Shown here: piece by piece, positions 1 through 55,286 of the stretch
How positions within the stretch are numbered: the first letter of the stretch is position 1
Layout: every line of letters begins with the position of its first letter
Origin: a virus
Taxonomy: Duplodnaviria > Caudoviricetes
Strand: one strand, 5' to 3'
IMG/VR virus record: IMGVR_UViG_3300013099_000024
Span: 1 to 55,286 of that record
DNA: 55,286 bases
Position numbers and translations under genes: made by a program
Notes under the pieces: model-generated
Told to the model about the DNA's origin: nothing
The model's input: only the letters and a program-made list of their open reading frames with translations
Database searches by the model: none

Positions 1-21
1 GGCTTTGGAGGAGGTGTCGTA

Positions 22-3000
22 ATGAAGGATTGGAGGAATTATGATCCACGGAGTATTCCTGACGATGAGTTACTATTTGATCATGCGATTGTTCACAGTT
101 GGTGGAATAATCCGAAGCTACGGCCTGTAGGGTGTACTGAGGAAGACGTCAAGCGTTTACATGACATGATCGTCCGCGAAATGGAACGCAGAGGAATGAA
201 GCATGATAGTCCGCTGAAGTTTGCAGATGTGAATTCCTTCCGCAATGAGCCAATGGGGAGAGAGGTTTCGTTGGAGGAGGTACTGAAGTATTTCAAGGAG
301 CCGATTGTCATCAGTCGTGGGTTTGTTACGTTAGTCGGTGGCCTTCCGAATCGTGGGAAGACAGATGGTGACATTGATATTCTCATCAGATGGCCAGAGA
401 ACACACCCGATGAGGTAGTTCATCCGATACGGTTTAGGTTGGGTAGAGCGTTGCCTGCTGAGTTGTCGAAGAGGGTGCAGTTCTTGATGGATAAGTATCA
501 TGGACCTTTTACGAGTCATGTGCCATTATACGATTTAGTACTAGTACCAGCGCAGCAACAGCTTGTGGCTATGTCTGTCGATGAGATCAAGGGCATCCTT
601 GACGAGAAGACAAGATCGATTTTCTTGGATCATATGGATATCCAGAACATACAAGTCTTGGTAGTTCCGTTTGCTGGTACAGGATTGTTCATTCATGATG
701 CGTTGAAGAGAAATCCGAATCTGGTAGTGTATGCCAACGATTTTGCTAGTTGGTCTCGTGTATGTCTGAAGAGCCTGCTGTTGGGAGTTGAGGAAGACAT
801 CGAACATGTGAAGGAGAAGTACGGATTGAAGGGTTATCCGAATTACGCTGTTATTCTAGCACTGGTCAAGTGGTTTAACGAAGGGAAAGAAGGTGACCTG
901 AAGCAATATGCGGAGTATTTTGCGCAAAAGTATAAACCGCTGAATGCGAAAAATGTGCACATCTTCCAGATGGATGCACGCGAATTTGTGAAGCAGGTCG
1001 AAGGTGACATTGCGTTCGTCAACCCGCCGAAGATGACAAGGAGAGGTGAAACGCTGTGGAAGAAGTTTGATGAGCTCGATTCGTTGATTGAAGGAAAACC
1101 GATCGCCCGAGAGCATGATTTAGATCTAGATCAGTTGTTGGGCGATGTAATCAAGAATCTAAGAGTGAAGAAGGTTTACGTCAATACGATCCGTGGAGGG
1201 AAGCCATCAGTTAGTAGGTTCAGTCATCAGGAGATTATCAAGGTAGGTCGTGATACTCTGTCATTGATCAACAAGGAGGACGATACGACTCCAAAAGTGG
1301 TTCTCGCCACGATATGTGGCAAGACGAAGGCAGACATCGATTACGGCTACCCACATGAGCTATGGGGAGAGAAGGAAGAGGTCAGTGAGTTACATAAGAC
1401 AGGATTGCCGTATGCAGTGATCAGCTATCGATATGGTTTAGCATGGTGGGATACAAAATATCCGTACTATGACGAATGGGAGAGTGAAGGATTACAACCG
1501 CTAATCGAAAAGGCTAAGCGGGCAATGAGACCAGGAGTTCAGGCAATGATAGTGTATCTTAAGAGTTTTCCACATGGACGTAAGATTGTGCACGAATTGC
1601 AGAAGGCATTACCTGATGTGGAGTTCTACGTGGCAACGGATTTGAAGCAGGCGCTAGAACTGTATGAGAAGTTGACTGGTGATGAGGTCGAAGATCCGAG
1701 ACAACAGAAGTTGTTTGAGCTTCGTGATGAGGAGGCCGAGAAGGAGGCTAAGCAGTCACGTGATGAGGACAAGATTGAGCCGCTAAGGTTCTTCTATCCG
1801 CTGAAGGCGACGTTAGGATACCATGAGGGTGAGGTCTATAATCTGGAGCAAATACTGTCGCACTTCAAGTATCCTGAGGACTACCCGGTCGTATGCCAGA
1901 AGAAGTATGATGGACTGAGGATCATATGGATGAGGAAGGGAGATAAAGTAATTGCACGCACCGACGATGGTACAAGATGTGACGACAGATTTCCGACGTT
2001 GGTGAAGATGCTCAAGGAATTACCTATTGATGCCATTGTCCTCGACAGTGAGGTTGAAGGCTGGACAAAAGATGGTGAACACTGGGGTAGAGAGATTACG
2101 GCTGGATATGCGAGAGCTCACGATCAACCAGCGGATGACGCCAATTTTGTTGCCAATGTGTTTGACGTCCTATATGTGGATGGTTTGCCCAAGCACCATG
2201 AGTTGGATATTCATGGAGATTTGCACAAGCAGCCGTATGAGGTACGACTGAGGGTATTGGAATATATCGGGTCATTAGCTGGATGGCAATCGACAGATGA
2301 GGTACCAAAGACTCCGGGTTTCAACATTGTACCGTCGTATTGGTTGAAGAAACCGGATCCAAAGGAGTTGGAGAGAATACTGAAACATATCAGGGATCTG
2401 CCTGGTAGTGAAGGTGCGATGTTGAAGAGTGCGAAGAGTGATTATCCACTAACAGGGCATACCAATCTGTGGTTGAAGTACAAGAAGTCAGCCGACATAC
2501 ATGCAGTAGTCATCGAGAGGTTACCAACGAGGACGGAAGGTGTATACCGCTACAGAGTGGGACTCCTCTTGCCTAGTGGATGGAAGGCTCCGAAGGATGA
2601 GATCAAGGAGATTACGTTGAAGAATGACCAGAAGGTAAAAGTGCTGGATGTTGGAAAGACGTTTAATACCAACAAGAAGCTGGAGCCTGGAGACATTGTG
2701 ACGGTAATGTTTCATACGTTGTTCGTCTACGATGATGGTCGAGTGAAGGTATATGAACCCAAGTTATACGAGGTGAGGCCAGATCAGATCATACCGGATA
2801 CTGTAACGGATGCAATTAGGATTGCGGAAAAGGCAGGAATTCTACAGAGGAAAGAGAGCAAGCAGTTTACAATAGGCGTTAGAGATATGACAGATGAAGA
2901 GTTGATAATGTTACATAGTATGCTTCATTGGCAGTTATGGTTTGGTGATAGTCAGCAGGAAGACTTAGAAGAGTTACATGCAGAGATTGCAGATGAACTT

Positions 3001-5436
3001 GAGGCCAGAGGATACATGCATCTTTCACCTTTATATGACTATTATGGTAATGTGCCCGAAATGCAAGATATTCAGGTAGGAGCAACAGATGGAGTAAGTC
3101 ACGAAGATATGACGAGAAACTTTGCAAAGTACGAAATTCGACAATGGGCAGTAAACTACCTAGCGAGACAAGGTAGGACAGTGGATGTTATTCTTGAGAT
3201 GTTTGGTGGTTATGGTTATTGTACTAAGTGGTACAGGGATGTCTTAGGTGTGAAACCAAAACGGCATATCGTTATGGAGGCTGATTCAGACAAGGTTGCT
3301 ATATTAAAGGAGAAGTTTGGAGACTCGATTGAGGTGATGCAAGGCAATAATGTACACTTACTACAGCAATTGTCTCTGGAGAAGGTCGATATATTGGATG
3401 TGGATCCCTATAACCATGCACATGAACAATTGGAAGTATTTTTGACGTCTTACAAGGGATCTGATCCTGTAGTAGTCGTAGGTACAGAAGGTCGTCTAAT
3501 GATGTTTATACGCAACTTCCGTCTAAACCTGAGGCGTCATTTCTACGTAGAAGATGCACCTGATGAGTTAGTAGAGCTAAGACCATATTTACCTGTATTT
3601 CCGAGAATTTTGCATGAATATCTGAGTAACTTGGCTGCTAAACATGGGTGGACGTTTCAACTTTTGGCGTTTAACTTCTTACCATCAGGTCATAGTTGTT
3701 ATTGGATGGGTGTTTTGACTCGCAAGAAGGCAATGTCGTCGGTACTATATGTAATACCTCATTGTCGGGCCAGTATAGATGTGCAAAAATTCAAGACGGT
3801 TTATCCATGGGAACTTTATAAGAGTGTATGGAATAACAGAATTTATGCTAAGTTAAGACACGAGAACCTACCATTTGCAGTACTGTCGAGTACCTATGGT
3901 ATTTGGTTCTGGGATGAGAGACGTCCACCTGTAAAAGAAGGCGATCCAACGACGGAGAGATTATTGGCAAAGTTCAAGGAGACTGTAGTACGTATTAAGG
4001 AGCGCGGTTTTTCAACGGTGGTATTCATCACTACAGCTGATGTAACTCATCCGTTCATCAAACAAATGCAACAGTTGCTGGATGAATATGGAATCAAGTT
4101 GATAATACGCAGGCCTGAGGAGTTGTCAAGGAAGGCAAGATATGTCATACAGTTTCACTTCCGTGGAGGGTCGGTGCACGCCGACTTGCGAATTGAGAAG
4201 CCTGATGGGGAGGCTCTCGAAGGTTGGACGTTGGCAATCCAGGAGGAGGATGCGTTCGAGAAGGAGGTAATGAAGCACTGGAAGGTTGAGAAGGACGGCA
4301 ACTTGCGCAAGGTCTACTGGGATGGAGAGCTGTATTATGTGTATGATATGAAGAACGATGAGGTTCTCGAGTGGAACAAGAAGTTGGACAAGAAGATCCT
4401 CGAATGGCACAAAAAGGCAGTATTCGAGCATCCCGAATGGTGGAAGATTGATCTCAAGACTGGTAAGCCGAAGGAAAGACCACCAGGTGAAGGTGTTGAC
4501 AGCAAGAGACCAGTTGTGGAAAAGATCTGGGCCACGAAGAAGCAAGATGAACCTGAGGAATGGTTAGAAGTAGAGGGAGTCTATCCTCCCAGAGAAATTG
4601 AACCGGTTCCCGGTGGTACTCGATTCTGGCCAGGTATTTTTGTGTTAGTAGACAAAGGCACAGTGGAGTATGGAGCTCAGAAGTCCTACTTCAAGGAGTA
4701 CTTCTTCCATGGTAAGGTTCTCAAGGGTCGTTATGTTGTTAGACTTGTGAATCGCAATGGTAAGATGCAATGGTTGTTCTGGAAGACGGACGATGAGCTG
4801 CCATACGTCATCAGTAAGCGGGCAGTCCAGATAGGTTGGATGCCTCCGAAGGGTGAATCGGCATTGCCTGAGGAATGGGAGAAGAAAGTTCCGAAGGAGT
4901 TAAGATGGTGGGAGACTGACGATTCGAAGGAGGCTAGGAGGAGGCGCGATGAGTTCGCGAAGATGGTGTGGGAGAAGAAGCTGGCGAAAACACCCGATTG
5001 GAAGTCAGTCAAGAGATGGTTGCTGCAGTATCAATGGTGGAGAGGTCCAATAATTGTCAGAAGAGGGCCGACGAGACAGAGGTATTACATGCGATTGATC
5101 AACAATCAGGGTGCGATCGAGATTGAGATGGAGAGCGATCCAAGGGAAGGTAAGACGCCTGCCATAATACGGGTAGTCGATTACGACGAGTTCTGGGATG
5201 TAGGTAAAGACGACATTGTGGAAGTGTCACCTGGAACGCCATACAATCAGACGAAAGCTACACCCAGCTATCTGATTACGCTGGATAGTGGTAAGGCCAA
5301 AGTTCTCGAGGCAGACCCGATGGTGATTAAGATCGATCTTGGGGAAAATCGCACATTTATGATGGTAAGAAGTAGTCCTGATGAAGATGTCTGGGAGGCT
5401 TGGATTGATTACGGTAGTCCGGAGGTGAAGGAGTGA
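22..5436 (+). CDS. 1804-aa multidomain protein: PolB(beta)-type NTase, MTase-like x2, DUF6884-like x2, ATP-dependent DNA ligase, LigD-type 3'-phosphoesterase
   Basis: LVGG..GDIDILIR; PFAGTG..NPPK; ligase motifs KKYDGLR, LDSEV, VFDVL, EGAMLK, WLKYKK; EMFGGYG..DVDPY; YVIQFH..VHADLRIE; RBS GGAGGTG. Confidence 0.8.
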   Translation: MKDWRNYDPRSIPDDELLFDHAIVHSWWNNPKLRPVGCTEEDVKRLHDMIVREMERRGMKHDSPLKFADVNSFRNEPMGREVSLEEVLKYFKEPIVISRGFVTLVGGLPNRGKTDGDIDILIRWPENTPDEVVHPIRFRLGRALPAELSKRVQFLMDKYHGPFTSHVPLYDLVLVPAQQQLVAMSVDEIKGILDEKTRSIFLDHMDIQNIQVLVVPFAGTGLFIHDALKRNPNLVVYANDFASWSRVCLKSLLLGVEEDIEHVKEKYGLKGYPNYAVILALVKWFNEGKEGDLKQYAEYFAQKYKPLNAKNVHIFQMDAREFVKQVEGDIAFVNPPKMTRRGETLWKKFDELDSLIEGKPIAREHDLDLDQLLGDVIKNLRVKKVYVNTIRGGKPSVSRFSHQEIIKVGRDTLSLINKEDDTTPKVVLATICGKTKADIDYGYPHELWGEKEEVSELHKTGLPYAVISYRYGLAWWDTKYPYYDEWESEGLQPLIEKAKRAMRPGVQAMIVYLKSFPHGRKIVHELQKALPDVEFYVATDLKQALELYEKLTGDEVEDPRQQKLFELRDEEAEKEAKQSRDEDKIEPLRFFYPLKATLGYHEGEVYNLEQILSHFKYPEDYPVVCQKKYDGLRIIWMRKGDKVIARTDDGTRCDDRFPTLVKMLKELPIDAIVLDSEVEGWTKDGEHWGREITAGYARAHDQPADDANFVANVFDVLYVDGLPKHHELDIHGDLHKQPYEVRLRVLEYIGSLAGWQSTDEVPKTPGFNIVPSYWLKKPDPKELERILKHIRDLPGSEGAMLKSAKSDYPLTGHTNLWLKYKKSADIHAVVIERLPTRTEGVYRYRVGLLLPSGWKAPKDEIKEITLKNDQKVKVLDVGKTFNTNKKLEPGDIVTVMFHTLFVYDDGRVKVYEPKLYEVRPDQIIPDTVTDAIRIAEKAGILQRKESKQFTIGVRDMTDEELIMLHSMLHWQLWFGDSQQEDLEELHAEIADELEARGYMHLSPLYDYYGNVPEMQDIQVGATDGVSHEDMTRNFAKYEIRQWAVNYLARQGRTVDVILEMFGGYGYCTKWYRDVLGVKPKRHIVMEADSDKVAILKEKFGDSIEVMQGNNVHLLQQLSLEKVDILDVDPYNHAHEQLEVFLTSYKGSDPVVVVGTEGRLMMFIRNFRLNLRRHFYVEDAPDELVELRPYLPVFPRILHEYLSNLAAKHGWTFQLLAFNFLPSGHSCYWMGVLTRKKAMSSVLYVIPHCRASIDVQKFKTVYPWELYKSVWNNRIYAKLRHENLPFAVLSSTYGIWFWDERRPPVKEGDPTTERLLAKFKETVVRIKERGFSTVVFITTADVTHPFIKQMQQLLDEYGIKLIIRRPEELSRKARYVIQFHFRGGSVHADLRIEKPDGEALEGWTLAIQEEDAFEKEVMKHWKVEKDGNLRKVYWDGELYYVYDMKNDEVLEWNKKLDKKILEWHKKAVFEHPEWWKIDLKTGKPKERPPGEGVDSKRPVVEKIWATKKQDEPEEWLEVEGVYPPREIEPVPGGTRFWPGIFVLVDKGTVEYGAQKSYFKEYFFHGKVLKGRYVVRLVNRNGKMQWLFWKTDDELPYVISKRAVQIGWMPPKGESALPEEWEKKVPKELRWWETDDSKEARRRRDEFAKMVWEKKLAKTPDWKSVKRWLLQYQWWRGPIIVRRGPTRQRYYMRLINNQGAIEIEMESDPREGKTPAIIRVVDYDEFWDVGKDDIVEVSPGTPYNQTKATPSYLITLDSGKAKVLEADPMVIKIDLGENRTFMMVRSSPDEDVWEAWIDYGSPEVKE

Positions 5437-6455
5437 TGCGATATGAGTCATTGGAGAAGGTCCAATTTGAGCCTGCTGGAGAAGTGCTACAAGTACAGGG
5501 AGTGCTCATTCATCCAGGCACATTTACTGGGTTGGATGGAAAGCCAGTGACGTTTACGAAGGAGGCAATCGAGGAGATTGCAGAAAACATAGATGGAAAT
5601 GTACCACTGAAGATTACACATTTCAGTGACAAAATCATAGGTTATGCAACACACTTCAGTCTGGATGATAAGACGAGTGAATTGAAGTTCAAGGGTTACG
5701 TCTTTGATGAGGACGCAATTGAGAAGATCCGTAATGATGGTTACGACAACATCTCGGGTGAGTTTGATGTCGATGTAGATGGAGATGGTAAAGTAGTAGG
5801 AGGTGTGTTAAAGGCAATCGCATTTGTTACGAATCCGGCTGTTCCGGATGCACATATTGAAGAGGCAAAGTCTGTAGCTTTATCGAAAGGAGGTGATGAT
5901 ATGGGTGAAGAGGTAGAGATGGCTAAGGATGAGAGACCCACAAAGGATGAGTTCTTGGCATATATCGAAGGGAAGTTAGTTGAAGCGGGTCTAGGTAAGG
6001 AAGCTATACAGAAGGTCATGAAGGTTCTCAAGGATGCCATCAAGGTGCCATATCCGTATCCATATCCACAGCCTGCGGCGATGAGTGAGGGAGAGGTGAC
6101 TGATATAAAGGAATACGAGAAGAAGCTGTCTGAGTATGAGACTGAAATTGAGAGACTAAGCAAGGAGCTCGAGGAGTATAAGACCAAGTTCGCAGAGATC
6201 AAGGAGAAGGAGTTGAAGACACTCGTTGACGAGCTCAAGAAGTTAGGACTCAGCAATCCGGAGGCCATTGTGGAGGGCATTGAGAATGTTGAGCAGAAGA
6301 TTGCGATTCTACAGAGGATCAAGGAGAATCTAGCCTTAAGCAGGCCTGCGGAGGAGGAGAGTGTTAAGGTTGTCGCAGAAGAGGAAGACGAAACGAAGGC
6401 TTTAGCCAAGGCATTTGGATTAAATGAGGAGGAAGTTAAGGAGATATTCGGTTAA
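5433..6455 (+). CDS. Prohead protease with C-terminal scaffold
   Basis: LIHPGTF, PLKITH, ISGEF, AIAFVTNPAV; coiled-coil C-terminus; YPYPYP linker; position before MCP. Confidence 0.8.
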   Translation: MMRYESLEKVQFEPAGEVLQVQGVLIHPGTFTGLDGKPVTFTKEAIEEIAENIDGNVPLKITHFSDKIIGYATHFSLDDKTSELKFKGYVFDEDAIEKIRNDGYDNISGEFDVDVDGDGKVVGGVLKAIAFVTNPAVPDAHIEEAKSVALSKGGDDMGEEVEMAKDERPTKDEFLAYIEGKLVEAGLGKEAIQKVMKVLKDAIKVPYPYPYPQPAAMSEGEVTDIKEYEKKLSEYETEIERLSKELEEYKTKFAEIKEKELKTLVDELKKLGLSNPEAIVEGIENVEQKIAILQRIKENLALSRPAEEESVKVVAEEEDETKALAKAFGLNEEEVKEIFG

Positions 6456-6470
6456 GGAGGTGACTGATGT

Positions 6471-6884
6471 ATGGCAGTTGGATGCGTGATAAATGATGCA
6501 AACATTGTGCCTTTCGTCACGGAGGATGCTCTGGATAGCGCTGGATATGTTCTTACTACTGGATCTGCTGAGGGCAAGGTTAAGAAGGCTGCTGCTGGTG
6601 ATGTAGTGGTTGGTGTTGCATTCAAGGATACCAAGAACATGGATGGTACTCCGCAAGCTAACGTGGAGGTTGGTGTATTCATCAAAAGAGGCGCAGTTGT
6701 CTATCTCAAGCTTGCACCCGACAACCAGGAGGTCTACTATGGTGCTCCACTATGCATTGACAATGTCACTGCAGGTACGGTTGACTATAGAGATGGTACC
6801 AACGAGACAGGTGACGTAATTGCCATCGCTCTGGAGGCTAAGGCTGCGAATGATGGTGGTCTGATAAAAGCACTCCTACTGTAA
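6471..6884 (+). CDS. Capsid decoration/cement protein
   Basis: Small G/A/V-rich beta protein ending IAIALEAKAANDGGLIKALLL, between protease and MCP. Confidence 0.65.
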   Translation: MAVGCVINDANIVPFVTEDALDSAGYVLTTGSAEGKVKKAAAGDVVVGVAFKDTKNMDGTPQANVEVGVFIKRGAVVYLKLAPDNQEVYYGAPLCIDNVTAGTVDYRDGTNETGDVIAIALEAKAANDGGLIKALLL

Positions 6885-6898
6885 TGGAGGTGAGATAA

Positions 6899-7759
6899 AT
6901 GGTATTAGGTGTTACGGTTTCTGATCCTGAGTTGAGGAAGATATCGGCCATACAGAAGGCAATCTTCAGAAAGGCAGAGGAACTTCTGGTTGGGAAGAAT
7001 GCCGTCCCCATTCAGAGGATTAAGAGTTTAGACATCAGGCTTGCAATTCCTAAGGCCAACTACATCGAGGCCAAGAAGGTTGCTGAGGGTGCAGTTGCGG
7101 ATGTCGAAACAATCGAATGGTTCCAGGCTAACTTTAGCATGGAGAAATGGCAGAACAGGGTGCGTGTCACTGACGAGGCTATTGCCAGGAATGCACTTGC
7201 AAATCAGCTCAGACTAAGCATTGATTCGGCAGCCAAAGGTCTGCAGATTGCCAAAGACAAGGAGATCTTCGCTACACTCCTCGACGGTGCTGGACAATCA
7301 ATACCTGCATCAGCTGCATGGAATGCTTCGGGTGCAACACCTGAGGATGATGTTGCTGCAGCAATACAGGCAATTATGGAGAATACGGTCATAACGGATG
7401 CTGATCTCAAGAACATGAATCTCTTTGTACCAGCTGGACTCATGGGTTATCTGAAGAAGAGAGTTGAGATTGCTAACATGCAGGTTCCTCTGGAGAAAGC
7501 GCTTCAGGAAGAATTCGGCATCAATATCTTCTACACTAAGAACTTGACAACTGATGCCTTACTGGTTATCAAGAGCAATGAGACTGCCATCCACTTCGAG
7601 TACAATGGTACTGATATAAAGACAACCGAGGAAGTCAGAATTCCTGGTGTTGGTACAGATTACATAATTACTCAGTACTTCAAGACGATTGTCATCCCAG
7701 ACGACGAAACTGTGACTACGTCAAGTAGGATCTGTAAGATAACGGGAGTTAAGGCATAA
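6899..7759 (+). CDS. Major capsid protein (HK97 fold)
   Basis: 286 aa; KVAEGA and KDKEIF patterns; synteny; strong RBS; T-tract after stop. Confidence 0.8.
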   Translation: MVLGVTVSDPELRKISAIQKAIFRKAEELLVGKNAVPIQRIKSLDIRLAIPKANYIEAKKVAEGAVADVETIEWFQANFSMEKWQNRVRVTDEAIARNALANQLRLSIDSAAKGLQIAKDKEIFATLLDGAGQSIPASAAWNASGATPEDDVAAAIQAIMENTVITDADLKNMNLFVPAGLMGYLKKRVEIANMQVPLEKALQEEFGINIFYTKNLTTDALLVIKSNETAIHFEYNGTDIKTTEEVRIPGVGTDYIITQYFKTIVIPDDETVTTSSRICKITGVKA

Positions 7760-7761
7760 TT

Positions 7762-8160
7762 ATGACGTTTGATCCTTCTCTTATTTTTTCGGTGCGCAGA
7801 GAATTGAATGATGTACCTGAGGACTATTTGTCGGATGAGGTTATTTATCAGGCACTTTCGCAAGCAGACGCATACCTGAACAAAGTTTTGGATCCTGATG
7901 TAGATGAAGTTTATCGTCAACATTGTTTGGTGGTCGTAGCAGCCTATTTTGCCTACGTCAAATACGTGGCATCCGTCGAGCGTGGACTCGGGAGTATTCC
8001 AGCGACATCGGCAGAGAGGTTGAGAGCACTAAGAGAGTTGGCAGTTGCACTGGTTAGGGTTGTTTCGAGGTTCAACATTCGAGATGACCTCAGTATTGAC
8101 GATGCGGTCGTTGGTAGTGCGATAGCAGTAGGCCTAACAGAGAGTGTTTTAGATGGTTGA
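7762..8160 (+). CDS. Head-tail adaptor
   Basis: VRREL..D..LSDEVI..AL pattern; follows MCP. Confidence 0.65.
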   Translation: MTFDPSLIFSVRRELNDVPEDYLSDEVIYQALSQADAYLNKVLDPDVDEVYRQHCLVVVAAYFAYVKYVASVERGLGSIPATSAERLRALRELAVALVRVVSRFNIRDDLSIDDAVVGSAIAVGLTESVLDG

Positions 8161-8776
8161 GTTTATTTTACGTCCTATTTATCGTTTAGATTTGACGCAG
8201 TATCGTTTAGTCATGAAAATGTTGTTCCGTCTCGAGAAAAAGGACTGGGCTCGATTACGTAAGGCAGCAGGTCGCGGTTTAGTGAAGGCTTGGCAAGAGG
8301 CCGTTAAGAGGTCGAACATCCAGGAGCGCACGGGGTGGTTGTCGAGATCAGCGCGTTTTAGGTCGGTAGGAAAGTATGAAGTCGAGTTAGTCGTTATCGC
8401 ACATTATGCTCCAGCTTTATATTATGGAGCTAATCCATCACCCGGTAGGTATGTACCATACATGCCGTGTATTGGTAGAGGAGCAAGGCTAGTGAATCCT
8501 TGGAGACGAGTAAAAGTCAAGTTAAGGGAATATGTACCTGGATTGATTAAGCCTTCAGGTATTTCGATAGCTACCTACAAGCGATGGAAGCGAGGAGTTA
8601 AGAGAGGTCGTTGGCCCGTTGGTTGGAAGATCGTACAATACGATATTGGCATACATCCTGGTATTAATGCGAGGAAGTTGGGGTTGAGGAGAGAATTTGA
8701 GTATCTGGCACCTATTTATGCTGGTGTAAATGTAATCCGCACCACTGAACGTATCACTGGGGTGAAACTGGTATGA
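8153..8776 (+). CDS. Putative neck/tail completion protein (HK97 gp10-like)
   Basis: Basic; RTGWLSRS..HYAPALYYG resembles the TG.LR.S..YA..VEYG pattern. Confidence 0.55.
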   Translation: MVEFILRPIYRLDLTQYRLVMKMLFRLEKKDWARLRKAAGRGLVKAWQEAVKRSNIQERTGWLSRSARFRSVGKYEVELVVIAHYAPALYYGANPSPGRYVPYMPCIGRGARLVNPWRRVKVKLREYVPGLIKPSGISIATYKRWKRGVKRGRWPVGWKIVQYDIGIHPGINARKLGLRREFEYLAPIYAGVNVIRTTERITGVKLV

Positions 8777-9138
8777 TGTCACAAATGTTGAAGGATGTTG
8801 TAGAGGCATTAGAAGCCGCTCACTTTAAGGTAAATTTGAAACCTCAAGAAAAGTTGGATCCATACAAAGAGTTAGTGGTAGATGTTAACGACATCTCAAT
8901 TGAGGTTGAAACTCCTCACACCTATATCATTACCTTACGATTATTCATCACATTTATTGCCATAGATCGTGCACGATTGCTGGATGTCATCGAAACTATT
9001 ATCCAGGCCATCGAAAAACATGGAGTTCCAAGTGCCGATAGCTACCAAATTACCGACGTCATGATCGACGTACCCGGTGAATTTGTAGTGGCAACAATTA
9101 GTGTTGACATAAGGGGGGTGATGTCTGTTGGTAATTAG
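8773..9138 (+). CDS. Putative tail terminator
   Basis: Size and position before tail tube gene. Confidence 0.45.
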   Translation: MMSQMLKDVVEALEAAHFKVNLKPQEKLDPYKELVVDVNDISIEVETPHTYIITLRLFITFIAIDRARLLDVIETIIQAIEKHGVPSADSYQITDVMIDVPGEFVVATISVDIRGVMSVGN

Positions 9139-10051
9139 TAGATATGTGAAGGTTGGAATGGAAGATACATTTGGTGTCGCAGTGACTCCAACTCGAGGAG
9201 TGAGGGTGCAATCAGTGGAACCTAACATTGATAGACAGCCAATTTTTGATGAGACGATCGAGGACTTTCTACCACCTGATGCTGTTGGAGGACCGCTGAA
9301 GGTTGGTCTGTCGATGGAGTTGGTGGCAAGGCCGAATCAGATTACGGAGATTCTGCAGGCACTGATGGGAAGTTCAACAGTGACCTCAACTAGTGAAGAC
9401 GTGTACAAATGGGACTTTACGTTAGGCACTCCGCAATCGATGACGGTTGAGGTTGGAGATCCGTATGAGACATTACAGATCTATGGTGTAGGCGTCAACA
9501 GTGTGGAGTTTACATTCGAGGCCAGGGAGTTTGTGAAGATGTCAGTAGATTGCATTGCCAAGAACTATAAGCAGTCTTCGTTTTCGGAACCAACATACTC
9601 CAATGATAAGCCGTTTGTCTTCTATGAAGCACAGCTACGTGTCGATGGATCCAAAGTAGCAGGTACAAAGAGTGTGTCATTGACGGTTGATAGAGGTATT
9701 GCAGACGACGAATATGTGTTGGACGATTTCACACTCAATGCTCTACGACCAGAGAGAACAGAGATTACGGGAAGAATGACATTAACGGAAGACGAGATTG
9801 CAGAACTGAGAAGAGCACTATATGGCTCTACAACTGCTTCCTCGATCGGGCCAACGAATGACGTGGGTTCTGTGCAGTTGACGATCGTGTGTGATAGGGG
9901 TGACTACCAACTGAAACTTAATGCACCTATTGCCGTGTATACGACAGGTTCATACAGTGTCTCAGGGCGCGATAGGATTGATCGTGAGATTGAGTTCAAG
10001 GTGGTTGGAGATTTCACGATAACGTTGGTTAACAATGTCCCGGAGGTTTGA
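9128..10051 (+). CDS. Major tail tube protein
   Basis: YVKVGMEDTFG N-terminus, beta-rich, precedes chaperone and tape measure. Confidence 0.75.
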   Translation: MVISRYVKVGMEDTFGVAVTPTRGVRVQSVEPNIDRQPIFDETIEDFLPPDAVGGPLKVGLSMELVARPNQITEILQALMGSSTVTSTSEDVYKWDFTLGTPQSMTVEVGDPYETLQIYGVGVNSVEFTFEAREFVKMSVDCIAKNYKQSSFSEPTYSNDKPFVFYEAQLRVDGSKVAGTKSVSLTVDRGIADDEYVLDDFTLNALRPERTEITGRMTLTEDEIAELRRALYGSTTASSIGPTNDVGSVQLTIVCDRGDYQLKLNAPIAVYTTGSYSVSGRDRIDREIEFKVVGDFTITLVNNVPEV

Positions 10052-10383
10052 TGAATATGAAGGTCATTGAAGTCGAAACGGCCAGTGGAGTGTATAAGGT
10101 CAAGAAGCCGGTAGGCCGAATTGGCGCGGTCCATATGAGTATTATGATGAAAGTCAATATGCCTAAAGGTGAACCCGAAGATTGGGGCGAACAACAGGTG
10201 CAAGCCTATTTGGAGAGCACCTCAAAGGTCTTCCTGGAATGGGCCGAAAAGGTTTTGCCACATATCTATGTAGATGGGCCATTCAAACCCGAGGAAATGC
10301 CAGGCGAAGATCAGTTTGTCATCTTCCTCAGTTTAGCTCAGGAGGTTCAGATGCCACAGAGTTTGTTTCAATCTTCCCCATGA
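10048..10383 (+). CDS. Tail assembly chaperone (gpG-like)
   Basis: Between tail tube and tape measure genes. Confidence 0.65.
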   Translation: MMNMKVIEVETASGVYKVKKPVGRIGAVHMSIMMKVNMPKGEPEDWGEQQVQAYLESTSKVFLEWAEKVLPHIYVDGPFKPEEMPGEDQFVIFLSLAQEVQMPQSLFQSSP

Positions 10384-10570
10384 ATTCCGCGTTGCTATCG
10401 GCGTTCTCGCGACACGCACGGGCAAGCGACCCAGTGAACTTTTCGAGTGGAATGATCCAGAGGACTGGATGGAGAGACTAATGTTTGATATATATGTCAT
10501 CGAAGCACTACTACAGGAGGAGGCGAGGCAATGGCGGAAGGTAGGATCAGGTTTATCTTCGAGGCGATAG
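10379..10570 (+). CDS. Frameshift extension of tail chaperone (gpGT-like), +1 frame
   Basis: Open +1 frame HEFRVAIGVLATRTGKRPSELFEW..MERLMFD fills the gap to the tape measure gene; no obvious own start. Confidence 0.6.
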   Translation, partial: HEFRVAIGVLATRTGKRPSELFEWNDPEDWMERLMFDIYVIEALLQEEARQWRKVGSGLSSRR

Positions 10571-12267
10571 ATAAGTCGGCTGCTGTCATACGTAACATAC
10601 AGCGGAGACTGATGTCCCTTAGACAGCCGATGCCAGAGTTAACGCCGTTAGCGAGATTTGGTTTTAAAGAATTAGAGCGCATGTACAATCGACATTATAA
10701 GCGATGGGAACGTTTGAATGAGAAAGCTACCAGACAATCTGTTCGTACACGTGATCTGTTGGAGACTCAAATGGCAGCTATATCACAAGCATTGCAGAAC
10801 ATGGAAGAAGTCGGTTTGACTGCTGCAGGCTACTTCTTTGAGAGATGGGATGCATATAGTAGGCGATATAGGGTCTCTACAACAGAAAGGATTGCTAGAC
10901 CGTTGAGAAGATTGTCGAGGTCATTTGCACCATTATGGTCGGCAATGTCTGCGTTTGCTGCTAATGCTGATAAGTACATGAATCGTGCAGCATGGAACTT
11001 TACATGGGCAACACTGTCGATGATGGGTGTACTGTGGAACTTCCAGTGGATGTTGTCGACATTTATTGATCCGTTGAAGCAAACGTCACAGGGATTGATG
11101 AATTTTTCAGATGCAGCATTTGAGGTCGCAACCTGGTTAGCATATGCATCAGCGATGGGAATGGATTTCGCAGAGAAACTGGGTGGTACAGACGTAGCAG
11201 TTAGGGATGTTGTCGAAGCAGGAATGTTTCTACAGGCTACGTTGGCAGGTATTAGTGCAATGCTAATGGTAGCACTGGCAAGAGCACTAAAAGTACCTGG
11301 TGTAATGGATGCGATTGAAGATGCGATTGAAGCATGGATAGATGTGCTGACAGATCCAGAAATTATCAGGGCGATTGCAGATATCATTAAGGGTATGGCT
11401 GAGATGGCTGTCGTGATAATACCACAAATAAGGGACTCTCTACCATTAATCAAAATGTTAATTCAAAAATTCCTGGATGCCATACCCACGCTGTTATGGA
11501 TCTTGAGTATCATAACTGGAATGACTCCTGGTTTGAAAAATTTATCCAAACACATTTCAACCATTAACAATACGATAAGCACAGCTCAATCAACATGGGA
11601 ACAACTAGGGATGACACTAGGCTTTTTGAAGGTCGGCTTCATTCTACTACAACCTGCTATGTTACCACTTATGTTCATATTCTCTATGCTAACGGCAGTA
11701 ATAGTTCAGGTTATGATATGGGCAAGAGCACTAAAAGGTGTATGGAGTTTGCTGAGTGGAGTTGCAGGCAGATTAGGTATGTCAGTATCGCAACTGCTAG
11801 GACGTTTGCTAGGTCTTGCCGGTGGAATCTTCTTTGTGGTAACGGCTATTAGTGATATGATTCAACATGGAATAACGTTGCAAAATGTCATCACTGCACT
11901 GATCGGTGTAGGTTGGATTTTAGCTTCCATCTTCGGAGGACCGGTTGCTTGGGCAATAATGGCTGTAGTTACTGCCGTTAAACTTGTCATTGATTACTTC
12001 GGGTGGTGGGATGAGATTACTCAAGCTCTACAATCCACGTTCCAAGGATTCCTGGAGGTTTTACAGTCGGTCTATGATTGGATTAGTAAGTTAATAGGTC
12101 CGTTGTATTCGGTAGCGTCGCTATTTGGGCTTGGAGGTGGAGGACCGACAACAATGACAATATATCAGACTGTAAGCATTGGAACTATACGCGAGACGGC
12201 TGACAAGGATGAAGTCATCCGAGGGTTAGCACGTGAATCGTATAAAGCATTGTGGGGTGGTTACTGA
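10531..12267 (+). CDS. Tape measure protein
   Basis: IRFIFEAIDKS N-terminus; long helical/hydrophobic protein. Confidence 0.8.
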   Translation: MAEGRIRFIFEAIDKSAAVIRNIQRRLMSLRQPMPELTPLARFGFKELERMYNRHYKRWERLNEKATRQSVRTRDLLETQMAAISQALQNMEEVGLTAAGYFFERWDAYSRRYRVSTTERIARPLRRLSRSFAPLWSAMSAFAANADKYMNRAAWNFTWATLSMMGVLWNFQWMLSTFIDPLKQTSQGLMNFSDAAFEVATWLAYASAMGMDFAEKLGGTDVAVRDVVEAGMFLQATLAGISAMLMVALARALKVPGVMDAIEDAIEAWIDVLTDPEIIRAIADIIKGMAEMAVVIIPQIRDSLPLIKMLIQKFLDAIPTLLWILSIITGMTPGLKNLSKHISTINNTISTAQSTWEQLGMTLGFLKVGFILLQPAMLPLMFIFSMLTAVIVQVMIWARALKGVWSLLSGVAGRLGMSVSQLLGRLLGLAGGIFFVVTAISDMIQHGITLQNVITALIGVGWILASIFGGPVAWAIMAVVTAVKLVIDYFGWWDEITQALQSTFQGFLEVLQSVYDWISKLIGPLYSVASLFGLGGGGPTTMTIYQTVSIGTIRETADKDEVIRGLARESYKALWGGY

Positions 12268-12620
12268 TGGCAATCACGATTACGGATAGGACGAATACGT
12301 TGACGTTGAAGGTGAAGAGGATAATGGTCGAAGAACGTTGGAGACAGAAGAATATTCCGTTGGTGAACAAGGATCCAATGATCATTGATTTAGGTAGAGA
12401 GGAAAAATCGGTGGAAATCGAAGCTGTTGTATTCTCGTCGTCTGATCTACAAACGTTCTATGCGTTAAAAAATCCGGTACAAGTGACCGATTCCACGTAT
12501 CCTGAGATTGAAACAGGCTATTGGAGGCTATACGAGAGGCGTAGCGATCGTCGTCCCGGATGGGTATCGGCGTGGGTAATACGGTTTCGAATGAGACGTG
12601 ACTACTATCATACGGGGTGA
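12267..12620 (+). CDS. Distal tail protein-like
   Basis: Follows tape measure; PMIIDLGR motif; likely start MAITIT. Confidence 0.5.
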   Translation: MAITITDRTNTLTLKVKRIMVEERWRQKNIPLVNKDPMIIDLGREEKSVEIEAVVFSSSDLQTFYALKNPVQVTDSTYPEIETGYWRLYERRSDRRPGWVSAWVIRFRMRRDYYHTG

Positions 12621-12626
12621 TTGGTG

Positions 12627-15152
12627 ATGACGTGGAAGGTACAGAAGTGGGATGGATCGTCGTGGGTGGATGTTGCTTTTTCGGATTTGAGTGTCAGCAA
12701 ATCATTGGACGAGTTAGATTCAGCAACAATTACGATGCCTAAGACGGAAAATGTAGCGCGGGGTGATCTGATACGAATTACCTATGATACGACGACAGTA
12801 TTTGAGGGTTACGTACAAAGAATTGTTCGTCGTGTAGATGTCATGGAGGTTCAATGTCTTGAGAGGGCAGTTGAGTTACGCAAATCGATTGTCAATTATG
12901 GAGGATCATATACGCATACATGGGTTAATTTGACGGTAAACGATATCGTTGATCGTATACTGGACAGTACTTCATGGTCTCGTGGCAGTGATGATGCGAC
13001 TATTATTCCAGCAATCAGCTTGGAATATGTAGACAGACTGACAGCATTGTCGAAAGTCATCAAGGATATGCGAGGACTACACATGTGGTTCGAGGGAACG
13101 AAGGTCTATTTTGGTTCATCACGGACAGACCGCACGTCAACGATCATACGTTACCAGGAGATTGAGGATGATGAAGACGAGACCGAGATGTATGACAAGA
13201 TCATCGTCATTGGTGGAGGCAGTGTAAACAGGCACATAGTTGCGGAACGAGGTTCTGGAGACAAGGTTGGGATCTTTGAGTATCCAGATGCTGTTAGTCA
13301 GGAGGAACTGAATAAGATTGCGGATACGTTGTATGATTACTATTCGACGGAGCGTAAACGTGTGTCAGTTACGATGCCATTATGGCCAGAGGTGAATCCT
13401 GGAGATTTGGTGAACATTGATGGTACTACATACATCGTGTATGATGCACAGCATGATTTGGCGACGACGAGAATATCGGCAGGATATTATTCGCCGTCGT
13501 TGGGTAGGATCTTAAGGCAGTTGCGTAAGGTTCAGCAGGCAGTAGGTCGTGTGACGCAGGGCGTAGTAGAAACGTTTGAGATTCCACTTGGCTATCAGCA
13601 TGTAGGGTCGGGGTCGCCGGCGAGATGGAACATTTCGGTTCAGGATAAGGTGTTGTCGGCGAAGTTGAGATTGAAGTTGACGAAGTGGAAGAAGTTGACA
13701 GACATTCAGAATGCTACGACAGGTGTTTCTGTGAACAGTGGTTCTGCGAATATACAGTCGAATACGACGGGAGTGTCTATCGGGACAGGACATGCGAATA
13801 TAGAGTCATCTACTACAGGCATAACGGTTAGTTCAGGGAAGGCCAACATTGAATCGTCGACTACAGGAATAACCATTAGCTCTGGACAAGCCAACATAGG
13901 TTCTTCGACAACTGGCATTACAATTGGATCTGGTCAAGCTAACATAGGATCATCTGCTACAGGAATCACCATAGATTCGGGTGAAGCTGAAATTCAATCA
14001 AATACAACAGGAATCACATTGATGAAAGGTTATGCTGACATAGATAAGGCTTCTACCGGAATCTCAACAGCCTTTGGAGAGGCCGACATATCGAGAGAGT
14101 ACACGGGTGCTTCCATAATGGCAGGAGGTGAGTCAGGAATTGTAGTTGACTACGTGGATATTGAACCGTGGGAAGATTTACCATACGACCATAATTGGAC
14201 TTTCTATGGACCTGACGGATATTCGTTTGTAATTTGCGTGGTTAATCTGTTAATACATGCGCCCAGTGATAGCGGAACTGATGGAATGTGCTATCTCTAC
14301 TGGTGGAACGGATGGGAAGGTGAATGGGAAGAGAAGGATCGTCATAGGTATGTCATCAGGACGTCGGATGAATACGCACATGTAACACTGGTGGGAGTTG
14401 CACGCGGTTATAGTGGAGATACTGCAGATTGGAGGGTGAGGATTACAGAGTCGAATGGTGGTGAATTGAGGTGGCTACACATTAGGTGCTTCTTTGTAGA
14501 GCTTCATGAACATAGTTTGGATGAAGGTTCGGGACATACACACTATGACAGTGGGCATAGTCATGGCATTAATGATCCAGAGCATGATCATGATGATTTA
14601 GGTCATAGTCATGGGGTAGATGATCCTAAGCATGATCATATTGATTCAGGACACAGTCATGGATTGTCTGATCCGCAGCATTCACATACAGATAGCGGAC
14701 ATGACCATGGAGTTTCAGATCCAGGACATGGGCACTCGGATAGCGGTCATAGTCATGGGACGAACGATCCTGGGCATGGACATGAAGACAGTGGTCATGA
14801 GCACGGGGTTTCGGATCCTGGTCATGGGCATTCAGATAGTGGTCATGAACATAGTTTGAGTGATCCTGGACACAATCACACGGATTCAGGTCATGGACAT
14901 GGAATTACGGATCCTGGACATGCACATGGGATAGACAATGATGCTACAGAGTTGTCATTGTATCCATCGAATGTCAATGTAGTTTTCAATGGGTCGACCA
15001 TCGCAGGTCCATATTCGGGAGGGGCAGAAACGACGATTGAGATTGACATTACGGATTACCTTACTGAGGGTAATCATGTTTTGGAAATTACTTCTGATAC
15101 TGCAGGCGGTATTGAGGGTTCGTTAGTAGTTGAGAAATTCGTTAGGAGGTGA
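12627..15152 (+). CDS. Tail hub fused to HxH-repeat needle/central fibre
   Basis: Hub-like N-terminus; nine 16-aa TTGI repeats; 18 HxH motifs. Confidence 0.7.
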   Translation: MTWKVQKWDGSSWVDVAFSDLSVSKSLDELDSATITMPKTENVARGDLIRITYDTTTVFEGYVQRIVRRVDVMEVQCLERAVELRKSIVNYGGSYTHTWVNLTVNDIVDRILDSTSWSRGSDDATIIPAISLEYVDRLTALSKVIKDMRGLHMWFEGTKVYFGSSRTDRTSTIIRYQEIEDDEDETEMYDKIIVIGGGSVNRHIVAERGSGDKVGIFEYPDAVSQEELNKIADTLYDYYSTERKRVSVTMPLWPEVNPGDLVNIDGTTYIVYDAQHDLATTRISAGYYSPSLGRILRQLRKVQQAVGRVTQGVVETFEIPLGYQHVGSGSPARWNISVQDKVLSAKLRLKLTKWKKLTDIQNATTGVSVNSGSANIQSNTTGVSIGTGHANIESSTTGITVSSGKANIESSTTGITISSGQANIGSSTTGITIGSGQANIGSSATGITIDSGEAEIQSNTTGITLMKGYADIDKASTGISTAFGEADISREYTGASIMAGGESGIVVDYVDIEPWEDLPYDHNWTFYGPDGYSFVICVVNLLIHAPSDSGTDGMCYLYWWNGWEGEWEEKDRHRYVIRTSDEYAHVTLVGVARGYSGDTADWRVRITESNGGELRWLHIRCFFVELHEHSLDEGSGHTHYDSGHSHGINDPEHDHDDLGHSHGVDDPKHDHIDSGHSHGLSDPQHSHTDSGHDHGVSDPGHGHSDSGHSHGTNDPGHGHEDSGHEHGVSDPGHGHSDSGHEHSLSDPGHNHTDSGHGHGITDPGHAHGIDNDATELSLYPSNVNVVFNGSTIAGPYSGGAETTIEIDITDYLTEGNHVLEITSDTAGGIEGSLVVEKFVRR

Positions 15153-15158
15153 TAGAGA

Positions 15159-15392
15159 GTGGCAGAAGTGGTAGATGTAGAGAAGATTCCAGGTGGATAT
15201 ACGTTGGTGGTGAAGACCAAGTGTGGAGAGGAAATTAGAGTGAATTTCAATCGGAAGCATTTCGAGAAGTTGACTGATGAAGAGCTGGAGAGAATCTTGC
15301 GCGAAGTCGACGAACACTATTGTGCTGAAGATGAAGAACCTGAGCATATTAGGACGAAAATTGCGGCAATTAAGGGACGGAAAGTTGAGTAG
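15159..15392 (+). CDS. Hypothetical protein
   Basis: ORF with GGAGGTGA RBS. Confidence 0.6.
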   Translation: MAEVVDVEKIPGGYTLVVKTKCGEEIRVNFNRKHFEKLTDEELERILREVDEHYCAEDEEPEHIRTKIAAIKGRKVE

Positions 15393-15426
15393 TGGCAATA
15401 TGAAGTTATTTAGGAGGTGATGGAGA

Positions 15427-15945
15427 ATGGTGAATGGTCTGGAGAAGTTGGGTGTTACAGATAGCTTGGAAGTACTACACATCAGGAATGGTAAAGTGAT
15501 CGACAGGAGAGAAACACTAGGACATTCGAAGTTGGCAATATGGTTCTCGAAGTTGCTCGCAAAACTGGGAATCAAGAGATACACGATTGATTTGATCACG
15601 AATGCGGGCAAGGCTGCTATCGCCGAGATGATTGGAGGGAGATTTACCTACGTTGCTATTGGAACAGATGATGGTTCGACGCTTGCACTTGATGCCTCGA
15701 ATACGGCGTTAGGTAATGAGGTAGCTAGACAAGCAGGAACAGTGTCTTATGAGACGACGAATGTAACTAATGATACAGTACACATTGAAGCTACGTTTAC
15801 CTTCGACTCCGATACTACTGTACAAGAATCCGGAGTATTTGATGCAGATACCGGAGGTACGATGATATGTAGGCAGACGTTTCCAGCACTCAACATGCAG
15901 GCAGGAGACCAGTTGGTGATGATTTGGAAGATTACAGTACAGTAA
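15427..15945 (+). CDS. Tail fibre/baseplate-associated protein
   Basis: ITNAGK..YVAIGT..TALGNEVAR..ESGVFDA.TGGTM pattern of fibre N-terminal domains. Confidence 0.65.
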   Translation: MVNGLEKLGVTDSLEVLHIRNGKVIDRRETLGHSKLAIWFSKLLAKLGIKRYTIDLITNAGKAAIAEMIGGRFTYVAIGTDDGSTLALDASNTALGNEVARQAGTVSYETTNVTNDTVHIEATFTFDSDTTVQESGVFDADTGGTMICRQTFPALNMQAGDQLVMIWKITVQ

Positions 15946-15970
15946 CGGTATCGACAGTCAGCGGTGATTA

Positions 15971-16285
15971 GTGATGACCAGAGGTGACGCAGTAGTCGGA
16001 TTTCAGAAGGATGTTGCGTCAGGAGGTACAGTAGACATTCGACCTTCTGCTGATGAGGAGTGGACAATTCATAACATCTACGTTGGTGGTGCTGCATCAT
16101 TGATCAGGGTGTATGATGATGGTACTACGCAGTACGAAATACCCATTGATTCAGTTAGTAGTGCGGGAGGATGGTTGAACTATGTGTTTCATGTGACTAA
16201 TTCTCATTTTTTGCGTGTGAAGAATGATGATTCGTCATCCATACATGTAGCTTGGGATGGTGTAGTGACAGGACCCAATGTGTGA
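15971..16285 (+). CDS. Putative virion protein
   Basis: Beta-rich ORF in tail module. Confidence 0.5.
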   Translation: MMTRGDAVVGFQKDVASGGTVDIRPSADEEWTIHNIYVGGAASLIRVYDDGTTQYEIPIDSVSSAGGWLNYVFHVTNSHFLRVKNDDSSSIHVAWDGVVTGPNV

Positions 16286-16293
16286 GGTGATGA

Positions 16294-16629
16294 TTGATGA
16301 AGGTTGAAAGTAAGGAAGTTACTACTGCAACTGTTAAGGATGTGATTGCAGCAGTACAGCCTTATTTGGAGCAGCTGAGGACAGATGTTGGTGCTAAGTA
16401 TCCATTGACGGAGATTAGGGTGAATGTTAAGGAAGGGAGAGTGTTTGTTGTTTGGGAAGACTACAGTGAGGAGGAACAAAGGACGAATGCGTTGATTGAT
16501 GAGTATCTCCAGTTGAAGAGTCAGTTGACTGATCCGGTGAAACAGCCGAGTTTGATGGCGAGAATGATTGAGATTGCGAATGAATTCAAGCAGTTGACGG
16601 GATTGAATATCGAGGAGGTGGTCGGATAA
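16294..16629 (+). CDS. Hypothetical protein
   Basis: ORF with GAGGTGA RBS. Confidence 0.55.
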   Translation: MMKVESKEVTTATVKDVIAAVQPYLEQLRTDVGAKYPLTEIRVNVKEGRVFVVWEDYSEEEQRTNALIDEYLQLKSQLTDPVKQPSLMARMIEIANEFKQLTGLNIEEVVG

Positions 16630-16745
16630 TGGCGTTGATTGATGATGTGAAGTCGTTGAAGGAACAGGGAATGACCGTAGCTCAGATTGCGGAGCAGTTG
16701 GGTATACCGTATTTTTTGGCAAGAGTTTTGTATAACAGAGTATGA
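16629..16745 (+). CDS. 38-aa HTH-like microprotein (not in ORF track)
   Basis: MALIDDVKSLKEQGMTVAQIAEQLGIPYFLARVLYNRV; start and stop overlap both neighbours. Confidence 0.55.
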   Translation: MALIDDVKSLKEQGMTVAQIAEQLGIPYFLARVLYNRV

Positions 16746-17812
16746 CGGTCGTCGTAGGGCGTAGATGGACGACGTGGAAGAAGGACAATTATAGGCTTTA
16801 TGTTTGGGTGCCTGAGGGTAAGCAGTATGTGGAAGTGTACTCTTTTGGTTATGATGGTTTCGACAATAACGGTGGTGGAGCGTGGGAGAAATACATCAAT
16901 ATTCCAATTACGACGACACCCAGCGAGTACGCACAGTATCAGGTAGTCATTGATGCTACAAATGTTACAGTTCACTCGGCTGATGGAACACAGAAAGCTC
17001 AGGGTGCTGTTGCAAGTGATTTCTGGGCAAATGTAAAGTCGGATGGTTTGGATGTCAGGGTGTTTGATCAGGCTAAGGGGCAGTTGTATTTCTGGATTGA
17101 AGAGTTTGATTACAGCAATAAGAAAGCGGTGATTTGGGTTAACTTAACTGCTGGTTCAAGCGAGTTAAACATCGCTTATGGGAATCCGAGTGCGACTAAA
17201 TCAAGCTACGAAAATGGAGAGCAGGTTTTCGAGTTCTTTGACGATTTCGAAGGTAGTGAGTTAAATACAGCGAAATGGGATACAGCAGATTTATACGACA
17301 ATGCGGATATAAATGTCAGTAACGGAATTCTAACTTATTACAGAGGAGACACTACACTTAGCAGTATTAAAACTCTAAAAACATTTGCTCCAAACACAGT
17401 TCTGTATGCTAAAGTTTATTATGACACAAGCTATAATTATCCTGCAGAGTTTGGCTTCGCAGACTCACAAAAAACAGTGCCTGACAATTCGGCGGCAGTA
17501 GTTAGAACAACGGAGGACACATATGGTGCATACGCTTCGTCTGGAGGGACATATAGTGTATCGGAAGGATTGTCGTTGGATACTGGATGGACGAAATATA
17601 TGCTCAAATGGACAGATAGCGAGGTTGCCATGACTGATGGTGTTAATACACGAAGTGTTACAAGCAATATACCGACGTTCGAGCTACCATTGCGTTTAGG
17701 GAATTTCCTAGGCGGTGGAACGGGGAATGTTTACTTGCAATACGACTACATTTATGTTGCTAAGCTCGCCGACCCTGCCGACTTCGGAACTTCAACTATT
17801 CGTACGTTCTAA
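16742..17812 (+). CDS. DUF2341-domain adhesin / receptor-binding protein
   Basis: DGLDVRVFD..LYFWIE..AVIWV..YGNP..VFEFFDDFEG then a lectin-like beta domain. Confidence 0.75.
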   Translation: MTVVVGRRWTTWKKDNYRLYVWVPEGKQYVEVYSFGYDGFDNNGGGAWEKYINIPITTTPSEYAQYQVVIDATNVTVHSADGTQKAQGAVASDFWANVKSDGLDVRVFDQAKGQLYFWIEEFDYSNKKAVIWVNLTAGSSELNIAYGNPSATKSSYENGEQVFEFFDDFEGSELNTAKWDTADLYDNADINVSNGILTYYRGDTTLSSIKTLKTFAPNTVLYAKVYYDTSYNYPAEFGFADSQKTVPDNSAAVVRTTEDTYGAYASSGGTYSVSEGLSLDTGWTKYMLKWTDSEVAMTDGVNTRSVTSNIPTFELPLRLGNFLGGGTGNVYLQYDYIYVAKLADPADFGTSTIRTF

Positions 17813-17821
17813 GGTGATATT

Positions 17822-19438
17822 ATGCCTAACGATGAATATGGCTACTATGTAGGTCAATACACCGATGAATTTGGATATGCTGCAATCAATGGACTAAATG
17901 AGTTTGGTTTCTACTCTGGGGTATTGCAGAAAATCCTCGGTGAACAGCTGATTGTTAGTGATACCATGTTACGATCGGCATCATCATCATACACTGAACT
18001 TCTCACTTTTTCCGATACTCCCATGCGTAATGTACAACGTGCATCTATTGATACACTCTCATTTGTTGACAACTATACTCGTCAGCCTATCGGTCTTTAC
18101 GCCGATACTATCATTCTGTCTGAACTGTTATCGCGGATCGGCTCACATCTAGTGACTGAATCTCCTACCGTCACGGATACCACAACACGGAATGCTGCGC
18201 GAACTTTTAGTGACTTCTTTACAGTCGACGACATCGCAGCCAAGATGTCCACGTGCATGCAGACTGATATGATTACCATTCAGGACAGCTTCTGGCGTTC
18301 TGGTAAGCATGTCATAGAGCAGATAGTTAGCATTGTTGATTCGACCGCTAGGACAATGGCGAGAATGTTTAGCGAGTTTGTCACAACAATCGATACAAAA
18401 ATCCGAAATGTTACATCAACGTTGGTTGAAGTGATAGGACTTTCTGACGTAAATATACGTGGCAAACTTGTGTCACTAGCAGAAGCAATCAACATAACTG
18501 ATGCATTACGACATGCTGCTACAGTTGTACGTTCGGAGGTAGCGGATGTTGTAGATACAACAATGCGTCGTGGATTACATTGGTTACAGGAAATGCTATC
18601 GATTGCAGATGCTCGCATAGTAGCACGAGTATTGCAAGATGGCGTGACGTTAACGGATGTATTGTTCAGACAGTCATGGATACGGCTGGTGGAGATGATG
18701 AGAACAATAGATCAGCAGCTAAGCAGAGCGTATGCTGCACTGAAAGATGCGTTGAGGACAGATGACGAATCATTGAAGATTGCCGAATACAGCAGGAAGG
18801 AATCGGTTATGTTTGTCGATCGTGGTCAGCGTGATATAACAACGAGTAAGGTGGATGTTGTACAGGTTGTGGATGTACGTTCAACAGGAGCCTATAGAAT
18901 GGTTGATGAAAGGGTTGGTGTAGTAGATGTACTGAGAGAGTTTGTGGGAAGGTTGACAGCGGAATTGTTAGGTATTGTGGAAGCCGTTGCCAAGCGATTG
19001 AGCATGATACGTGAGGAGACGACGTTGCCTACGGATGTGCGATATGCGAATGTAAAACGTAGTGTGAGCGAAGATGTAGGTGTTTCAGATTCATTGAGAC
19101 ATATCGTCGGAAAGTTATCCGTAGAGCTGTGCAAAATTGGTGACTTAACATCAAGATGGTTGAGGACAGTGTATGAAGAGATTATGATAATTGTTGAAAA
19201 ACGAGTTGCAAATGTTAAACGTAGGCTCAACGAGGTTACACGAGTGTTTGGAACTGTAGCATCGTTATTGGGACAGTATGTACGGTTAATGTTGGAGTCA
19301 TTGACTATTGAAGATAAACTAGATAAGGCAATGACAAGGTTAACGGACGAAACAATAGGTATAAAAGACACCATAACTCGACATGTTAAGTTAATCTACC
19401 GCTACATATACAGTCGGTTACGGAATTGGAGGGGATAG
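17822..19438 (+). CDS. 18-aa-repeat fibre-like protein
   Basis: Periodic (D/E)xhxhxDxxxR units along most of the length. Confidence 0.55.
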   Translation: MPNDEYGYYVGQYTDEFGYAAINGLNEFGFYSGVLQKILGEQLIVSDTMLRSASSSYTELLTFSDTPMRNVQRASIDTLSFVDNYTRQPIGLYADTIILSELLSRIGSHLVTESPTVTDTTTRNAARTFSDFFTVDDIAAKMSTCMQTDMITIQDSFWRSGKHVIEQIVSIVDSTARTMARMFSEFVTTIDTKIRNVTSTLVEVIGLSDVNIRGKLVSLAEAINITDALRHAATVVRSEVADVVDTTMRRGLHWLQEMLSIADARIVARVLQDGVTLTDVLFRQSWIRLVEMMRTIDQQLSRAYAALKDALRTDDESLKIAEYSRKESVMFVDRGQRDITTSKVDVVQVVDVRSTGAYRMVDERVGVVDVLREFVGRLTAELLGIVEAVAKRLSMIREETTLPTDVRYANVKRSVSEDVGVSDSLRHIVGKLSVELCKIGDLTSRWLRTVYEEIMIIVEKRVANVKRRLNEVTRVFGTVASLLGQYVRLMLESLTIEDKLDKAMTRLTDETIGIKDTITRHVKLIYRYIYSRLRNWRG

Positions 19439-19439
19439 T

Positions 19440-19739
19440 ATGTTGAAGATACGGAAGGGAACAACGGTGCAAGTACAAGTGGAAATTTTGTCAGATGATG
19501 ACCAGCCGGTGCCCTTAGTAGATGTGGCTCAAGTTGTGTTGAAACTTCTTGATCCAGAAACAAAAGAGGTTTTGCATATGGTTGACTGCCACGTAGTGGA
19601 TGAAGCACACGGTATCGTGGAATTTGATCCTGGAGTTATTCGAGAAGGAGTATATGAGAGGAAGTTCGAGATTACTTTCGTGGATGGTTCAGTATTGGTG
19701 ATACCGAATGCTAAACAAGAGTATGTGATGATTTGGTAA
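19440..19739 (+). CDS. BppU-N-like baseplate protein
   Basis: D..PVPL..V.L..DEAHGIVEF..GVYE..FEITF.DG..IP pattern. Confidence 0.55.
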   Translation: MLKIRKGTTVQVQVEILSDDDQPVPLVDVAQVVLKLLDPETKEVLHMVDCHVVDEAHGIVEFDPGVIREGVYERKFEITFVDGSVLVIPNAKQEYVMIW

Positions 19740-19771
19740 GATGCATACTACTTCAACAAGGAGGTGATGAT

Positions 19772-20143
19772 ATGGAGATGATAGTATGGACTTATTGTGC
19801 GGCTATAATTGGAATCCTTATATACTGTGGCATCGATCTATGGAGCGAACGTAAGCAGATCAGCAATATGATTGGAGCTCTACTGCTCATAGTGCTAGGT
19901 GTGACGTTCATTCTGATGGCTGCAGAACTGTGGATGCAAGTAGTGATTCAATATGTAGCGATAGGAGGGCAGCAGTATATTGCGATATTAACGGAGGATT
20001 TCAGTAAGATACTTGGAGCTATCGGCTTGGGAACGGCTGGTATGGCGATAATAACGGGTGGATTTGGTTTGATTTCGGGAGGTAAATATGAATTACGCGT
20101 AAGTAGTACTGAGCCTGTACAGGGTGTGGAGATTAAGCGTTAA
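19772..20143 (+). CDS. Membrane protein (3 TM), possible lysis factor
   Basis: Hydrophobic segments; GGAGGTGA RBS before ATG 19772. Confidence 0.55.
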   Translation: MEMIVWTYCAAIIGILIYCGIDLWSERKQISNMIGALLLIVLGVTFILMAAELWMQVVIQYVAIGGQQYIAILTEDFSKILGAIGLGTAGMAIITGGFGLISGGKYELRVSSTEPVQGVEIKR

Positions 20144-20150
20144 GTTTGGT

Positions 20151-20166
20151 CTATTTTTCTTTTCTT
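20151..20166 (+). terminator. Oligo-T terminator
   Basis: ctatttttcttttctt just after stop. Confidence 0.45.
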
Positions 20167-20167
20167 C

Positions 20168-20413
20168 ATGGAGGAGGAAATCATTTTCTGTAGGAGTGAT
20201 GGACATTACTATTTCTGTTTTGCGCGCTACAATCAATATGGTCGTATTATGATTGGTGAGCAAGTAGACGAGGACAATATTGACATGGTGTACTTTGATT
20301 TAAATCCAATGGATCTCATTGCGTTGGGAGTGTTGATGATAGAAATTGGGAAGGAGATTGTGAGAGATAGGAGGTTATTGGTAAGGGAGGTTGATAGCAG
20401 AGAGGTGATCTGA
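20168..20413 (+). CDS. Hypothetical protein
   Basis: ORF coupled to next gene. Confidence 0.5.
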   Translation: MEEEIIFCRSDGHYYFCFARYNQYGRIMIGEQVDEDNIDMVYFDLNPMDLIALGVLMIEIGKEIVRDRRLLVREVDSREVI

Positions 20414-21159
20414 TGGATTTTGTAGTGATGATTAGTGATACGCATGTAGGAAGGAGAACGCTGTGTTACGATGTGCAGCGATTTCGTGTGAGGATGAGGA
20501 AGTTGGTGATGAAAGTCAGGAAGCTGGATCAGGTTGCTGATGCCATGTATGTCTTTCTGTTGGGTGATATTGTTGATGGCGAAAATGTGTATCGTGGACA
20601 GCCGTATGAACAGGAGGCAGCGGTAGGAAAGATGATAGAAGTGGCATATGGGGCGCTAAAGGATTGGGACAATTTTGTGGATGGCATCTGGTGTGTTCCC
20701 GGGAATCATGGAAGGGTAGGGAGGCAAAATAGTGCGGAGGCCAACTGGGATCGAATGCTGTATAGGATGATGCAGGAAGGATTTGAGGTACCAGTACATG
20801 TGGCAGACGATTGGTATTTGGTAGCGAACATTAGAGGGTGGAAGTTCCTGTTAGTGCATGGCGACAACATCCGCATGTGGCAGCAGATACCGTTTTATGG
20901 GATTCATAGGATGGTGTTGAGATGGAAGGGAGGAGGGATCGAGGAAGACTTTGATGTGGTCTGCATGGGACACTTTCATACGGCTGCAGACTTCTGGGTG
21001 AACAATGTGAGGGTGCTGATGAATGGCACGATGCTATGTGGTGATGGATATTCGATGCGAATGGGACTTAGGCCTACGAATGTGTTTTGGTTGATAGGCG
21101 TCGACTCCAAGTCTGGAGTTTCGTGGCAGAAGCAGATGTGGGTTGGACCACATGCATAG
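20413..21159 (+). CDS. Calcineurin-like metallophosphoesterase
   Basis: SDTHVG, GDIVDG, PGNHG, VHGD, GHFH. Confidence 0.9.
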   Translation: MDFVVMISDTHVGRRTLCYDVQRFRVRMRKLVMKVRKLDQVADAMYVFLLGDIVDGENVYRGQPYEQEAAVGKMIEVAYGALKDWDNFVDGIWCVPGNHGRVGRQNSAEANWDRMLYRMMQEGFEVPVHVADDWYLVANIRGWKFLLVHGDNIRMWQQIPFYGIHRMVLRWKGGGIEEDFDVVCMGHFHTAADFWVNNVRVLMNGTMLCGDGYSMRMGLRPTNVFWLIGVDSKSGVSWQKQMWVGPHA

Positions 21160-21209
21160 ACGTGCATGCAATTACCATTTGCCAAATGCTTATAGGAGGT
21201 TTGATACAT

Positions 21210-21494
21210 ATGGGAGGTGACATCGGAGAACGAGTTGCGGTGTTGGAAGCAAAGATTGGGATGATGGAGAGTATGATGCGAGAGATGAAGGAGGACATCA
21301 GGTGGATCAGGGAGAATATGGCAAAGAGGGATGAGATGGTGAGGTTGTCACAGAGGGTGAATGGAATAAGTCAGGATGTAGCAGAAAATAGGGGAATGAG
21401 GGATTATGTAAAAATCATCATCCAGTGGCTAATACAAGGGGGTGTCATGGGAGGTTGTGTGGTTGTGATAGTGAAGATGGTTTTAGGTATATAG
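21210..21494 (+). CDS. Coiled-coil protein with C-terminal TM helix (holin/XhlA-like)
   Basis: ERVAVLEAKI coiled coil, hydrophobic tail; GGAGGT RBS before ATG 21210. Confidence 0.5.
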   Translation: MGGDIGERVAVLEAKIGMMESMMREMKEDIRWIRENMAKRDEMVRLSQRVNGISQDVAENRGMRDYVKIIIQWLIQGGVMGGCVVVIVKMVLGI

Positions 21495-22605
21495 TGCCAC
21501 CTTTGACCATAATAAGGCCATTTTTGCGCATGTTGTCAAGGATGCTGCCAACCTTGCGGATGTCGAGACCCAGCATGATGCATTCTTCCATGAGGCGTTG
21601 GCGTTCGATGGATCCGCCGAAAGATTTGATGATAGCTGCAAGTTGTGAGGCTTCGGCATCAAGCATGATTTGGCGGCGCCACTGGAGTTCGAGGTTAATC
21701 AACCGACGGAGTTCGAGGTCGTTGAGGTCGATGTAGACTTTTTTCTCGGGGCCATAGGCTGCGAGGTGGTAGCCAATAAGTAGGCGATCGAAGTATGTGC
21801 CTTCGAATGGGAAGAGGCCAAGGCGTTGGTATTCGCGGAGAATGCTGTCGGAGAAGTCGACCTGGCGGATAGTTTTGATGTCCTTGATGAATTGGCGAAT
21901 ACGATTGCGGAGTTTGTCGAGTTCGGAGGTATTTGGTTTGATGTTTTTGGATTTCCACCAAGCCTCCATGAGTTCGTCGGCTTCGTTGTGAGTAGGAAAG
22001 AAGGCAAGATAGATGAATCGGCGACCCATACCTGAGGTGAGATCGAAGCGTGCTGGCTGGACTCCCGCCCAGAGGGTGAGTTGGGTTTCGTATTCGATTT
22101 TGCCTGCGCCAAGACGTTTGCAGACGAGGCCGTGGTCGAGTGCGGCGAGAAGTTGGGTGTCTAATAAGGTGGAGTGTTGTTGTTGAAGTGCTTTGATGAT
22201 GGCGGAAAATTCGTCAATTCCGAGGATGCCGTCGGAGTAGATTTTGGCGGCACCATCGATGACGAGGATTTCGCCCATTTCTTGGCGAATGGTTCCGACA
22301 AAGCCCGCCTCTGTTATGGTCAGTTCGAAGCCATAATTTAGTCCTGTTCCTCGGAATATGGCGTATTTTCCTTGGAGAAATTGCTTCATGTAAAACGACT
22401 TACTCCATCCTGCAGGAGCTACGAAAAGGATATGCATCCTGAGACTTGGAATTTCACGCGCCTCAAAATACACCTCATGTTTGCGATTATGAAGGTTGAA
22501 AAAATGACACGCAAAACTACACACATAAAATGGACCAAACGTCTCATACTTATACACATGCCTCGCCTTCAACTCCTCCAAGATTGGCTCATAGATATCT
22601 ACCAC
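21445..22605 (-). CDS. MCM-like AAA+ helicase, short form
   Basis: HILFVAPAGWSKS, TEAGFVG, GILGIDEF, GRRF; C-terminal wHTH-like segment. Confidence 0.75.
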   Translation of the reverse strand: MVDIYEPILEELKARHVYKYETFGPFYVCSFACHFFNLHNRKHEVYFEAREIPSLRMHILFVAPAGWSKSFYMKQFLQGKYAIFRGTGLNYGFELTITEAGFVGTIRQEMGEILVIDGAAKIYSDGILGIDEFSAIIKALQQQHSTLLDTQLLAALDHGLVCKRLGAGKIEYETQLTLWAGVQPARFDLTSGMGRRFIYLAFFPTHNEADELMEAWWKSKNIKPNTSELDKLRNRIRQFIKDIKTIRQVDFSDSILREYQRLGLFPFEGTYFDRLLIGYHLAAYGPEKKVYIDLNDLELRRLINLELQWRRQIMLDAEASQLAAIIKSFGGSIERQRLMEECIMLGLDIRKVGSILDNMRKNGLIMVKGGTIYLKPSSLSQPHNLP

Positions 22606-22609
22606 TCAC

Positions 22610-23257
22610 TCACCTCCTGAAGTCTGTGTTTAAGACCTCCTTAATCCTGTTTGCCTTCCTCTCCCCAATCCCATACACTTGGCGTAATGTCTTCTCGGAG
22701 GCCAAACCTATGCCTACCAGCGACCCACAACGATCGAGGAGATCATCCAACTGCCAAGTCGTGATGCCTAACAATCTGGCCGCCAAAACCTTGGGATCTC
22801 GCCTGCGTGGTTGCAGCCATTTGCCTTCTTCGACCTTCTTGAGGACTTTCACCAAAACCATCATAGCCTCCTGATCAGTAGGCACCCAGATGACATTCGC
22901 ACCCATGCGAGTCACCAGGCTACTGATGGCGCCGATGGCTACGTAGGGATCACCGTGGATGTTCAACTGGTCGTAAACTTCCTTCGCCTCCTGGATGCTG
23001 CCGTGGATGAGGATGAATGGAATCTTGTCCTCCACATCGGCTTGCAGACAGATGCCTTCCTGCTGGCGTTCGTAGCGCTTGTCGAAGATGGATGAGAGAA
23101 GGTCAAAAATTGACTTCCGTTCGACGATAGCTTTGGATGTCATATAATCGCCGAACTTCAGCGGTTGGATATTGACCTCAAAGCCCTCGTGCTTGGCTAA
23201 CCGTTGGATGGCATCCTTCCAAACCTGTGGTTCGCGACTATCGATGATGAGCTTCAT
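22610..23257 (-). CDS. ERCC4/XPF nuclease with HhH
   Basis: IIDSREP, GDY, VERKS, GIGERKA; true start likely 23257. Confidence 0.9.
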   Translation of the reverse strand: MKLIIDSREPQVWKDAIQRLAKHEGFEVNIQPLKFGDYMTSKAIVERKSIFDLLSSIFDKRYERQQEGICLQADVEDKIPFILIHGSIQEAKEVYDQLNIHGDPYVAIGAISSLVTRMGANVIWVPTDQEAMMVLVKVLKKVEEGKWLQPRRRDPKVLAARLLGITTWQLDDLLDRCGSLVGIGLASEKTLRQVYGIGERKANRIKEVLNTDFRR

Positions 23258-23364
23258 TCCTTCAACCCCGCACATTTGGGACAGACCAGTTTCCAGCCGC
23301 CATACTTCTTGGTCCAGATCCATTGGGAGGACTTTCGCCCACAGACTTGGCAGGTAATCGTCAT
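23254..23364 (-). CDS. 36-aa zinc-finger microprotein (not in ORF track)
   Basis: MTITCQVCGRK..LVCPKCAGLKE; ATGA overlaps at both ends. Confidence 0.6.
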   Translation of the reverse strand: MTITCQVCGRKSSQWIWTKKYGGWKLVCPKCAGLKE

Positions 23365-24131
23365 GGTTTATCACCTTTCACAAAGTATCCTCCTTGCATT
23401 GATCCAGGAACAGGCGTTTGCGCTTGATCGTAGTGCACTTCGACATGAGGCAACCGTAGCTCTTCTCTCTTATCGTCATGCATCCAGATGATCGATCGCT
23501 TCTTCCTATCGAAATAGAACCTTGCCCCTGGGTTCTCGTTGTTTATGATTATATGATAGCCTCCTCTCGTTTCTGTGATCCATAGTACATCTGATTCTAG
23601 GCAATTGACTACTTGCTGTAAGACATCCTGGTCCTTCACATCTATATCCACCAAGTACACTGGTTTCCTTGTCCTACTGCGACAAATACATGAGAACCAA
23701 TGTCGATCCAAATTCTTAAACTTCTGTGCCACAGTTGTACTCTGCTTTACAAACATTGCTTCAACCAGGCTCTCAGCTATCAACTTCTCGTATGCCTTCA
23801 ACACTGACTTTGGATGGAGATCCACATATAATGTCATCGCCTTTGCGGGGATAGGTTTTCCTGTCTTGTAGTCCACATAGATGTTCTTCACATATCCTAA
23901 CCTCTTTAGTCTACGCCAGACATACGAGAAATCATCGTGCTTCAATATCTCATATGCCAGCAACTCCTCGCTCCTCGAGATGTTGGCATACTTCTTCCTC
24001 GCAACGATAACTGCCGTAAGAACCTCATCACCAGTCAACCTTGGCCAGACTGCCTTGTAGAACTTCCTAAACACTGACTTCCCTTTCTCAGTCAGTAACA
24101 TTAGCATCACCTCAATTCCTTTCCACGCCAT
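23361..24131 (-). CDS. Putative AEP-superfamily (primase-like) protein
   Basis: LVDIDVKD and ETRGGYHII resemble AEP motifs I/II; near MCM. Confidence 0.45.
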   Translation of the reverse strand: MAWKGIEVMLMLLTEKGKSVFRKFYKAVWPRLTGDEVLTAVIVARKKYANISRSEELLAYEILKHDDFSYVWRRLKRLGYVKNIYVDYKTGKPIPAKAMTLYVDLHPKSVLKAYEKLIAESLVEAMFVKQSTTVAQKFKNLDRHWFSCICRSRTRKPVYLVDIDVKDQDVLQQVVNCLESDVLWITETRGGYHIIINNENPGARFYFDRKKRSIIWMHDDKREELRLPHVEVHYDQAQTPVPGSMQGGYFVKGDKP

Positions 24132-24904
24132 GCCACTGCCACCACATTATGCTCATGAATGCTCTCCTCATGCTCAGCTACAATCACCCAGTCATCGATC
24201 CAACTCCACTCATTTACTACCTTCACTGCCTTTCTTGCGACATCCTCTACAAACATCGGATGATCTTCTGCCTGTTGACACCAATATAGTTCTTCTACCC
24301 TCTTCATCTCGGCCCATGGCATCAACTTCAGTTCGTCCACCAAATCAGTAATCATCCACGAAGTATACTGAGGGAGCGATTCATTGAACTCACTCAACCG
24401 CACAGTAATCGTCATCCGACTGCGTTGCATGTGTGGAATACCTCTTCCTGTAGCTCTCACCATCTCCAGACTACACGGACATACGCTGGCATATGGTAGG
24501 GTAAACGTCAGATACCATCTACAGTTGTCCTGGAAACGGCGGCCTTCGAGAACAAAATTCACAGTGAAACGTGGACCAACGGCATAGTCGATGATATAGG
24601 ACCATTTGCACTTCCAGTAGGTATTGCTGCTATCATGAGTGGAGGCTAATTCCTCAAGGAAGTTATCGTCGCACGCAATTTCCTCACCTTCCCAGTCGAG
24701 AAGGACGCCTGCCAATCGACTCATATGAATGCCCTTTCGATCGGTGAGACTGACATAGGCAGATTGCCTAGTGATCACAGGAGCTCCATCCCACGTGCGT
24801 CTGACGTTGAGTCCACGGATGCCGACCTTTTGGAGAGAAATGCCGCTGTCGTCCGATTGGCTTGCGTAGTCAGGCAGAAACTTTACCGATGACAAGACTA
24901 TCAC
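24107..24904 (-). CDS. folE2: GTP cyclohydrolase FolE2/MptA family
   Basis: LQKVGI, KGIHMSRL, SVCPCS, HMQRS, FVEDVAR, ESIHEHN. Confidence 0.92.
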   Translation of the reverse strand: MIVLSSVKFLPDYASQSDDSGISLQKVGIRGLNVRRTWDGAPVITRQSAYVSLTDRKGIHMSRLAGVLLDWEGEEIACDDNFLEELASTHDSSNTYWKCKWSYIIDYAVGPRFTVNFVLEGRRFQDNCRWYLTFTLPYASVCPCSLEMVRATGRGIPHMQRSRMTITVRLSEFNESLPQYTSWMITDLVDELKLMPWAEMKRVEELYWCQQAEDHPMFVEDVARKAVKVVNEWSWIDDWVIVAEHEESIHEHNVVAVAWRGKELR

Positions 24905-25563
24905 CTCCAACCTGCTGTGATATGCAACCTTGGTGAAATTCTCGTCTGCACTATCCCATTCTCCCACATCCACTGGCGGATACCTTCCAAACTTTTCGCA
25001 ATCTCCTCAACCGTCGTGCCTTGCGGCATGAGATACACATTCGGACTATCGATCAACTCCAAATATGGTTCCAACGTATCCATCGAATACCTTCCAATTC
25101 CCCATCGTTCTCCATCCGACACAATCTTGACAAACAACTTCCTCTTATGCTTCCCTCTCCTCACCTTCTTCAACCACCACTCGAGATCTCCCAGCCTCTT
25201 CGGTGACACCACAATGCGGCTAAACAACCCAAAATCAAACCTCTTCACCGTTCCATTCGTCTCCAACCCAACATACTCCGACCAGTCCCATTGCCACCAA
25301 CGAACTAACAACTCTCTCAACTCCTTCCACTGTAACAATGGCTCACCACCCGTGACGATGAGATGAGGATTCGCATAGTCCCATAGTTGGCGGAGTATTT
25401 CATCAACAGACATAGTCGGATGACGACTAGAGTTAGACCACGCGTGTTTGGAGTCACATTGTTCACAACCAAGATTGCAGCCCCTTAACCTAAGGAAAAC
25501 TGCCCTCAGCCCGATGTCAGGTCCCTCCCCCTGAATACTTTCGTATATCTCGGTAACTTTCAT
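24901..25563 (-). CDS. queE: 7-carboxy-7-deazaguanine synthase (radical SAM)
   Basis: SIQGEG, GCNLGCEQCDS, TGGEPLLQ, ETNGT, VSPK, PRLH. Confidence 0.95.
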   Translation of the reverse strand: MKVTEIYESIQGEGPDIGLRAVFLRLRGCNLGCEQCDSKHAWSNSSRHPTMSVDEILRQLWDYANPHLIVTGGEPLLQWKELRELLVRWWQWDWSEYVGLETNGTVKRFDFGLFSRIVVSPKRLGDLEWWLKKVRRGKHKRKLFVKIVSDGERWGIGRYSMDTLEPYLELIDSPNVYLMPQGTTVEEIAKSLEGIRQWMWENGIVQTRISPRLHITAGWR

Positions 25564-25591
25564 GCCTATCACCTCAAAAAATAGGAAGACA

Positions 25592-25993
25592 CTATGGACC
25601 ATCTACTGGAATGGAATACGTCGCTGACTGCTTCTCGGACTCCCAGATGGTGACTTTTATGTAAGAGATCTGTTTGCCTGCAACATTAATCACTCTGTCT
25701 GCTATCCACTTTGCTATGCACTCACAGGTGGGGTCTGATTGAAATCCTATGACAGAATCCAATACCTCAAACAGAGGGTCGGATACATTTAGCAATGTCT
25801 TGTGATCCAACTGTTGGATGATCTCTTTGATACATCCAAAATCCACTACCATTCCTGTCTGCTTGTCTGGAACCCCTTCTAACTCGACTCTCACCTTCCA
25901 CGTATGTCCATGCAGATTTCTACACTTCCCGGGATGCTTCATCAACCTATGTGCAGCCGCGAACGAATCCTCAACAACTAGTCTCATCCTCAA
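25592..25993 (-). CDS. queD: 6-carboxytetrahydropterin synthase
   Basis: FAAAHRL, KCRNLHGH, VDFG, LDHK.LN, PTCE, WES. Confidence 0.95.
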   Translation of the reverse strand: MRMRLVVEDSFAAAHRLMKHPGKCRNLHGHTWKVRVELEGVPDKQTGMVVDFGCIKEIIQQLDHKTLLNVSDPLFEVLDSVIGFQSDPTCECIAKWIADRVINVAGKQISYIKVTIWESEKQSATYSIPVDGP

Positions 25994-26071
25994 TCACCCC
26001 CGAACGGTTTGTGATACACATTACTACTATCTGACCATAGCAATCGACTACAGGAATCATCTACTATCACC

Positions 26072-26314
26072 TCACAATAATACCTTAATCTCCACGCTAT
26101 ACACCTCGGCCTTCTCTCCCGTCTTATAGATGTGCAACAACTCAATGCCATCTACTGTTACGTCAAACTTGTCCTCGAACTCTCGCAGCATTCTGAGGAT
26201 TTCTCCTTCCAACCATTGCTTATACTCCCTCAACTCCTCTACAGATGGCATATCAACCACCCTGATAGGAGGCCTAACACCCATCCGACTATCAGACTGT
26301 AAACAAATTCCCAA
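26072..26314 (-). CDS. Hypothetical protein
   Basis: ORF; start uncertain. Confidence 0.45.
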   Translation of the reverse strand: MGICLQSDSRMGVRPPIRVVDMPSVEELREYKQWLEGEILRMLREFEDKFDVTVDGIELLHIYKTGEKAEVYSVEIKVLL

Positions 26315-26348
26315 TCATGTCCTCCCTCAAAGACAGCTTGCGACATCC

Positions 26349-28412
26349 TCAACTACATCCACTCCATCCACAATTTGGACAACTGCCAGTCATGCACCCC
26401 TCTCCAAACGTCAGTGGCTGGCCACACTCTGGACAGCGACGACCTTCAGTCGTAGTTGTTTTGCCCACGACCTCCTCGAGTAACTTACCAATGACGTCTG
26501 CGCAGCTCTTGCCTTCCGACTTCTCTGACCTCATCGCATTGATGCATTTCACCTTCCGCAACTGACGGATGACCTTCTCGACTGGAATCCCATTGCGCAA
26601 TACCAACGAGATCAACCTCCCAATCGCCTCATTATTAGCCTCGCAGCCTCCTGCCGTCCTCACGAACACTTCGTATGGATGACCGTCAGCACCAAAGTTT
26701 ATCGTCACATACATCTTGCCACAGCCACTCCTTGCCTTGATGGTAGTCCCACTCAGTGCCCTTGGCCTACCGTTTGCCTGCTTCACTGACATCACTTCTT
26801 CCTGTCGACTACCTACCCTATAGATCGTGATGCCTTTGCAGCCTAACCTCCATGCCATCATTATCGCCCTCCTCACATCCTCAACCGTCGTTGTCTGTGG
26901 CATGTTGATCGTCTTACTCACTGCATTATGTACCCATCTCTGGAAGGCTGCCTGCATCCTGATATGCCATTCCCAGCTGATGTCAAGGGCAGTCTTGAAC
27001 AATCGCGGATCCTCCTTCACGCGATCCTCCCAACGGTCTCCGAACATCTCAATCAACAGTGGATGTACTACATCGTACTGACCATACTCCGTCATCCGAC
27101 GATATGACCACTGGAAGATAGGTTCGATCGATGGACTGCAACCAGCGATGAGGCTGATCGATCCTGTTGGTGCGATAGTCGTGAGGGTAGCGTTTCGTAG
27201 TCGAATGCCTTCCTTCTCCCACGTACTGCCTTCCCAGGCTGGAAAGACGCCACGTTCTTCAGCTAACTGCATCGATGTATGTGTAGCAGTCTCAGTGATA
27301 AACCTCATTACCTTCATGGCTAACCGCAAGGCCTCATCACTGTCATATGGTATGCCCAACTTTATCAACATATCATGCCAACCCATAATCCCGAGGCCAA
27401 TCTTCCTGGTGCGTAGGGTAGCCTTCTCAATCTCCGGAATTGGGTACTTGTTGACGGTGATGACGTCATCCAAGAACCTGACGGCGATCCTGATCGTCTC
27501 CTCTAACTTATCCCAGTCGATCTTGCCGTCGATGACATGAGCTGAAAGATTGATGGATCCGAGGTTACATGACTCATACGGTAGCAATGGTTGTTCGCCG
27601 CATGGATTAGTCGCTTCGATTCTTCCGAGATGTGGACATGTATTAGCACGATTTACGTTATCAATGAACATGACACCTGGTTCCCCATTCAGCCATGCAT
27701 GGTAGGCGATCAGGTCAAACAGCTCTCTTACCTTCACCGTTTTCCACACACTACTATCACGCGGATTGATCAGTTGCCACTCGCCATTCGTCTCGACATC
27801 CTTCATGAAGTCATCCGTCACTGCCACACTGATGTTGAAGTGCCTTAGCACACCCTCTCGAGACTTACAAGTGATAAACTCCTCAATGTCTGGATGACTA
27901 ACCTCCAAAATACCCATGTTTGCGCCTTCTCTACGACCTCCCTGACGGACAGCGTCTGCGCTCGCATCAAACAACCTCATAAATGCTACCGGACCTGCTG
28001 CCTGACCACCAGTGCTACTGATGACATCACCCTTCGGTCTCAACCTACTGAACGAGAACCCAGTTCCGCCGAATGCCTTGTGAACCTTCGCGGCATCAGT
28101 AAGTGCCTTGTAGATGCCTTCCAAGCTGTCTTCGATCGGAACCACAAAGCATGAGGACAACGTTCCAGCCTCAGTTCCAGCATTCACAAGCGTTGGTGAC
28201 GATGCCATGAACCGTTTAGACGTTAGCACTTCGAAGAACTTCTTCTCCCACTCTTGTGGATCATCCTCAGCCTTCGCAATTGCAACAGCCACCCTCTCGA
28301 ACATCTCCTCAGGAGTCTCTTCCAACAATCTCCCATTCTCATCACGCAAATAATACCGCTTGCGCAAGACATCTTCCACTAAACGCTCGTAGCCTTCATT
28401 CATCAGACTCAA
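26349..28412 (-). CDS. nrdJ: Class II (B12) ribonucleotide reductase with TSCPD/Zn-ribbon tail
   Basis: SPTLVNAG, SSCFV, TNPCGEQPL, TIAPTGSIS, SKTINMP, GCGKMYVT. Confidence 0.95.
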   Translation of the reverse strand: MSLMNEGYERLVEDVLRKRYYLRDENGRLLEETPEEMFERVAVAIAKAEDDPQEWEKKFFEVLTSKRFMASSPTLVNAGTEAGTLSSCFVVPIEDSLEGIYKALTDAAKVHKAFGGTGFSFSRLRPKGDVISSTGGQAAGPVAFMRLFDASADAVRQGGRREGANMGILEVSHPDIEEFITCKSREGVLRHFNISVAVTDDFMKDVETNGEWQLINPRDSSVWKTVKVRELFDLIAYHAWLNGEPGVMFIDNVNRANTCPHLGRIEATNPCGEQPLLPYESCNLGSINLSAHVIDGKIDWDKLEETIRIAVRFLDDVITVNKYPIPEIEKATLRTRKIGLGIMGWHDMLIKLGIPYDSDEALRLAMKVMRFITETATHTSMQLAEERGVFPAWEGSTWEKEGIRLRNATLTTIAPTGSISLIAGCSPSIEPIFQWSYRRMTEYGQYDVVHPLLIEMFGDRWEDRVKEDPRLFKTALDISWEWHIRMQAAFQRWVHNAVSKTINMPQTTTVEDVRRAIMMAWRLGCKGITIYRVGSRQEEVMSVKQANGRPRALSGTTIKARSGCGKMYVTINFGADGHPYEVFVRTAGGCEANNEAIGRLISLVLRNGIPVEKVIRQLRKVKCINAMRSEKSEGKSCADVIGKLLEEVVGKTTTTEGRRCPECGQPLTFGEGCMTGSCPNCGWSGCS

Positions 28413-29172
28413 CCTCCTCCCATATATCGCAACTGTCTGCTAAATCACAGAACATACACACATACAAATTCTTTGTCTTGGGCCAAACATTATTTGCCAA
28501 CGAAAAACGAATCTGTTGTAACCTCTTCTTCACCGCAGCCTCCGACCATGGGTTGACGTTTTCATACCAAATCTCATTGAGTCTTGGGTTGATGCATGCA
28601 ATGCCGACGACCTTGCCAATTGTAGGTTGATCTGCATGTTCGTAGAGTAGTTTGTAGAAATGCAGCTGTCTTCTCAATGACGTGATATCCATTGACAACG
28701 TACATTTGTACTCCACCAATACCACCAACTGTTGACTACGATCATACCAATCCACTCGATCAATATGGCCCTCAATACCCAATTCCGTTGACGTCAAATA
28801 CAACTCTCTCGCAACTGGAAACCATTCAGCCAGCCTACCTTCAGCCTTCAACAGTCGCCATCTCCGCTGTTCGAATCGTATGAAGTTCATCGCCCACCTG
28901 CGTTCTTCAGCATTAAATGAATGTGGAATCAACTGCACCCATTGATTGGGATCGACTTCCGACGCTGCATCGAAGAACACATTCGCCCATTCGTGAAATC
29001 GAGTACCTAAGGCTGCGAATTGACTGTCAGATGGACTCTCTTCGGGATTGTCTACGAACCTAATCTTGCACATCCGTGGACAGCGGACGTAGGCCTCTAG
29101 CATAGATTTACGAATCAGAAACACCATCCTCTCACCACCAAGAGTCGAGGGTTGTTTGACCTTCAACAACAA
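28396..29172 (-). CDS. Cas4-like PD-(D/E)xK exonuclease
   Basis: RCPR, GHIDRVD, VEYK, QLHFY, C-terminal CxxCx5C. Confidence 0.85.
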   Translation of the reverse strand: MLLKVKQPSTLGGERMVFLIRKSMLEAYVRCPRMCKIRFVDNPEESPSDSQFAALGTRFHEWANVFFDAASEVDPNQWVQLIPHSFNAEERRWAMNFIRFEQRRWRLLKAEGRLAEWFPVARELYLTSTELGIEGHIDRVDWYDRSQQLVVLVEYKCTLSMDITSLRRQLHFYKLLYEHADQPTIGKVVGIACINPRLNEIWYENVNPWSEAAVKKRLQQIRFSLANNVWPKTKNLYVCMFCDLADSCDIWEEVESDE

Positions 29173-31420
29173 CTTCCCACGACAAGCCTAACGCCTCGAT
29201 TAGGGGCTTGAACTTATGTACAATGGTCTTTTCCTTCATCATCTCCCAATCCACCTCGAAATCATCTGGCAACTTTTCCACATCCTCTGTGATACATAAC
29301 CTCTTCACTGGCCTCTTCAAATACAACAACCTCGGCTTTCTGTCCTGTCGGAACCTTAATCCCAGCAACTGCTGAGCATTTCTGATACCCACAATCCATG
29401 CCGACTCCGATTTGTAGTCCTCCAAATCCCTCGTCACACCCTTCGGAATGGCTACCTTCTGCAATGGCAGACGGTCAAATGTCCTCAAAGTCTTGCGGAT
29501 GAGTCTGCCCGCAGCATCGATATCACCTTGCTTGAGTACCAGCTCCAAGAACCTTCCCATCAACTCTTTCGTAATCTCTGCGACGTCCGACCTTCTTGTC
29601 TCCATACCAACGATCTTTATCTCGTCGACTTCGTGACCATCCTCCCAGATCAGCCAGCCTGCATAGCGTTTCTTCGCGGCTTCCTCGCTGCCGATCTTGC
29701 GCTTGAACATGATGCGGCGGAACAGTTTTTCGAATTTGATGCGAGGAGGAATTTTTGCATCGACATTTTGAGCCCATTCCTGAAGACGTTCATTGAAGTA
29801 GTCTTGTAATTCTAAGCCTTGCTCAGGAGTTTTCACACCTTTCACAAAGATGCTGTCGGTATCCCCATAGATTGCGGTGTATCCTTTTTCTCTCGCACAT
29901 CGTTGCAGAAACATGTTAATTTCCCTTCCCTTCGTCGTAATAAACTCTGCATGCTCCCTACTATATAACCTAAATCCTGACCATCCCAGTACCCCATAGA
30001 ATGAGTTCGCAAGGAACTTCAATACCACCTCCTTCATCTTGGTCACTTCGTCGGCCTTCCCTTCTAATCTCAACTTCCTTAGCCTCTCACGTTCCTGTAG
30101 CACCGTCGTTATGACCTTCGGAATCATCTTATCGACATCAGGACTTACATCAAAAGCCATGATTATCGACGGATATAGTGACGCGAGGTCAAAGACACCC
30201 ACCCACTCATGCACACCTAATGGAGGCTGCAAAACCAACGCACCAGTATAGCGGTCTTCTTCATCTATCCGATCATAGCGTCTCGTAGGCATCGGCTTTA
30301 TCCCTGCACGCATCAACAGCATCTCGATGATTTTGCTGTTCTTCATCGTATCTTCCAACTTGCACCCAACGACGAACCGTATGTACTCATAGAACTCGAA
30401 CAATCCGATCGCCTGATCGATTGCCCTCAACGCCAAGACATCATTCTTACAATAATCAATCAACGTCTCCCAATCTTGTTCTCGATACAACCGATCAATG
30501 CTGTCACCATAGTCCTCATACTCAAATCCCGCAAATTTCTTGGCAACGAACTTCAAATCATAAGTCTCCAACTCACCCTTCGCCTTATGCCATTTCTTGA
30601 ATGCTTCCAACATATCCACACACTGCCTGCCCACAATCCTCACCGTCCATCCTCCTGCACGCAACTGATTGGCTCTCGGATAACTTCTTCCAGGCAACCT
30701 TGTCAGCTTGTCCAATGGCACTGCTAAAATCCGTGCACGATTGATGAGATAAGGCAAGTCGAAGCCTGAACTAAACCACCCTGTCAAGACGTCCGGATCT
30801 ACCCTCTGCACATAGTCTGCAAACCTCAGTAGAAGCTCACGTTCCGTTTGACAACTAACAACTGCGTCATCCGCTTGCGAAGGGACATCCAGCGCGAACA
30901 CCTTCAGTTCTCCCGTATAGCTGTCCAACGTCTGGATCGCCACAATTGGCCATTCTGGTTTCTCGGGTTTAGCCATCACTTCCTCTGGGCTCCTCACCTC
31001 GATATCCAGATACATGATCCTTGGCTGTAGTGGCTTGTCCACCTCGACTGGCCGCACTTCGTCATCGAACGCATACTTGATACCTGCATCGACCACAAAA
31101 CGCACATCAAACAGAATGTCGGCCTCATCTGTCCACTCGAAGTGTTTCCTCACCTTCGGGACATCCGATGGTAGGTTCACAATGATCTTCTTAACCTTCC
31201 TCCCTAACGCATCCGTGTAAGGACCCCCGACACTCTGGATTTCTGGGAGCTTAGGCACCTCGGCATTAATGTTGACGTAAAAATAAGGATTAAAGCCTTT
31301 CACTGCAATCGTCTGAGTTTTCATCGGATCATCATAGTCCCTCCCAAACAGCACTACTCTTGGTCTTCCATCAAAACCCTTGATCCACGTTCCATCAATC
31401 CACACATACCTGGACTTCAT
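29132..31420 (-). CDS. polB: Family B DNA polymerase
   Basis: DIE, FDLPYL, YCKND, DLASLYPS, KFLANSFYG, YGDTDS; start probably 31420. Confidence 0.97.
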   Translation of the reverse strand: MKSRYVWIDGTWIKGFDGRPRVVLFGRDYDDPMKTQTIAVKGFNPYFYVNINAEVPKLPEIQSVGGPYTDALGRKVKKIIVNLPSDVPKVRKHFEWTDEADILFDVRFVVDAGIKYAFDDEVRPVEVDKPLQPRIMYLDIEVRSPEEVMAKPEKPEWPIVAIQTLDSYTGELKVFALDVPSQADDAVVSCQTERELLLRFADYVQRVDPDVLTGWFSSGFDLPYLINRARILAVPLDKLTRLPGRSYPRANQLRAGGWTVRIVGRQCVDMLEAFKKWHKAKGELETYDLKFVAKKFAGFEYEDYGDSIDRLYREQDWETLIDYCKNDVLALRAIDQAIGLFEFYEYIRFVVGCKLEDTMKNSKIIEMLLMRAGIKPMPTRRYDRIDEEDRYTGALVLQPPLGVHEWVGVFDLASLYPSIIMAFDVSPDVDKMIPKVITTVLQERERLRKLRLEGKADEVTKMKEVVLKFLANSFYGVLGWSGFRLYSREHAEFITTKGREINMFLQRCAREKGYTAIYGDTDSIFVKGVKTPEQGLELQDYFNERLQEWAQNVDAKIPPRIKFEKLFRRIMFKRKIGSEEAAKKRYAGWLIWEDGHEVDEIKIVGMETRRSDVAEITKELMGRFLELVLKQGDIDAAGRLIRKTLRTFDRLPLQKVAIPKGVTRDLEDYKSESAWIVGIRNAQQLLGLRFRQDRKPRLLYLKRPVKRLCITEDVEKLPDDFEVDWEMMKEKTIVHKFKPLIEALGLSWEVVVEGQTTLDSWW

Positions 31421-31492
31421 AACACAATCTCTTCGGACATTCCTCTGGATCCCAATCGTCACACAAACCCTTGGCTGCTGCACGACAAATCC

Positions 31493-32221
31493 TCATGGTC
31501 CACACCACTTGAGGATTGTTTCTACATTCTTCCTCGCTAACCTCCTAACACGTTCGTCGAAGGCTTCTCCCAGAAGATTGACTCGCTTCACTCTCTTGAT
31601 GATCAAATTGTGTTCCAAATCCAATCCATGTACAGCCGCCGTAAATGGCATGCTGGTGTCGAACGATTCTACGAAACCTTGTAGCTCCTTAAGTTCAAGT
31701 AGACAATCCAGACCTAGGGCATGCCAATATTTCTCACGCGTTTCAGGTATTACTTCCTTAAACCACTTAACTACACCTGCTCTGCACCAACCCTTGCGAT
31801 ACATCCAAATAGGCACTGCATATGCGTCGACATACGGATCGACCTTCTCAGCGAAGTCTGGTAGCACTGCAATCGTTTCGCCTTGGAGGACTACCATCAC
31901 CTCATATGGTTTTGTTCCCGAGTACTTCTTCACAAACTCTCTCACAGCTTGCACTGTTCCTATACTACTCTTCATGACTTCTGGCGCCACAACAAACACT
32001 CTTTCGCCGCTGATCTGCCTACCAATCGCATCCAACTCTGCCTCCGTTACAGGAGCACCTTCGTAGATACCATTGTCCACGATCACAATCTCCCAGTCGT
32101 GTTCGAGATAGAACCTCCGGTACTTCTCATGTGGCCAATACTGTGCAAGGACGAAGGCATATGGGATGTCTTCGATGAGATCAAAGAAGTCCAACGGACT
32201 GATAGGATGATAGTGAATCAT
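31493..32221 (-). CDS. TGT-fold transglycosylase (DpdA-like)
   Basis: IVDNG, VVLQG, WHALG, SFDTS match TGT/DpdA barrel motifs; que gene context. Confidence 0.65.
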   Translation of the reverse strand: MIHYHPISPLDFFDLIEDIPYAFVLAQYWPHEKYRRFYLEHDWEIVIVDNGIYEGAPVTEAELDAIGRQISGERVFVVAPEVMKSSIGTVQAVREFVKKYSGTKPYEVMVVLQGETIAVLPDFAEKVDPYVDAYAVPIWMYRKGWCRAGVVKWFKEVIPETREKYWHALGLDCLLELKELQGFVESFDTSMPFTAAVHGLDLEHNLIIKRVKRVNLLGEAFDERVRRLARKNVETILKWCGP

Positions 32222-32270
32222 CCTCCTTCACACCTCCACGTATGCATATAGGGGACAATATCCATCAAAC

Positions 32271-32768
32271 CTACACTCCTTGGTCTGCAGATCCTTGTGA
32301 ATACAGTTCTCGTTTCTGTAACAGATCTTCCTTCTCACGGCTCGTCACCTCGACATACCGCATGTCACTGATGATGATCTTTGGTCTTTCTACCACATCA
32401 AACACCCCTCTCCTTTCATCGACAACGCACTGCTGACCTTTGATGTCAATCGTCAGCACATCATCATGATCATGACCTAACCGTCTCACTGGAATACGAA
32501 TAGTTGCACCATCGGAAGTTTCGTGGATCTCCATCTTCCTATTGGCAACGTCATACCATCTTTCTGCCAACCTTAGGCCGTATGCCAGTAGGTCTATGAG
32601 GTCGTCGAACTGTTTCGCGATGTGTTGGCCATGTTTGATTCGCAGAAGTTTCATGTGCATTACGGCAATTAATTCGTCATCTTCCATCACATCAATGGGT
32701 TCTACATCATACAATCCTCTGCGTTGCTGCAGAGTTTTCTTCACTAACTCAATCACATCCTCAACCAC
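32271..32768 (-). CDS. MazG-like / nucleotide-modification-associated helical domain protein
   Basis: RRGLY..KLLRI..DDLIDLLAYG resembles DUF1599/DUF6378. Confidence 0.45.
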   Translation of the reverse strand: MVEDVIELVKKTLQQRRGLYDVEPIDVMEDDELIAVMHMKLLRIKHGQHIAKQFDDLIDLLAYGLRLAERWYDVANRKMEIHETSDGATIRIPVRRLGHDHDDVLTIDIKGQQCVVDERRGVFDVVERPKIIISDMRYVEVTSREKEDLLQKRELYSQGSADQGV

Positions 32769-32774
32769 TCACTC

Positions 32775-33418
32775 TCACCTCCTCCACAACGGGTCCTCTA
32801 TTCTAGCCATCTCAAAGGCCATCTTCCTCTCAACACATGCGGAACACTTACCACAGGGTTTGCGTTGACCTTCATAACATGTCCATGTTTTCTCGAATGG
32901 AACACCCAGTTTGTGGCCGATGGCAACAATGTCGGCCTTCGACTTATACAAAAATGGGGTATGAATCACTGGTTCTTGCAGATCGTTGCCTATCATCAAC
33001 GCCAAATTCAATGCCTGATAGAATTCAGGTCGACAGTCAGGATAAGTCTCCCAATCATTTCGATGTGTAGCAATATATACTCTGTAGATATGACGACTCA
33101 GTGCATAACCTACCGCAATCGACAATAGAATCATATTCCTATTCGGCACGACGGTAGATCCTTGACCATTGACCAACAGAGACGATGACTGGAACACAGT
33201 CTTCGGCAACTTTATGACTTCATGCTCAAATCCCAACTGCTTGGCTACCCATTCTGCGCATCTGAGCTCCTTCCTGGCCTTCTGACCGTAGTCGAACGTC
33301 AGAGCAATCGCACTGTAGCCTCGATTCTTCAGCCAATAGGCCAACACTGTGCTGTCCAAGCCTCCAGATAGTAGCATCACGGCATCATATTTGGGGTATG
33401 TAGATGTGTCGTCAGTCA
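32775..33418 (-). CDS. queC: 7-cyano-7-deazaguanine synthase (canonical)
   Basis: SGGLDST, FDYGQ, VPNRN, YPDCRPEF, TCY..CGKCSAC. Confidence 0.95.
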
Positions 33419-34228
33419 TAAGACTTTCACCTTTGCTTTCTCCTCGACAAACTTCACCAATTTGTCCCACGTACAATCGACTATTGTGCCACTAATATTC
33501 CAGGCCCTGCACTTCACAATCGTAAACTGTCTCACTGGTGTTGTCTTACCAGGCGGTATCATCACCTCAGCCTTCATCACAATGTCCAACCAATGCTCCG
33601 TATCTTTCTGCCAGCGACTCCTATAGCGACCGGTAGGCGTACCATCTTCGGTAAACACCTCCTGTACCTTCCCGGTTAATACGACATGCCACTTCGATCT
33701 CAACAGCTTGTAGATCATCTGTAAATACCTCTTATTTGCCCTTCCCCACTCGAACCGTGGTACTTCCCCACTTTTCGTCCTGCGCCTAGCACCTTCTTCC
33801 TCCAACCAGACTCCGATCCACTGCCAAATATCAGACGCCGAATCGATGACGATCGTTCCTCTCACATCCGAGTGATCCTGGACATACTTGACGACTGCCT
33901 TCAGTGCCTTCTCAACCTCCTCCAACGACTGTATCGGATCAGGTTCCATGGTCTCAGGATCAAGCTGTAGAGCCTCAAAGATGTAGACCTTATCCCTTTC
34001 CTCTGGGGGTACAGCATTGTCGACTACTAAGCGACTGCCAAACTCAGTGTCAATAACGAAAATCGGTTTGGGAGCCGTCAGTGCGAAGTGGCTTTTACCA
34101 GAACCAGGCAAGCCGTACACACCCACCTTTAGGCCTTCGACTGGAGGCAATTCTGTTGATGGCTTGAAGAACTCATCAACATTCGGGACTTCTAACTCCT
34201 CCTTCTTATTCCATGCCACTAACCTCAC
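33416..34228 (-). CDS. Sak4-like AAA ATPase
   Basis: GLPGSGKS, IDTEFG, IVIDS. Confidence 0.75.
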   Translation of the reverse strand: MRLVAWNKKEELEVPNVDEFFKPSTELPPVEGLKVGVYGLPGSGKSHFALTAPKPIFVIDTEFGSRLVVDNAVPPEERDKVYIFEALQLDPETMEPDPIQSLEEVEKALKAVVKYVQDHSDVRGTIVIDSASDIWQWIGVWLEEEGARRRTKSGEVPRFEWGRANKRYLQMIYKLLRSKWHVVLTGKVQEVFTEDGTPTGRYRSRWQKDTEHWLDIVMKAEVMIPPGKTTPVRQFTIVKCRAWNISGTIVDCTWDKLVKFVEEKAKVKVL

Positions 34229-34904
34229 CTCTCAACACAATTTCGTAATCATTTATGCCTTCTACCCCAACCTTCTTACCTAACACCTCTCTCTCAACAC
34301 ACGCCTGACACTGTTTACAGGGCCTAACAACATTCTCATCAACAATTGGCTCATAACACGTAAGTGTCTTCCTCCAATCCACACCCAACTCCAATGCTCT
34401 CCTAACAATCTGCGCTTTATCCCATTCGACGAACGGCACATAGACCTTGATGTTTGTCGTATAGTTGTGATTTAACAACATCTGCAATGACTCTGCGAAC
34501 CAAGGCGTTATATCCCAGTATTCGCGGTATGTCGTGTGTCGGTGGATAGCTAATCCGATGTAGATCTCGTTGAGATCATTCTCGATTGCAAAGAACTCCG
34601 CGTACACTGCGAGATAGACTGCGAACAGCAAATTCCTACTCGGAAAATACTGCGTGAGACCGTAGCGTTCATCCATCTTCTGTTTGACTACCTTCCTACT
34701 TGGCACATGATCCCTCAGATCCACAACGATGGGTTCGAGGTCTAATGCCTCATAGTGTAGTTCCTTACAGATCTGAGCCTCCAGTAGGCTGCGTTTTGAA
34801 TACACGAAGTTGACGGGATGAACTACGAAACCCTCTTCCAGTGCATGATACAGTAGTGTCGTGCTGTCTAAACCTCCACTGTGAGCCAAAAATAGGTGTT
34901 TCAT
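34206..34904 (-). CDS. QueC paralog 2 (divergent)
   Basis: SGGLDST, FPSRN, YWDI replacing YPDC, TCY..CKQCQAC. Confidence 0.85.
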   Translation of the reverse strand: MKHLFLAHSGGLDSTTLLYHALEEGFVVHPVNFVYSKRSLLEAQICKELHYEALDLEPIVVDLRDHVPSRKVVKQKMDERYGLTQYFPSRNLLFAVYLAVYAEFFAIENDLNEIYIGLAIHRHTTYREYWDITPWFAESLQMLLNHNYTTNIKVYVPFVEWDKAQIVRRALELGVDWRKTLTCYEPIVDENVVRPCKQCQACVEREVLGKKVGVEGINDYEIVLRGEVSGME

Positions 34905-35281
34905 TGATCCTGTCCTCCTCGAAACACCTTCAGAGCTAATCTCTGTGCCTCCAAGACGGCCTCTCTCTCATCCCAGGTGTTGATACATACCAATAGATTG
35001 CCATTCACATCGAAATCTGGCTTTTCTACCGTCCAAGGTGGATGTTTGGTGACCCATCGTTCAGCTTCAAGAGCATTGAAATTCCTACCCATCCTGACGA
35101 AGGTCCACTGAAATTGGCGTTCATCAGGATCCAGTTCGTATTCTTCTACATTGAATACCTCATCGGGTTCCACTTCTCTGAACTTTTGGCAGACCTCTTG
35201 TGCCTTTGTCTTATCACTGTAAATAGCTATGATGTGATATTCGTCATATTCCCCTCTACTGATGGCGTAAACTTTCATCAT
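34901..35281 (-). CDS. Conserved viral hypothetical protein
   Basis: KVYAISRGEYDEYHIIAIYSDK..A..VEEYELD, a common phage N-terminal motif. Confidence 0.6.
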   Translation of the reverse strand: MMKVYAISRGEYDEYHIIAIYSDKTKAQEVCQKFREVEPDEVFNVEEYELDPDERQFQWTFVRMGRNFNALEAERWVTKHPPWTVEKPDFDVNGNLLVCINTWDEREAVLEAQRLALKVFRGGQDQ

Positions 35282-35396
35282 TAATCCTCTCCCATAACAG
35301 TTCGATCTCTCTCGCTAATTGTACCAACACCATACAAGGTTGACCTCGACAATGACTACACACATTTGCTCGACCATCTCGACTAACCCACCCACG

Positions 35397-35864
35397 TCAG
35401 TCATCCTCCTTAAGCCAATGATACAACCTTCTCAACCACTTCACCGTATGCTTCTCCAAGTGCTGCTCCGAGAAGAACTTCGTCACGTCAACTATCACGA
35501 CCCCCGATTCCAATGCATATAAACACTCTTCTGTTGCAACGACGTTATACGATTGCCAATCAATCGCGATCTGCGTAATCGACAGCGGAAACCTTGCAAA
35601 CAGCTCCTCGATCGTCTTTGCTTCTGTGTAGACAACCTGCACACCTGGTTCGTCAATAATCGTATATTCGTATTCGCTCTGACTACCTAGAATGAAGACA
35701 TCTACATCCGTATGAAACGCCCTACCTGTGTAGAAGGCTAATGCTGCACCACCTGCAATGACTTTCTTGCCTTCAAGCTGGTTGATTCTGTCCACAACGT
35801 CCTTACCGAAGAACCGTTCAACCTCCTCGCTTGCGACCTGCTTCAGAACTCGTGTTCTTCCCAT
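35397..35864 (-). CDS. Pol-beta superfamily nucleotidyltransferase
   Basis: IAGGAA..DVDVFI..FPLSITQIA; start MGRT at 35864. Confidence 0.7.
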   Translation of the reverse strand: MGRTRVLKQVASEEVERFFGKDVVDRINQLEGKKVIAGGAALAFYTGRAFHTDVDVFILGSQSEYEYTIIDEPGVQVVYTEAKTIEELFARFPLSITQIAIDWQSYNVVATEECLYALESGVVIVDVTKFFSEQHLEKHTVKWLRRLYHWLKEDD

Positions 35865-35901
35865 TGTATCACCAAACAAAAAAAAAAGGAAGAGAAAGTC
35901 T

Positions 35902-36891
35902 TCAACCCCACAGCACTTCATCCAGCTGCTCCATGACATCCGCATACGTCATAGTCTCCGGATTGAGTATAGCACCAAACGCATTGAGGATGACTCTCGT
36001 CTCCTCTTCGTTGACATTCACTGTCGTCCTACCAAACGCAATGACTTCCACACCCACGCTCACTGGACCACTGATTACTGCTGGATTGGCGAACACAGGC
36101 ACTCCGTCACCTGTTGGTTCGTCGAGATCGTCAATCACCATGAGGTTGTTGCCAGTAGAAGTCTCAGTGACATAAGTTACCACACCCTTGATGGCTGCGA
36201 TCCTTGCTGGGTTGTTTGCGTGTTCTTCATGCCAATCCAGAAGGCTGTTGATGTCCACAGCATAGTCCTCTAGCACATTGTAGGCAACCTGCCAGAGTTC
36301 CTTGTCGCCTATGTTCCCTTCCTTAGCAAACGGCCTAATTCTGCTGAGCGCAATCACATTCTCGCTCCTCGGATTGCCAGCGAACACATAGACTCCACCA
36401 ACCTCTGGTTCTTCCTTGATGTTACCGTAGACTTGCACAAACTTGCCGTCGACAGCCATGAAGACGTCTCTCCTCCAGATCTCAGGCACCGGCTTACCGA
36501 AGTTTGGATTCGGATCACCAGACGGCAATGTCGGCCTGTTGTCAATCGGTATTACCTTATCGCCCTCGATCCTCACGAGGCCTTCCGCAATCGCCTTCTG
36601 TGGATCCGATTCGTAATCTGCCAAAATGGATTGCTTAATACCAGCCAGCATATCCCTGTATTCGTTGAATCCCAAGCAAATGCCCTTGAAGATCTTGGCT
36701 CCTGATCTCTTGGCGACCTGGATGTATTGTTTCACCTTCAGCCTCACTATCGCCCAGATCTTGTCCTCGGTGTCTTGCGGCCTAATTTGTTTGACGGTAT
36801 TGTAGAGGGTAGTAACTTTCTTCTCTGCTTCAGCTTGCTCCACTCCAGCATCTACCAACATCTTAACTAACTCGTTCTTCATTCTCATCAC
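35902..36891 (-). CDS. OB-fold ssDNA-binding (RPA-like) protein
   Basis: IKGVVT..LMVIDD..VIAFGR..LNAFG; acidic C-terminus; replication context. Confidence 0.55.
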   Translation of the reverse strand: MMRMKNELVKMLVDAGVEQAEAEKKVTTLYNTVKQIRPQDTEDKIWAIVRLKVKQYIQVAKRSGAKIFKGICLGFNEYRDMLAGIKQSILADYESDPQKAIAEGLVRIEGDKVIPIDNRPTLPSGDPNPNFGKPVPEIWRRDVFMAVDGKFVQVYGNIKEEPEVGGVYVFAGNPRSENVIALSRIRPFAKEGNIGDKELWQVAYNVLEDYAVDINSLLDWHEEHANNPARIAAIKGVVTYVTETSTGNNLMVIDDLDEPTGDGVPVFANPAVISGPVSVGVEVIAFGRTTVNVNEEETRVILNAFGAILNPETMTYADVMEQLDEVLWG

Positions 36892-36945
36892 CTCCTACTA
36901 ACCATGTTTCACACACTCTGCGGAAAAAGCAAATGGTTAACCAAT

Positions 36946-37176
36946 TCACTTCCTCACCAGGAAGATCCTATCTCCTCTCTTCACAACCTTCACACCATCA
37001 ACCTTCTTACACACCTTCAGTAGTTGCTGATAGACCGTCTGAGGCTTAGCCTTAAACCCAGTTACTTCGGCTTGCGCCAGCTTAGCTTCCATAAACTTTT
37101 GCACAATCTCCTCATACTGCTTGCTCCTTCCCTTGACCTCCTTCTTTGGAAGCTCATCTACCTTCTTCAACTCCAT
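36946..37176 (-). CDS. Small basic DNA-binding protein
   Basis: Lys-rich; GGAGGTGA RBS before ATG 37176. Confidence 0.6.
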   Translation of the reverse strand: MELKKVDELPKKEVKGRSKQYEEIVQKFMEAKLAQAEVTGFKAKPQTVYQQLLKVCKKVDGVKVVKRGDRIFLVRK

Positions 37177-37299
37177 ACTATCACCTCCTTCAAATCGAAC
37201 CATCTCCCACATTCTGGACACTCAACTTCTACATCAAAACCTCTTCTCAACATACACCCACCGACCACAGAATGGACATTCCACCTCAATCTCGACCAC
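37167..37299 (-). CDS. Double CxxC zinc-ribbon microprotein split by a +1 frameshift
   Basis: MVEIEVECPFCGRWVYVEKRF-stop then +1 frame DVEVECPECGRWFDL; junction TTT TGA. Confidence 0.5.
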
Positions 37300-37307
37300 A
37301 ATCTCAC

Positions 37308-37433
37308 CTCCCTCAGGACTCCTCCACTCGTAGGAGGCGTCGGCTACAAGCAAGCCGACGGGTGCCGGAAAATCAGTTGATGTATTGCAGTCAACGGTAC
37401 ACCCTCCCTACGAGCGCTTAAGGCTTGAGGGAG
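37308..37433 (-). ncRNA. BHB-bounded structured RNA (predicted 99-nt excised RNA, 37417-37319)
   Basis: Nested complementary stems and a 3-4-3 bulge-helix-bulge; fills the intergenic gap exactly. Confidence 0.65.
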
Positions 37434-37434
37434 A

Positions 37435-37569
37435 CTAATCGTAGCTGCATACGATTGTATGGTCACCAACATTCGCATGGATATACTTACACTCCGAACA
37501 GACACTTATGGGTACGAACGCTTTGTGTAATGTACATTCTACATAGCCTACAACCTTCAAGCGCCTCAT
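37435..37569 (-). CDS. 44-aa Cys/His microprotein (not in ORF track)
   Basis: MRRLKVVGYVECTLH..CSECKY..IVCSYD; AGGTGA RBS; ATGA overlap. Confidence 0.55.
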   Translation of the reverse strand: MRRLKVVGYVECTLHKAFVPISVCSECKYIHANVGDHTIVCSYD

Positions 37570-37886
37570 TTTCTCACCTTAAACCATCCACCGCTCATTT
37601 GTTCGAAAACATCATCCAATGACTTCAACACACCCATCAGTTCTCGTCTCCCGAAAAACATCCTATGACCCCAATCGACTCTCACCAAGTGACCTTCTCT
37701 CATCAGCCGATTGAGATAATATCTCACCAACCGATGCTTTTCAGGAATACCCAACCATTCGGCGACATCAGTAGCTTCATACAATAGATCCAAATCAAAC
37801 CTACTTAGGCATACATATAGGACTACCCAACGATTGAATCGTTTAGACATCGAACTCCACAACGTCCTCAATCTGTGCTCTCTCAA
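37566..37886 (-). CDS. Winged-helix DNA-binding protein
   Basis: ATDVAEWLG..VRYYLNRLMREGHLVRV; start probably 37850. Confidence 0.6.
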   Translation of the reverse strand: MREHRLRTLWSSMSKRFNRWVVLYVCLSRFDLDLLYEATDVAEWLGIPEKHRLVRYYLNRLMREGHLVRVDWGHRMFFGRRELMGVLKSLDDVFEQMSGGWFKVRK

Positions 37887-38373
37887 AGGCTTCCTTGCGT
37901 CTTAGACACGATGAACATCGTCCACAATGAACGTCCCATCCCTTCTCGCAGCTGTAGGTCAACTCGAATGGCACATTCAGTTGTTGTCCCAATCTCACCA
38001 CATCAACTGCTGACATCCCTGACAATGGCGTTTCGACAGTAGTCCTGAAGACTTCTCTCGCCACATCGCTGTATGCCTTACCATCTCCATAACAGCCGAC
38101 ATACACCTTACCATCAGGCATTGCACGATCGATGCCAATTGCCATCAACACACCAGGAACGAACCTCTCGATTGGAGGCATGATGACTACAATCTCAGTG
38201 ACAACGTCATAGTACTCTCTCAGTGCTACAATGGATTCTCTCTCACGCTCTGCAGTTCTCTGACCGTAGTTCACCCAAACAGCCAGGATATTGTCACGAC
38301 CATATTCCTCGATCATCTTTGCTAACAACACTGTACTACCGATGCCTCCATTGAACAAAATCACATGGCGCAT
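37843..38373 (-). CDS. QueC paralog 3 (degenerate)
   Basis: NGGIGST instead of SGGLDS, VNYGQ, TYSC..CGRCSSC; central region shortened. Confidence 0.8.
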   Translation of the reverse strand: MRHVILFNGGIGSTVLLAKMIEEYGRDNILAVWVNYGQRTAERERESIVALREYYDVVTEIVVIMPPIERFVPGVLMAIGIDRAMPDGKVYVGCYGDGKAYSDVAREVFRTTVETPLSGMSAVDVVRLGQQLNVPFELTYSCEKGWDVHCGRCSSCLRRKEAFERAQIEDVVEFDV

Positions 38374-38402
38374 GACGATTGCACCTCAAAAAATAGGAGT
38401 AA

Positions 38403-38690
38403 TCATTGAACCACTATGTAAATCCTTCCATTCTGTTTCTCCAGTTTGAACCCTCTCTTGACAACCTGCATGAAGTAAGATCTCTCCACCTTGACATTCT
38501 GTTCAGCCAATGCAGCTCTAACCGCCTGATAGACGGCAGAAGCCAGGAGCTTTCTTTCGCCCGTTTTCTGAGCAATCTCTTTGACCATCTTCCTGATCCT
38601 CTCAGCTTTACCGCTCGACGTTCCTGGAGTAGGTCTCTTCATGCTCTCCTCCTTCGCCTGCTTATATAGACTCGCAATATCAACTACCAT
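38403..38690 (-). CDS. Small wHTH-like protein, family A
   Basis: Similar to 43470-43781 and 52454-52726. Confidence 0.6.
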   Translation of the reverse strand: MVVDIASLYKQAKEESMKRPTPGTSSGKAERIRKMVKEIAQKTGERKLLASAVYQAVRAALAEQNVKVERSYFMQVVKRGFKLEKQNGRIYIVVQ

Positions 38691-38736
38691 ACGCTCTCAC
38701 CTCCTGGCTGTTTGCAAGATTATTAAGGCTCTCGGG

Positions 38737-38752
38737 ATTTAAATACTTTGTG
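38737..38752 (-). promoter_or_regulatory. BRE/TATA promoter
   Basis: Minus strand cacaaagTATTTAAAT about 50 nt upstream of ATG 38690. Confidence 0.6.
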
Positions 38753-38778
38753 ATTCAAATGTTGAGACCATCACACAA

Positions 38779-38964
38779 TTAGATGCCTGCCTCCTCTTCG
38801 GTTTCCTCGACTATCTTTTCAACCTCCCATTTGAAGTCGTCCCAACTGCAATCGTAGCCGAGACTTTCGACAACCTTCTTGTATCGCGTGTAGAGGCGAA
38901 GAATCCACTTTCCTACTATCTCTACATCAGGTGTCTCATCCATAGTATCACTCTTCATACCCAC
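38779..38964 (-). CDS. Hypothetical protein
   Basis: Acidic 61-aa ORF. Confidence 0.45.
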   Translation of the reverse strand: MGMKSDTMDETPDVEIVGKWILRLYTRYKKVVESLGYDCSWDDFKWEVEKIVEETEEEAGI

Positions 38965-39081
38965 AGTTTACACATCTTTTCGGCGTCGGTGTTGTTCCAT
39001 ACCAAACCATAGGCGAGATCATTCTTCCTCCACATTTAGGACATCTACCTACATCTACCCACATTGATCATCACCTCCAAC

Positions 39082-39378
39082 TCAGGCTTTTCTCACCAAT
39101 ACTCTCCGCTTCCCACATTTGGGGCACTCAAAATACACATACCTTGTCGTTTCATGTTTTACCTCGCTCCACCAATCCATCTTAGCTCCGCACTGTCGAC
39201 ATCTCGCATCGAAAGGTTCACTGCCACAATCAAAGATAATCACATCCAGTATCCTCTCCAACTTTGACCGATATGCTTGCACAAGGCATTCTGCGCAGAT
39301 GATCTGGCCATCCTTCCAAACGCGTACACCTTCGATTGTCCTTCCACAGATTGCACATCTCATACTACACATATACAT
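39082..39378 (-). CDS. Zinc-finger protein
   Basis: Four CxxC pairs. Confidence 0.65.
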   Translation of the reverse strand: MYMCSMRCAICGRTIEGVRVWKDGQIICAECLVQAYRSKLERILDVIIFDCGSEPFDARCRQCGAKMDWWSEVKHETTRYVYFECPKCGKRRVLVRKA

Positions 39379-39967
39379 GAGCCGAAATACTCAACGTCCT
39401 GATTCTCTTGACTCTAATCCCCAACTCGGCTGCTACCCGGTAGCTTAATGTTAATAACTCAAAGTAATTCCCTGGCCATCCATTTTCCATATCGTTTGAT
39501 CTAAATACCGCAAAAGTATTTAGTCCTCCATCCCTAATCTTGAAGTCTACCATCACCATACAAGGTGGATTCTCACTTACCGTATCTGAAGGCCAATACA
39601 ATACGCATGCTGCTTGTCGGGTCTCTGGATGTTTGCGTAACTTAGCAATCACATTCTCGACCTGATTGCCTTCTGCCAATCTCTCTCCATAGCTATACTC
39701 CCATTCACCTGGTTCTGCCTTACATTCAGCGACATTAAGTGCATACTGCCAAACGAATGTTTCGCCCCATCGTTGGACGAAGTACCCTGGTAGTACTTCT
39801 GACGGTTTCTCAAATACTGGATCCTCAATGATAATCAATATTGGGTCCGCCTCCTTGTATTTTTGGCCACGTTCACTTTCGTAAATCTTGCCGTAATCAT
39901 CAATATATTCCAGGACTTTGTGGTATGCCTCCCCAGGCTTATGTCTAAATTTGAAGATTTTCACCAT
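39365..39967 (-). CDS. thyA: Archaeal-type thymidylate synthase
   Basis: YSYGERL, TRQA, PPCM, FRSND, WPGN (Asn suggests dUMP substrate). Confidence 0.85.
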   Translation of the reverse strand: MVKIFKFRHKPGEAYHKVLEYIDDYGKIYESERGQKYKEADPILIIIEDPVFEKPSEVLPGYFVQRWGETFVWQYALNVAECKAEPGEWEYSYGERLAEGNQVENVIAKLRKHPETRQAACVLYWPSDTVSENPPCMVMVDFKIRDGGLNTFAVFRSNDMENGWPGNYFELLTLSYRVAAELGIRVKRIRTLSISAHVYV

Positions 39968-40464
39968 TACATCATCACCTTCGTCCTAATGACCTCGCCA
40001 TCCCTCTTCAACCTCACAGGATGTTCTCTTCCCAACTCAACCTCTGTGATCGGTCTTCCTATCCTCTCAATCTCGGCTCGTCTCTTCGCCAAATTGAACT
40101 TCCTCACCCTTACCTCCTGTGTCACTACACTGAGATGATGACCTTCCTGCGGTCTTGCAAACATTTTCCATCGTCTCACATCCCTCACAATTCGATGCTT
40201 CCTCACAGGCGCGAAGACCTCGAGCCATACGATGTAGACGTTCTTGTAGACTGGCATGTGTAGCGATAATGATGACCTATAATCTCGATGAATCCTATGC
40301 GCACAATATGTGTAGAAGTTCACTGTTCCCTCTTTCATAGGTACTCGATCGGAAATGTCATATTCTAATAGCAATTGTTCGAAGTCCTTCGTCTGCCAGT
40401 TGTCATGGATTATCCCACAGAATGGGCATTCGATCTTTGCCTTGATCACATCAAACATACCCAT
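39967..40464 (-). CDS. Hypothetical protein (CxxC, WQTKD)
   Basis: MGMFD..CPFCG..WQTKDF. Confidence 0.6.
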   Translation of the reverse strand: MGMFDVIKAKIECPFCGIIHDNWQTKDFEQLLLEYDISDRVPMKEGTVNFYTYCAHRIHRDYRSSLSLHMPVYKNVYIVWLEVFAPVRKHRIVRDVRRWKMFARPQEGHHLSVVTQEVRVRKFNLAKRRAEIERIGRPITEVELGREHPVRLKRDGEVIRTKVMM

Positions 40465-40789
40465 ACGTCAACCCTCCAAATGTTTCCAGCCATCCGGCTA
40501 CTATCCTCAACTTCTTTGCTGTCTCCCGATTATCAACCACCTCCGCTGTCAACCTCAATCTGCTGGCAAACACCCTCATCTCCTCAGGCTTCACCATCAA
40601 ACGCCTAAGATCGCGTGTATCCATAATATCATCCCCGTTGCGATACTACCTACTATTATGGCTTCAATATCGTTCTCTACAATGCTGATTCCCAACCATT
40701 TAGATGCCGAGTCTCCAATCACACAGCCAAAACATAAACGAATATAGACAGTTCCATCAACTGACCTATCAACCATACTACCCCAATCA

Positions 40790-41044
40790 TCAGTAGTCAT
40801 CTCCCACCTCATACACAAACTTGTAGAAAGTACCACACTTCTTGCAGCGACACACATGTATCGATGCCTCATGTAGATTCTTCCTGTATATCAGTTCCTT
40901 GTCTATTGATCCGCACTGAGGACAATCAACAGACGACGGTATTGTATCGAAAATGCAATCTTCCATAGACTCAATCGCCTTCCGCAACTCTCGATACACA
41001 TCCCACAATTTGATCATTGCATCATATACATTCATCCTCATCAT
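40790..41044 (-). CDS. Zn-ribbon protein
   Basis: CPQCG..CKKCG. Confidence 0.55.
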   Translation of the reverse strand: MMRMNVYDAMIKLWDVYRELRKAIESMEDCIFDTIPSSVDCPQCGSIDKELIYRKNLHEASIHVCRCKKCGTFYKFVYEVGDDY

Positions 41045-41439
41045 CCTTGTCTACAAACAGTCTTATTATCGGTACGCCCTCTCTCAACACGTCCAAAGAT
41101 ATCGCTATCCTATTGAACGTGCATGTACCACCGGACGAGAAGAACATACATTGTCCAATAGGCAATGATCTCTTAGCAATGGACAATACTTGGGTTGTCT
41201 CTCATATGTCTCTACCACAATTTTGACTCTCTTCTTTCGCCACTCGGGCATCATCGTGTCCAACCTATCGATCACACTTATGGTCTTTTACCTTTAGTTC
41301 CCGATATTCTTCTTGCTCTTGTGGTAACAAATGATCTTTGCGTTGCAATTCCTCAAACCTATCCCTATCTTCCTCAGAATCAAAGAGCCATATCACATAA
41401 TCTTCTGTTGCTACATATCTTCAAACACCAATCTCATCA

Positions 41440-41853
41440 TCACCACCTCTGCAACCTCCTTACACCTACAACTCTCCCTCTCCTTCTCACCACACTTCTT
41501 GGACTTGTGTCAGGAGCCAGCAAATCTTTGCGTTTATGCAGCATTTTACTTACGAACGAGGGCACCAAATACATCACTCTTGGCTGTTGCATATGACAAT
41601 GCATCCTCCCATCTTGATGTTTGCAGTCTCTCCTACAATTCTCACATACGGATGGCAGCCCAACAACCTCTATTACCTCATTCTGGACAATTGGGATCTC
41701 CACCCCCTTGATGAAGGCGTATCCTACTACCTTCTGCCTCGTTCGTATGCGTACCACTCTTCCTGATGGAGGGAGAACTACCTTGCGGCCATCCACAAAG
41801 AACACAGCGGGATGTCGCAAACAGTTGATGATTTTCATTCTTTCAACCTCCAT
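41440..41853 (-). CDS. Viral N(L/C)xxH family protein with Cys-rich insertion; possible ring nuclease
   Basis: IINCLRHP, LPPSG, VVGLP, RKDLLAP, GRVVG. Confidence 0.45.
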   Translation of the reverse strand: MEVERMKIINCLRHPAVFFVDGRKVVLPPSGRVVRIRTRQKVVGYAFIKGVEIPIVQNEVIEVVGLPSVCENCRRDCKHQDGRMHCHMQQPRVMYLVPSFVSKMLHKRKDLLAPDTSPRSVVRRRGRVVGVRRLQRW

Positions 41854-42041
41854 ACCTTGCGATCAGGCGCTAGTTTTACCCTCTTGCTTCTTTTCAAAAT
41901 ACTCCACACTTCGGCTGGACTGATGTGAATCCTACTTTCCGCAGTAACCTTAGCTGCCAGCATCTGGATGTGCCAAACATCTCGTGGTATCAACCCACCT
42001 ATCTGCCGGAGAGCCTCAAGCACCAGTTCAACCTTGTTCAT
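41835..42041 (-). CDS. Small wHTH-like protein
   Basis: 68-aa basic ORF. Confidence 0.45.
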   Translation of the reverse strand: MNKVELVLEALRQIGGLIPRDVWHIQMLAAKVTAESRIHISPAEVWSILKRSKRVKLAPDRKVWRLKE

Positions 42042-42044
42042 CTG

Positions 42045-42530
42045 TCAGCCCTCCATCACCAAAGACGTGCCCATCCTCTTCACAGGCTTGGCTGCCTTCA
42101 ATCGCTCCAACAACACATTCCTCAACTGCCTGTTATCCACCTCTCTCTCCACTGCTTCAATCACTACAGGCATTACCATATCCTTCAATTCCTCCAGTCC
42201 AAATCCTACTGGCAGCAATGGATCAGACACCTCGATGTAGTTAGTGGCAAATTCAATACGTAGACTACCACTTTCAACTACAATCACATCCTCCTTCAAT
42301 AATCCTCCCACCTTCACCAACACTTCCACTGCCTCCCTCACTTCTTCCTCCGACACAAGCGGCTCAGTCCTCATTACGGTTTGCAATTCATCCCACGAAA
42401 TGATGCCTTTACGATAGGCTTCCCATAGGCTTTGGTCATCGATCTCCCATAGCTTCGGAGTAGCAGATAACTTCCAATCTCGGTACCAAGGCATCACATC
42501 ACCTCGACAGTGAATATAATGCCTCTGCAC
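42045..42530 (-). CDS. Hypothetical protein, family B
   Basis: AYRKGIISWDE; similar to 45535-45921. Confidence 0.6.
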   Translation of the reverse strand: MQRHYIHCRGDVMPWYRDWKLSATPKLWEIDDQSLWEAYRKGIISWDELQTVMRTEPLVSEEEVREAVEVLVKVGGLLKEDVIVVESGSLRIEFATNYIEVSDPLLPVGFGLEELKDMVMPVVIEAVEREVDNRQLRNVLLERLKAAKPVKRMGTSLVMEG

Positions 42531-42682
42531 TCCAATTCGTCGACAAGCTCTTCGCTGTAGGGTAGTACTACGGCCTCTCGATCACCGTCACAATAGCCTC
42601 CGAATGCTTCCATGAAGTCGTAGATGTCCATTAGGCTGGCTACTTCATAACCTACCAGGATGCGTTTCATAACAGTCATCAT
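42494..42682 (-). CDS. Hypothetical protein
   Basis: Acidic ORF overlapping both neighbours. Confidence 0.5.
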   Translation of the reverse strand: MMTVMKRILVGYEVASLMDIYDFMEAFGGYCDGDREAVVLPYSEELVDELECRGIIFTVEVM

Positions 42683-43412
42683 CCCTCAATTCCTCAGGCC
42701 ATTTGATACATGGACGAATCCAACATAAGAATCTTTTTACTTCCCCTTTACCTCCCCTCAATCTCAAATTTTCCATCCTAACTTTAGGATGTGATACCCA
42801 GCGCTTTACATCGAAATTATGTTGACACAATATGCTTTCTACTACATCCATTAGCTTGGTATTTGTATTACATACGACGTGTACATACCATGAATATCCA
42901 TTGAAGTAAATGCATCCTTCGCTCTCATATAGACCTCTCACAAATGCTCCTTGTAAATCAGGAGACCATCGTAACGGTTCGTCTATGGGTGTTTGTGTTA
43001 ACCGCTCATACAATTGTTTGCTGTAGCAAAACACTCGGTATAGTTTGTATTCATACAATTTCGGATTCAGACCAAGCCGTTTGAGCACATCTCTAACGCT
43101 ACATGCAAACTCGTAATCTTTGACCTGTAATTGAAAGCCATAGCTGTACATCTCTTCATTTCGAAACACTGAACCGTCCCCCAAATACACTCCGAAGATG
43201 TATGCCAAATCCTCCGTTATCTCGTCTGGTAATTTCTTCTCACATCTTAACCTTGTCGCCTCTCTACGATTGCGTCGAGGTATGCCATACATAGCCATCC
43301 AATCCCAAACTGTAGTGTACGATACTCCCAATCGTTTAGCTATCTGGTTGATACTCAAGCCTTCTTCCCAATACATACGATATAGGTCCTCCTTCGAAAT
43401 TCTCCTCGTCAT
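42645..43412 (-). CDS. Free-standing HTH + LAGLIDADG homing endonuclease
   Basis: LSINQIAKRLGVS HTH; LAYIFGVYLGDGS and FVRGLYESEGC. Confidence 0.88.
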   Translation of the reverse strand: MTRRISKEDLYRMYWEEGLSINQIAKRLGVSYTTVWDWMAMYGIPRRNRREATRLRCEKKLPDEITEDLAYIFGVYLGDGSVFRNEEMYSYGFQLQVKDYEFACSVRDVLKRLGLNPKLYEYKLYRVFCYSKQLYERLTQTPIDEPLRWSPDLQGAFVRGLYESEGCIYFNGYSWYVHVVCNTNTKLMDVVESILCQHNFDVKRWVSHPKVRMENLRLRGGKGEVKRFLCWIRPCIKWPEELRDDDCYETHPGRL

Positions 43413-43469
43413 GAGAATTTCACAATTTTGCCTGAATAACTACCAAATCACCAAAAAAAAATGGTGAAG

Positions 43470-43781
43470 TTATTCATCCTTCTGCTTCATGTCTATTACT
43501 ACGATGCTTCCAGACTCATCGATCCCAAACGCAAATCCTGCAGTCTTCGCCGACAATGCCATCCTCACTTTGCTGTAGATTTGCCTTCTATCAATACCCC
43601 ATCGTTCGTGGTAATTATTCTCCCTAAAATAGGCAACGATGTCCCTGAGCTTCATGTACTTCCTTCCGGCCATCAACTTCCTAACTTCCTGTCTGATTGT
43701 TTCACTCACACCACTGCGACTTCTAACACCCAATTTCTTCAGTTCCTCATACCTCTTTATCATCTCTTTCACATCCATCAC
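43470..43781 (-). CDS. Small wHTH-like protein, family A
   Basis: Paralog of 38403 and 52454 ORFs; followed by T9 tract. Confidence 0.6.
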   Translation of the reverse strand: MMDVKEMIKRYEELKKLGVRSRSGVSETIRQEVRKLMAGRKYMKLRDIVAYFRENNYHERWGIDRRQIYSKVRMALSAKTAGFAFGIDESGSIVVIDMKQKDE

Positions 43782-44527
43782 GCATCACCTCCTCATAGTG
43801 GCAAGCACTCCGGGTGTACATACATATAGTCTTCCTCGACTATAAACTCATCATCTGATACATATCCAAACCTGATCTGATAGCATCTCTCCCCTTCCAC
43901 AATTTCTTGACCACAAACATCACATTTCATCTATTCAACACCACCCTAACCTCCTCCACATACAGCCAAAGGTCATCGCCGCACACGCTACCTTGACAGA
44001 TTCGTCTTCAATCTTCATACTTATATACTCCATCCATTTCCTACCTTCATCAGTTTTCATCCATTCCTCAAACTCTCTAACCATATCCTCATCCATCTTC
44101 ATTTTGAATCTCACCTCTAATTACCTTCTCCACGATCTCCTTATGTCTCCTCCACAACTTCATTGGATCGGTCTCCCATCCATGACCTTCCGAATAGACC
44201 TCTTGATCATACCAAATGCTTACCTCATCTCCCTAAATACTCCAGTCTCAGCACACCTACCTACTCCAATCGGAATGTCCCAAGCCACTGTCGACACCCA
44301 GACACCCTTATGTTCAATCCATGTCTGATAGCACACCAACCTTTGGTCATATTTATCACTTCCTCCTTCTCTTTGCCTTCTCAACCGCACTATATGAGGA
44401 TACACTGATCCTCAAATGTTTAGGAGGATAGCCAGTAGGCCATCCTCCGCACATTCTGAGGTGATGTCTCCATCTGGATTTCCTCACATACACTCCACAC
44501 TTAGGGCAGATAGGCATCCGTCCTCAC

Positions 44528-44932
44528 CTACTCACAGTACACTTCTATGTCCATCAGCCTACAGCTTTCCGTCTTCCAATCGTACATCATACATTCTTCC
44601 CTCAAACAATCCTCCCTGGTCAATGGACACTTGCGCCTGTCTTCGATTTGTAACTCATACTTCAAATACCTCATCGCAGTTTCTACCTTTCCATATGTAT
44701 CCAGCAACCATCTGCTAAATCTCTCAATATCCCTCCTCACCATTCCAATGACATCCATGATTTCTCTCTCGCCTACATCATACCTCAGTTCCACACACTT
44801 CAGAGTCTTCATCACCGTCACATCGTCTGCCTCCCACTCTACATCTACCTTGCCTAACGACACCCAATGCTTGCACTGTAGTCGGACTTCCAATGTGTGT
44901 TCATCTACTATGTCTACTTCCACCTTAAACAA
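44528..44932 (-). CDS. Hypothetical protein, family C (C-terminal Cys cluster)
   Basis: CPLT..C..C..C; similar to 45938-46354. Confidence 0.6.
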   Translation of the reverse strand: MFKVEVDIVDEHTLEVRLQCKHWVSLGKVDVEWEADDVTVMKTLKCVELRYDVGEREIMDVIGMVRRDIERFSRWLLDTYGKVETAMRYLKYELQIEDRRKCPLTREDCLREECMMYDWKTESCRLMDIEVYCE

Positions 44933-44938
44933 CTGTCA

Positions 44939-45184
44939 TCACCTCACATTACATTCTTCCCTCAGTTTACACACATCACAAAACCTTTCCTCCATTCCTT
45001 CGAATCTGATGGGCACTAGCCATCGACCGTTTTTGGTGCAACAGACACAATCGCAGTTTGGTATTGGATACGGTCTTAGGAATGCTTTAGAATCTCTCAA
45101 CGCTATACCGTCATGGTGAGGACATTTCTCGCATTCTTCTAAACTTTTCTTCTCTCCATCTGGACATTCAACCCAATACTCCAT
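44939..45184 (-). CDS. Cys-rich protein
   Basis: Multiple CxxC; GAGGTGA RBS. Confidence 0.55.
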   Translation of the reverse strand: MEYWVECPDGEKKSLEECEKCPHHDGIALRDSKAFLRPYPIPNCDCVCCTKNGRWLVPIRFEGMEERFCDVCKLREECNVR

Positions 45185-45196
45185 GTTATTGTCACC

Positions 45197-45553
45197 TCAC
45201 TCAAACAACAAATCCGTTACCACCAACCTAAACTCGTCATTGACCACATGCGTTACCCACACCACCACATACGAATCTGCAAACCATGGTTCATCTCGAC
45301 CCAACACTCTACACAAGTCACCTAGCGTCATTACCAAGAACTCGCCATCGCCAGCAGGATGCTCCTCAACGACCTTGGCCTCTCTCTCCAGCTGTCTCAC
45401 TTTCTCGAGGTCTACAATTCCCACATCCCAGATATTAAACAATCCGTGGCCATCCACAGTCACCAACATGTCTTTACACTCGACCTCACAGACATCCCTA
45501 CCTGAGCCTACACCGAACCTCCTCAGACCTAACCTCATACCTCTCTCACCCAA
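45197..45553 (-). CDS. Hypothetical protein
   Basis: ORF in early cluster. Confidence 0.5.
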   Translation of the reverse strand: MGERGMRLGLRRFGVGSGRDVCEVECKDMLVTVDGHGLFNIWDVGIVDLEKVRQLEREAKVVEEHPAGDGEFLVMTLGDLCRVLGRDEPWFADSYVVVWVTHVVNDEFRLVVTDLLFE

Positions 45554-45921
45554 CCTTCGATTACCAATCTCTCTATCAACCTCTCCTTCAGCTCCCTATC
45601 TTCCACTTCCTCTTCCACCAACCTCCTTGGATCTCTAATGCCATATACCTCAATTTGTTTTGATCCAAAGACTACAGCATTTCCCTTACCATCATACACC
45701 ACTGGACACTTGACCTTCCGCAACACTCCCATCTTAGCCATGGCCTCCATCGTCAAGCAAATTTTCTCTTCATCCACCCCCTCCACATTGCTAATTGCTG
45801 CTTCATACTCCTCCCTTGTAATAATTCCGTTCTCGTAGGCTCTCCTAAAATCCTCACTTGACAGTTGCAACAACCTCTCTTTCTCCACAGTCTCAAACCT
45901 TTCCTCCCAATCAATTGGCAT
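45535..45921 (-). CDS. Hypothetical protein, family B
   Basis: AYENGIITREE; paralog of 42045-42530. Confidence 0.6.
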   Translation of the reverse strand: MPIDWEERFETVEKERLLQLSSEDFRRAYENGIITREEYEAAISNVEGVDEEKICLTMEAMAKMGVLRKVKCPVVYDGKGNAVVFGSKQIEVYGIRDPRRLVEEEVEDRELKERLIERLVIEGWVREV

Positions 45922-45937
45922 ATACTATCACCTCCTA

Positions 45938-46354
45938 TCAGATTTGGTTTACATCCACCCTCAACAAACAACAATCCCATGGTCTATAATACCACTTACA
46001 CCTCGGAGTACACTCAACTCCTGTTAATGGGCAAATCTCTACATTCACCACATTATATTTGGCTTTCAACTTCTCCACCAACTCTTCCATAGGCCTCGCC
46101 AATTCGTGTATAACCTCTCGTATCCTATCAATGTCATGTTCTATGGCCTTCTTTGCCTCTCCAACATCCGATACCTCATAATCTAGTCTTATACAATTGA
46201 GTTCCTTAGCAAACGATATCTTATCGACTGTCAAATCCCTTAGTAAATCCTTTGCCATTCTCTCCAATTCGACACAAATCCACCTATCTGTATATATCCA
46301 TACTGATAATTTGCAACCCTCCAGAACTTCTATTTCGACTTCAAATCTCGGCAT
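45938..46354 (-). CDS. Hypothetical protein, family C
   Basis: Paralog of 44528-44932. Confidence 0.6.
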   Translation of the reverse strand: MPRFEVEIEVLEGCKLSVWIYTDRWICVELERMAKDLLRDLTVDKISFAKELNCIRLDYEVSDVGEAKKAIEHDIDRIREVIHELARPMEELVEKLKAKYNVVNVEICPLTGVECTPRCKWYYRPWDCCLLRVDVNQI

Positions 46355-46541
46355 ACGACATTACCTCCTCTACAAACGCATCCAACACGTTCTCCTCAAT
46401 CTCTAACCCAACATACTCAACGAACTTCCGAAGAATCTCCCTTAATGCCAAAATCCATCTTGCCTTCTCCAACTCTTCCAAACTGATCCATTCACCCTTC
46501 TCGAATGCCTCCACAATTGTCTCAGCTTCTTCGACTTTCAC
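46341..46541 (-). CDS. Hypothetical protein
   Basis: Coupled ORF. Confidence 0.5.
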   Translation of the reverse strand: MKVEEAETIVEAFEKGEWISLEELEKARWILALREILRKFVEYVGLEIEENVLDAFVEEVMSYAEI

Positions 46542-46879
46542 CTCCTCTCCAAATACTTCTCTCCTAACTCAGTCAAACAATAACATCCCCGTCTAACCCT
46601 GATCACATACCCTTTCCTCATCAACGCCGCCAACGCCTTCCTTACACCTTGCGTATTCCAATTTAACTCCCTTACAATCGTTCGCAGTGCACAGTTACCA
46701 TGTCGCTGAATAACTTTCAATACAAGCATCTGCATCACTGTACATCCCTCATGAACATCCTCTCGGTCTCTGGATGCAACCCCACCAGTTCGCTTGGCCA
46801 TCATTCGATTACTTCCTCCAACTCTTTCACTTTGGCTTTCACTCTCTCCACAAAATCCCAATACCTTTTCAACCACCAT
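46538..46879 (-). CDS. wHTH transcription regulator
   Basis: LRTIVRELNW..VRKALAALMRKGYV..YCLTELG; real start probably further downstream. Confidence 0.7.
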   Translation of the reverse strand: MVVEKVLGFCGESESQSERVGGSNRMMAKRTGGVASRDREDVHEGCTVMQMLVLKVIQRHGNCALRTIVRELNWNTQGVRKALAALMRKGYVIRVRRGCYCLTELGEKYLERR

Positions 46880-47220
46880 TGATAGACCTCATATTCACCC
46901 AATCTCTGCTCATTAGGTTCCATATCAATAATACGTCCTTCCTTGACAGCCTTCTCAATTGCTTCCTTAGTCACCCCCTTCATCCTTCCCTCTGTTGGAT
47001 AAGCCCAATACACCACCAAGCATGTCCAACCCTCCAGCACGGGCTCACATGGCAGACATACTTTCCAACCTTCCTCACCCTCACTATCACTCCATTTACC
47101 CTCGATAAACCCTCGATATCTCAACATCCAATACACATAAAAAGGATAGTGTATCAAGCTATCCCTGAAGTTACCAGTCTTCCACAACTTCACAACCCAA
47201 GGCAGCCTACCAGATTCCAT
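46801..47220 (-). CDS. Hypothetical protein
   Basis: W/Y-rich ORF with RBS. Confidence 0.5.
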   Translation of the reverse strand: MESGRLPWVVKLWKTGNFRDSLIHYPFYVYWMLRYRGFIEGKWSDSEGEEGWKVCLPCEPVLEGWTCLVVYWAYPTEGRMKGVTKEAIEKAVKEGRIIDMEPNEQRLGEYEVYQWWLKRYWDFVERVKAKVKELEEVIE

Positions 47221-47437
47221 CCAATATCACCTTGACTTCCAACCTACCACTATTCACCACATATTTGATTTCCTTTACATCCTCATCTAACAGCCATACG
47301 CAACCACTATGAATGGCTACCAAAACCGTTCCAATCTTCAGCCAAACTTTACTTGCAGTATATGCTAATGTAGTCTCAATTACTCGACCCCTATGAATCC
47401 TCTCGAGAACCCACCTTCCTTCCTCTCCAAAAAACAT
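47207..47437 (-). CDS. Hypothetical protein
   Basis: ORF with AGGTGA RBS. Confidence 0.5.
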   Translation of the reverse strand: MFFGEEGRWVLERIHRGRVIETTLAYTASKVWLKIGTVLVAIHSGCVWLLDEDVKEIKYVVNSGRLEVKVILDGIW

Positions 47438-47634
47438 TCTAAATCACCTTTCACGTTGCCTTACCAAATCTGCCACAATCCTTGCACACTCACTACAAAT
47501 CCAAGGTATCGGCAGGAACTCCTCATTCGCGATGACTTCCTCTTCCTCATCTACCGGAGAATTACATAACGCACAATATCTTTGGGCATACCCTCGGATA
47601 TTCCCATACCTAACTCGATCCATTTCACATCACC

Positions 47635-47955
47635 TCAACCCCATACCAACTTTACCTCCCTATCTGGATCCTCCATATAATGCTTCCTCAACTCCTGCAA
47701 CGGCCATATCAATCTCATTGCACCCTCGATGTCTCCAATTTCCAAGTAAAATTGAACCCACTTCTTTAGGCTCTCCCAAATCTCATACAGTTTCACTACA
47801 ATTAATCCTTCCTCACCTACCTCTTCCATACCTCGTGCTCTACAAAAACTTACCAACCAATGGAGATGCTCTTCCTTGGCATTACACCCGATGTCGGCCA
47901 ACCATTCATCATTCCAATAATCCACTACCTTAATACAAATCCCCATCCTAATCAC
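47635..47955 (-). CDS. Hypothetical protein
   Basis: ORF in early cluster. Confidence 0.5.
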   Translation of the reverse strand: MIRMGICIKVVDYWNDEWLADIGCNAKEEHLHWLVSFCRARGMEEVGEEGLIVVKLYEIWESLKKWVQFYLEIGDIEGAMRLIWPLQELRKHYMEDPDREVKLVWG

Positions 47956-48157
47956 CCACCTTTATCCTCAAAACCTCATACAACCCATCCCCATCCTCCA
48001 CTCCTTTAATCACATACACCTCTCTACCTACTATCACAACTTCGACGACTTCCCTTTCATCTACCTTCAAGTCCACAACCTCCCCCTCCCTTTCCAACCT
48101 CTTGACTTCCTCCTCACCAACTAACATTCCCTCAACTTCCATACTCCCGAACCTCAT
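47948..48157 (-). CDS. Hypothetical protein lacking A, P, T, Q, H
   Basis: GGAGGTGA RBS; C-poor coding strand. Confidence 0.55.
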   Translation of the reverse strand: MRFGSMEVEGMLVGEEEVKRLEREGEVVDLKVDEREVVEVVIVGREVYVIKGVEDGDGLYEVLRIKVGD

Positions 48158-48355
48158 AGCATCGTCACCTCCTCCTGCGGAACTATCTCCACCTTATCCA
48201 TATCCAAATCCCCAGGCTTACCCAACCACAACCAACAAATCACCTTCAACGACCTCTCGTGCCACCTCTCTCTCGCCTACTTTGGCACACGAAAGATCAC
48301 TCTATCCTTCGACCCAGACCGTACTACACCTTCATTCCAATCTACAACTATCACA

Positions 48356-48847
48356 CTACCTACCTCCCATCATCCTCCAAATCTCCAAATATCTCCGCAA
48401 CTCAAAATCTGGCTTCAACTGCCTCACTTCCTCCACCACCTTCACCACATTCGGATCCCTCATCATTGCTTCCTCATCAAACGCATGAATCTCCGCCATC
48501 TGCCTGAGCCTCTGCACCAACTTCTGCAACCTGGCCAACCTCTGTTCCAGGCGGATGTCCTCCAGCTGTCCGCGCAACCTCCTTTCCAACTCCTCCAACA
48601 TCTTCAACCTATCCCTCAACTCCGCTATCTGCCTCTCAATCGCCCTCTTATTCTCCTCAATCACCCTCAACTGATCCTCTACAACCCTCTCCTTCAACAC
48701 CATCCTCCAATCCTCACTCCCAGTCGCTCCTATCGCCGCTCTCAATGCTATATCCAACAACTCACTCGGCTTCAATCCCATCGCTTTCACCGCCTTATAC
48801 AGTTCTGCATCCGCCGTCAGAGTGACCGTCTGTCGCACATCAATCAC
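48356..48847 (-). CDS. RHH-like N-terminus plus coiled coil
   Basis: QTVTLTADAELY..KPSELLD; long heptad region. Confidence 0.55.
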   Translation of the reverse strand: MIDVRQTVTLTADAELYKAVKAMGLKPSELLDIALRAAIGATGSEDWRMVLKERVVEDQLRVIEENKRAIERQIAELRDRLKMLEELERRLRGQLEDIRLEQRLARLQKLVQRLRQMAEIHAFDEEAMMRDPNVVKVVEEVRQLKPDFELRRYLEIWRMMGGR

Positions 48848-48849
48848 CT

Positions 48850-49323
48850 CTAGACATATTTCACCCTAACAAAGTCACATACCATTCCATCAGATATCAC
48901 TGCTGCCAATTTCAGATTTCTAAGCACCCGAAGCTTGTATTTGCCTCCTGAGTAATCGAATACTTTCTGCCCTTCACGATATATTTCAACTACACAACCC
49001 ATGTAACTTCCATCAGTATAAGAATACACCTCATATTGTGGTGCTGAGTTAATCTCCCGATAAATTAGAACTTCTTGGTTTCGCTTGACTTTCCACTTCG
49101 AATGAACGGTGGCGTCCGTTTTGAACAGCGGTCTTCCGCGGACTACTTGAACCTCGCCGTATGTAATTGCAACTATTAGATCTGGTGCTGGATTGTACAC
49201 TTCGCCCTTAGCCGGAATCCAAATTACATTCTCGTCCTTTCCAAGCTCATACACTCCATCGCTTCGTCCTCCAAATTGAACCACTTTCTTACCGTCAATC
49301 TCGTAAATTCCACCCATCATCAC
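48850..49323 (-). CDS. Hypothetical protein (atypical composition)
   Basis: GGAGGTG RBS; much weaker strand skew than neighbours. Confidence 0.6.
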   Translation of the reverse strand: MMMGGIYEIDGKKVVQFGGRSDGVYELGKDENVIWIPAKGEVYNPAPDLIVAITYGEVQVVRGRPLFKTDATVHSKWKVKRNQEVLIYREINSAPQYEVYSYTDGSYMGCVVEIYREGQKVFDYSGGKYKLRVLRNLKLAAVISDGMVCDFVRVKYV

Positions 49324-49339
49324 TAAAACACCTCCTTAT

Positions 49340-49770
49340 ACAGCAGACTTTTCGTTTATCCGTCACGAATCATCCAAAAACTTTTCGCTTTCATACCACA
49401 GGATTAATCTTCAGATAAAGATCCATGAAAAACACCTTAGGACATGTGTCAAATGCCATTTGCATACATCTTTATGTATTTGCAGATGTGCAACCGTTTG
49501 TGTTTTTGTGAAGAGAAAGAGTCATATCTGTCATGGATGATCCGCAGACTTTGTGTTTTCCGAAATGATTGGAGCATTCTATGTCCACAATTGATCCGCA
49601 AAACTTTTGTTTTCACGATTGCACACACCATTTCCATCATGATTGATCGTTGCATCGATCTATCACAAATCATCTGCAAACTTGAAGTCTTTCCATCACG
49701 ATTGATCCATGCAAACATTTCGCTTTTCTGTGAGACTCTTCACCTTTCCATCACGATTGATCCACACACA
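49340..49770. repeat. Cluster of degenerate direct repeats (ttccatcacgattgatcc / tgatccgcaaacttt)
   Basis: tttccatcacgattgatcca at about 49690 and 49745; variant at 49631; tgatccgca(g/aa)acttt at 49538 and 49592. Confidence 0.65.
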
Positions 49771-50493
49771 ACCTTTCTTCATCCAAACCACAACTCCACT
49801 GTGTCTGTCATGACTCAACCTACGATTCCTCCCACTCCACTTCCTTCCACTGCTGCTCCTCCTCACAATCACACGGATAATGGCAGAAACACACTGGGCA
49901 CCAATCGCAAGCCGACAACCTACAGCACTTATGCGCAACACTGATGATCAATGGCTTCAACTCATCAGGTATGCGCTCGCCCAATCTCCTTTCTACACAT
50001 GCAAAACAAACCTTTCCTTTCTCCTTTCTCACCAACACCAATCATATCCTGCTTTGTTCAACATCTCCACAATGTCATCAATTGTTTTCCTCCCGCCAAA
50101 AGTCGTCACCGAATTCCTTGATCACCTTCCGAACTAACGCTTTTGCTTCCTCCATCATTCTCACATCACCCGCCGATAACTTGACATCGACAACCAGAAC
50201 ATCGCGCCCACAAAAATTGAGAAAGTTGACCTTTCACTCAACCTCAATCCTCACATCCCCCGAACTTCATCCATGCCTGCATCAAACAACTCTGCTAACT
50301 GTTACGGATCCATCACCTCACCCTGACGACAATCCATCCATCAAACCATTCACTGACTACAATCACTTCGTTTTCCTTTACGATAACCTCTTTTCCACTC
50401 TCATCAGGCTCAACATACACCACTTCGCCTTCTTCCTCAAGCTTTCCTATCTTCTCCACTTCCTCTTCACCTACGAACTCAACACTCAACATC

Positions 50494-50679
50494 TCACATC
50501 ACCTCACCCTTCCATCTAAGCCATTTCTCACATACCTTCAAAAATCCATCCACCAAAATCATATCATCCCTACCCATCAAACTCAACACTCCCTGCAATC
50601 CTGGCATCAACTTCTCCATTTCAGTTATCACTCTCACTACCTCCTCAACAATCTCCTCATCGCTGTACCAGTTCCTCAA
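50494..50679 (-). CDS. Hypothetical protein
   Basis: ORF in early cluster; start uncertain. Confidence 0.45.
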   Translation of the reverse strand: MRNWYSDEEIVEEVVRVITEMEKLMPGLQGVLSLMGRDDMILVDGFLKVCEKWLRWKGEVM

Positions 50680-51003
50680 CTACTCCCTATACGTCTTGAC
50701 CCAAGACTGATCTTCCATCACTCATCACCTCAACATCTCCACAACTTCCGTGATAATCACCTCATTCTATGGCGGCATAACACTCATCACAAAAACATGT
50801 TTGTAGTTAACGTTGCCTTATCTTCCAATCCATTGCTGCTACGAACTCATCTCTTCCAATCATACCCAACTTTTTCACACACCTATCGCACTTCCCATAA
50901 CAACTCACACTACATCTCCACACCATTTTCCACCACCTCTCCCAAATCTTTTATCCATCCTTTCTCTCTCAACCATTCTTCAAACTTCCAATCAAACATC
51001 CAA

Positions 51004-51246
51004 TCACCTCACTCTCTCCACAATCACTTCCAACTCATCCAACAACACTCTTGCTCTTCCCGAACATCTCAGCTCCATCCAAACTTCATCAATCATCTCA
51101 CTTACCGTGCACAATTTGCCCTCGTCATTCACAAAGAAGTCATTCATCACCACAAACCGCCTGATAAACCTTTCCAATTCCTCTTTACTCCTCACCTCAA
51201 CCTCCATCATGTTACCACCACCGAGAAAAAACAAAAATGGAGTCAA
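51004..51246 (-). CDS. Hypothetical protein
   Basis: Probable start MMEVEV at about 51210. Confidence 0.5.
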   Translation of the reverse strand: MTPFLFFLGGGNMMEVEVRSKEELERFIRRFVVMNDFFVNDEGKLCTVSEMIDEVWMELRCSGRARVLLDELEVIVERVR

Positions 51247-51740
51247 CCATCCAACCTTTTACGTACCTTTCCATCAACCGTAACCTCTAAGCCTGCCTTC
51301 TCAATCCATTTTCTACCTTTCTTCCTCCACAACCCTTTCGGTATGCTACAACCCAACAAATACTCCACTACTCTCAGCCATGCATTTCCATCTAACTCTT
51401 GCTCTCCTAACCGTTTGCTGATCTCCTCAAACGCCATCTTCATACACCTAACGACCTCGTCGTCGTCCAACTCCACTCTCTTCAACCTTGGATTCACCAT
51501 CCCACATCTTGTGCATACCGTCTCTCTTTTACCAGCCTTCACACTACTCCAAACCCTTTTGACCTCTCCACCGCACTCAGCGCAATACCCAACCACCGTC
51601 CCATTACGTATCTTCGCTTCATAACCTCTGTCTCCATAGCCCGCTGGTGAAAAACACCTTCTAATCTCCTCAACTGCTTCCTCTGCTAATTTTACCATAG
51701 CCATCACCTCTAACAATTGGAGATCTGCATACTTTTCCAT
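51243..51740 (-). CDS. Zn-ribbon protein
   Basis: CAECG..CTRCG. Confidence 0.6.
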   Translation of the reverse strand: MEKYADLQLLEVMAMVKLAEEAVEEIRRCFSPAGYGDRGYEAKIRNGTVVGYCAECGGEVKRVWSSVKAGKRETVCTRCGMVNPRLKRVELDDDEVVRCMKMAFEEISKRLGEQELDGNAWLRVVEYLLGCSIPKGLWRKKGRKWIEKAGLEVTVDGKVRKRLDG

Positions 51741-51871
51741 ATCAGATAATCCACCACTATCTCTCCATACTTACCTATCTGCTCTATCCACCAGTCAATT
51801 TCCTTGTCTGTAAAACCACACTCTTTTAGCTCTTCTTCCCAAACTTCTACCCAATCTACTTCCATCATGCT

Positions 51872-52114
51872 TCATCCCTCCTCCTTTCCAATATACTTCC
51901 TCCACATCTCCTCATAAAACTCAGCCATCTCCACATCCCCACACTCCCGATAAATCTCCGCAATCTCTCTCAACGCCCCATTCCACCCTTGCATATGCCA
52001 CTGAGATAACAACCCCATAATCTCCTCCTTGTCCCTTGACGTCATCCTTACCTTTACATAATAGGCCCTGATAACCTTACTCAAAAACTGCCTCTCCTTA
52101 AACACCCTAACCAT
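51872..52114 (-). CDS. Hypothetical protein
   Basis: ORF with GAGGTGG RBS. Confidence 0.55.
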   Translation of the reverse strand: MVRVFKERQFLSKVIRAYYVKVRMTSRDKEEIMGLLSQWHMQGWNGALREIAEIYRECGDVEMAEFYEEMWRKYIGKEEG

Positions 52115-52144
52115 TTAACCCACCTCTCTACCAACCTAAAAAAA

Positions 52145-52429
52145 TTACTCTAACCTCAACACATACCCCTCTCCTACATCACTCTCACTACCATCCCTTT
52201 CAAATCCCAACTTTTCCACAATTCTTCTCATCCTTTCACTCCACACATCCATCCTAATCTCTCTACAACCACATTTTTTACACAACTCCACTACTTCCTC
52301 CACCAACTTTCTTCCATACCCCTTCCCCCTCATTTCTTCATTCACCCATACATCCAAAACATAACATACATCCCCCTCAAATTCCATATCAACCCAACCA
52401 TACTCCTTATCAATTCTCATCCCCATCAC
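52145..52429 (-). CDS. GNAT acetyltransferase (cytosine-free coding sequence)
   Basis: VWVNEEMRGKGYGRKLV acetyl-CoA motif A; EKLGF. Confidence 0.8.
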   Translation of the reverse strand: MMGMRIDKEYGWVDMEFEGDVCYVLDVWVNEEMRGKGYGRKLVEEVVELCKKCGCREIRMDVWSERMRRIVEKLGFERDGSESDVGEGYVLRLE

Positions 52430-52453
52430 CTTAAAAAAAATAATAGGGGGCCC

Positions 52454-52726
52454 TCAGGCCCTTACTATTACCAAACCATCATCCCTCTTTTCCAACCTCA
52501 ACCCACTACTTTTTGCCTGCACCGCCGTCACTATCCACCCTCTTACCTTCCTATAATTTTCCTCCTCATATACCTTCATCAAGACCCTCGTCAAGGCCCC
52601 CAGGTAAACCACTTCTCCTGCATCCAGCAATTCCCTTATAGCCTTCCTTATTTCCTCTGCCCTACCTCCTCTACCCACAACCTTCCTCCTTTCTTTTTCC
52701 TCCTTATACAACCCCACTATATCCAT
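52454..52726 (-). CDS. Small wHTH-like protein, family A (first early gene)
   Basis: Strong RBS and promoter; T-tract terminator after stop. Confidence 0.65.
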   Translation of the reverse strand: MDIVGLYKEEKERRKVVGRGGRAEEIRKAIRELLDAGEVVYLGALTRVLMKVYEEENYRKVRGWIVTAVQAKSSGLRLEKRDDGLVIVRA

Positions 52727-52771
52727 TCTTTTCCACCTCCTTTTTTTTCTTCAATTTTAACTTTAATTTTG

Positions 52772-52790
52772 CATTTAAAAAAGCTTTTGG
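52772..52790 (-). promoter_or_regulatory. BRE/TATA promoter of early arm
   Basis: Minus strand ccaaaagcTTTTTTAAAtg. Confidence 0.65.
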
Positions 52791-52823
52791 ATTTGTGCAT
52801 TTTTATTTTTTTGCTTTATGCGC

Positions 52824-52905
52824 TTGTTGCTAAAAATTTTTTAAAATTGCAGCAACAAATTTAAAAATCGTTTATCGCTCAAAATTTATAAAAATGTGCG
52901 ATAAA
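52824..52905. repeat. Twin 8-bp inverted repeats, each with a 19-nt AT-rich spacer
   Basis: ttgttgct(52824)/agcaacaa(52851); tttatcgc(52871)/gcgataaa(52898). Confidence 0.7.
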
Positions 52906-53016
52906 AATCTAGTAGGACCTGTCTATCCCAGGGGGCGGGGGCCCCAATGTTGGCCGTGTTAGGCAGACTCTCGCTTGGCTGTCGAGACTATCGTCTGGCA
53001 AGTTGTGAGAGAGATC

Positions 53017-53499
53017 ATGAAAGAGTGCCGTATTTGTAAGGCAGGGATGTTAGGAATTAAGTGGAGTTTGGATGTGGTGGAGGGAAAGAAGTCGGCGAAG
53101 CAGATGGCGGAGTTTTTTGGTGTGACAGTTGAGGAGGTGTGGAGGCATGTGGAAGAGCATTTGAGACCAGAGGAGGTGAGGAGATGGGTTGAGGAGGATG
53201 ATGAGATTATGGGAAAGATGAGGAAGATAGTCAGAGTGTTGGAGGATTATGTGGATTTGTTGGCGGATGCCTATGAACCGGATGTGGGAAAGATTAGGGC
53301 GTTGACGGGAGTGGTGAAGGAGTTGAGGAGTGCGTTGATGGATTATGCGGAGTTGGCGGGGAGAATTCAGAGAGGGCAGATTGTTGTGCAAGTGCAGCAG
53401 GTGGAAAAGAGGGTGCAGGAGCTGACGATGGTGGTGCTGGAGGAGTGTTGTGAGGAGTGTAGAGAGAGGATATTGAGGAGGTTGGAGGCCTTTCAGTAG
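53017..53499 (+). CDS. Terminase small subunit (putative)
   Basis: CxxC, HTH (AKQMAEFFGV..VWRHVEEH), coiled coil; upstream of TerL. Confidence 0.65.
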   Translation: MKECRICKAGMLGIKWSLDVVEGKKSAKQMAEFFGVTVEEVWRHVEEHLRPEEVRRWVEEDDEIMGKMRKIVRVLEDYVDLLADAYEPDVGKIRALTGVVKELRSALMDYAELAGRIQRGQIVVQVQQVEKRVQELTMVVLEECCEECRERILRRLEAFQ

Positions 53500-53675
53500 G
53501 CTGTAGGCAGTCTGGAGGCCGTGTGGTAGGCCGAGATGTCAACGAATATGCCGATGGAGTTGTATGCTGACGATCGGATGGCCTTACGCCAATGGATGGA
53601 AGGCCTTAGGACTACCGTCATGCAATATGAGCGTAGGCCGGCCAAGGTGTGACCAAGCGTAGGAGGTGATGTGTG

Positions 53676-55286
53676 ATGTTAGGTGATCCGGTTGACTACT
53701 TTCGGACGGTTGTCAAGGCGCATAAGGATCCGGTTTGGTTTGCGGAGAATGTGGTAGGTGTGAAGTTGTTCCCGAAGCAGGCAGAGATATTGAGGGAGTT
53801 TTATGAGGGTGGGTATAAGAAGTTGATTTGGATTAGTGGAATGCGATGTTTGACAGCGGATACGAAGGTCTTGACGCCGGATGGCTACAAACGGATGACG
53901 CACTGTATTGTTGCGAGAAATCCGGTGGGCCGTGATGCGAGGTGTAAGCTATATTACAATGGTGTTCGACCCGTGTGGAAGGTCGAGACGGAGAGAGGGT
54001 TTAGCGTTAGGGCGACGTGGAATCATCCAGTGTGGACGAGGGATGGGTGGAGATTGGTGTGGCAGTTGGGAGAAGGTATAGAAGTTGGTACGGTTGATGG
54101 TTGGGATGTAGTTGAGAGGATTAAGTATGTGGGTTGGAGACCAGTGTATGATTTGGGAATAGAGGATGACACCCATGCATTTGTAGCGAATGGTATGATC
54201 GTACACAACAGTGGGAAGTCGACGTTGGCCGCGTTGATTGCAGTTTATGAGTTCTTCAAGCTCATTACGTTGAGCAATCCCGCAGAGCATTTTGGGTTGT
54301 TGAAGAATGATCCAATATTCATTTCCATCGTAGCTGTGTCAGAAGAGCAGGCGATGGATACGGTATTTGCGAAGGCTAAGGCAATGGTCGAGGATAGTCA
54401 GTGGTTACAGGATCATTTTGATGTTAAGGTTAGAGAGTCAAAGATCATGTGTGATGTGAAGAATGTGACCATTAGAACGATTAGCAGTTGGTCAACGACA
54501 GCGGTGGGTAGGTCGAATAAGGCGGTTATCTTCGACGAGCTTGCAAATTTCGAGGAGACCGTCAGTAAGCGAGGCGCATGGGAGATTTGGAGTAGGTTGA
54601 CAAAGTCAACGGATACGTTTGGGAAGGAAGGCAAGATTGTTGCCATTAGTAGTCCTCGCCATCCGAATGATATCATCATGACGTTATACCGCAGAGCACT
54701 ACAGGATCCAGAGGAGCAAAAGCAGACGTTAGCACTCCTGACGCCTACATGGGAGGTGAATCCGAACATTAGTCGGGAGGAGTTGTTGAAGGCTCATAAG
54801 CACGATTTGGCGACCTTCCTCAGGGATTTTGCATGCCAGCCACAGGCTACGAATGCCTTACAGTTCCCGGAGGGCGTGAATTTGGATCTACCGTACAATG
54901 TGTTGGCTGATCCTCAATATGTGGATCGTGAGCATCTGAGGGTGATGGCCATCGATCCGGCGGTAAGAAATGATGCGTTTGGAGTTGCTGTTGGATATAA
55001 GGTTGGAGATGACATCTACATCGATGGTGCATGGCGCTTCCAGAGGATGGATCGAGCGTACATAAGTCCGCGGGAAGTAAAGCAGTGGATGGAGGATGCA
55101 ATAAGTCGTTTGAATGTGGCTGTTTTGGTGTTCGATACGTGGATGTTTCCAGAGCTGATTGAATGGGCTGAACAGGATTTAGGTTTGGTGGTTGAGAAGC
55201 ATATTGTGACGAAGAAGGATTATGATAGATGGAGGGAATTACAACAAGCTGGCAGGCTACATGTGTGCCAGTATGATGTACTTAAA
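53676..55286 (+). CDS. Terminase large subunit with intein, 3'-truncated by window edge (not in ORF track)
   Basis: MLGDPVDYF..; Walker A GMR/SGKS; AVIFDE; AIDPA nuclease motif; no stop before 55286. Confidence 0.92.
   Translation, partial: MLGDPVDYFRTVVKAHKDPVWFAENVVGVKLFPKQAEILREFYEGGYKKLIWISGMRCLTADTKVLTPDGYKRMTHCIVARNPVGRDARCKLYYNGVRPVWKVETERGFSVRATWNHPVWTRDGWRLVWQLGEGIEVGTVDGWDVVERIKYVGWRPVYDLGIEDDTHAFVANGMIVHNSGKSTLAALIAVYEFFKLITLSNPAEHFGLLKNDPIFISIVAVSEEQAMDTVFAKAKAMVEDSQWLQDHFDVKVRESKIMCDVKNVTIRTISSWSTTAVGRSNKAVIFDELANFEETVSKRGAWEIWSRLTKSTDTFGKEGKIVAISSPRHPNDIIMTLYRRALQDPEEQKQTLALLTPTWEVNPNISREELLKAHKHDLATFLRDFACQPQATNALQFPEGVNLDLPYNVLADPQYVDREHLRVMAIDPAVRNDAFGVAVGYKVGDDIYIDGAWRFQRMDRAYISPREVKQWMEDAISRLNVAVLVFDTWMFPELIEWAEQDLGLVVEKHIVTKKDYDRWRELQQAGRLHVCQYDVLK
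53847..54209 (+). mobile_element. 121-aa mini-intein in TerL Walker A
   Basis: CLTADT..; block B ATWNHPV; VYDL..FVANGMIVHN followed by Ser. Confidence 0.92.

Follow-up and report, generated by a model that had tools for sequence, protein, structure and literature searches.

A putative histidine-rich hairpin needle fused to the tail-tip hub of an uncultured tailed virus

The DNA analysed here (the window) is the full 55,286-nucleotide stretch of a Caudoviricetes virus record (IMG/VR IMGVR_UViG_3300013099_000024). A tube gene, a tape measure gene, a 122-aa ORF and the gene studied here follow each other in this order (Table 1). Searches of Pfam, PHROGs and NCBIfam with the 122-aa ORF gave no match. 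The last gene of the series encodes a protein of 843 aa (P0001, hereafter the window protein), whose residues 360-770 correspond to the region singled out in a preliminary description made from the sequence (13699-14930). Its database twin, P0002, starts at an ATG two codons later and has 841 aa. No tRNA genes were found in the window.

Table 1. Position of the tail-tip features in the window and the basis of each assignment.
Feature	Coordinates	Strand	Basis or remark
Tube gene	9128-10051		Pfam Phage_tube_2, 74.4 bits
Tape measure protein gene, 578 aa	10531..12267	+	Weak PHROG matches (best E 1.2e-4), position after tube gene
122-aa ORF in the place of a distal tail protein (Dit)	12252..12620	+	Position only
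Hub-needle ORF, 843 aa	12621..15152	+	
Hub (Tal / gp27 / XkdQ-like) domain, aa 1-358	12621..13694	+	Pfam, PHROG and profile matches
Tract A, proposed outgoing limb	13695..14126	+	Nine units/18 half-units, alternating ANIxS and TTGITV types
Aromatic-rich globular insert, proposed head or tip	14127..14495	+	aa 503-625, W/F/Y content
Tract B, proposed returning limb	14496..14927	+	aa 626-769, 18 HxH
C-terminal 74-aa domain (YPSNV...EKFVRR) and stop codon	14928..15152	+	phrog_4311, conserved across alignment A1
77-aa ORF directly 3' of the hub gene	15159..15392	+	May not belong to the device
Further fibre-like gene	15427-15945		
Further fibre-like gene	16742-17812		

Two repeat tracts of equal length flank the insert. 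Tract A (aa 359-502) consists of nine 16-aa units of the type xANIxSxTTGITVxSG, printed here in a 16-aa register, and the two units adjoining the insert are the most degenerate. Tract B consists of nine 16-aa units of the type xDSGHxHGxxDPxHxH and contains exactly 18 HxH motifs, from position 629 to position 767, all of them intact. After an initial gap of 10 residues the motifs follow each other in a strict alternation of 7, 9, 7 and 9, and the true layer is thus about 8 residues, with 18 half-units per tract. The preliminary description had reported nine 16-aa repeats, an aromatic-rich insert and nine further repeats with 18 HxH, all of which is borne out here, with an insert of 123 aa and in the 16-aa register. 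Its 9+9 repeats of equal number and period hold for the 16-aa units, but the structural unit of about 8 residues makes them 18+18 layers. Tract B is strongly acidic, with 29 D+E and a single K+R, and 36 of its 144 residues are His. The aromatic residues W, F and Y account for 21 of the 123 residues of the insert (17.1%), against 2.1% of tract A and 0.7% of tract B. The insert is also the least conserved non-repeat part of the protein, with identities of 44, 25 and 10% to the relatives P0003, P0005 and P0125, respectively, where the hub domain has 59, 47 and 43%. A family search with aa 503-625 gave no match.

At the DNA level, Tandem Repeats Finder detected periods of 48 and 96 in four arrays (13788-13976, 14556-14662, 14670-14846 and 14766-14869), which are the sole ones scoring at least 80 in the entire window. 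Identity between units is merely 42-71% in tract A and 35-75% in tract B, indicating that the protein motif was kept while the DNA drifted. The matrices of unit identity revealed no mirrored duplication history (rho 0.22 in reversed and 0.11 in the same order). It could be argued that tract B is a low-complexity or disordered His-rich region with no defined fold, as Pfam matched tracts of this kind in relatives only to a Plasmodium histidine-rich protein, and below threshold. The strict 7/9 phasing, the conserved G, D and P positions, the retention of the motif over DNA this divergent and the coupling of tract B to a second, histidine-free tract (see below) make this reading extremely improbable.

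We then consider the N-terminal domain. It scores 21.7 bits with the Pfam family YQBQ-like (PF24032), under the cut-off of 27, and matches the baseplate hub family phrog_4930 with an E of 0.004. The window protein has no match to PF06605 (Prophage_tail) and none in NCBIfam; the cut-off of PF06605 is reached by two relatives from its alignment, P0097 with 48.5 bits and P0044 with 102.9 bits. A profile built from an alignment of 18 relatives (A1) matches, at profile positions 134-281, the solved chain 9g8s_q (E 7.3e-6), an 'XkdQ-related protein' present as three chains in the reconstruction of the phiCD508 needle. At the other end of the protein, aa 725-841 match phrog_4311 (E 2.3e-9), the family of the tail-tip protein ORF21 of Enterococcus phage phiEf11. 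The Pfam and PHROG matches and the profile match to 9g8s_q support the fusion to a hub that had been proposed earlier, and the gene is strongly indicated by these similarities to encode a Tal-like tail-tip hub fusion. Used on its own, the window protein found no PDB chain at E<=1, no match in cultured phages by tblastn and no match among viral contigs. Among metagenome contigs it retrieved just two N-terminal fragments (L001 and L002), and the N-terminal region as a query found only three proteins. The ESM Atlas model of the protein has a pTM of 0.34, and the Atlas yielded no usable lead.

We measured the two tracts in relatives of the window protein with a fixed anchor-and-aromatic-window rule, the anchors being picked by eye. 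An earlier motif regex, which under-counted degenerate units, and an earlier chaining score, which over-called beta-rich domains, had been dropped. From 124 proteins, 23 were set aside (the twin P0002, 11 judged to be unrelated repeat proteins and 11 with 0-3 HxH). The one rule was applied to 27 hub-fused relatives, and P0005, whose limbs are mixed, was left out. In the remaining 26 proteins, whose limbs range from 3 to 228 residues, the length of tract A follows that of tract B with a Pearson r of 0.962, a slope of 0.91 and an intercept of 12 aa. For eight hub-class proteins, the measuring rule is off by 20-61 aa. The mean difference between the two limbs is 13 aa (25 proteins), compared with 70 aa over 10,000 permutations (lowest 37), and the length of the insert shows no correlation with that of tract B (rho -0.19). 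In seven sister pairs taken from the hub-domain tree, the changes in A and B correlate with an r of 0.97 and have the same sign in six. One comparison displays the change directly: P0006 and P0009 have the same residue at 405 of 505 aligned positions (80%), and their gaps are one of 36 aa in A, one of 36 aa in B and two of 1 aa. These results strongly indicate that the lengths of the tracts are coupled, as expected for limbs lying side by side. They also support the antiparallel pairing, with length set by paired gain or loss of repeats, that the preliminary description had deduced from equal repeat numbers; the co-variation of repeat counts in homologs, which it had named as a check, is found with one exception by eye (P0007, see below).

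Phage fibres are often built as a linear series of shafts and knobs. By analogy with this common build, tract A could be a three-chain shaft that leads into a knob made by the insert, and tract B a second shaft, bound to metal and capped at the distal end by the C-terminal domain as another knob. With all parts in series and unpaired, the fibre would be about twice as long and have no hairpin. Such an arrangement leaves the equal limb lengths unexplained, yet they hold over the whole range measured, both limbs shift jointly in the sister pairs and the 36+36 aa indel is matched. Further, in P0097, P0094 and P0044 limbs of 44-228 aa are connected by a joint of only 8-33 aa, which has no knob and with which only a hairpin is possible in these proteins. 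The solved structure 8KEC, a Collar-class relative described below, is likewise presented by its authors as an arm that folds back. We regard the serial arrangement as highly unlikely, and judge from the lengths and alignments that tracts A and B most likely pair out and back. The types of unit are also coupled: proteins with a larger share of short HxH spacings tend to have more of their units of the AN(I/V/L) type (rho 0.43, p 7.5e-4, n 59), and in the window protein both shares are 8/17. The test of pairing direction, based on the position of the unit types, gave a weak result (n 17, Spearman p 0.052).

Tail fibres with the Pfam Collar domain (PF07484) also contain both types of tract, but in the reverse order. 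Most members of this class have an HxH tract, a short loop and a TG tract, whereas the window protein has a TG/AN tract, a 123-aa head and an HxH tract. Tract A aligns with the TG-type tract of the Collar-class fibres P0010 (E 1e-7) and P0076 (E 2e-5), and tract B with the HxH tract of P0010 (E 4e-24). A Pfam search detects the Collar domain in P0010, P0013, P0101 and P0113 and, with 44.8 bits, in the T4 gp37 tip, but not in the window protein. The Collar class, with 107 cultured phage records, comprises side fibres of myo- and podophages, and the hub of the window protein stands where they have their collar base. In 60 of them, the length of the tail following the HxH tract correlates with the length of this tract (r 0.71, slope 0.85), after leaving out 10 of 70 proteins, nine with tails shorter than 80 aa and one, P0108, with a tail of the C-terminal-domain type. 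P0007 breaks the length rule: by eye, its HxH part exceeds that of P0107 by about 36 residues, and their partner tails are the same. This sequence comes from a 1.8-kb contig. Both tracts of P0013 match the solved chain 8kec_A (E 1.4e-11), the arm of the long tail fibre protein gp34 of Anabaena myophage A-1(L), which has five HxH in about 44 aa plus five partner units, that is, five layers as compared with the 18 predicted for the window protein. Its authors describe a 180 A arm similar to T4 gp37 (PMC10966104). The profile A1 matches the HxH tract of 8kec_A with an E of 1.1e-4 and high compositional bias, and its tract-A stretch only weakly (i-E 9.9).

The receptor-binding tip of T4 gp37 (PDB entry 2XGF), made up of collar, needle and head, carries seven HxH over both limbs, three on the outgoing and four on the returning one, with spacings of 9-14 on the latter. 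A BLASTP comparison with this tip was not significant for the window protein (E 0.04), nor for P0013. The gp37 tip and the window protein are alike in having HxH motifs at layers of about 8 residues. In contrast to gp37, the window protein has 18 HxH, every one on the proposed returning limb. They recur in a regular 16-aa repeat, whose partner repeat contains no histidine; the protein lacks the Collar domain, its head is larger, and its needle would sit on the axial hub and not on a side fibre. In gp37 the chain doubles back at the head into a six-stranded antiparallel needle holding seven Fe, one per HxH layer (PMC12609058, PMC6957217, PMC7291167), and the earlier account of the gp37 tip as an out-and-back needle agrees with these descriptions.

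Based on these comparisons, we propose that the C-terminal 485 residues of the hub form one axial hairpin needle of the gp37 type on a siphovirus-type tail, a reading to which we give a probability of roughly 0.7. Three chains would exit the trimeric hub as tract A, the 123-aa inserts would build a three-lobed head, and tract B would be the return path, completing a six-stranded antiparallel needle. In this structure, each chain would contribute one HxH to the three-fold axis in every one of about 18 layers of about 8 residues, and the six histidines of a layer could hold one Fe or Zn ion there. The 74-aa C-terminal domain would finish beside the hub. The needle would measure about 35-40 nm here, its length being tuned in evolution by indels equal in both limbs, and the head would touch the host. 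Trimer formation, metal binding and receptor binding are all predicted for the window protein by analogy. A gp37-type needle fused to a hub, with about 18 predicted metal layers, would be a new form of a known type of needle.

The paired needle might also exist with less than a full column of metal, the histidines sensing pH or metal and loosening the needle at the cell surface, or only some of the layers being occupied. The relatives P0032 (with 'GHxTG') and P0004 have degenerate units with one His per layer and keep the needle, which implies that the fold can form without complete six-His sites, and the strong acidity of tract B also speaks for this possibility. Against it, the window protein retains an intact HxH in each of its 18 motifs, and in T4 each HxH layer carries iron (PMC6957217 and PMC12609058). 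We therefore hold an incomplete metal column to be improbable.

On the tail axis, iron-loaded HxH motifs are present at the spike tips of P2, phi92 and phiCD508, at the hub (PMC4901313 and PMC11948020). These tips (P2 gpV, phi92 gp138 and phiCD508 gp63) resemble the proposed needle in being axial trimeric devices on the hub with HxH around a metal ion, but they have one six-His site, a sharp apex and a separate OB-fold spike protein, while the tract of the window protein is hub-fused and multi-layered, with 18 HxH and no sequence match in the PDB. A rigid spike piercing the envelope, instead of a receptor-binding fibre, would be compatible with the hairpin needle, having the same structure, and both the on-axis position and the other fibre-like genes encoded downstream (Table 1) fit with such a role. 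The tip, however, would be a globular, aromatic-rich domain of 123 aa with no sharp apex, and the insert diverges fastest and spans 8 to 551 aa among relatives, as modules in contact with the host do. A piercing function thus appears rather unlikely to us.

If the hairpin needle is correct, iron needles of the gp37 type, which are known in side fibres, also form the central fibre on the axis of non-contractile tails, including those of cultured Enterococcus and Bacillus phages, and this fold reaches 18-26 metal layers. T4 virions bear six long tail fibres. The load predicted here, about 18 ions per virion, would be lower than that of T4, with seven ions in each fibre (PMC6957217). A simple rule, equal limbs with one HxH strand and one small-residue strand per layer, would predict needle length and metal load from the sequence and would spot needles that have no Collar domain. 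The family would also provide a natural series for testing tail-tip length against the host envelope, and a scaffold for engineering modular, rigid protein rods of tunable length. A more ambitious and, in our opinion, quite doubtful extension is that the needle works as a length-programmable, metal-zipped ruler with a two-limb code, in which the 7-residue 'DSGHxH' unit would pair with 'ANIxS' and the 9-residue 'DPxHxHG' unit with 'TTGITV'. Paired indels would then extend or shorten the reach of the tail tip by about 2 nm at a time, from 1-2 to 26 layers, in the Tal proteins of Bacillota siphophages and of a possibly archaeal virus lineage. Once the metal column was lost at the cell surface, the needle would come unzipped and the hub would open to let the DNA out.

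Another close counterpart is found among siphophage tail-tip (Tal) proteins extended at the C-terminus, in particular the phiEf11 ORF21 family (phrog_4311, PF06605, TIGR01665 'phage tail spike protein'), where the Tal gene comes after those for the tape measure and the distal tail protein. Members have, like the window protein, an N-terminus of the trimeric-hub type, a fibre at the C-terminus and the C-terminal 74-aa domain, following the general Tal architecture of siphophage tail-tip proteins (PMC13517437). In these proteins an 'IPSHTHxV' HxH tract comes after a tract rich in S/T/G, and by eye the two match in length, with about 75 vs 77 aa in YPHTV-1, about 70 vs 59-66 in phiEf11 and about 49 vs 39-48 in BhaS-171. 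They differ from the window protein in that a short loop joins the limbs, with no globular head, and in the outgoing tract, which is of the 'GGGTTxTSS' type. Our literature search found no paper on an HxH hairpin in phiEf11-type Tal proteins. In cultured Enterococcus and Bacillus phages, the homologous gene is labelled only 'structural protein' or, wrongly, 'minor head protein'. The 77-aa ORF that follows the hub gene in the window has no sequence similarity to the small ORF of phiEf11; small ORFs also trail the homologous gene in phiEf11, YPHTV-1, BhaS-171 and CBP1.

Both tracts of the window protein are built on a 16-residue register: tract A holds nine units of the form xANIxSxTTGITVxSG and tract B nine units of the form xDSGHxHGxxDPxHxH. 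The preliminary description had read here two nine-unit tracts of 16 aa, an aromatic insert of about 125 aa and 18 HxH motifs, and the register print and composition bear this out, with an insert of 123 residues and exactly 18 HxH. The first gap between these motifs is 10, and afterwards the spacing alternates 7, 9, 7, 9, which gives a basic layer of about 8 residues and, in each tract, 18 half-units of two alternating kinds. Trp, Phe and Tyr make up 17.1% of the insert versus 2.1% of tract A and 0.7% of tract B, and tract B contains 36 His among its 144 residues with a single Lys or Arg. Tandem Repeats Finder reports four rows here (periods 48 and 96), the only ones scoring at least 80 in the whole window. 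At the DNA level the units are only 35-75% identical, which argues that the repeats are old and have been kept up at the protein level. The reading frame has two possible starts, a TTG at 12621 that abuts the stop of the preceding gene and an ATG at 12627; a database twin begins at the latter, two codons on, and has 841 aa.

Coordinates of the hub-needle gene, its protein segments and other features of the window
Feature	Position	Strand	Product
Hub-needle ORF	12621..15152	+	843 aa
Tract A	aa 359-502	+	proposed outgoing limb
Insert	aa 503-625	+	proposed head
Tract B	aa 626-769	+	proposed returning limb
Acidic ORF directly 3' of the hub gene	15159-15392	+	77 aa
Repeat protein, tail-fibre region	17822-19438	+	538 aa
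7-Deazaguanine synthesis set	24107-25602, 32775-34904, 37843-38373	-	FolE2-type GTP cyclohydrolase, radical-SAM protein, three separate QueC-like ORFs
LAGLIDADG protein	42645-43412
Terminase-like ORF, runs off the window end	53673-55286	+

When the C-terminal 504 residues served as query, two large searches returned 24 and 112 proteins (E<=1e-3). We set aside 23 of 124: the window twin, 11 that on inspection were judged unrelated repeat proteins, and 11 on the basis of their HxH count (0-3). The relatives (P-numbers below) form two classes. Hub-class proteins have a hub, a tract A rich in S, T, G, I and V, an insert of 8-551 aa and an HxH tract B, and usually share the 74-aa C-terminal domain (YPSNV...) of the window protein. 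In Collar-class proteins a Pfam Collar domain (PF07484) precedes an HxH tract, which a short loop joins to a 'TTGITVNS'-type tract, and a short strand forms the C-terminus; a few members, e.g. P0026, have the reverse order. Both tracts of the window protein align with those of the Collar class, in swapped order (P0010, B with B at E 4e-24 and A with A at E 1e-7; P0076, E 2e-14 and E 2e-5). In cultured phages the Collar class appears in 107 records, annotated as tail fibres.

If the two tracts pair, their lengths should be coupled, and independent repeat counts in homologs had been named beforehand as the finding that would speak against pairing. We measured 27 hub-class proteins by one fixed rule, in which tract A starts at a hand-chosen anchor where the hub ends and stops at the first 12-residue window containing at least three W, F, Y, C or P residues, and tract B is a chain of H-x-[HTNSPG] units; the boundaries thus depend on a sequence rule and hand-chosen anchors. 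P0005 was dropped for its mixed limbs. In the remaining 26, limb A spans 4-228 aa and limb B 3-224 aa, and the two lengths are closely correlated (Pearson r 0.962, slope 0.91, intercept 12 aa). With the near-duplicate P0028 removed (n=25), the mean absolute difference is 13 aa versus a permuted mean of 70 and a minimum of 37 in 10,000 permutations. Insert length is uncorrelated with B (rho -0.19). The rule is off by 20-61 aa in eight proteins (P0031, P0034, P0047, P0089, P0096, P0125, P0111 and P0020); in the misfits examined, it had truncated or overrun a tract. Shared ancestry was allowed for with the seven cherries of a hub-domain tree, where the changes in A and B also correlate (r 0.97, p 2.4e-4), with signs agreeing in six and no change in B in the seventh. 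The clearest single case is the pair P0006 and P0009, which share 405 of 505 aligned residues and whose gaps are 36 aa in A, 36 aa in B and two single residues. Since joints of only 8, 23 and 33 aa connect limbs of 44-228 aa in P0097, P0094 and P0044, these limbs, if they touch at all, must form an antiparallel hairpin.

The Collar class shows a similar relation: the length after the HxH tract follows that of the tract itself in 60 proteins (r 0.71, slope 0.85, intercept 67 aa), 10 of 70 being omitted (nine short tails and P0108). One clear break of the length rule was noticed by eye, in a comparison of P0007 with P0107 and P0011: the HxH tract of P0007 exceeds that of P0107, a close relative, by about 36 residues, but the partner tails are equal. 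P0007 comes from a 1.8-kb contig, and the discrepancy may be an assembly error such as repeat collapse or a real mismatch. Taken from sequence, these comparisons strongly indicate two limbs of coupled length, drawn from the two tract families that gp37-type needles also use.

A tblastn search with the hub-class P0044 found this class in 17 phage records, including the Enterococcus phages phiEf11, EFC-1 and IME197, Bacillus phage vB_BhaS-171, Caldibacillus phage CBP1 and 'Halomonas' phage YPHTV-1. By eye, their limbs measure about 75 versus 77 aa in YPHTV-1, about 70 versus 59-66 in phiEf11 and about 49 versus 39-48 in BhaS-171. In phiEf11 the hub-class gene follows those for the tape measure and a tail protein, and its product exceeds the cut-offs of PF06605 and of TIGR01665 ('phage tail spike protein'); the same protein defines phrog_4311, a family labelled 'minor head protein'.

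The window, an IMG/VR virus record of estimated completeness 70%, has genes for an HK97-type capsid and a tail tube (Phage_tube_2, 74.4 bits), and the hub gene is preceded by a tape measure gene (578 aa, with weak PHROG hits) and a 122-aa ORF in the distal-tail-protein position. We saw no gene for a sheath in the window ORFs that were scanned, so the tail looks non-contractile. Residues 1-358 match Pfam YQBQ-like at 21.7 bits (threshold 27) and a baseplate-hub PHROG, also below threshold. A profile of 18 aligned relatives (A1) matches 9g8s_q (E 7.3e-6), the solved 'XkdQ-related protein' in the phiCD508 needle reconstruction, and P0097 and P0044, both aligned relatives, reach the Pfam cut-off for Prophage_tail (PF06605). 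Together these matches strongly indicate that the repeats are fused to a Tal-type hub, in agreement with the fusion first proposed. The sole host lead is the label of P0005, which assigns this relative to a Thorarchaeota MAG.

HxH needles as such are well known. The T4 gp37 tip is described, in PMC12609058, PMC7291167 and PMC6957217, as a collar, a six-stranded antiparallel needle and a head at which the chain doubles back, with histidines holding seven iron ions. In the T4 record the tip (aa 785-1026) has a Collar domain (44.8 bits) and seven HxH, at 883, 915 and 929 on the way out and at 966, 980, 989 and 998 on the way back. The Collar-class P0013 matches PDB 8kec_A 'Long tail fiber', which is gp34 of Anabaena myophage A-1(L), at E 1.4e-11 over the Collar region and HxH tract (5 HxH) and, separately, over the partner tract (5 units). 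Profile A1 also hits the 8kec_A HxH tract (E 1.1e-4), with high compositional bias and a weak tract-A stretch; the window protein alone matched no solved chain, nor the T4 gp37 tip by BLASTP. A 2025 paper (PMC12609058) suggests that HxH number scales with needle length. Our literature search, which covered subscription journals thinly and is not proof of absence, found no description of a needle fused to a tail hub, of one of 18-26 layers, or of a two-type layer grammar.

In the mechanism that we propose, a trimeric hub would send out three A strands, the inserts would form a head, and three B strands would return between the A strands, with each of about 18 layers placing six His about a single axial Fe or Zn ion and the C-terminal domain lying beside the hub, where gp37 has its collar; we infer trimer state, strand path, metal layers and C-terminal position alike. 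The A-1(L) arm measures 180 Å including the collar, with about 50 residues per limb; from this we estimate about 2.5-2.7 Å per limb residue and, as a rough prediction, 35-40 nm for 144 residues. Compared with P0003, P0005 and P0125, the insert is 44, 25 and 10% identical, the hub 59, 47 and 43%, and the C-terminal domain 55, 56 and 36%. Because the head is thus the fastest-diverging non-repeat part and varies in size among relatives (8-551 aa), it is the best candidate for host contact; a piercing role for the needle is also conceivable. P0124 and P0048 keep the hub and C-terminal domain with only 1-2 HxH and inserts of 551 and 196 aa, suggesting that needle length can fall nearly to zero as the head enlarges.

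The two kinds of layer appear to follow a grammar. In P0101 and P0113 all HxH units are 7 residues apart and the partner tracts consist of 7-residue 'AHANIQP' units, 8-9-residue 'DPGHxHGV' units go with 'TTGITVNS' partners, and both kinds alternate in both tracts of P0076 and the window protein. Over 59 proteins, the fraction of short spacings rises with that of AN-type units (Spearman 0.43, p 7.5e-4), both being 8/17 in the window protein; proteins with 'HNHTQNAHNH' units, which have no AN-type partners, are exceptions. Judged by distance from the loop, the two kinds weakly favour antiparallel over parallel pairing (mean difference 0.21 vs 0.39, n=17, Spearman p 0.052). Like T4 gp37, with three HxH out and four back, the partial P0005 carries HxH on both limbs, two on each, every one facing, by eye, a 'TGITV'-like unit; this fits one HxH strand per layer and leaves strand direction free. 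In P0032 and P0004 a single His stands in place of two in many B units (degenerate 'DPGHxTG'), while limb lengths still match, so that the fold may do without a full six-His site in every layer.

Elsewhere in the window, the 77-aa acidic ORF could be a putative assembly helper; ORFs of 57-68 aa also adjoin the homologous Tal gene downstream in phiEf11, YPHTV-1, BhaS-171 and CBP1, and no sequence similarity was found to the small phiEf11 ORF. The 538-aa protein, which has no family match, consists of degenerate 18-residue units with a super-period of 54 and abundant R, D, V and T. The 7-deazaguanine set, in which the third QueC match covers the end of the profile only, suggests modified DNA bases. 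In the terminase-like ORF an intein splicing-domain match (28.3 bits, below the cut-off of 35.8) precedes a weak GpA ATPase match. GC skew is strong and strand-linked and tracks gene direction: it is positive in the first 22 kb, negative from 22 to 52 kb and about zero over 52-54 kb (the last bin).

What the first reader, a model, noticed from the sequence alone, without database searches (positions are those of the whole stretch)
37308..37433. Intergenic structured RNA closed by a canonical bulge-helix-bulge: candidate viral circular RNA or splicing switch
Seen on the minus (sense) strand: outer stem CUCCCUCA/UGAGGGAG plus a G-C pair; 4-bp helix CCUU/GAGG; 3-nt bulges AAG and AGU, each 3' of the helix; inner stem CGCUCGUAGG/CCUACGAGUG; inside, a perfect CGUCGGCU/AGCCGACG hairpin and a GUUGA/UCAAC arm. 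It starts right after one stop codon and its outer stem covers part of the next GGAGGUGA RBS. Known: archaeal EndA cuts BHB motifs after the second bulge base and RtcB ligates exons and circularises introns. Inference: the virus uses host tRNA splicing to release a stable 99-nt circle (37417-37319) of unknown function (decoy, guide or packaging RNA) and/or to gate translation of the downstream genes. There is no tRNA body.
Basis: partly seen in the sequence, partly recalled or inferred. Interest (0 to 1): 0.85.

Follow-up and report, generated by a model that had tools for sequence, protein, structure and literature searches.

The report
Stable RNA hairpin inserted between viral genes
A very stable, GC-rich RNA hairpin sits as an insertion between two tiny genes of a probable archaeal tailed virus and buries the next gene's ribosome-binding site and start codon. 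Its resemblance to an archaeal splicing (bulge-helix-bulge) site is real on paper, but the few related sequences available do not back it.

Summary
The 126-nt fold has an MFE of -57.3 kcal/mol and z = -5.0, and it is the most stable 130-nt window in the 55-kb contig.

The 3-4-3 bulge-helix-bulge (BHB) register has the correct polarity. However, it lies 2.2 kcal/mol above the MFE, which prefers a symmetric 3x3 loop, and makes up under 1% of the ensemble. Given the two long stems, a 3-4-3 arises by chance in about 0.3-2% of trials.

- **Comparative evidence is against a conserved BHB.** The one syntenic relative (L004) lacks the whole hairpin as a 131-nt indel. One low-depth contig from a strain about 96% identical lacks the 5' BHB strand.
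- **No homologue of the element was found** in any collection searched, and no RNA data exist.
- **The stem reaches further than reported**, to 37445-37295. It pairs the upstream stop-codon region with the SD and GUG start of the next gene through sense-specific G·U pairs.

Best reading: an inserted, self-folding intercistronic hairpin that occludes the downstream initiation region and makes its translation depend on upstream translation (about 0.5). A BHB intron that yields a 99-nt circle remains possible (about 0.18).

The parts
37295..37445 (-). Whole extended stem-loop (151 nt), from the last codons of the upstream gene to just past the downstream start codon
   Evidence: MFE of 37470-37270 sense strand is -77.4 kcal/mol, z = -3.31. 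Pair table.
37308..37433 (-).
   Evidence: MFE -57.3, z = -5.0; GC 0.58 against 0.46 for the window
37312..37442 (-). 131-nt stretch present here and absent from relative L004 (indel)
   Evidence: MAFFT alignment A2, columns 159-289; L004 sequence
37434..37445 (-). 5' strand of the basal helix, covering the last codons and stop codon TAG (37437-37435) of the 44-aa gene
   Evidence: Pairs with 37307-37295 (9 + 2 bp, 6 of them G.U) on the sense strand only
37295..37307 (-). 3' strand of the basal helix, including the 3' end of the SD and the GUG start (37299-37297) of the downstream small gene
   Evidence: duplex -8.9 kcal/mol, reached by 2.3-2.5% of random 12-mers
37426..37433 (-). Outer stem, 5' arm CUCCCUCA
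37308..37315 (-). Outer stem, 3' arm UGAGGGAG; overlaps SD GGAGGUGA (37312-37305)
37417..37424 (-). 5' half of the candidate BHB: G (37424), CCUU (37423-37420), bulge AAG (37419-37417)
   Evidence: constrained fold
37317..37324 (-). 3' half of the candidate BHB: GAGG (37324-37321), bulge AGU (37320-37318), C (37317)
   Evidence: constrained fold
37319..37417 (-). Hypothetical 99-nt intron or circle if EndA cut after the second base of each bulge (not shown)
   Evidence: Geometry only. Circular fold -35.0 kcal/mol at 37 C and -2.3 at 85 C.
37406..37416 (-). Inner stem 5' strand (11 bp with 37335-37325)
37325..37335 (-). Inner stem 3' strand
37360..37404 (-). Arm 1: 6-bp helix GGGUGU/GCACCC enclosing the GUUGA/UCAAC hairpin (37395-37376) and a U-rich single strand
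37339..37359 (-). Arm 2: perfect 7-8 bp GC-rich hairpin
37435..37569 (-). Upstream 44-aa Cys-rich gene (homologue in L004)
37234..37299 (-). Downstream small gene (MVEIEVECP..., GUG start) whose SD and start lie inside the stem. Its N-terminus is conserved in L004 with synonymous changes.

Best explanation
The feature is a self-folding, GC-rich palindromic module of about 130 nt. It sits as an indel in the junction between two small genes of a long minus-strand operon in a probable archaeal tailed virus.

In the polycistronic sense RNA it closes into a 151-nt stem-loop (37445-37295). The 5' strand at the base is made of the last codons and stop codon of the 44-aa gene plus the outer arm. The 3' strand is the Shine-Dalgarno sequence and GUG start of the next gene.

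Proposed mechanism (inferred, not shown):
- In free mRNA the downstream initiation region is sequestered.
- A ribosome finishing the upstream gene unwinds the 5' strand of the base and releases the SD.
- Downstream translation therefore stays coupled to upstream translation.

Relatives achieve this coupling simply by placing the stop codon inside the SD. The hairpin also brings the stop and start back together in space, which would explain why so large an insertion is tolerated at this spot. It may in addition protect the mRNA. On this reading the BHB-like irregularity in the stem is incidental.
For: Structure:
- It is real and exceptional.
- It extends beyond the reported limits. There are 9 + 2 further base pairs joining 37445-37434 to 37307-37295, so the stop codon, the SD and the GUG all lie in the stem.
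- 6 of these 11 pairs are G.U, so the helix exists only on the sense strand. The antisense fold does not form it. This argues for an RNA-level structure in the mRNA.
- The extension duplex (-8.9 kcal/mol) is reached by 2.3-2.5% of random 12-mers in any register.

Accessibility model:
- The SD has P(unpaired) 0.20-0.32 in free mRNA.
- This rises to 0.61-0.70 when the footprint of a ribosome on the upstream stop is forced single-stranded.

Comparison with relatives:
- In L004 the homologous junction is stop-inside-SD (TGG AGG TGA) with no hairpin. Its 141-nt region folds with z = -1.86.
- In L003 the same SD, spacer and start follows the wHTH gene stop directly.
- The 3' strand of the base is native sequence shared with L004. 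The complementary 5' strand lies in the stretch specific to this window.

The fold is still predicted at 85 C (-13.8 to -14.9 kcal/mol).
Against: - No experiment or expression data exist.
- Only one comparator carries the junction, so selection for the basal pairing is not demonstrated, and p of about 0.02 is modest.
- G.U pairs are expected to be commoner on a G-rich sense strand anyway.
- In the ribosome-on-stop model the start codon stays largely paired at 37-70 C (P(unpaired) 0.02-0.07).
- The model does not explain the elaborate three-way interior, or why the interior of the stem fits a 3-4-3 BHB, which is a 0.3-2% chance event.
- A neutral, merely tolerated insertion would look the same.
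Confidence: 0.5

Rival explanations
1. BHB intron. Host EndA cuts after the second base of the AAG and AGU bulges. RtcB joins the exons and circularises a 99-nt RNA (37417-37319), which then acts as a stable viral small RNA and/or changes expression of the downstream genes.
For: - The 3-4-3 geometry has correct polarity and long flanking helices, resembling rRNA processing stems.
- Given the 9x9 interior between the two stems, a 3-4-3 register arises in only 0.3-2.3% of shuffled, random or decayed-palindrome interiors.
- The host is probably archaeal. The 15 listed top PolB hits are all haloarchaeal tailed viruses. Hef/Xpf-type nuclease and methanogen-type thymidylate synthase are the best NCBIfam matches, though below the curated cut-offs.
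- There is precedent for a BHB intron in an untranslated mRNA region that gives a circle: the HVO_1309 5' UTR (PMC7714728, passages read).
- The element is an indel, as mobile introns are.
- Splicing would weaken the occluding stem from -14.9 to -3.9 kcal/mol at 85 C.
Against: - The BHB conformer is 2.2 kcal/mol above the MFE and at most 0.8% of the ensemble.
- Helix h next to the 3' bulge is one G-C pair followed by an A.C mismatch. The alpha4 and alpha2 enzymes need a strict hBHBh' (PMC3239211; PMC7714728).
- The CCUU/GAGG helix exists because of a GAGGAG repeat that also gives the competing register.
- The empty site in L004 lacks the outer stem too, so it is not the exon-exon product.
- A contig from a strain about 96% identical lacks the 5' BHB strand.
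- Loosely defined BHB geometry is common: 86 in the window against a mean of 69.3 (range 52-82) in 20 shuffles.
- The virus encodes no EndA or RtcB.
- There is no covariation and there are no RNA data.
Confidence: 0.18
2. A neutral or selfish palindromic insertion: a MITE- or REP-like element, or a hairpin made by replication template switching. It has no function of its own and is tolerated because it folds back on itself.
For: - It is present or absent between relatives as one block that coincides with the hairpin.
- Its internal make-up appears to differ between strains about 96% identical in the flank.
- GC is 0.58 against 0.46 for the window, and it lacks the purine skew of the surrounding genes.
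- The 126-nt core folds equally well on both strands.
Against: - There is no second copy in the window.
- No copy was found in IMG/VR by two pattern scans, in GTDB representative genomes by one pattern, in GenBank phages or PLSDB plasmids by blastn, or in 401 genomes of one archaeal phylum. So no repeat family is shown.
- No clear target-site duplication is visible.
- The sense-specific G.U pairing with the native SD and start region suggests adaptation.
Confidence: 0.2
3. A trans-acting viral small RNA (decoy, guide or protein-binding RNA) processed from the operon transcript by nucleases other than EndA.
For: - It has a compact three-way junction interior with two GC-rich arms that remain stable at high temperature.
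- Its GC content is raised relative to the genome, as seen for structured RNAs of thermophiles (the generalisation is recalled).
- The interior segments 37403-37388 and 37373-37353 are the parts retained in the X2 variant.
Against: - No Rfam match at E <= 10.
- No C/D, H/ACA or K-turn signature by eye.
- No promoter or terminator of its own is seen.
- No homologues and no expression data.
Confidence: 0.07
4. A DNA-level palindrome, such as a protein-binding site, cruciform, origin or recombination site.
For: The 126-nt core is equally stable on both strands.
Against: - The basal 11 bp form only on the sense strand because they use G.U pairs.
- 11 of the 66 MFE pairs are G.U.
- The obvious AT-rich candidate for an origin or promoter region is elsewhere, at 52740-52910.
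Confidence: 0.05

Closest known systems
BHB intron in the 5' UTR of Haloferax volcanii HVO_1309 (Schwarz et al. 2020, PMC7714728; passages read)
   Same: Both are non-coding stretches of an mRNA, outside tRNA and rRNA, flanked by a 3-4-3 motif. In Haloferax the intron is excised by EndA, found as a circle, and linked to expression of the downstream gene.
   Different: - The Haloferax intron is 46 nt, conserved across haloarchaea and shown to be cleaved in vitro.
- Here the candidate is 99 nt, viral, intercistronic rather than in a 5' UTR, not the favoured fold, absent or altered in both comparators, and untested.
BHB motifs in archaeal rRNA processing stems (circular pre-16S and pre-23S; PMC7714728 and PMC12558985, passages read)
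   Same: A 3-4-3 motif embedded in a long helix formed by sequences flanking a structured RNA.
   Different: In rRNA the motif is conserved in most archaea and the enclosed RNA is rRNA. Here the enclosed RNA has no known family and the motif is not conserved.
cbf5 pre-mRNA intron of Crenarchaeota (PMC2738675; search listing and start of abstract only)
   Same: An EndA-type intron in a protein-coding transcript, gained and lost among relatives.
   Different: That intron interrupts a reading frame. Here the upstream frame ends before the element, and no frame is restored by removing it.
Translational coupling by an initiation region buried in a long-range helix that the upstream ribosome opens (classical in RNA phages and bacterial operons; recalled, not checked in a paper here)
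   Same: The SD and start of the downstream cistron pair with sequence at the end of the upstream cistron. The stop codon lies at the base of the helix.
   Different: The helix here is capped by a roughly 110-nt structured insertion. The system is probably archaeal, and nothing has been tested.
REP- or MITE-like intergenic palindromes
   Same: An intergenic, GC-rich, self-complementary block that is present or absent between relatives.
   Different: Those are repeat families. Only a single copy was found anywhere searched.

Membership tests
Archaeal strict hBHBh' substrate of the splicing endonuclease (BHB intron) | Two 3-nt bulges on opposite strands separated by a 4-bp helix, each bulge 3' of its strand of that helix | tested here: met
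   CCUU/GAGG with bulges AAG and AGU can be drawn exactly so (constrained fold -55.1 kcal/mol). The definition comes from PMC3239211 and PMC7714728. The polarity is derived from tRNA numbering, which is recalled.
Archaeal strict hBHBh' substrate of the splicing endonuclease (BHB intron) | The sequence actually folds into the BHB (the check used by Schwarz et al. with RNAcofold) | tested here: not met
   The MFE and centroid give a symmetric 3x3 loop. The BHB makes up 0.8% of the ensemble at 37 C and 0.009% at 85 C. Nearest-neighbour models penalise bulges, so this counts against the BHB but is not decisive.
Archaeal strict hBHBh' substrate of the splicing endonuclease (BHB intron) | Regular flanking helices h and h' | tested here: inconclusive
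   h' is 11 bp. h is one G-C pair, then an A.C mismatch, then 8 bp. I could not establish whether EndA tolerates this.
Archaeal strict hBHBh' substrate of the splicing endonuclease (BHB intron) | Motif conserved or covarying in homologues | tested here: not met
   0 of 2 comparators keep it. L004 lacks the element and the X2 contig lacks the 5' strand. L003 lacks the whole gene junction, and L002 is too short to tell.
Archaeal strict hBHBh' substrate of the splicing endonuclease (BHB intron) | The host supplies EndA and an RNA ligase (archaeal host) | tested here: inconclusive
   An archaeal host is likely but unidentified. PF01974 and PF01139 are absent from the virus record, which is 70% complete.
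Archaeal strict hBHBh' substrate of the splicing endonuclease (BHB intron) | Cleavage at the bulges, with circle and exon junctions present in RNA | not testable with these tools
   All four listed runs are DNA and none is on record as RNA.
Initiation-region-occluding or translational-coupling hairpin | The SD and start codon are base-paired in a stable structure with the end of the upstream cistron | tested here: met
   Pair table. P(unpaired) of the SD is 0.20-0.32 and of the start 0.001-0.29.
Initiation-region-occluding or translational-coupling hairpin | Downstream translation depends on upstream translation | not testable with these tools
   Only a constraint model is available: SD P(unpaired) rises to 0.61-0.70 with a ribosome on the stop codon.
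MITE- or REP-like repeat family | Multiple related copies in the genome or in related genomes | tested here: not met
   There is a single copy in the window. Elsewhere there were only chance matches.
Known RNA families (Rfam 15) and tRNA | A match to a covariance model or a tRNA cloverleaf | tested here: not met
   0 matches at gathering score over the window, 0 at E <= 10 over 37100-37650, and 0 tRNAs.

The most novel reading that the evidence does not exclude
The stem really is an EndA substrate. An archaeal tailed virus would then carry an ORF-less BHB intron in an intercistronic region, using host tRNA-splicing enzymes to shed a heat-stable 99-nt circular RNA and, in doing so, loosening the hairpin that locks the next gene's start site. 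This would be a viral circular RNA made by the archaeal splicing pathway. I found no such case in the literature searches made here.
Probability: 0.18. Interest if true: 0.8.

Novelty: new member of a known kind. Interest (0 to 1): 0.35.

Why it matters
If this is only an occluding or coupling hairpin, it is a tidy but ordinary example of RNA structure controlling a gene junction. Its one notable lesson is that a 130-nt insertion can be tolerated at a stop-inside-SD junction when it folds back on itself.

If the BHB reading were right, EndA/RtcB substrates would extend from cellular tRNA, rRNA and two known mRNAs to a virus. That would give a natural viral circular RNA in archaea, which is worth a cheap in vitro cleavage test.

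The locus is also a useful caution. Loosely defined 3-4-3 geometry occurs about 70-90 times in 55 kb by chance, so BHB calls need comparative or RNA evidence.

Tried and rejected
**Known RNA families.** Rfam at gathering score, Rfam at E <= 10 around the locus and ARAGORN found nothing.

**C/D box, H/ACA and K-turn motifs.** By eye there is a CUGA but no C box, and no tandem G.A next to a 3-nt bulge. These were rejected by inspection only, without a tool.

**Coding potential.**
- Removing the 99 nt restores no reading frame, because the upstream ORF stops at 37437-37435.
- All three frames of the putative circle contain stop codons (read).
- The 53-aa ORF 37344-37505 overlapping the element has no support.

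**Relatives.**
- Single-protein scans of IMG/VR with the 329-aa and 106-aa neighbours found none.
- Alignment-based scans also found none (A1, A3).
- A protein search with the 44-aa gene returned only the window's own protein.

**Homologues of the element.**
- One search gave 5 stretches, all chance on inspection.
- One search gave 1 stretch, inside a GC-rich gene.
- One search gave 26 stretches, almost all in high-GC bacteria. Their local alignment scores of 15-29 show no similarity beyond the typed core.
- blastn against phages and plasmids found no match.
- In 401 genomes of the phylum of G001 there was one 27-nt hit in a GC-rich region that reads like coding sequence, which I judged to be chance.

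**RNA evidence.** No RNA holder was listed, so the circle and exon junctions could not be looked for.

**BHB around the LAGLIDADG gene (42645-43412).** The best candidate pairs an oligo-U run with a purine run and consists mostly of G.U pairs. I rejected it as low complexity.

**Other structured regions.** 52912-53060 (+) has z = -1.5 and is not significant. 44406-44527 lies inside a small ORF. My crude intergenic survey used rough gene calls and is not relied on.

**Host identification.** The protein atlas search with the capsid protein was uninformative.

**Tools and material not available.** Supplementary files of papers were not consulted. The supplements of PMC7714728 may hold the BHB model and further candidate introns.

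Full report
**What the window is.** The window is a whole IMG/VR virus record (55,286 b, linear, estimated 70% complete).
- It encodes tailed-virus structural genes: a capsid protein, a tail tube protein, a tape-measure-like protein and a terminase with an intein signal.
- A long minus-strand block (about 52.7 to 21.4 kb) holds replication and nucleotide-metabolism genes: family-B DNA polymerase, B12-dependent ribonucleotide reductase, a Cas4-like nuclease, an ERCC4 nuclease, FolE2, a QueE-like protein, three QueC-like proteins and a thymidylate synthase.
- The coding strand is strongly G-rich.

**Is the host archaeal?** Probably, but this is not proven.
- Of 2584 phage records matching the PolB, the 15 best listed are all haloarchaeal tailed viruses at 27-28% identity.
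- The best NCBIfam matches of two proteins are the archaeal Hef/Xpf nuclease and the methanogen-type thymidylate synthase, both below the curated cut-offs.
- The AT-rich region 52740-52910 carries TATA-like boxes.
- The virus has no EndA or RtcB domain.

**The observation.**
- The fold is -57.3 kcal/mol with z = -5.0, and 0 of 200 shuffles are as stable.
- It is the most stable of 7356 sliding 130-nt windows on either strand.
- GC is 0.58 against 0.46 for the window, and G and C are balanced, unlike the flanking genes.
- An independent assembly of the probable source run covers the region without gaps (X1 record 2), so it is not an assembly artefact.
- No Rfam family and no tRNA matches.

**The BHB.** It has the polarity of a canonical hBHBh', which I derive from tRNA numbering:
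- Positions 32-35 lie in H, and 36-37 plus the first intron base form the 5' bulge.
- The last two intron bases plus position 38 form the 3' bulge next to the anticodon stem.

This derivation is recalled knowledge. The 3-4-3 definition and the strictness of the alpha4 and alpha2 enzymes come from passages of PMC3239211 and PMC7714728.

The BHB is not the predicted fold. Because the 3' strand reads GAGGAG, CUU can pair in two registers, and the MFE and centroid choose the symmetric 3x3 loop. The BHB conformer is 2.2 kcal/mol higher and makes up 0.8% of the ensemble at 37 C, falling to 0.009% at 85 C.

Chance was assessed in two ways:
- Loosely defined 3-4-3 geometry (H 4 bp, h' at least 6 bp, h at least 5 of 6) occurs 86 times in the window, against a mean of 69.3 (range 52-82) in 20 dinucleotide shuffles. 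Geometry alone therefore means little.
- Conditional on two long stems separated by a 9x9 interior, a 3-4-3 arises in 0.34-0.72% of shuffles of the two 9-mers, 1.0-2.3% of random sense-strand 9-mers, and 0.8-1.8% of decayed palindromes.

So the coincidence is real but modest.

**Relatives.** The neighbouring 329-aa protein has six relatives at 52-80% identity. Three loci could be fetched.
- **L004** (80%) carries the same gene string: wHTH, a 44-aa Cys-rich gene, the tiny Zn-ribbon gene(s) and a 91-aa gene. There the 44-aa gene's stop codon lies inside the SD (TGG AGG TGA), followed by the same spacer and start. MAFFT places a single 131-nt gap in L004 opposite window 37442-37312, which is essentially the whole hairpin including its outer 5' arm. 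The empty site is therefore not what BHB splicing would leave, since splicing would retain about 30 nt of outer stem.
- **L003** (53%) lacks the small genes and has the same SD, spacer and start directly after the wHTH stop.
- **L002** is too short to tell.
- **Run X2** holds a 324-nt contig (depth 2.9) matching 37426-37677 with 9 differences. In it, 37378-37425 is replaced by 12 other letters, after which 25 nt match again. Read against the window, this variant keeps the outer 5' arm and much of the interior. It lacks the 5' bulge, the 5' strands of H and h', and most of the GUUGA hairpin. Nothing from X2 matched 37313-37352. This is one low-depth contig whose 3' half I could not see, so it weakens the idea of a conserved BHB without settling it.

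No homologue of the element was found in IMG/VR, the GTDB representatives, GenBank phages, PLSDB plasmids or 401 genomes of one archaeal phylum. All hits were chance matches.

**A new anatomical point.** With flanks included, the stem continues for another 9 + 2 bp, pairing 37445-37434 with 37307-37295.
- The 5' strand is the last codons and TAG stop of the 44-aa gene.
- The 3' strand is the end of the SD, the spacer and the GUG start of the next gene. That gene's N-terminus (MVEIEVECP) is conserved in L004 with synonymous changes.
- Six of these eleven pairs are G.U, so the helix cannot form on the antisense strand, whose fold uses a different local hairpin.
- The 3' strand is native sequence shared with L004, while the complementary 5' strand lies in the part specific to this window.
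- The duplex energy is reached by 2.3-2.5% of random 12-mers in any register.

**How it most likely works (inference).**
- In free mRNA the SD and start codon are sequestered. P(unpaired) is 0.20-0.32 for the SD and 0.001-0.29 for the start between 37 and 85 C.
- A ribosome terminating on the upstream gene covers the 5' strand of the base. With that stretch held single-stranded, the SD opens to 0.61-0.70, although the start codon opens only at high temperature.
- This is classical structure-mediated translational coupling, and it would preserve the coupling that relatives obtain from a stop-inside-SD junction.
- The hairpin also brings stop and start together, which would explain why so large an insertion is tolerated exactly here.
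- In a model where the 99 nt are removed, the SD and start stay paired but the stem is much weaker: -32.4, -13.0 and -3.9 kcal/mol against -77.4, -36.1 and -14.9 at 37, 65 and 85 C. Splicing could therefore modulate the lock but would not simply open it.

**Comparison with known systems.**
- EndA substrates outside tRNA and rRNA are known in the cbf5 mRNA and in the 5' UTR of HVO_1309, where a 46-nt circle is made and expression depends on EndA (PMC7714728).
- In four literature searches I found no report of a BHB intron or an EndA-derived circle in an archaeal virus. Of the three papers holding both 'bulge-helix-bulge' and 'archaeal virus', I read passages of one (PMC4090602, where viruses are mentioned only as integrating into tRNA genes) and saw only the listings of the other two.

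As a member of the BHB-intron family the element meets the geometric criterion. It fails the fold and conservation criteria, and the decisive biochemical criterion cannot be tested here.

**Verdict.** This is a real, exceptional and apparently orphan structured RNA insertion. It is best read as an occluding or coupling hairpin (about 0.5) or a merely tolerated palindromic insertion (about 0.2). The BHB-intron and circle model is not excluded (about 0.18) and can be tested cheaply in vitro. Overall interest is moderate to low, rising to high only if cleavage is shown.

Noticed in passing
window 37299-37167 (-); L004 421-535: There are two overlapping tiny Zn-ribbon-half reading frames. The first is MVEIEVECPFCGRW... 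(21 aa), followed in the -1 frame by ...FDVEVECPECGRWFDLKEVIVWS. Both frames keep conserved residues in L004, although 7-, 9- and 1-nt indels separate the two sequences. The arrangement could be a frameshifted single CPxCG...CPxCG ribbon or two overlapping mini-genes.
   Followed up: partly
window 24107-25602, 32775-33476, 34206-34904, 37843-38373 (-): FolE2, a QueE-like radical-SAM protein and three QueC-like paralogues suggest a 7-deazaguanine (DNA modification) pathway with unusual QueC multiplicity.
   Followed up: no
window 42645-43412 (-): A free-standing LAGLIDADG/HTH gene follows an oligo-T run. A BHB-like pairing between that U-run (about 43456) and a purine run (about 42534) encloses the gene, but it is mostly G.U pairs and low complexity.
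   Followed up: partly
window 53673-55286 (+): The terminase large-subunit ORF carries an intein-splicing-domain signal, below the Pfam cut-off.
   Followed up: no
window 52740-52910: An AT-rich region with several TATA-like boxes and inverted repeats (I2, I5) lies between the minus-strand block and the terminase side. It is a candidate divergent promoter or origin.
   Followed up: no
window 44500-51700: The long + strand ORFs here (up to 275 aa) lie opposite many small purine-rich minus-strand genes, and the GC skew is -0.5 to -0.68. They are probably antisense artefacts.
   Followed up: partly
window 22-5436 (+): A giant 1804-aa ORF at the contig start contains an ATP-dependent DNA ligase domain and a weak pyrimidine-dimer glycosylase match.
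   Followed up: no
window 44406-44527 (-): This is the second most stable local fold in the contig (-51 to -56 kcal/mol), with an 11-bp hairpin. It lies inside a small CPKC...C ORF.
   Followed up: no
L002 20-60: In the 76%-identity relative, a short hairpin (CGUCUA/UAGACG) abuts the SD of the 91-aa gene. Hairpins next to SDs may recur in this virus group.
   Followed up: no
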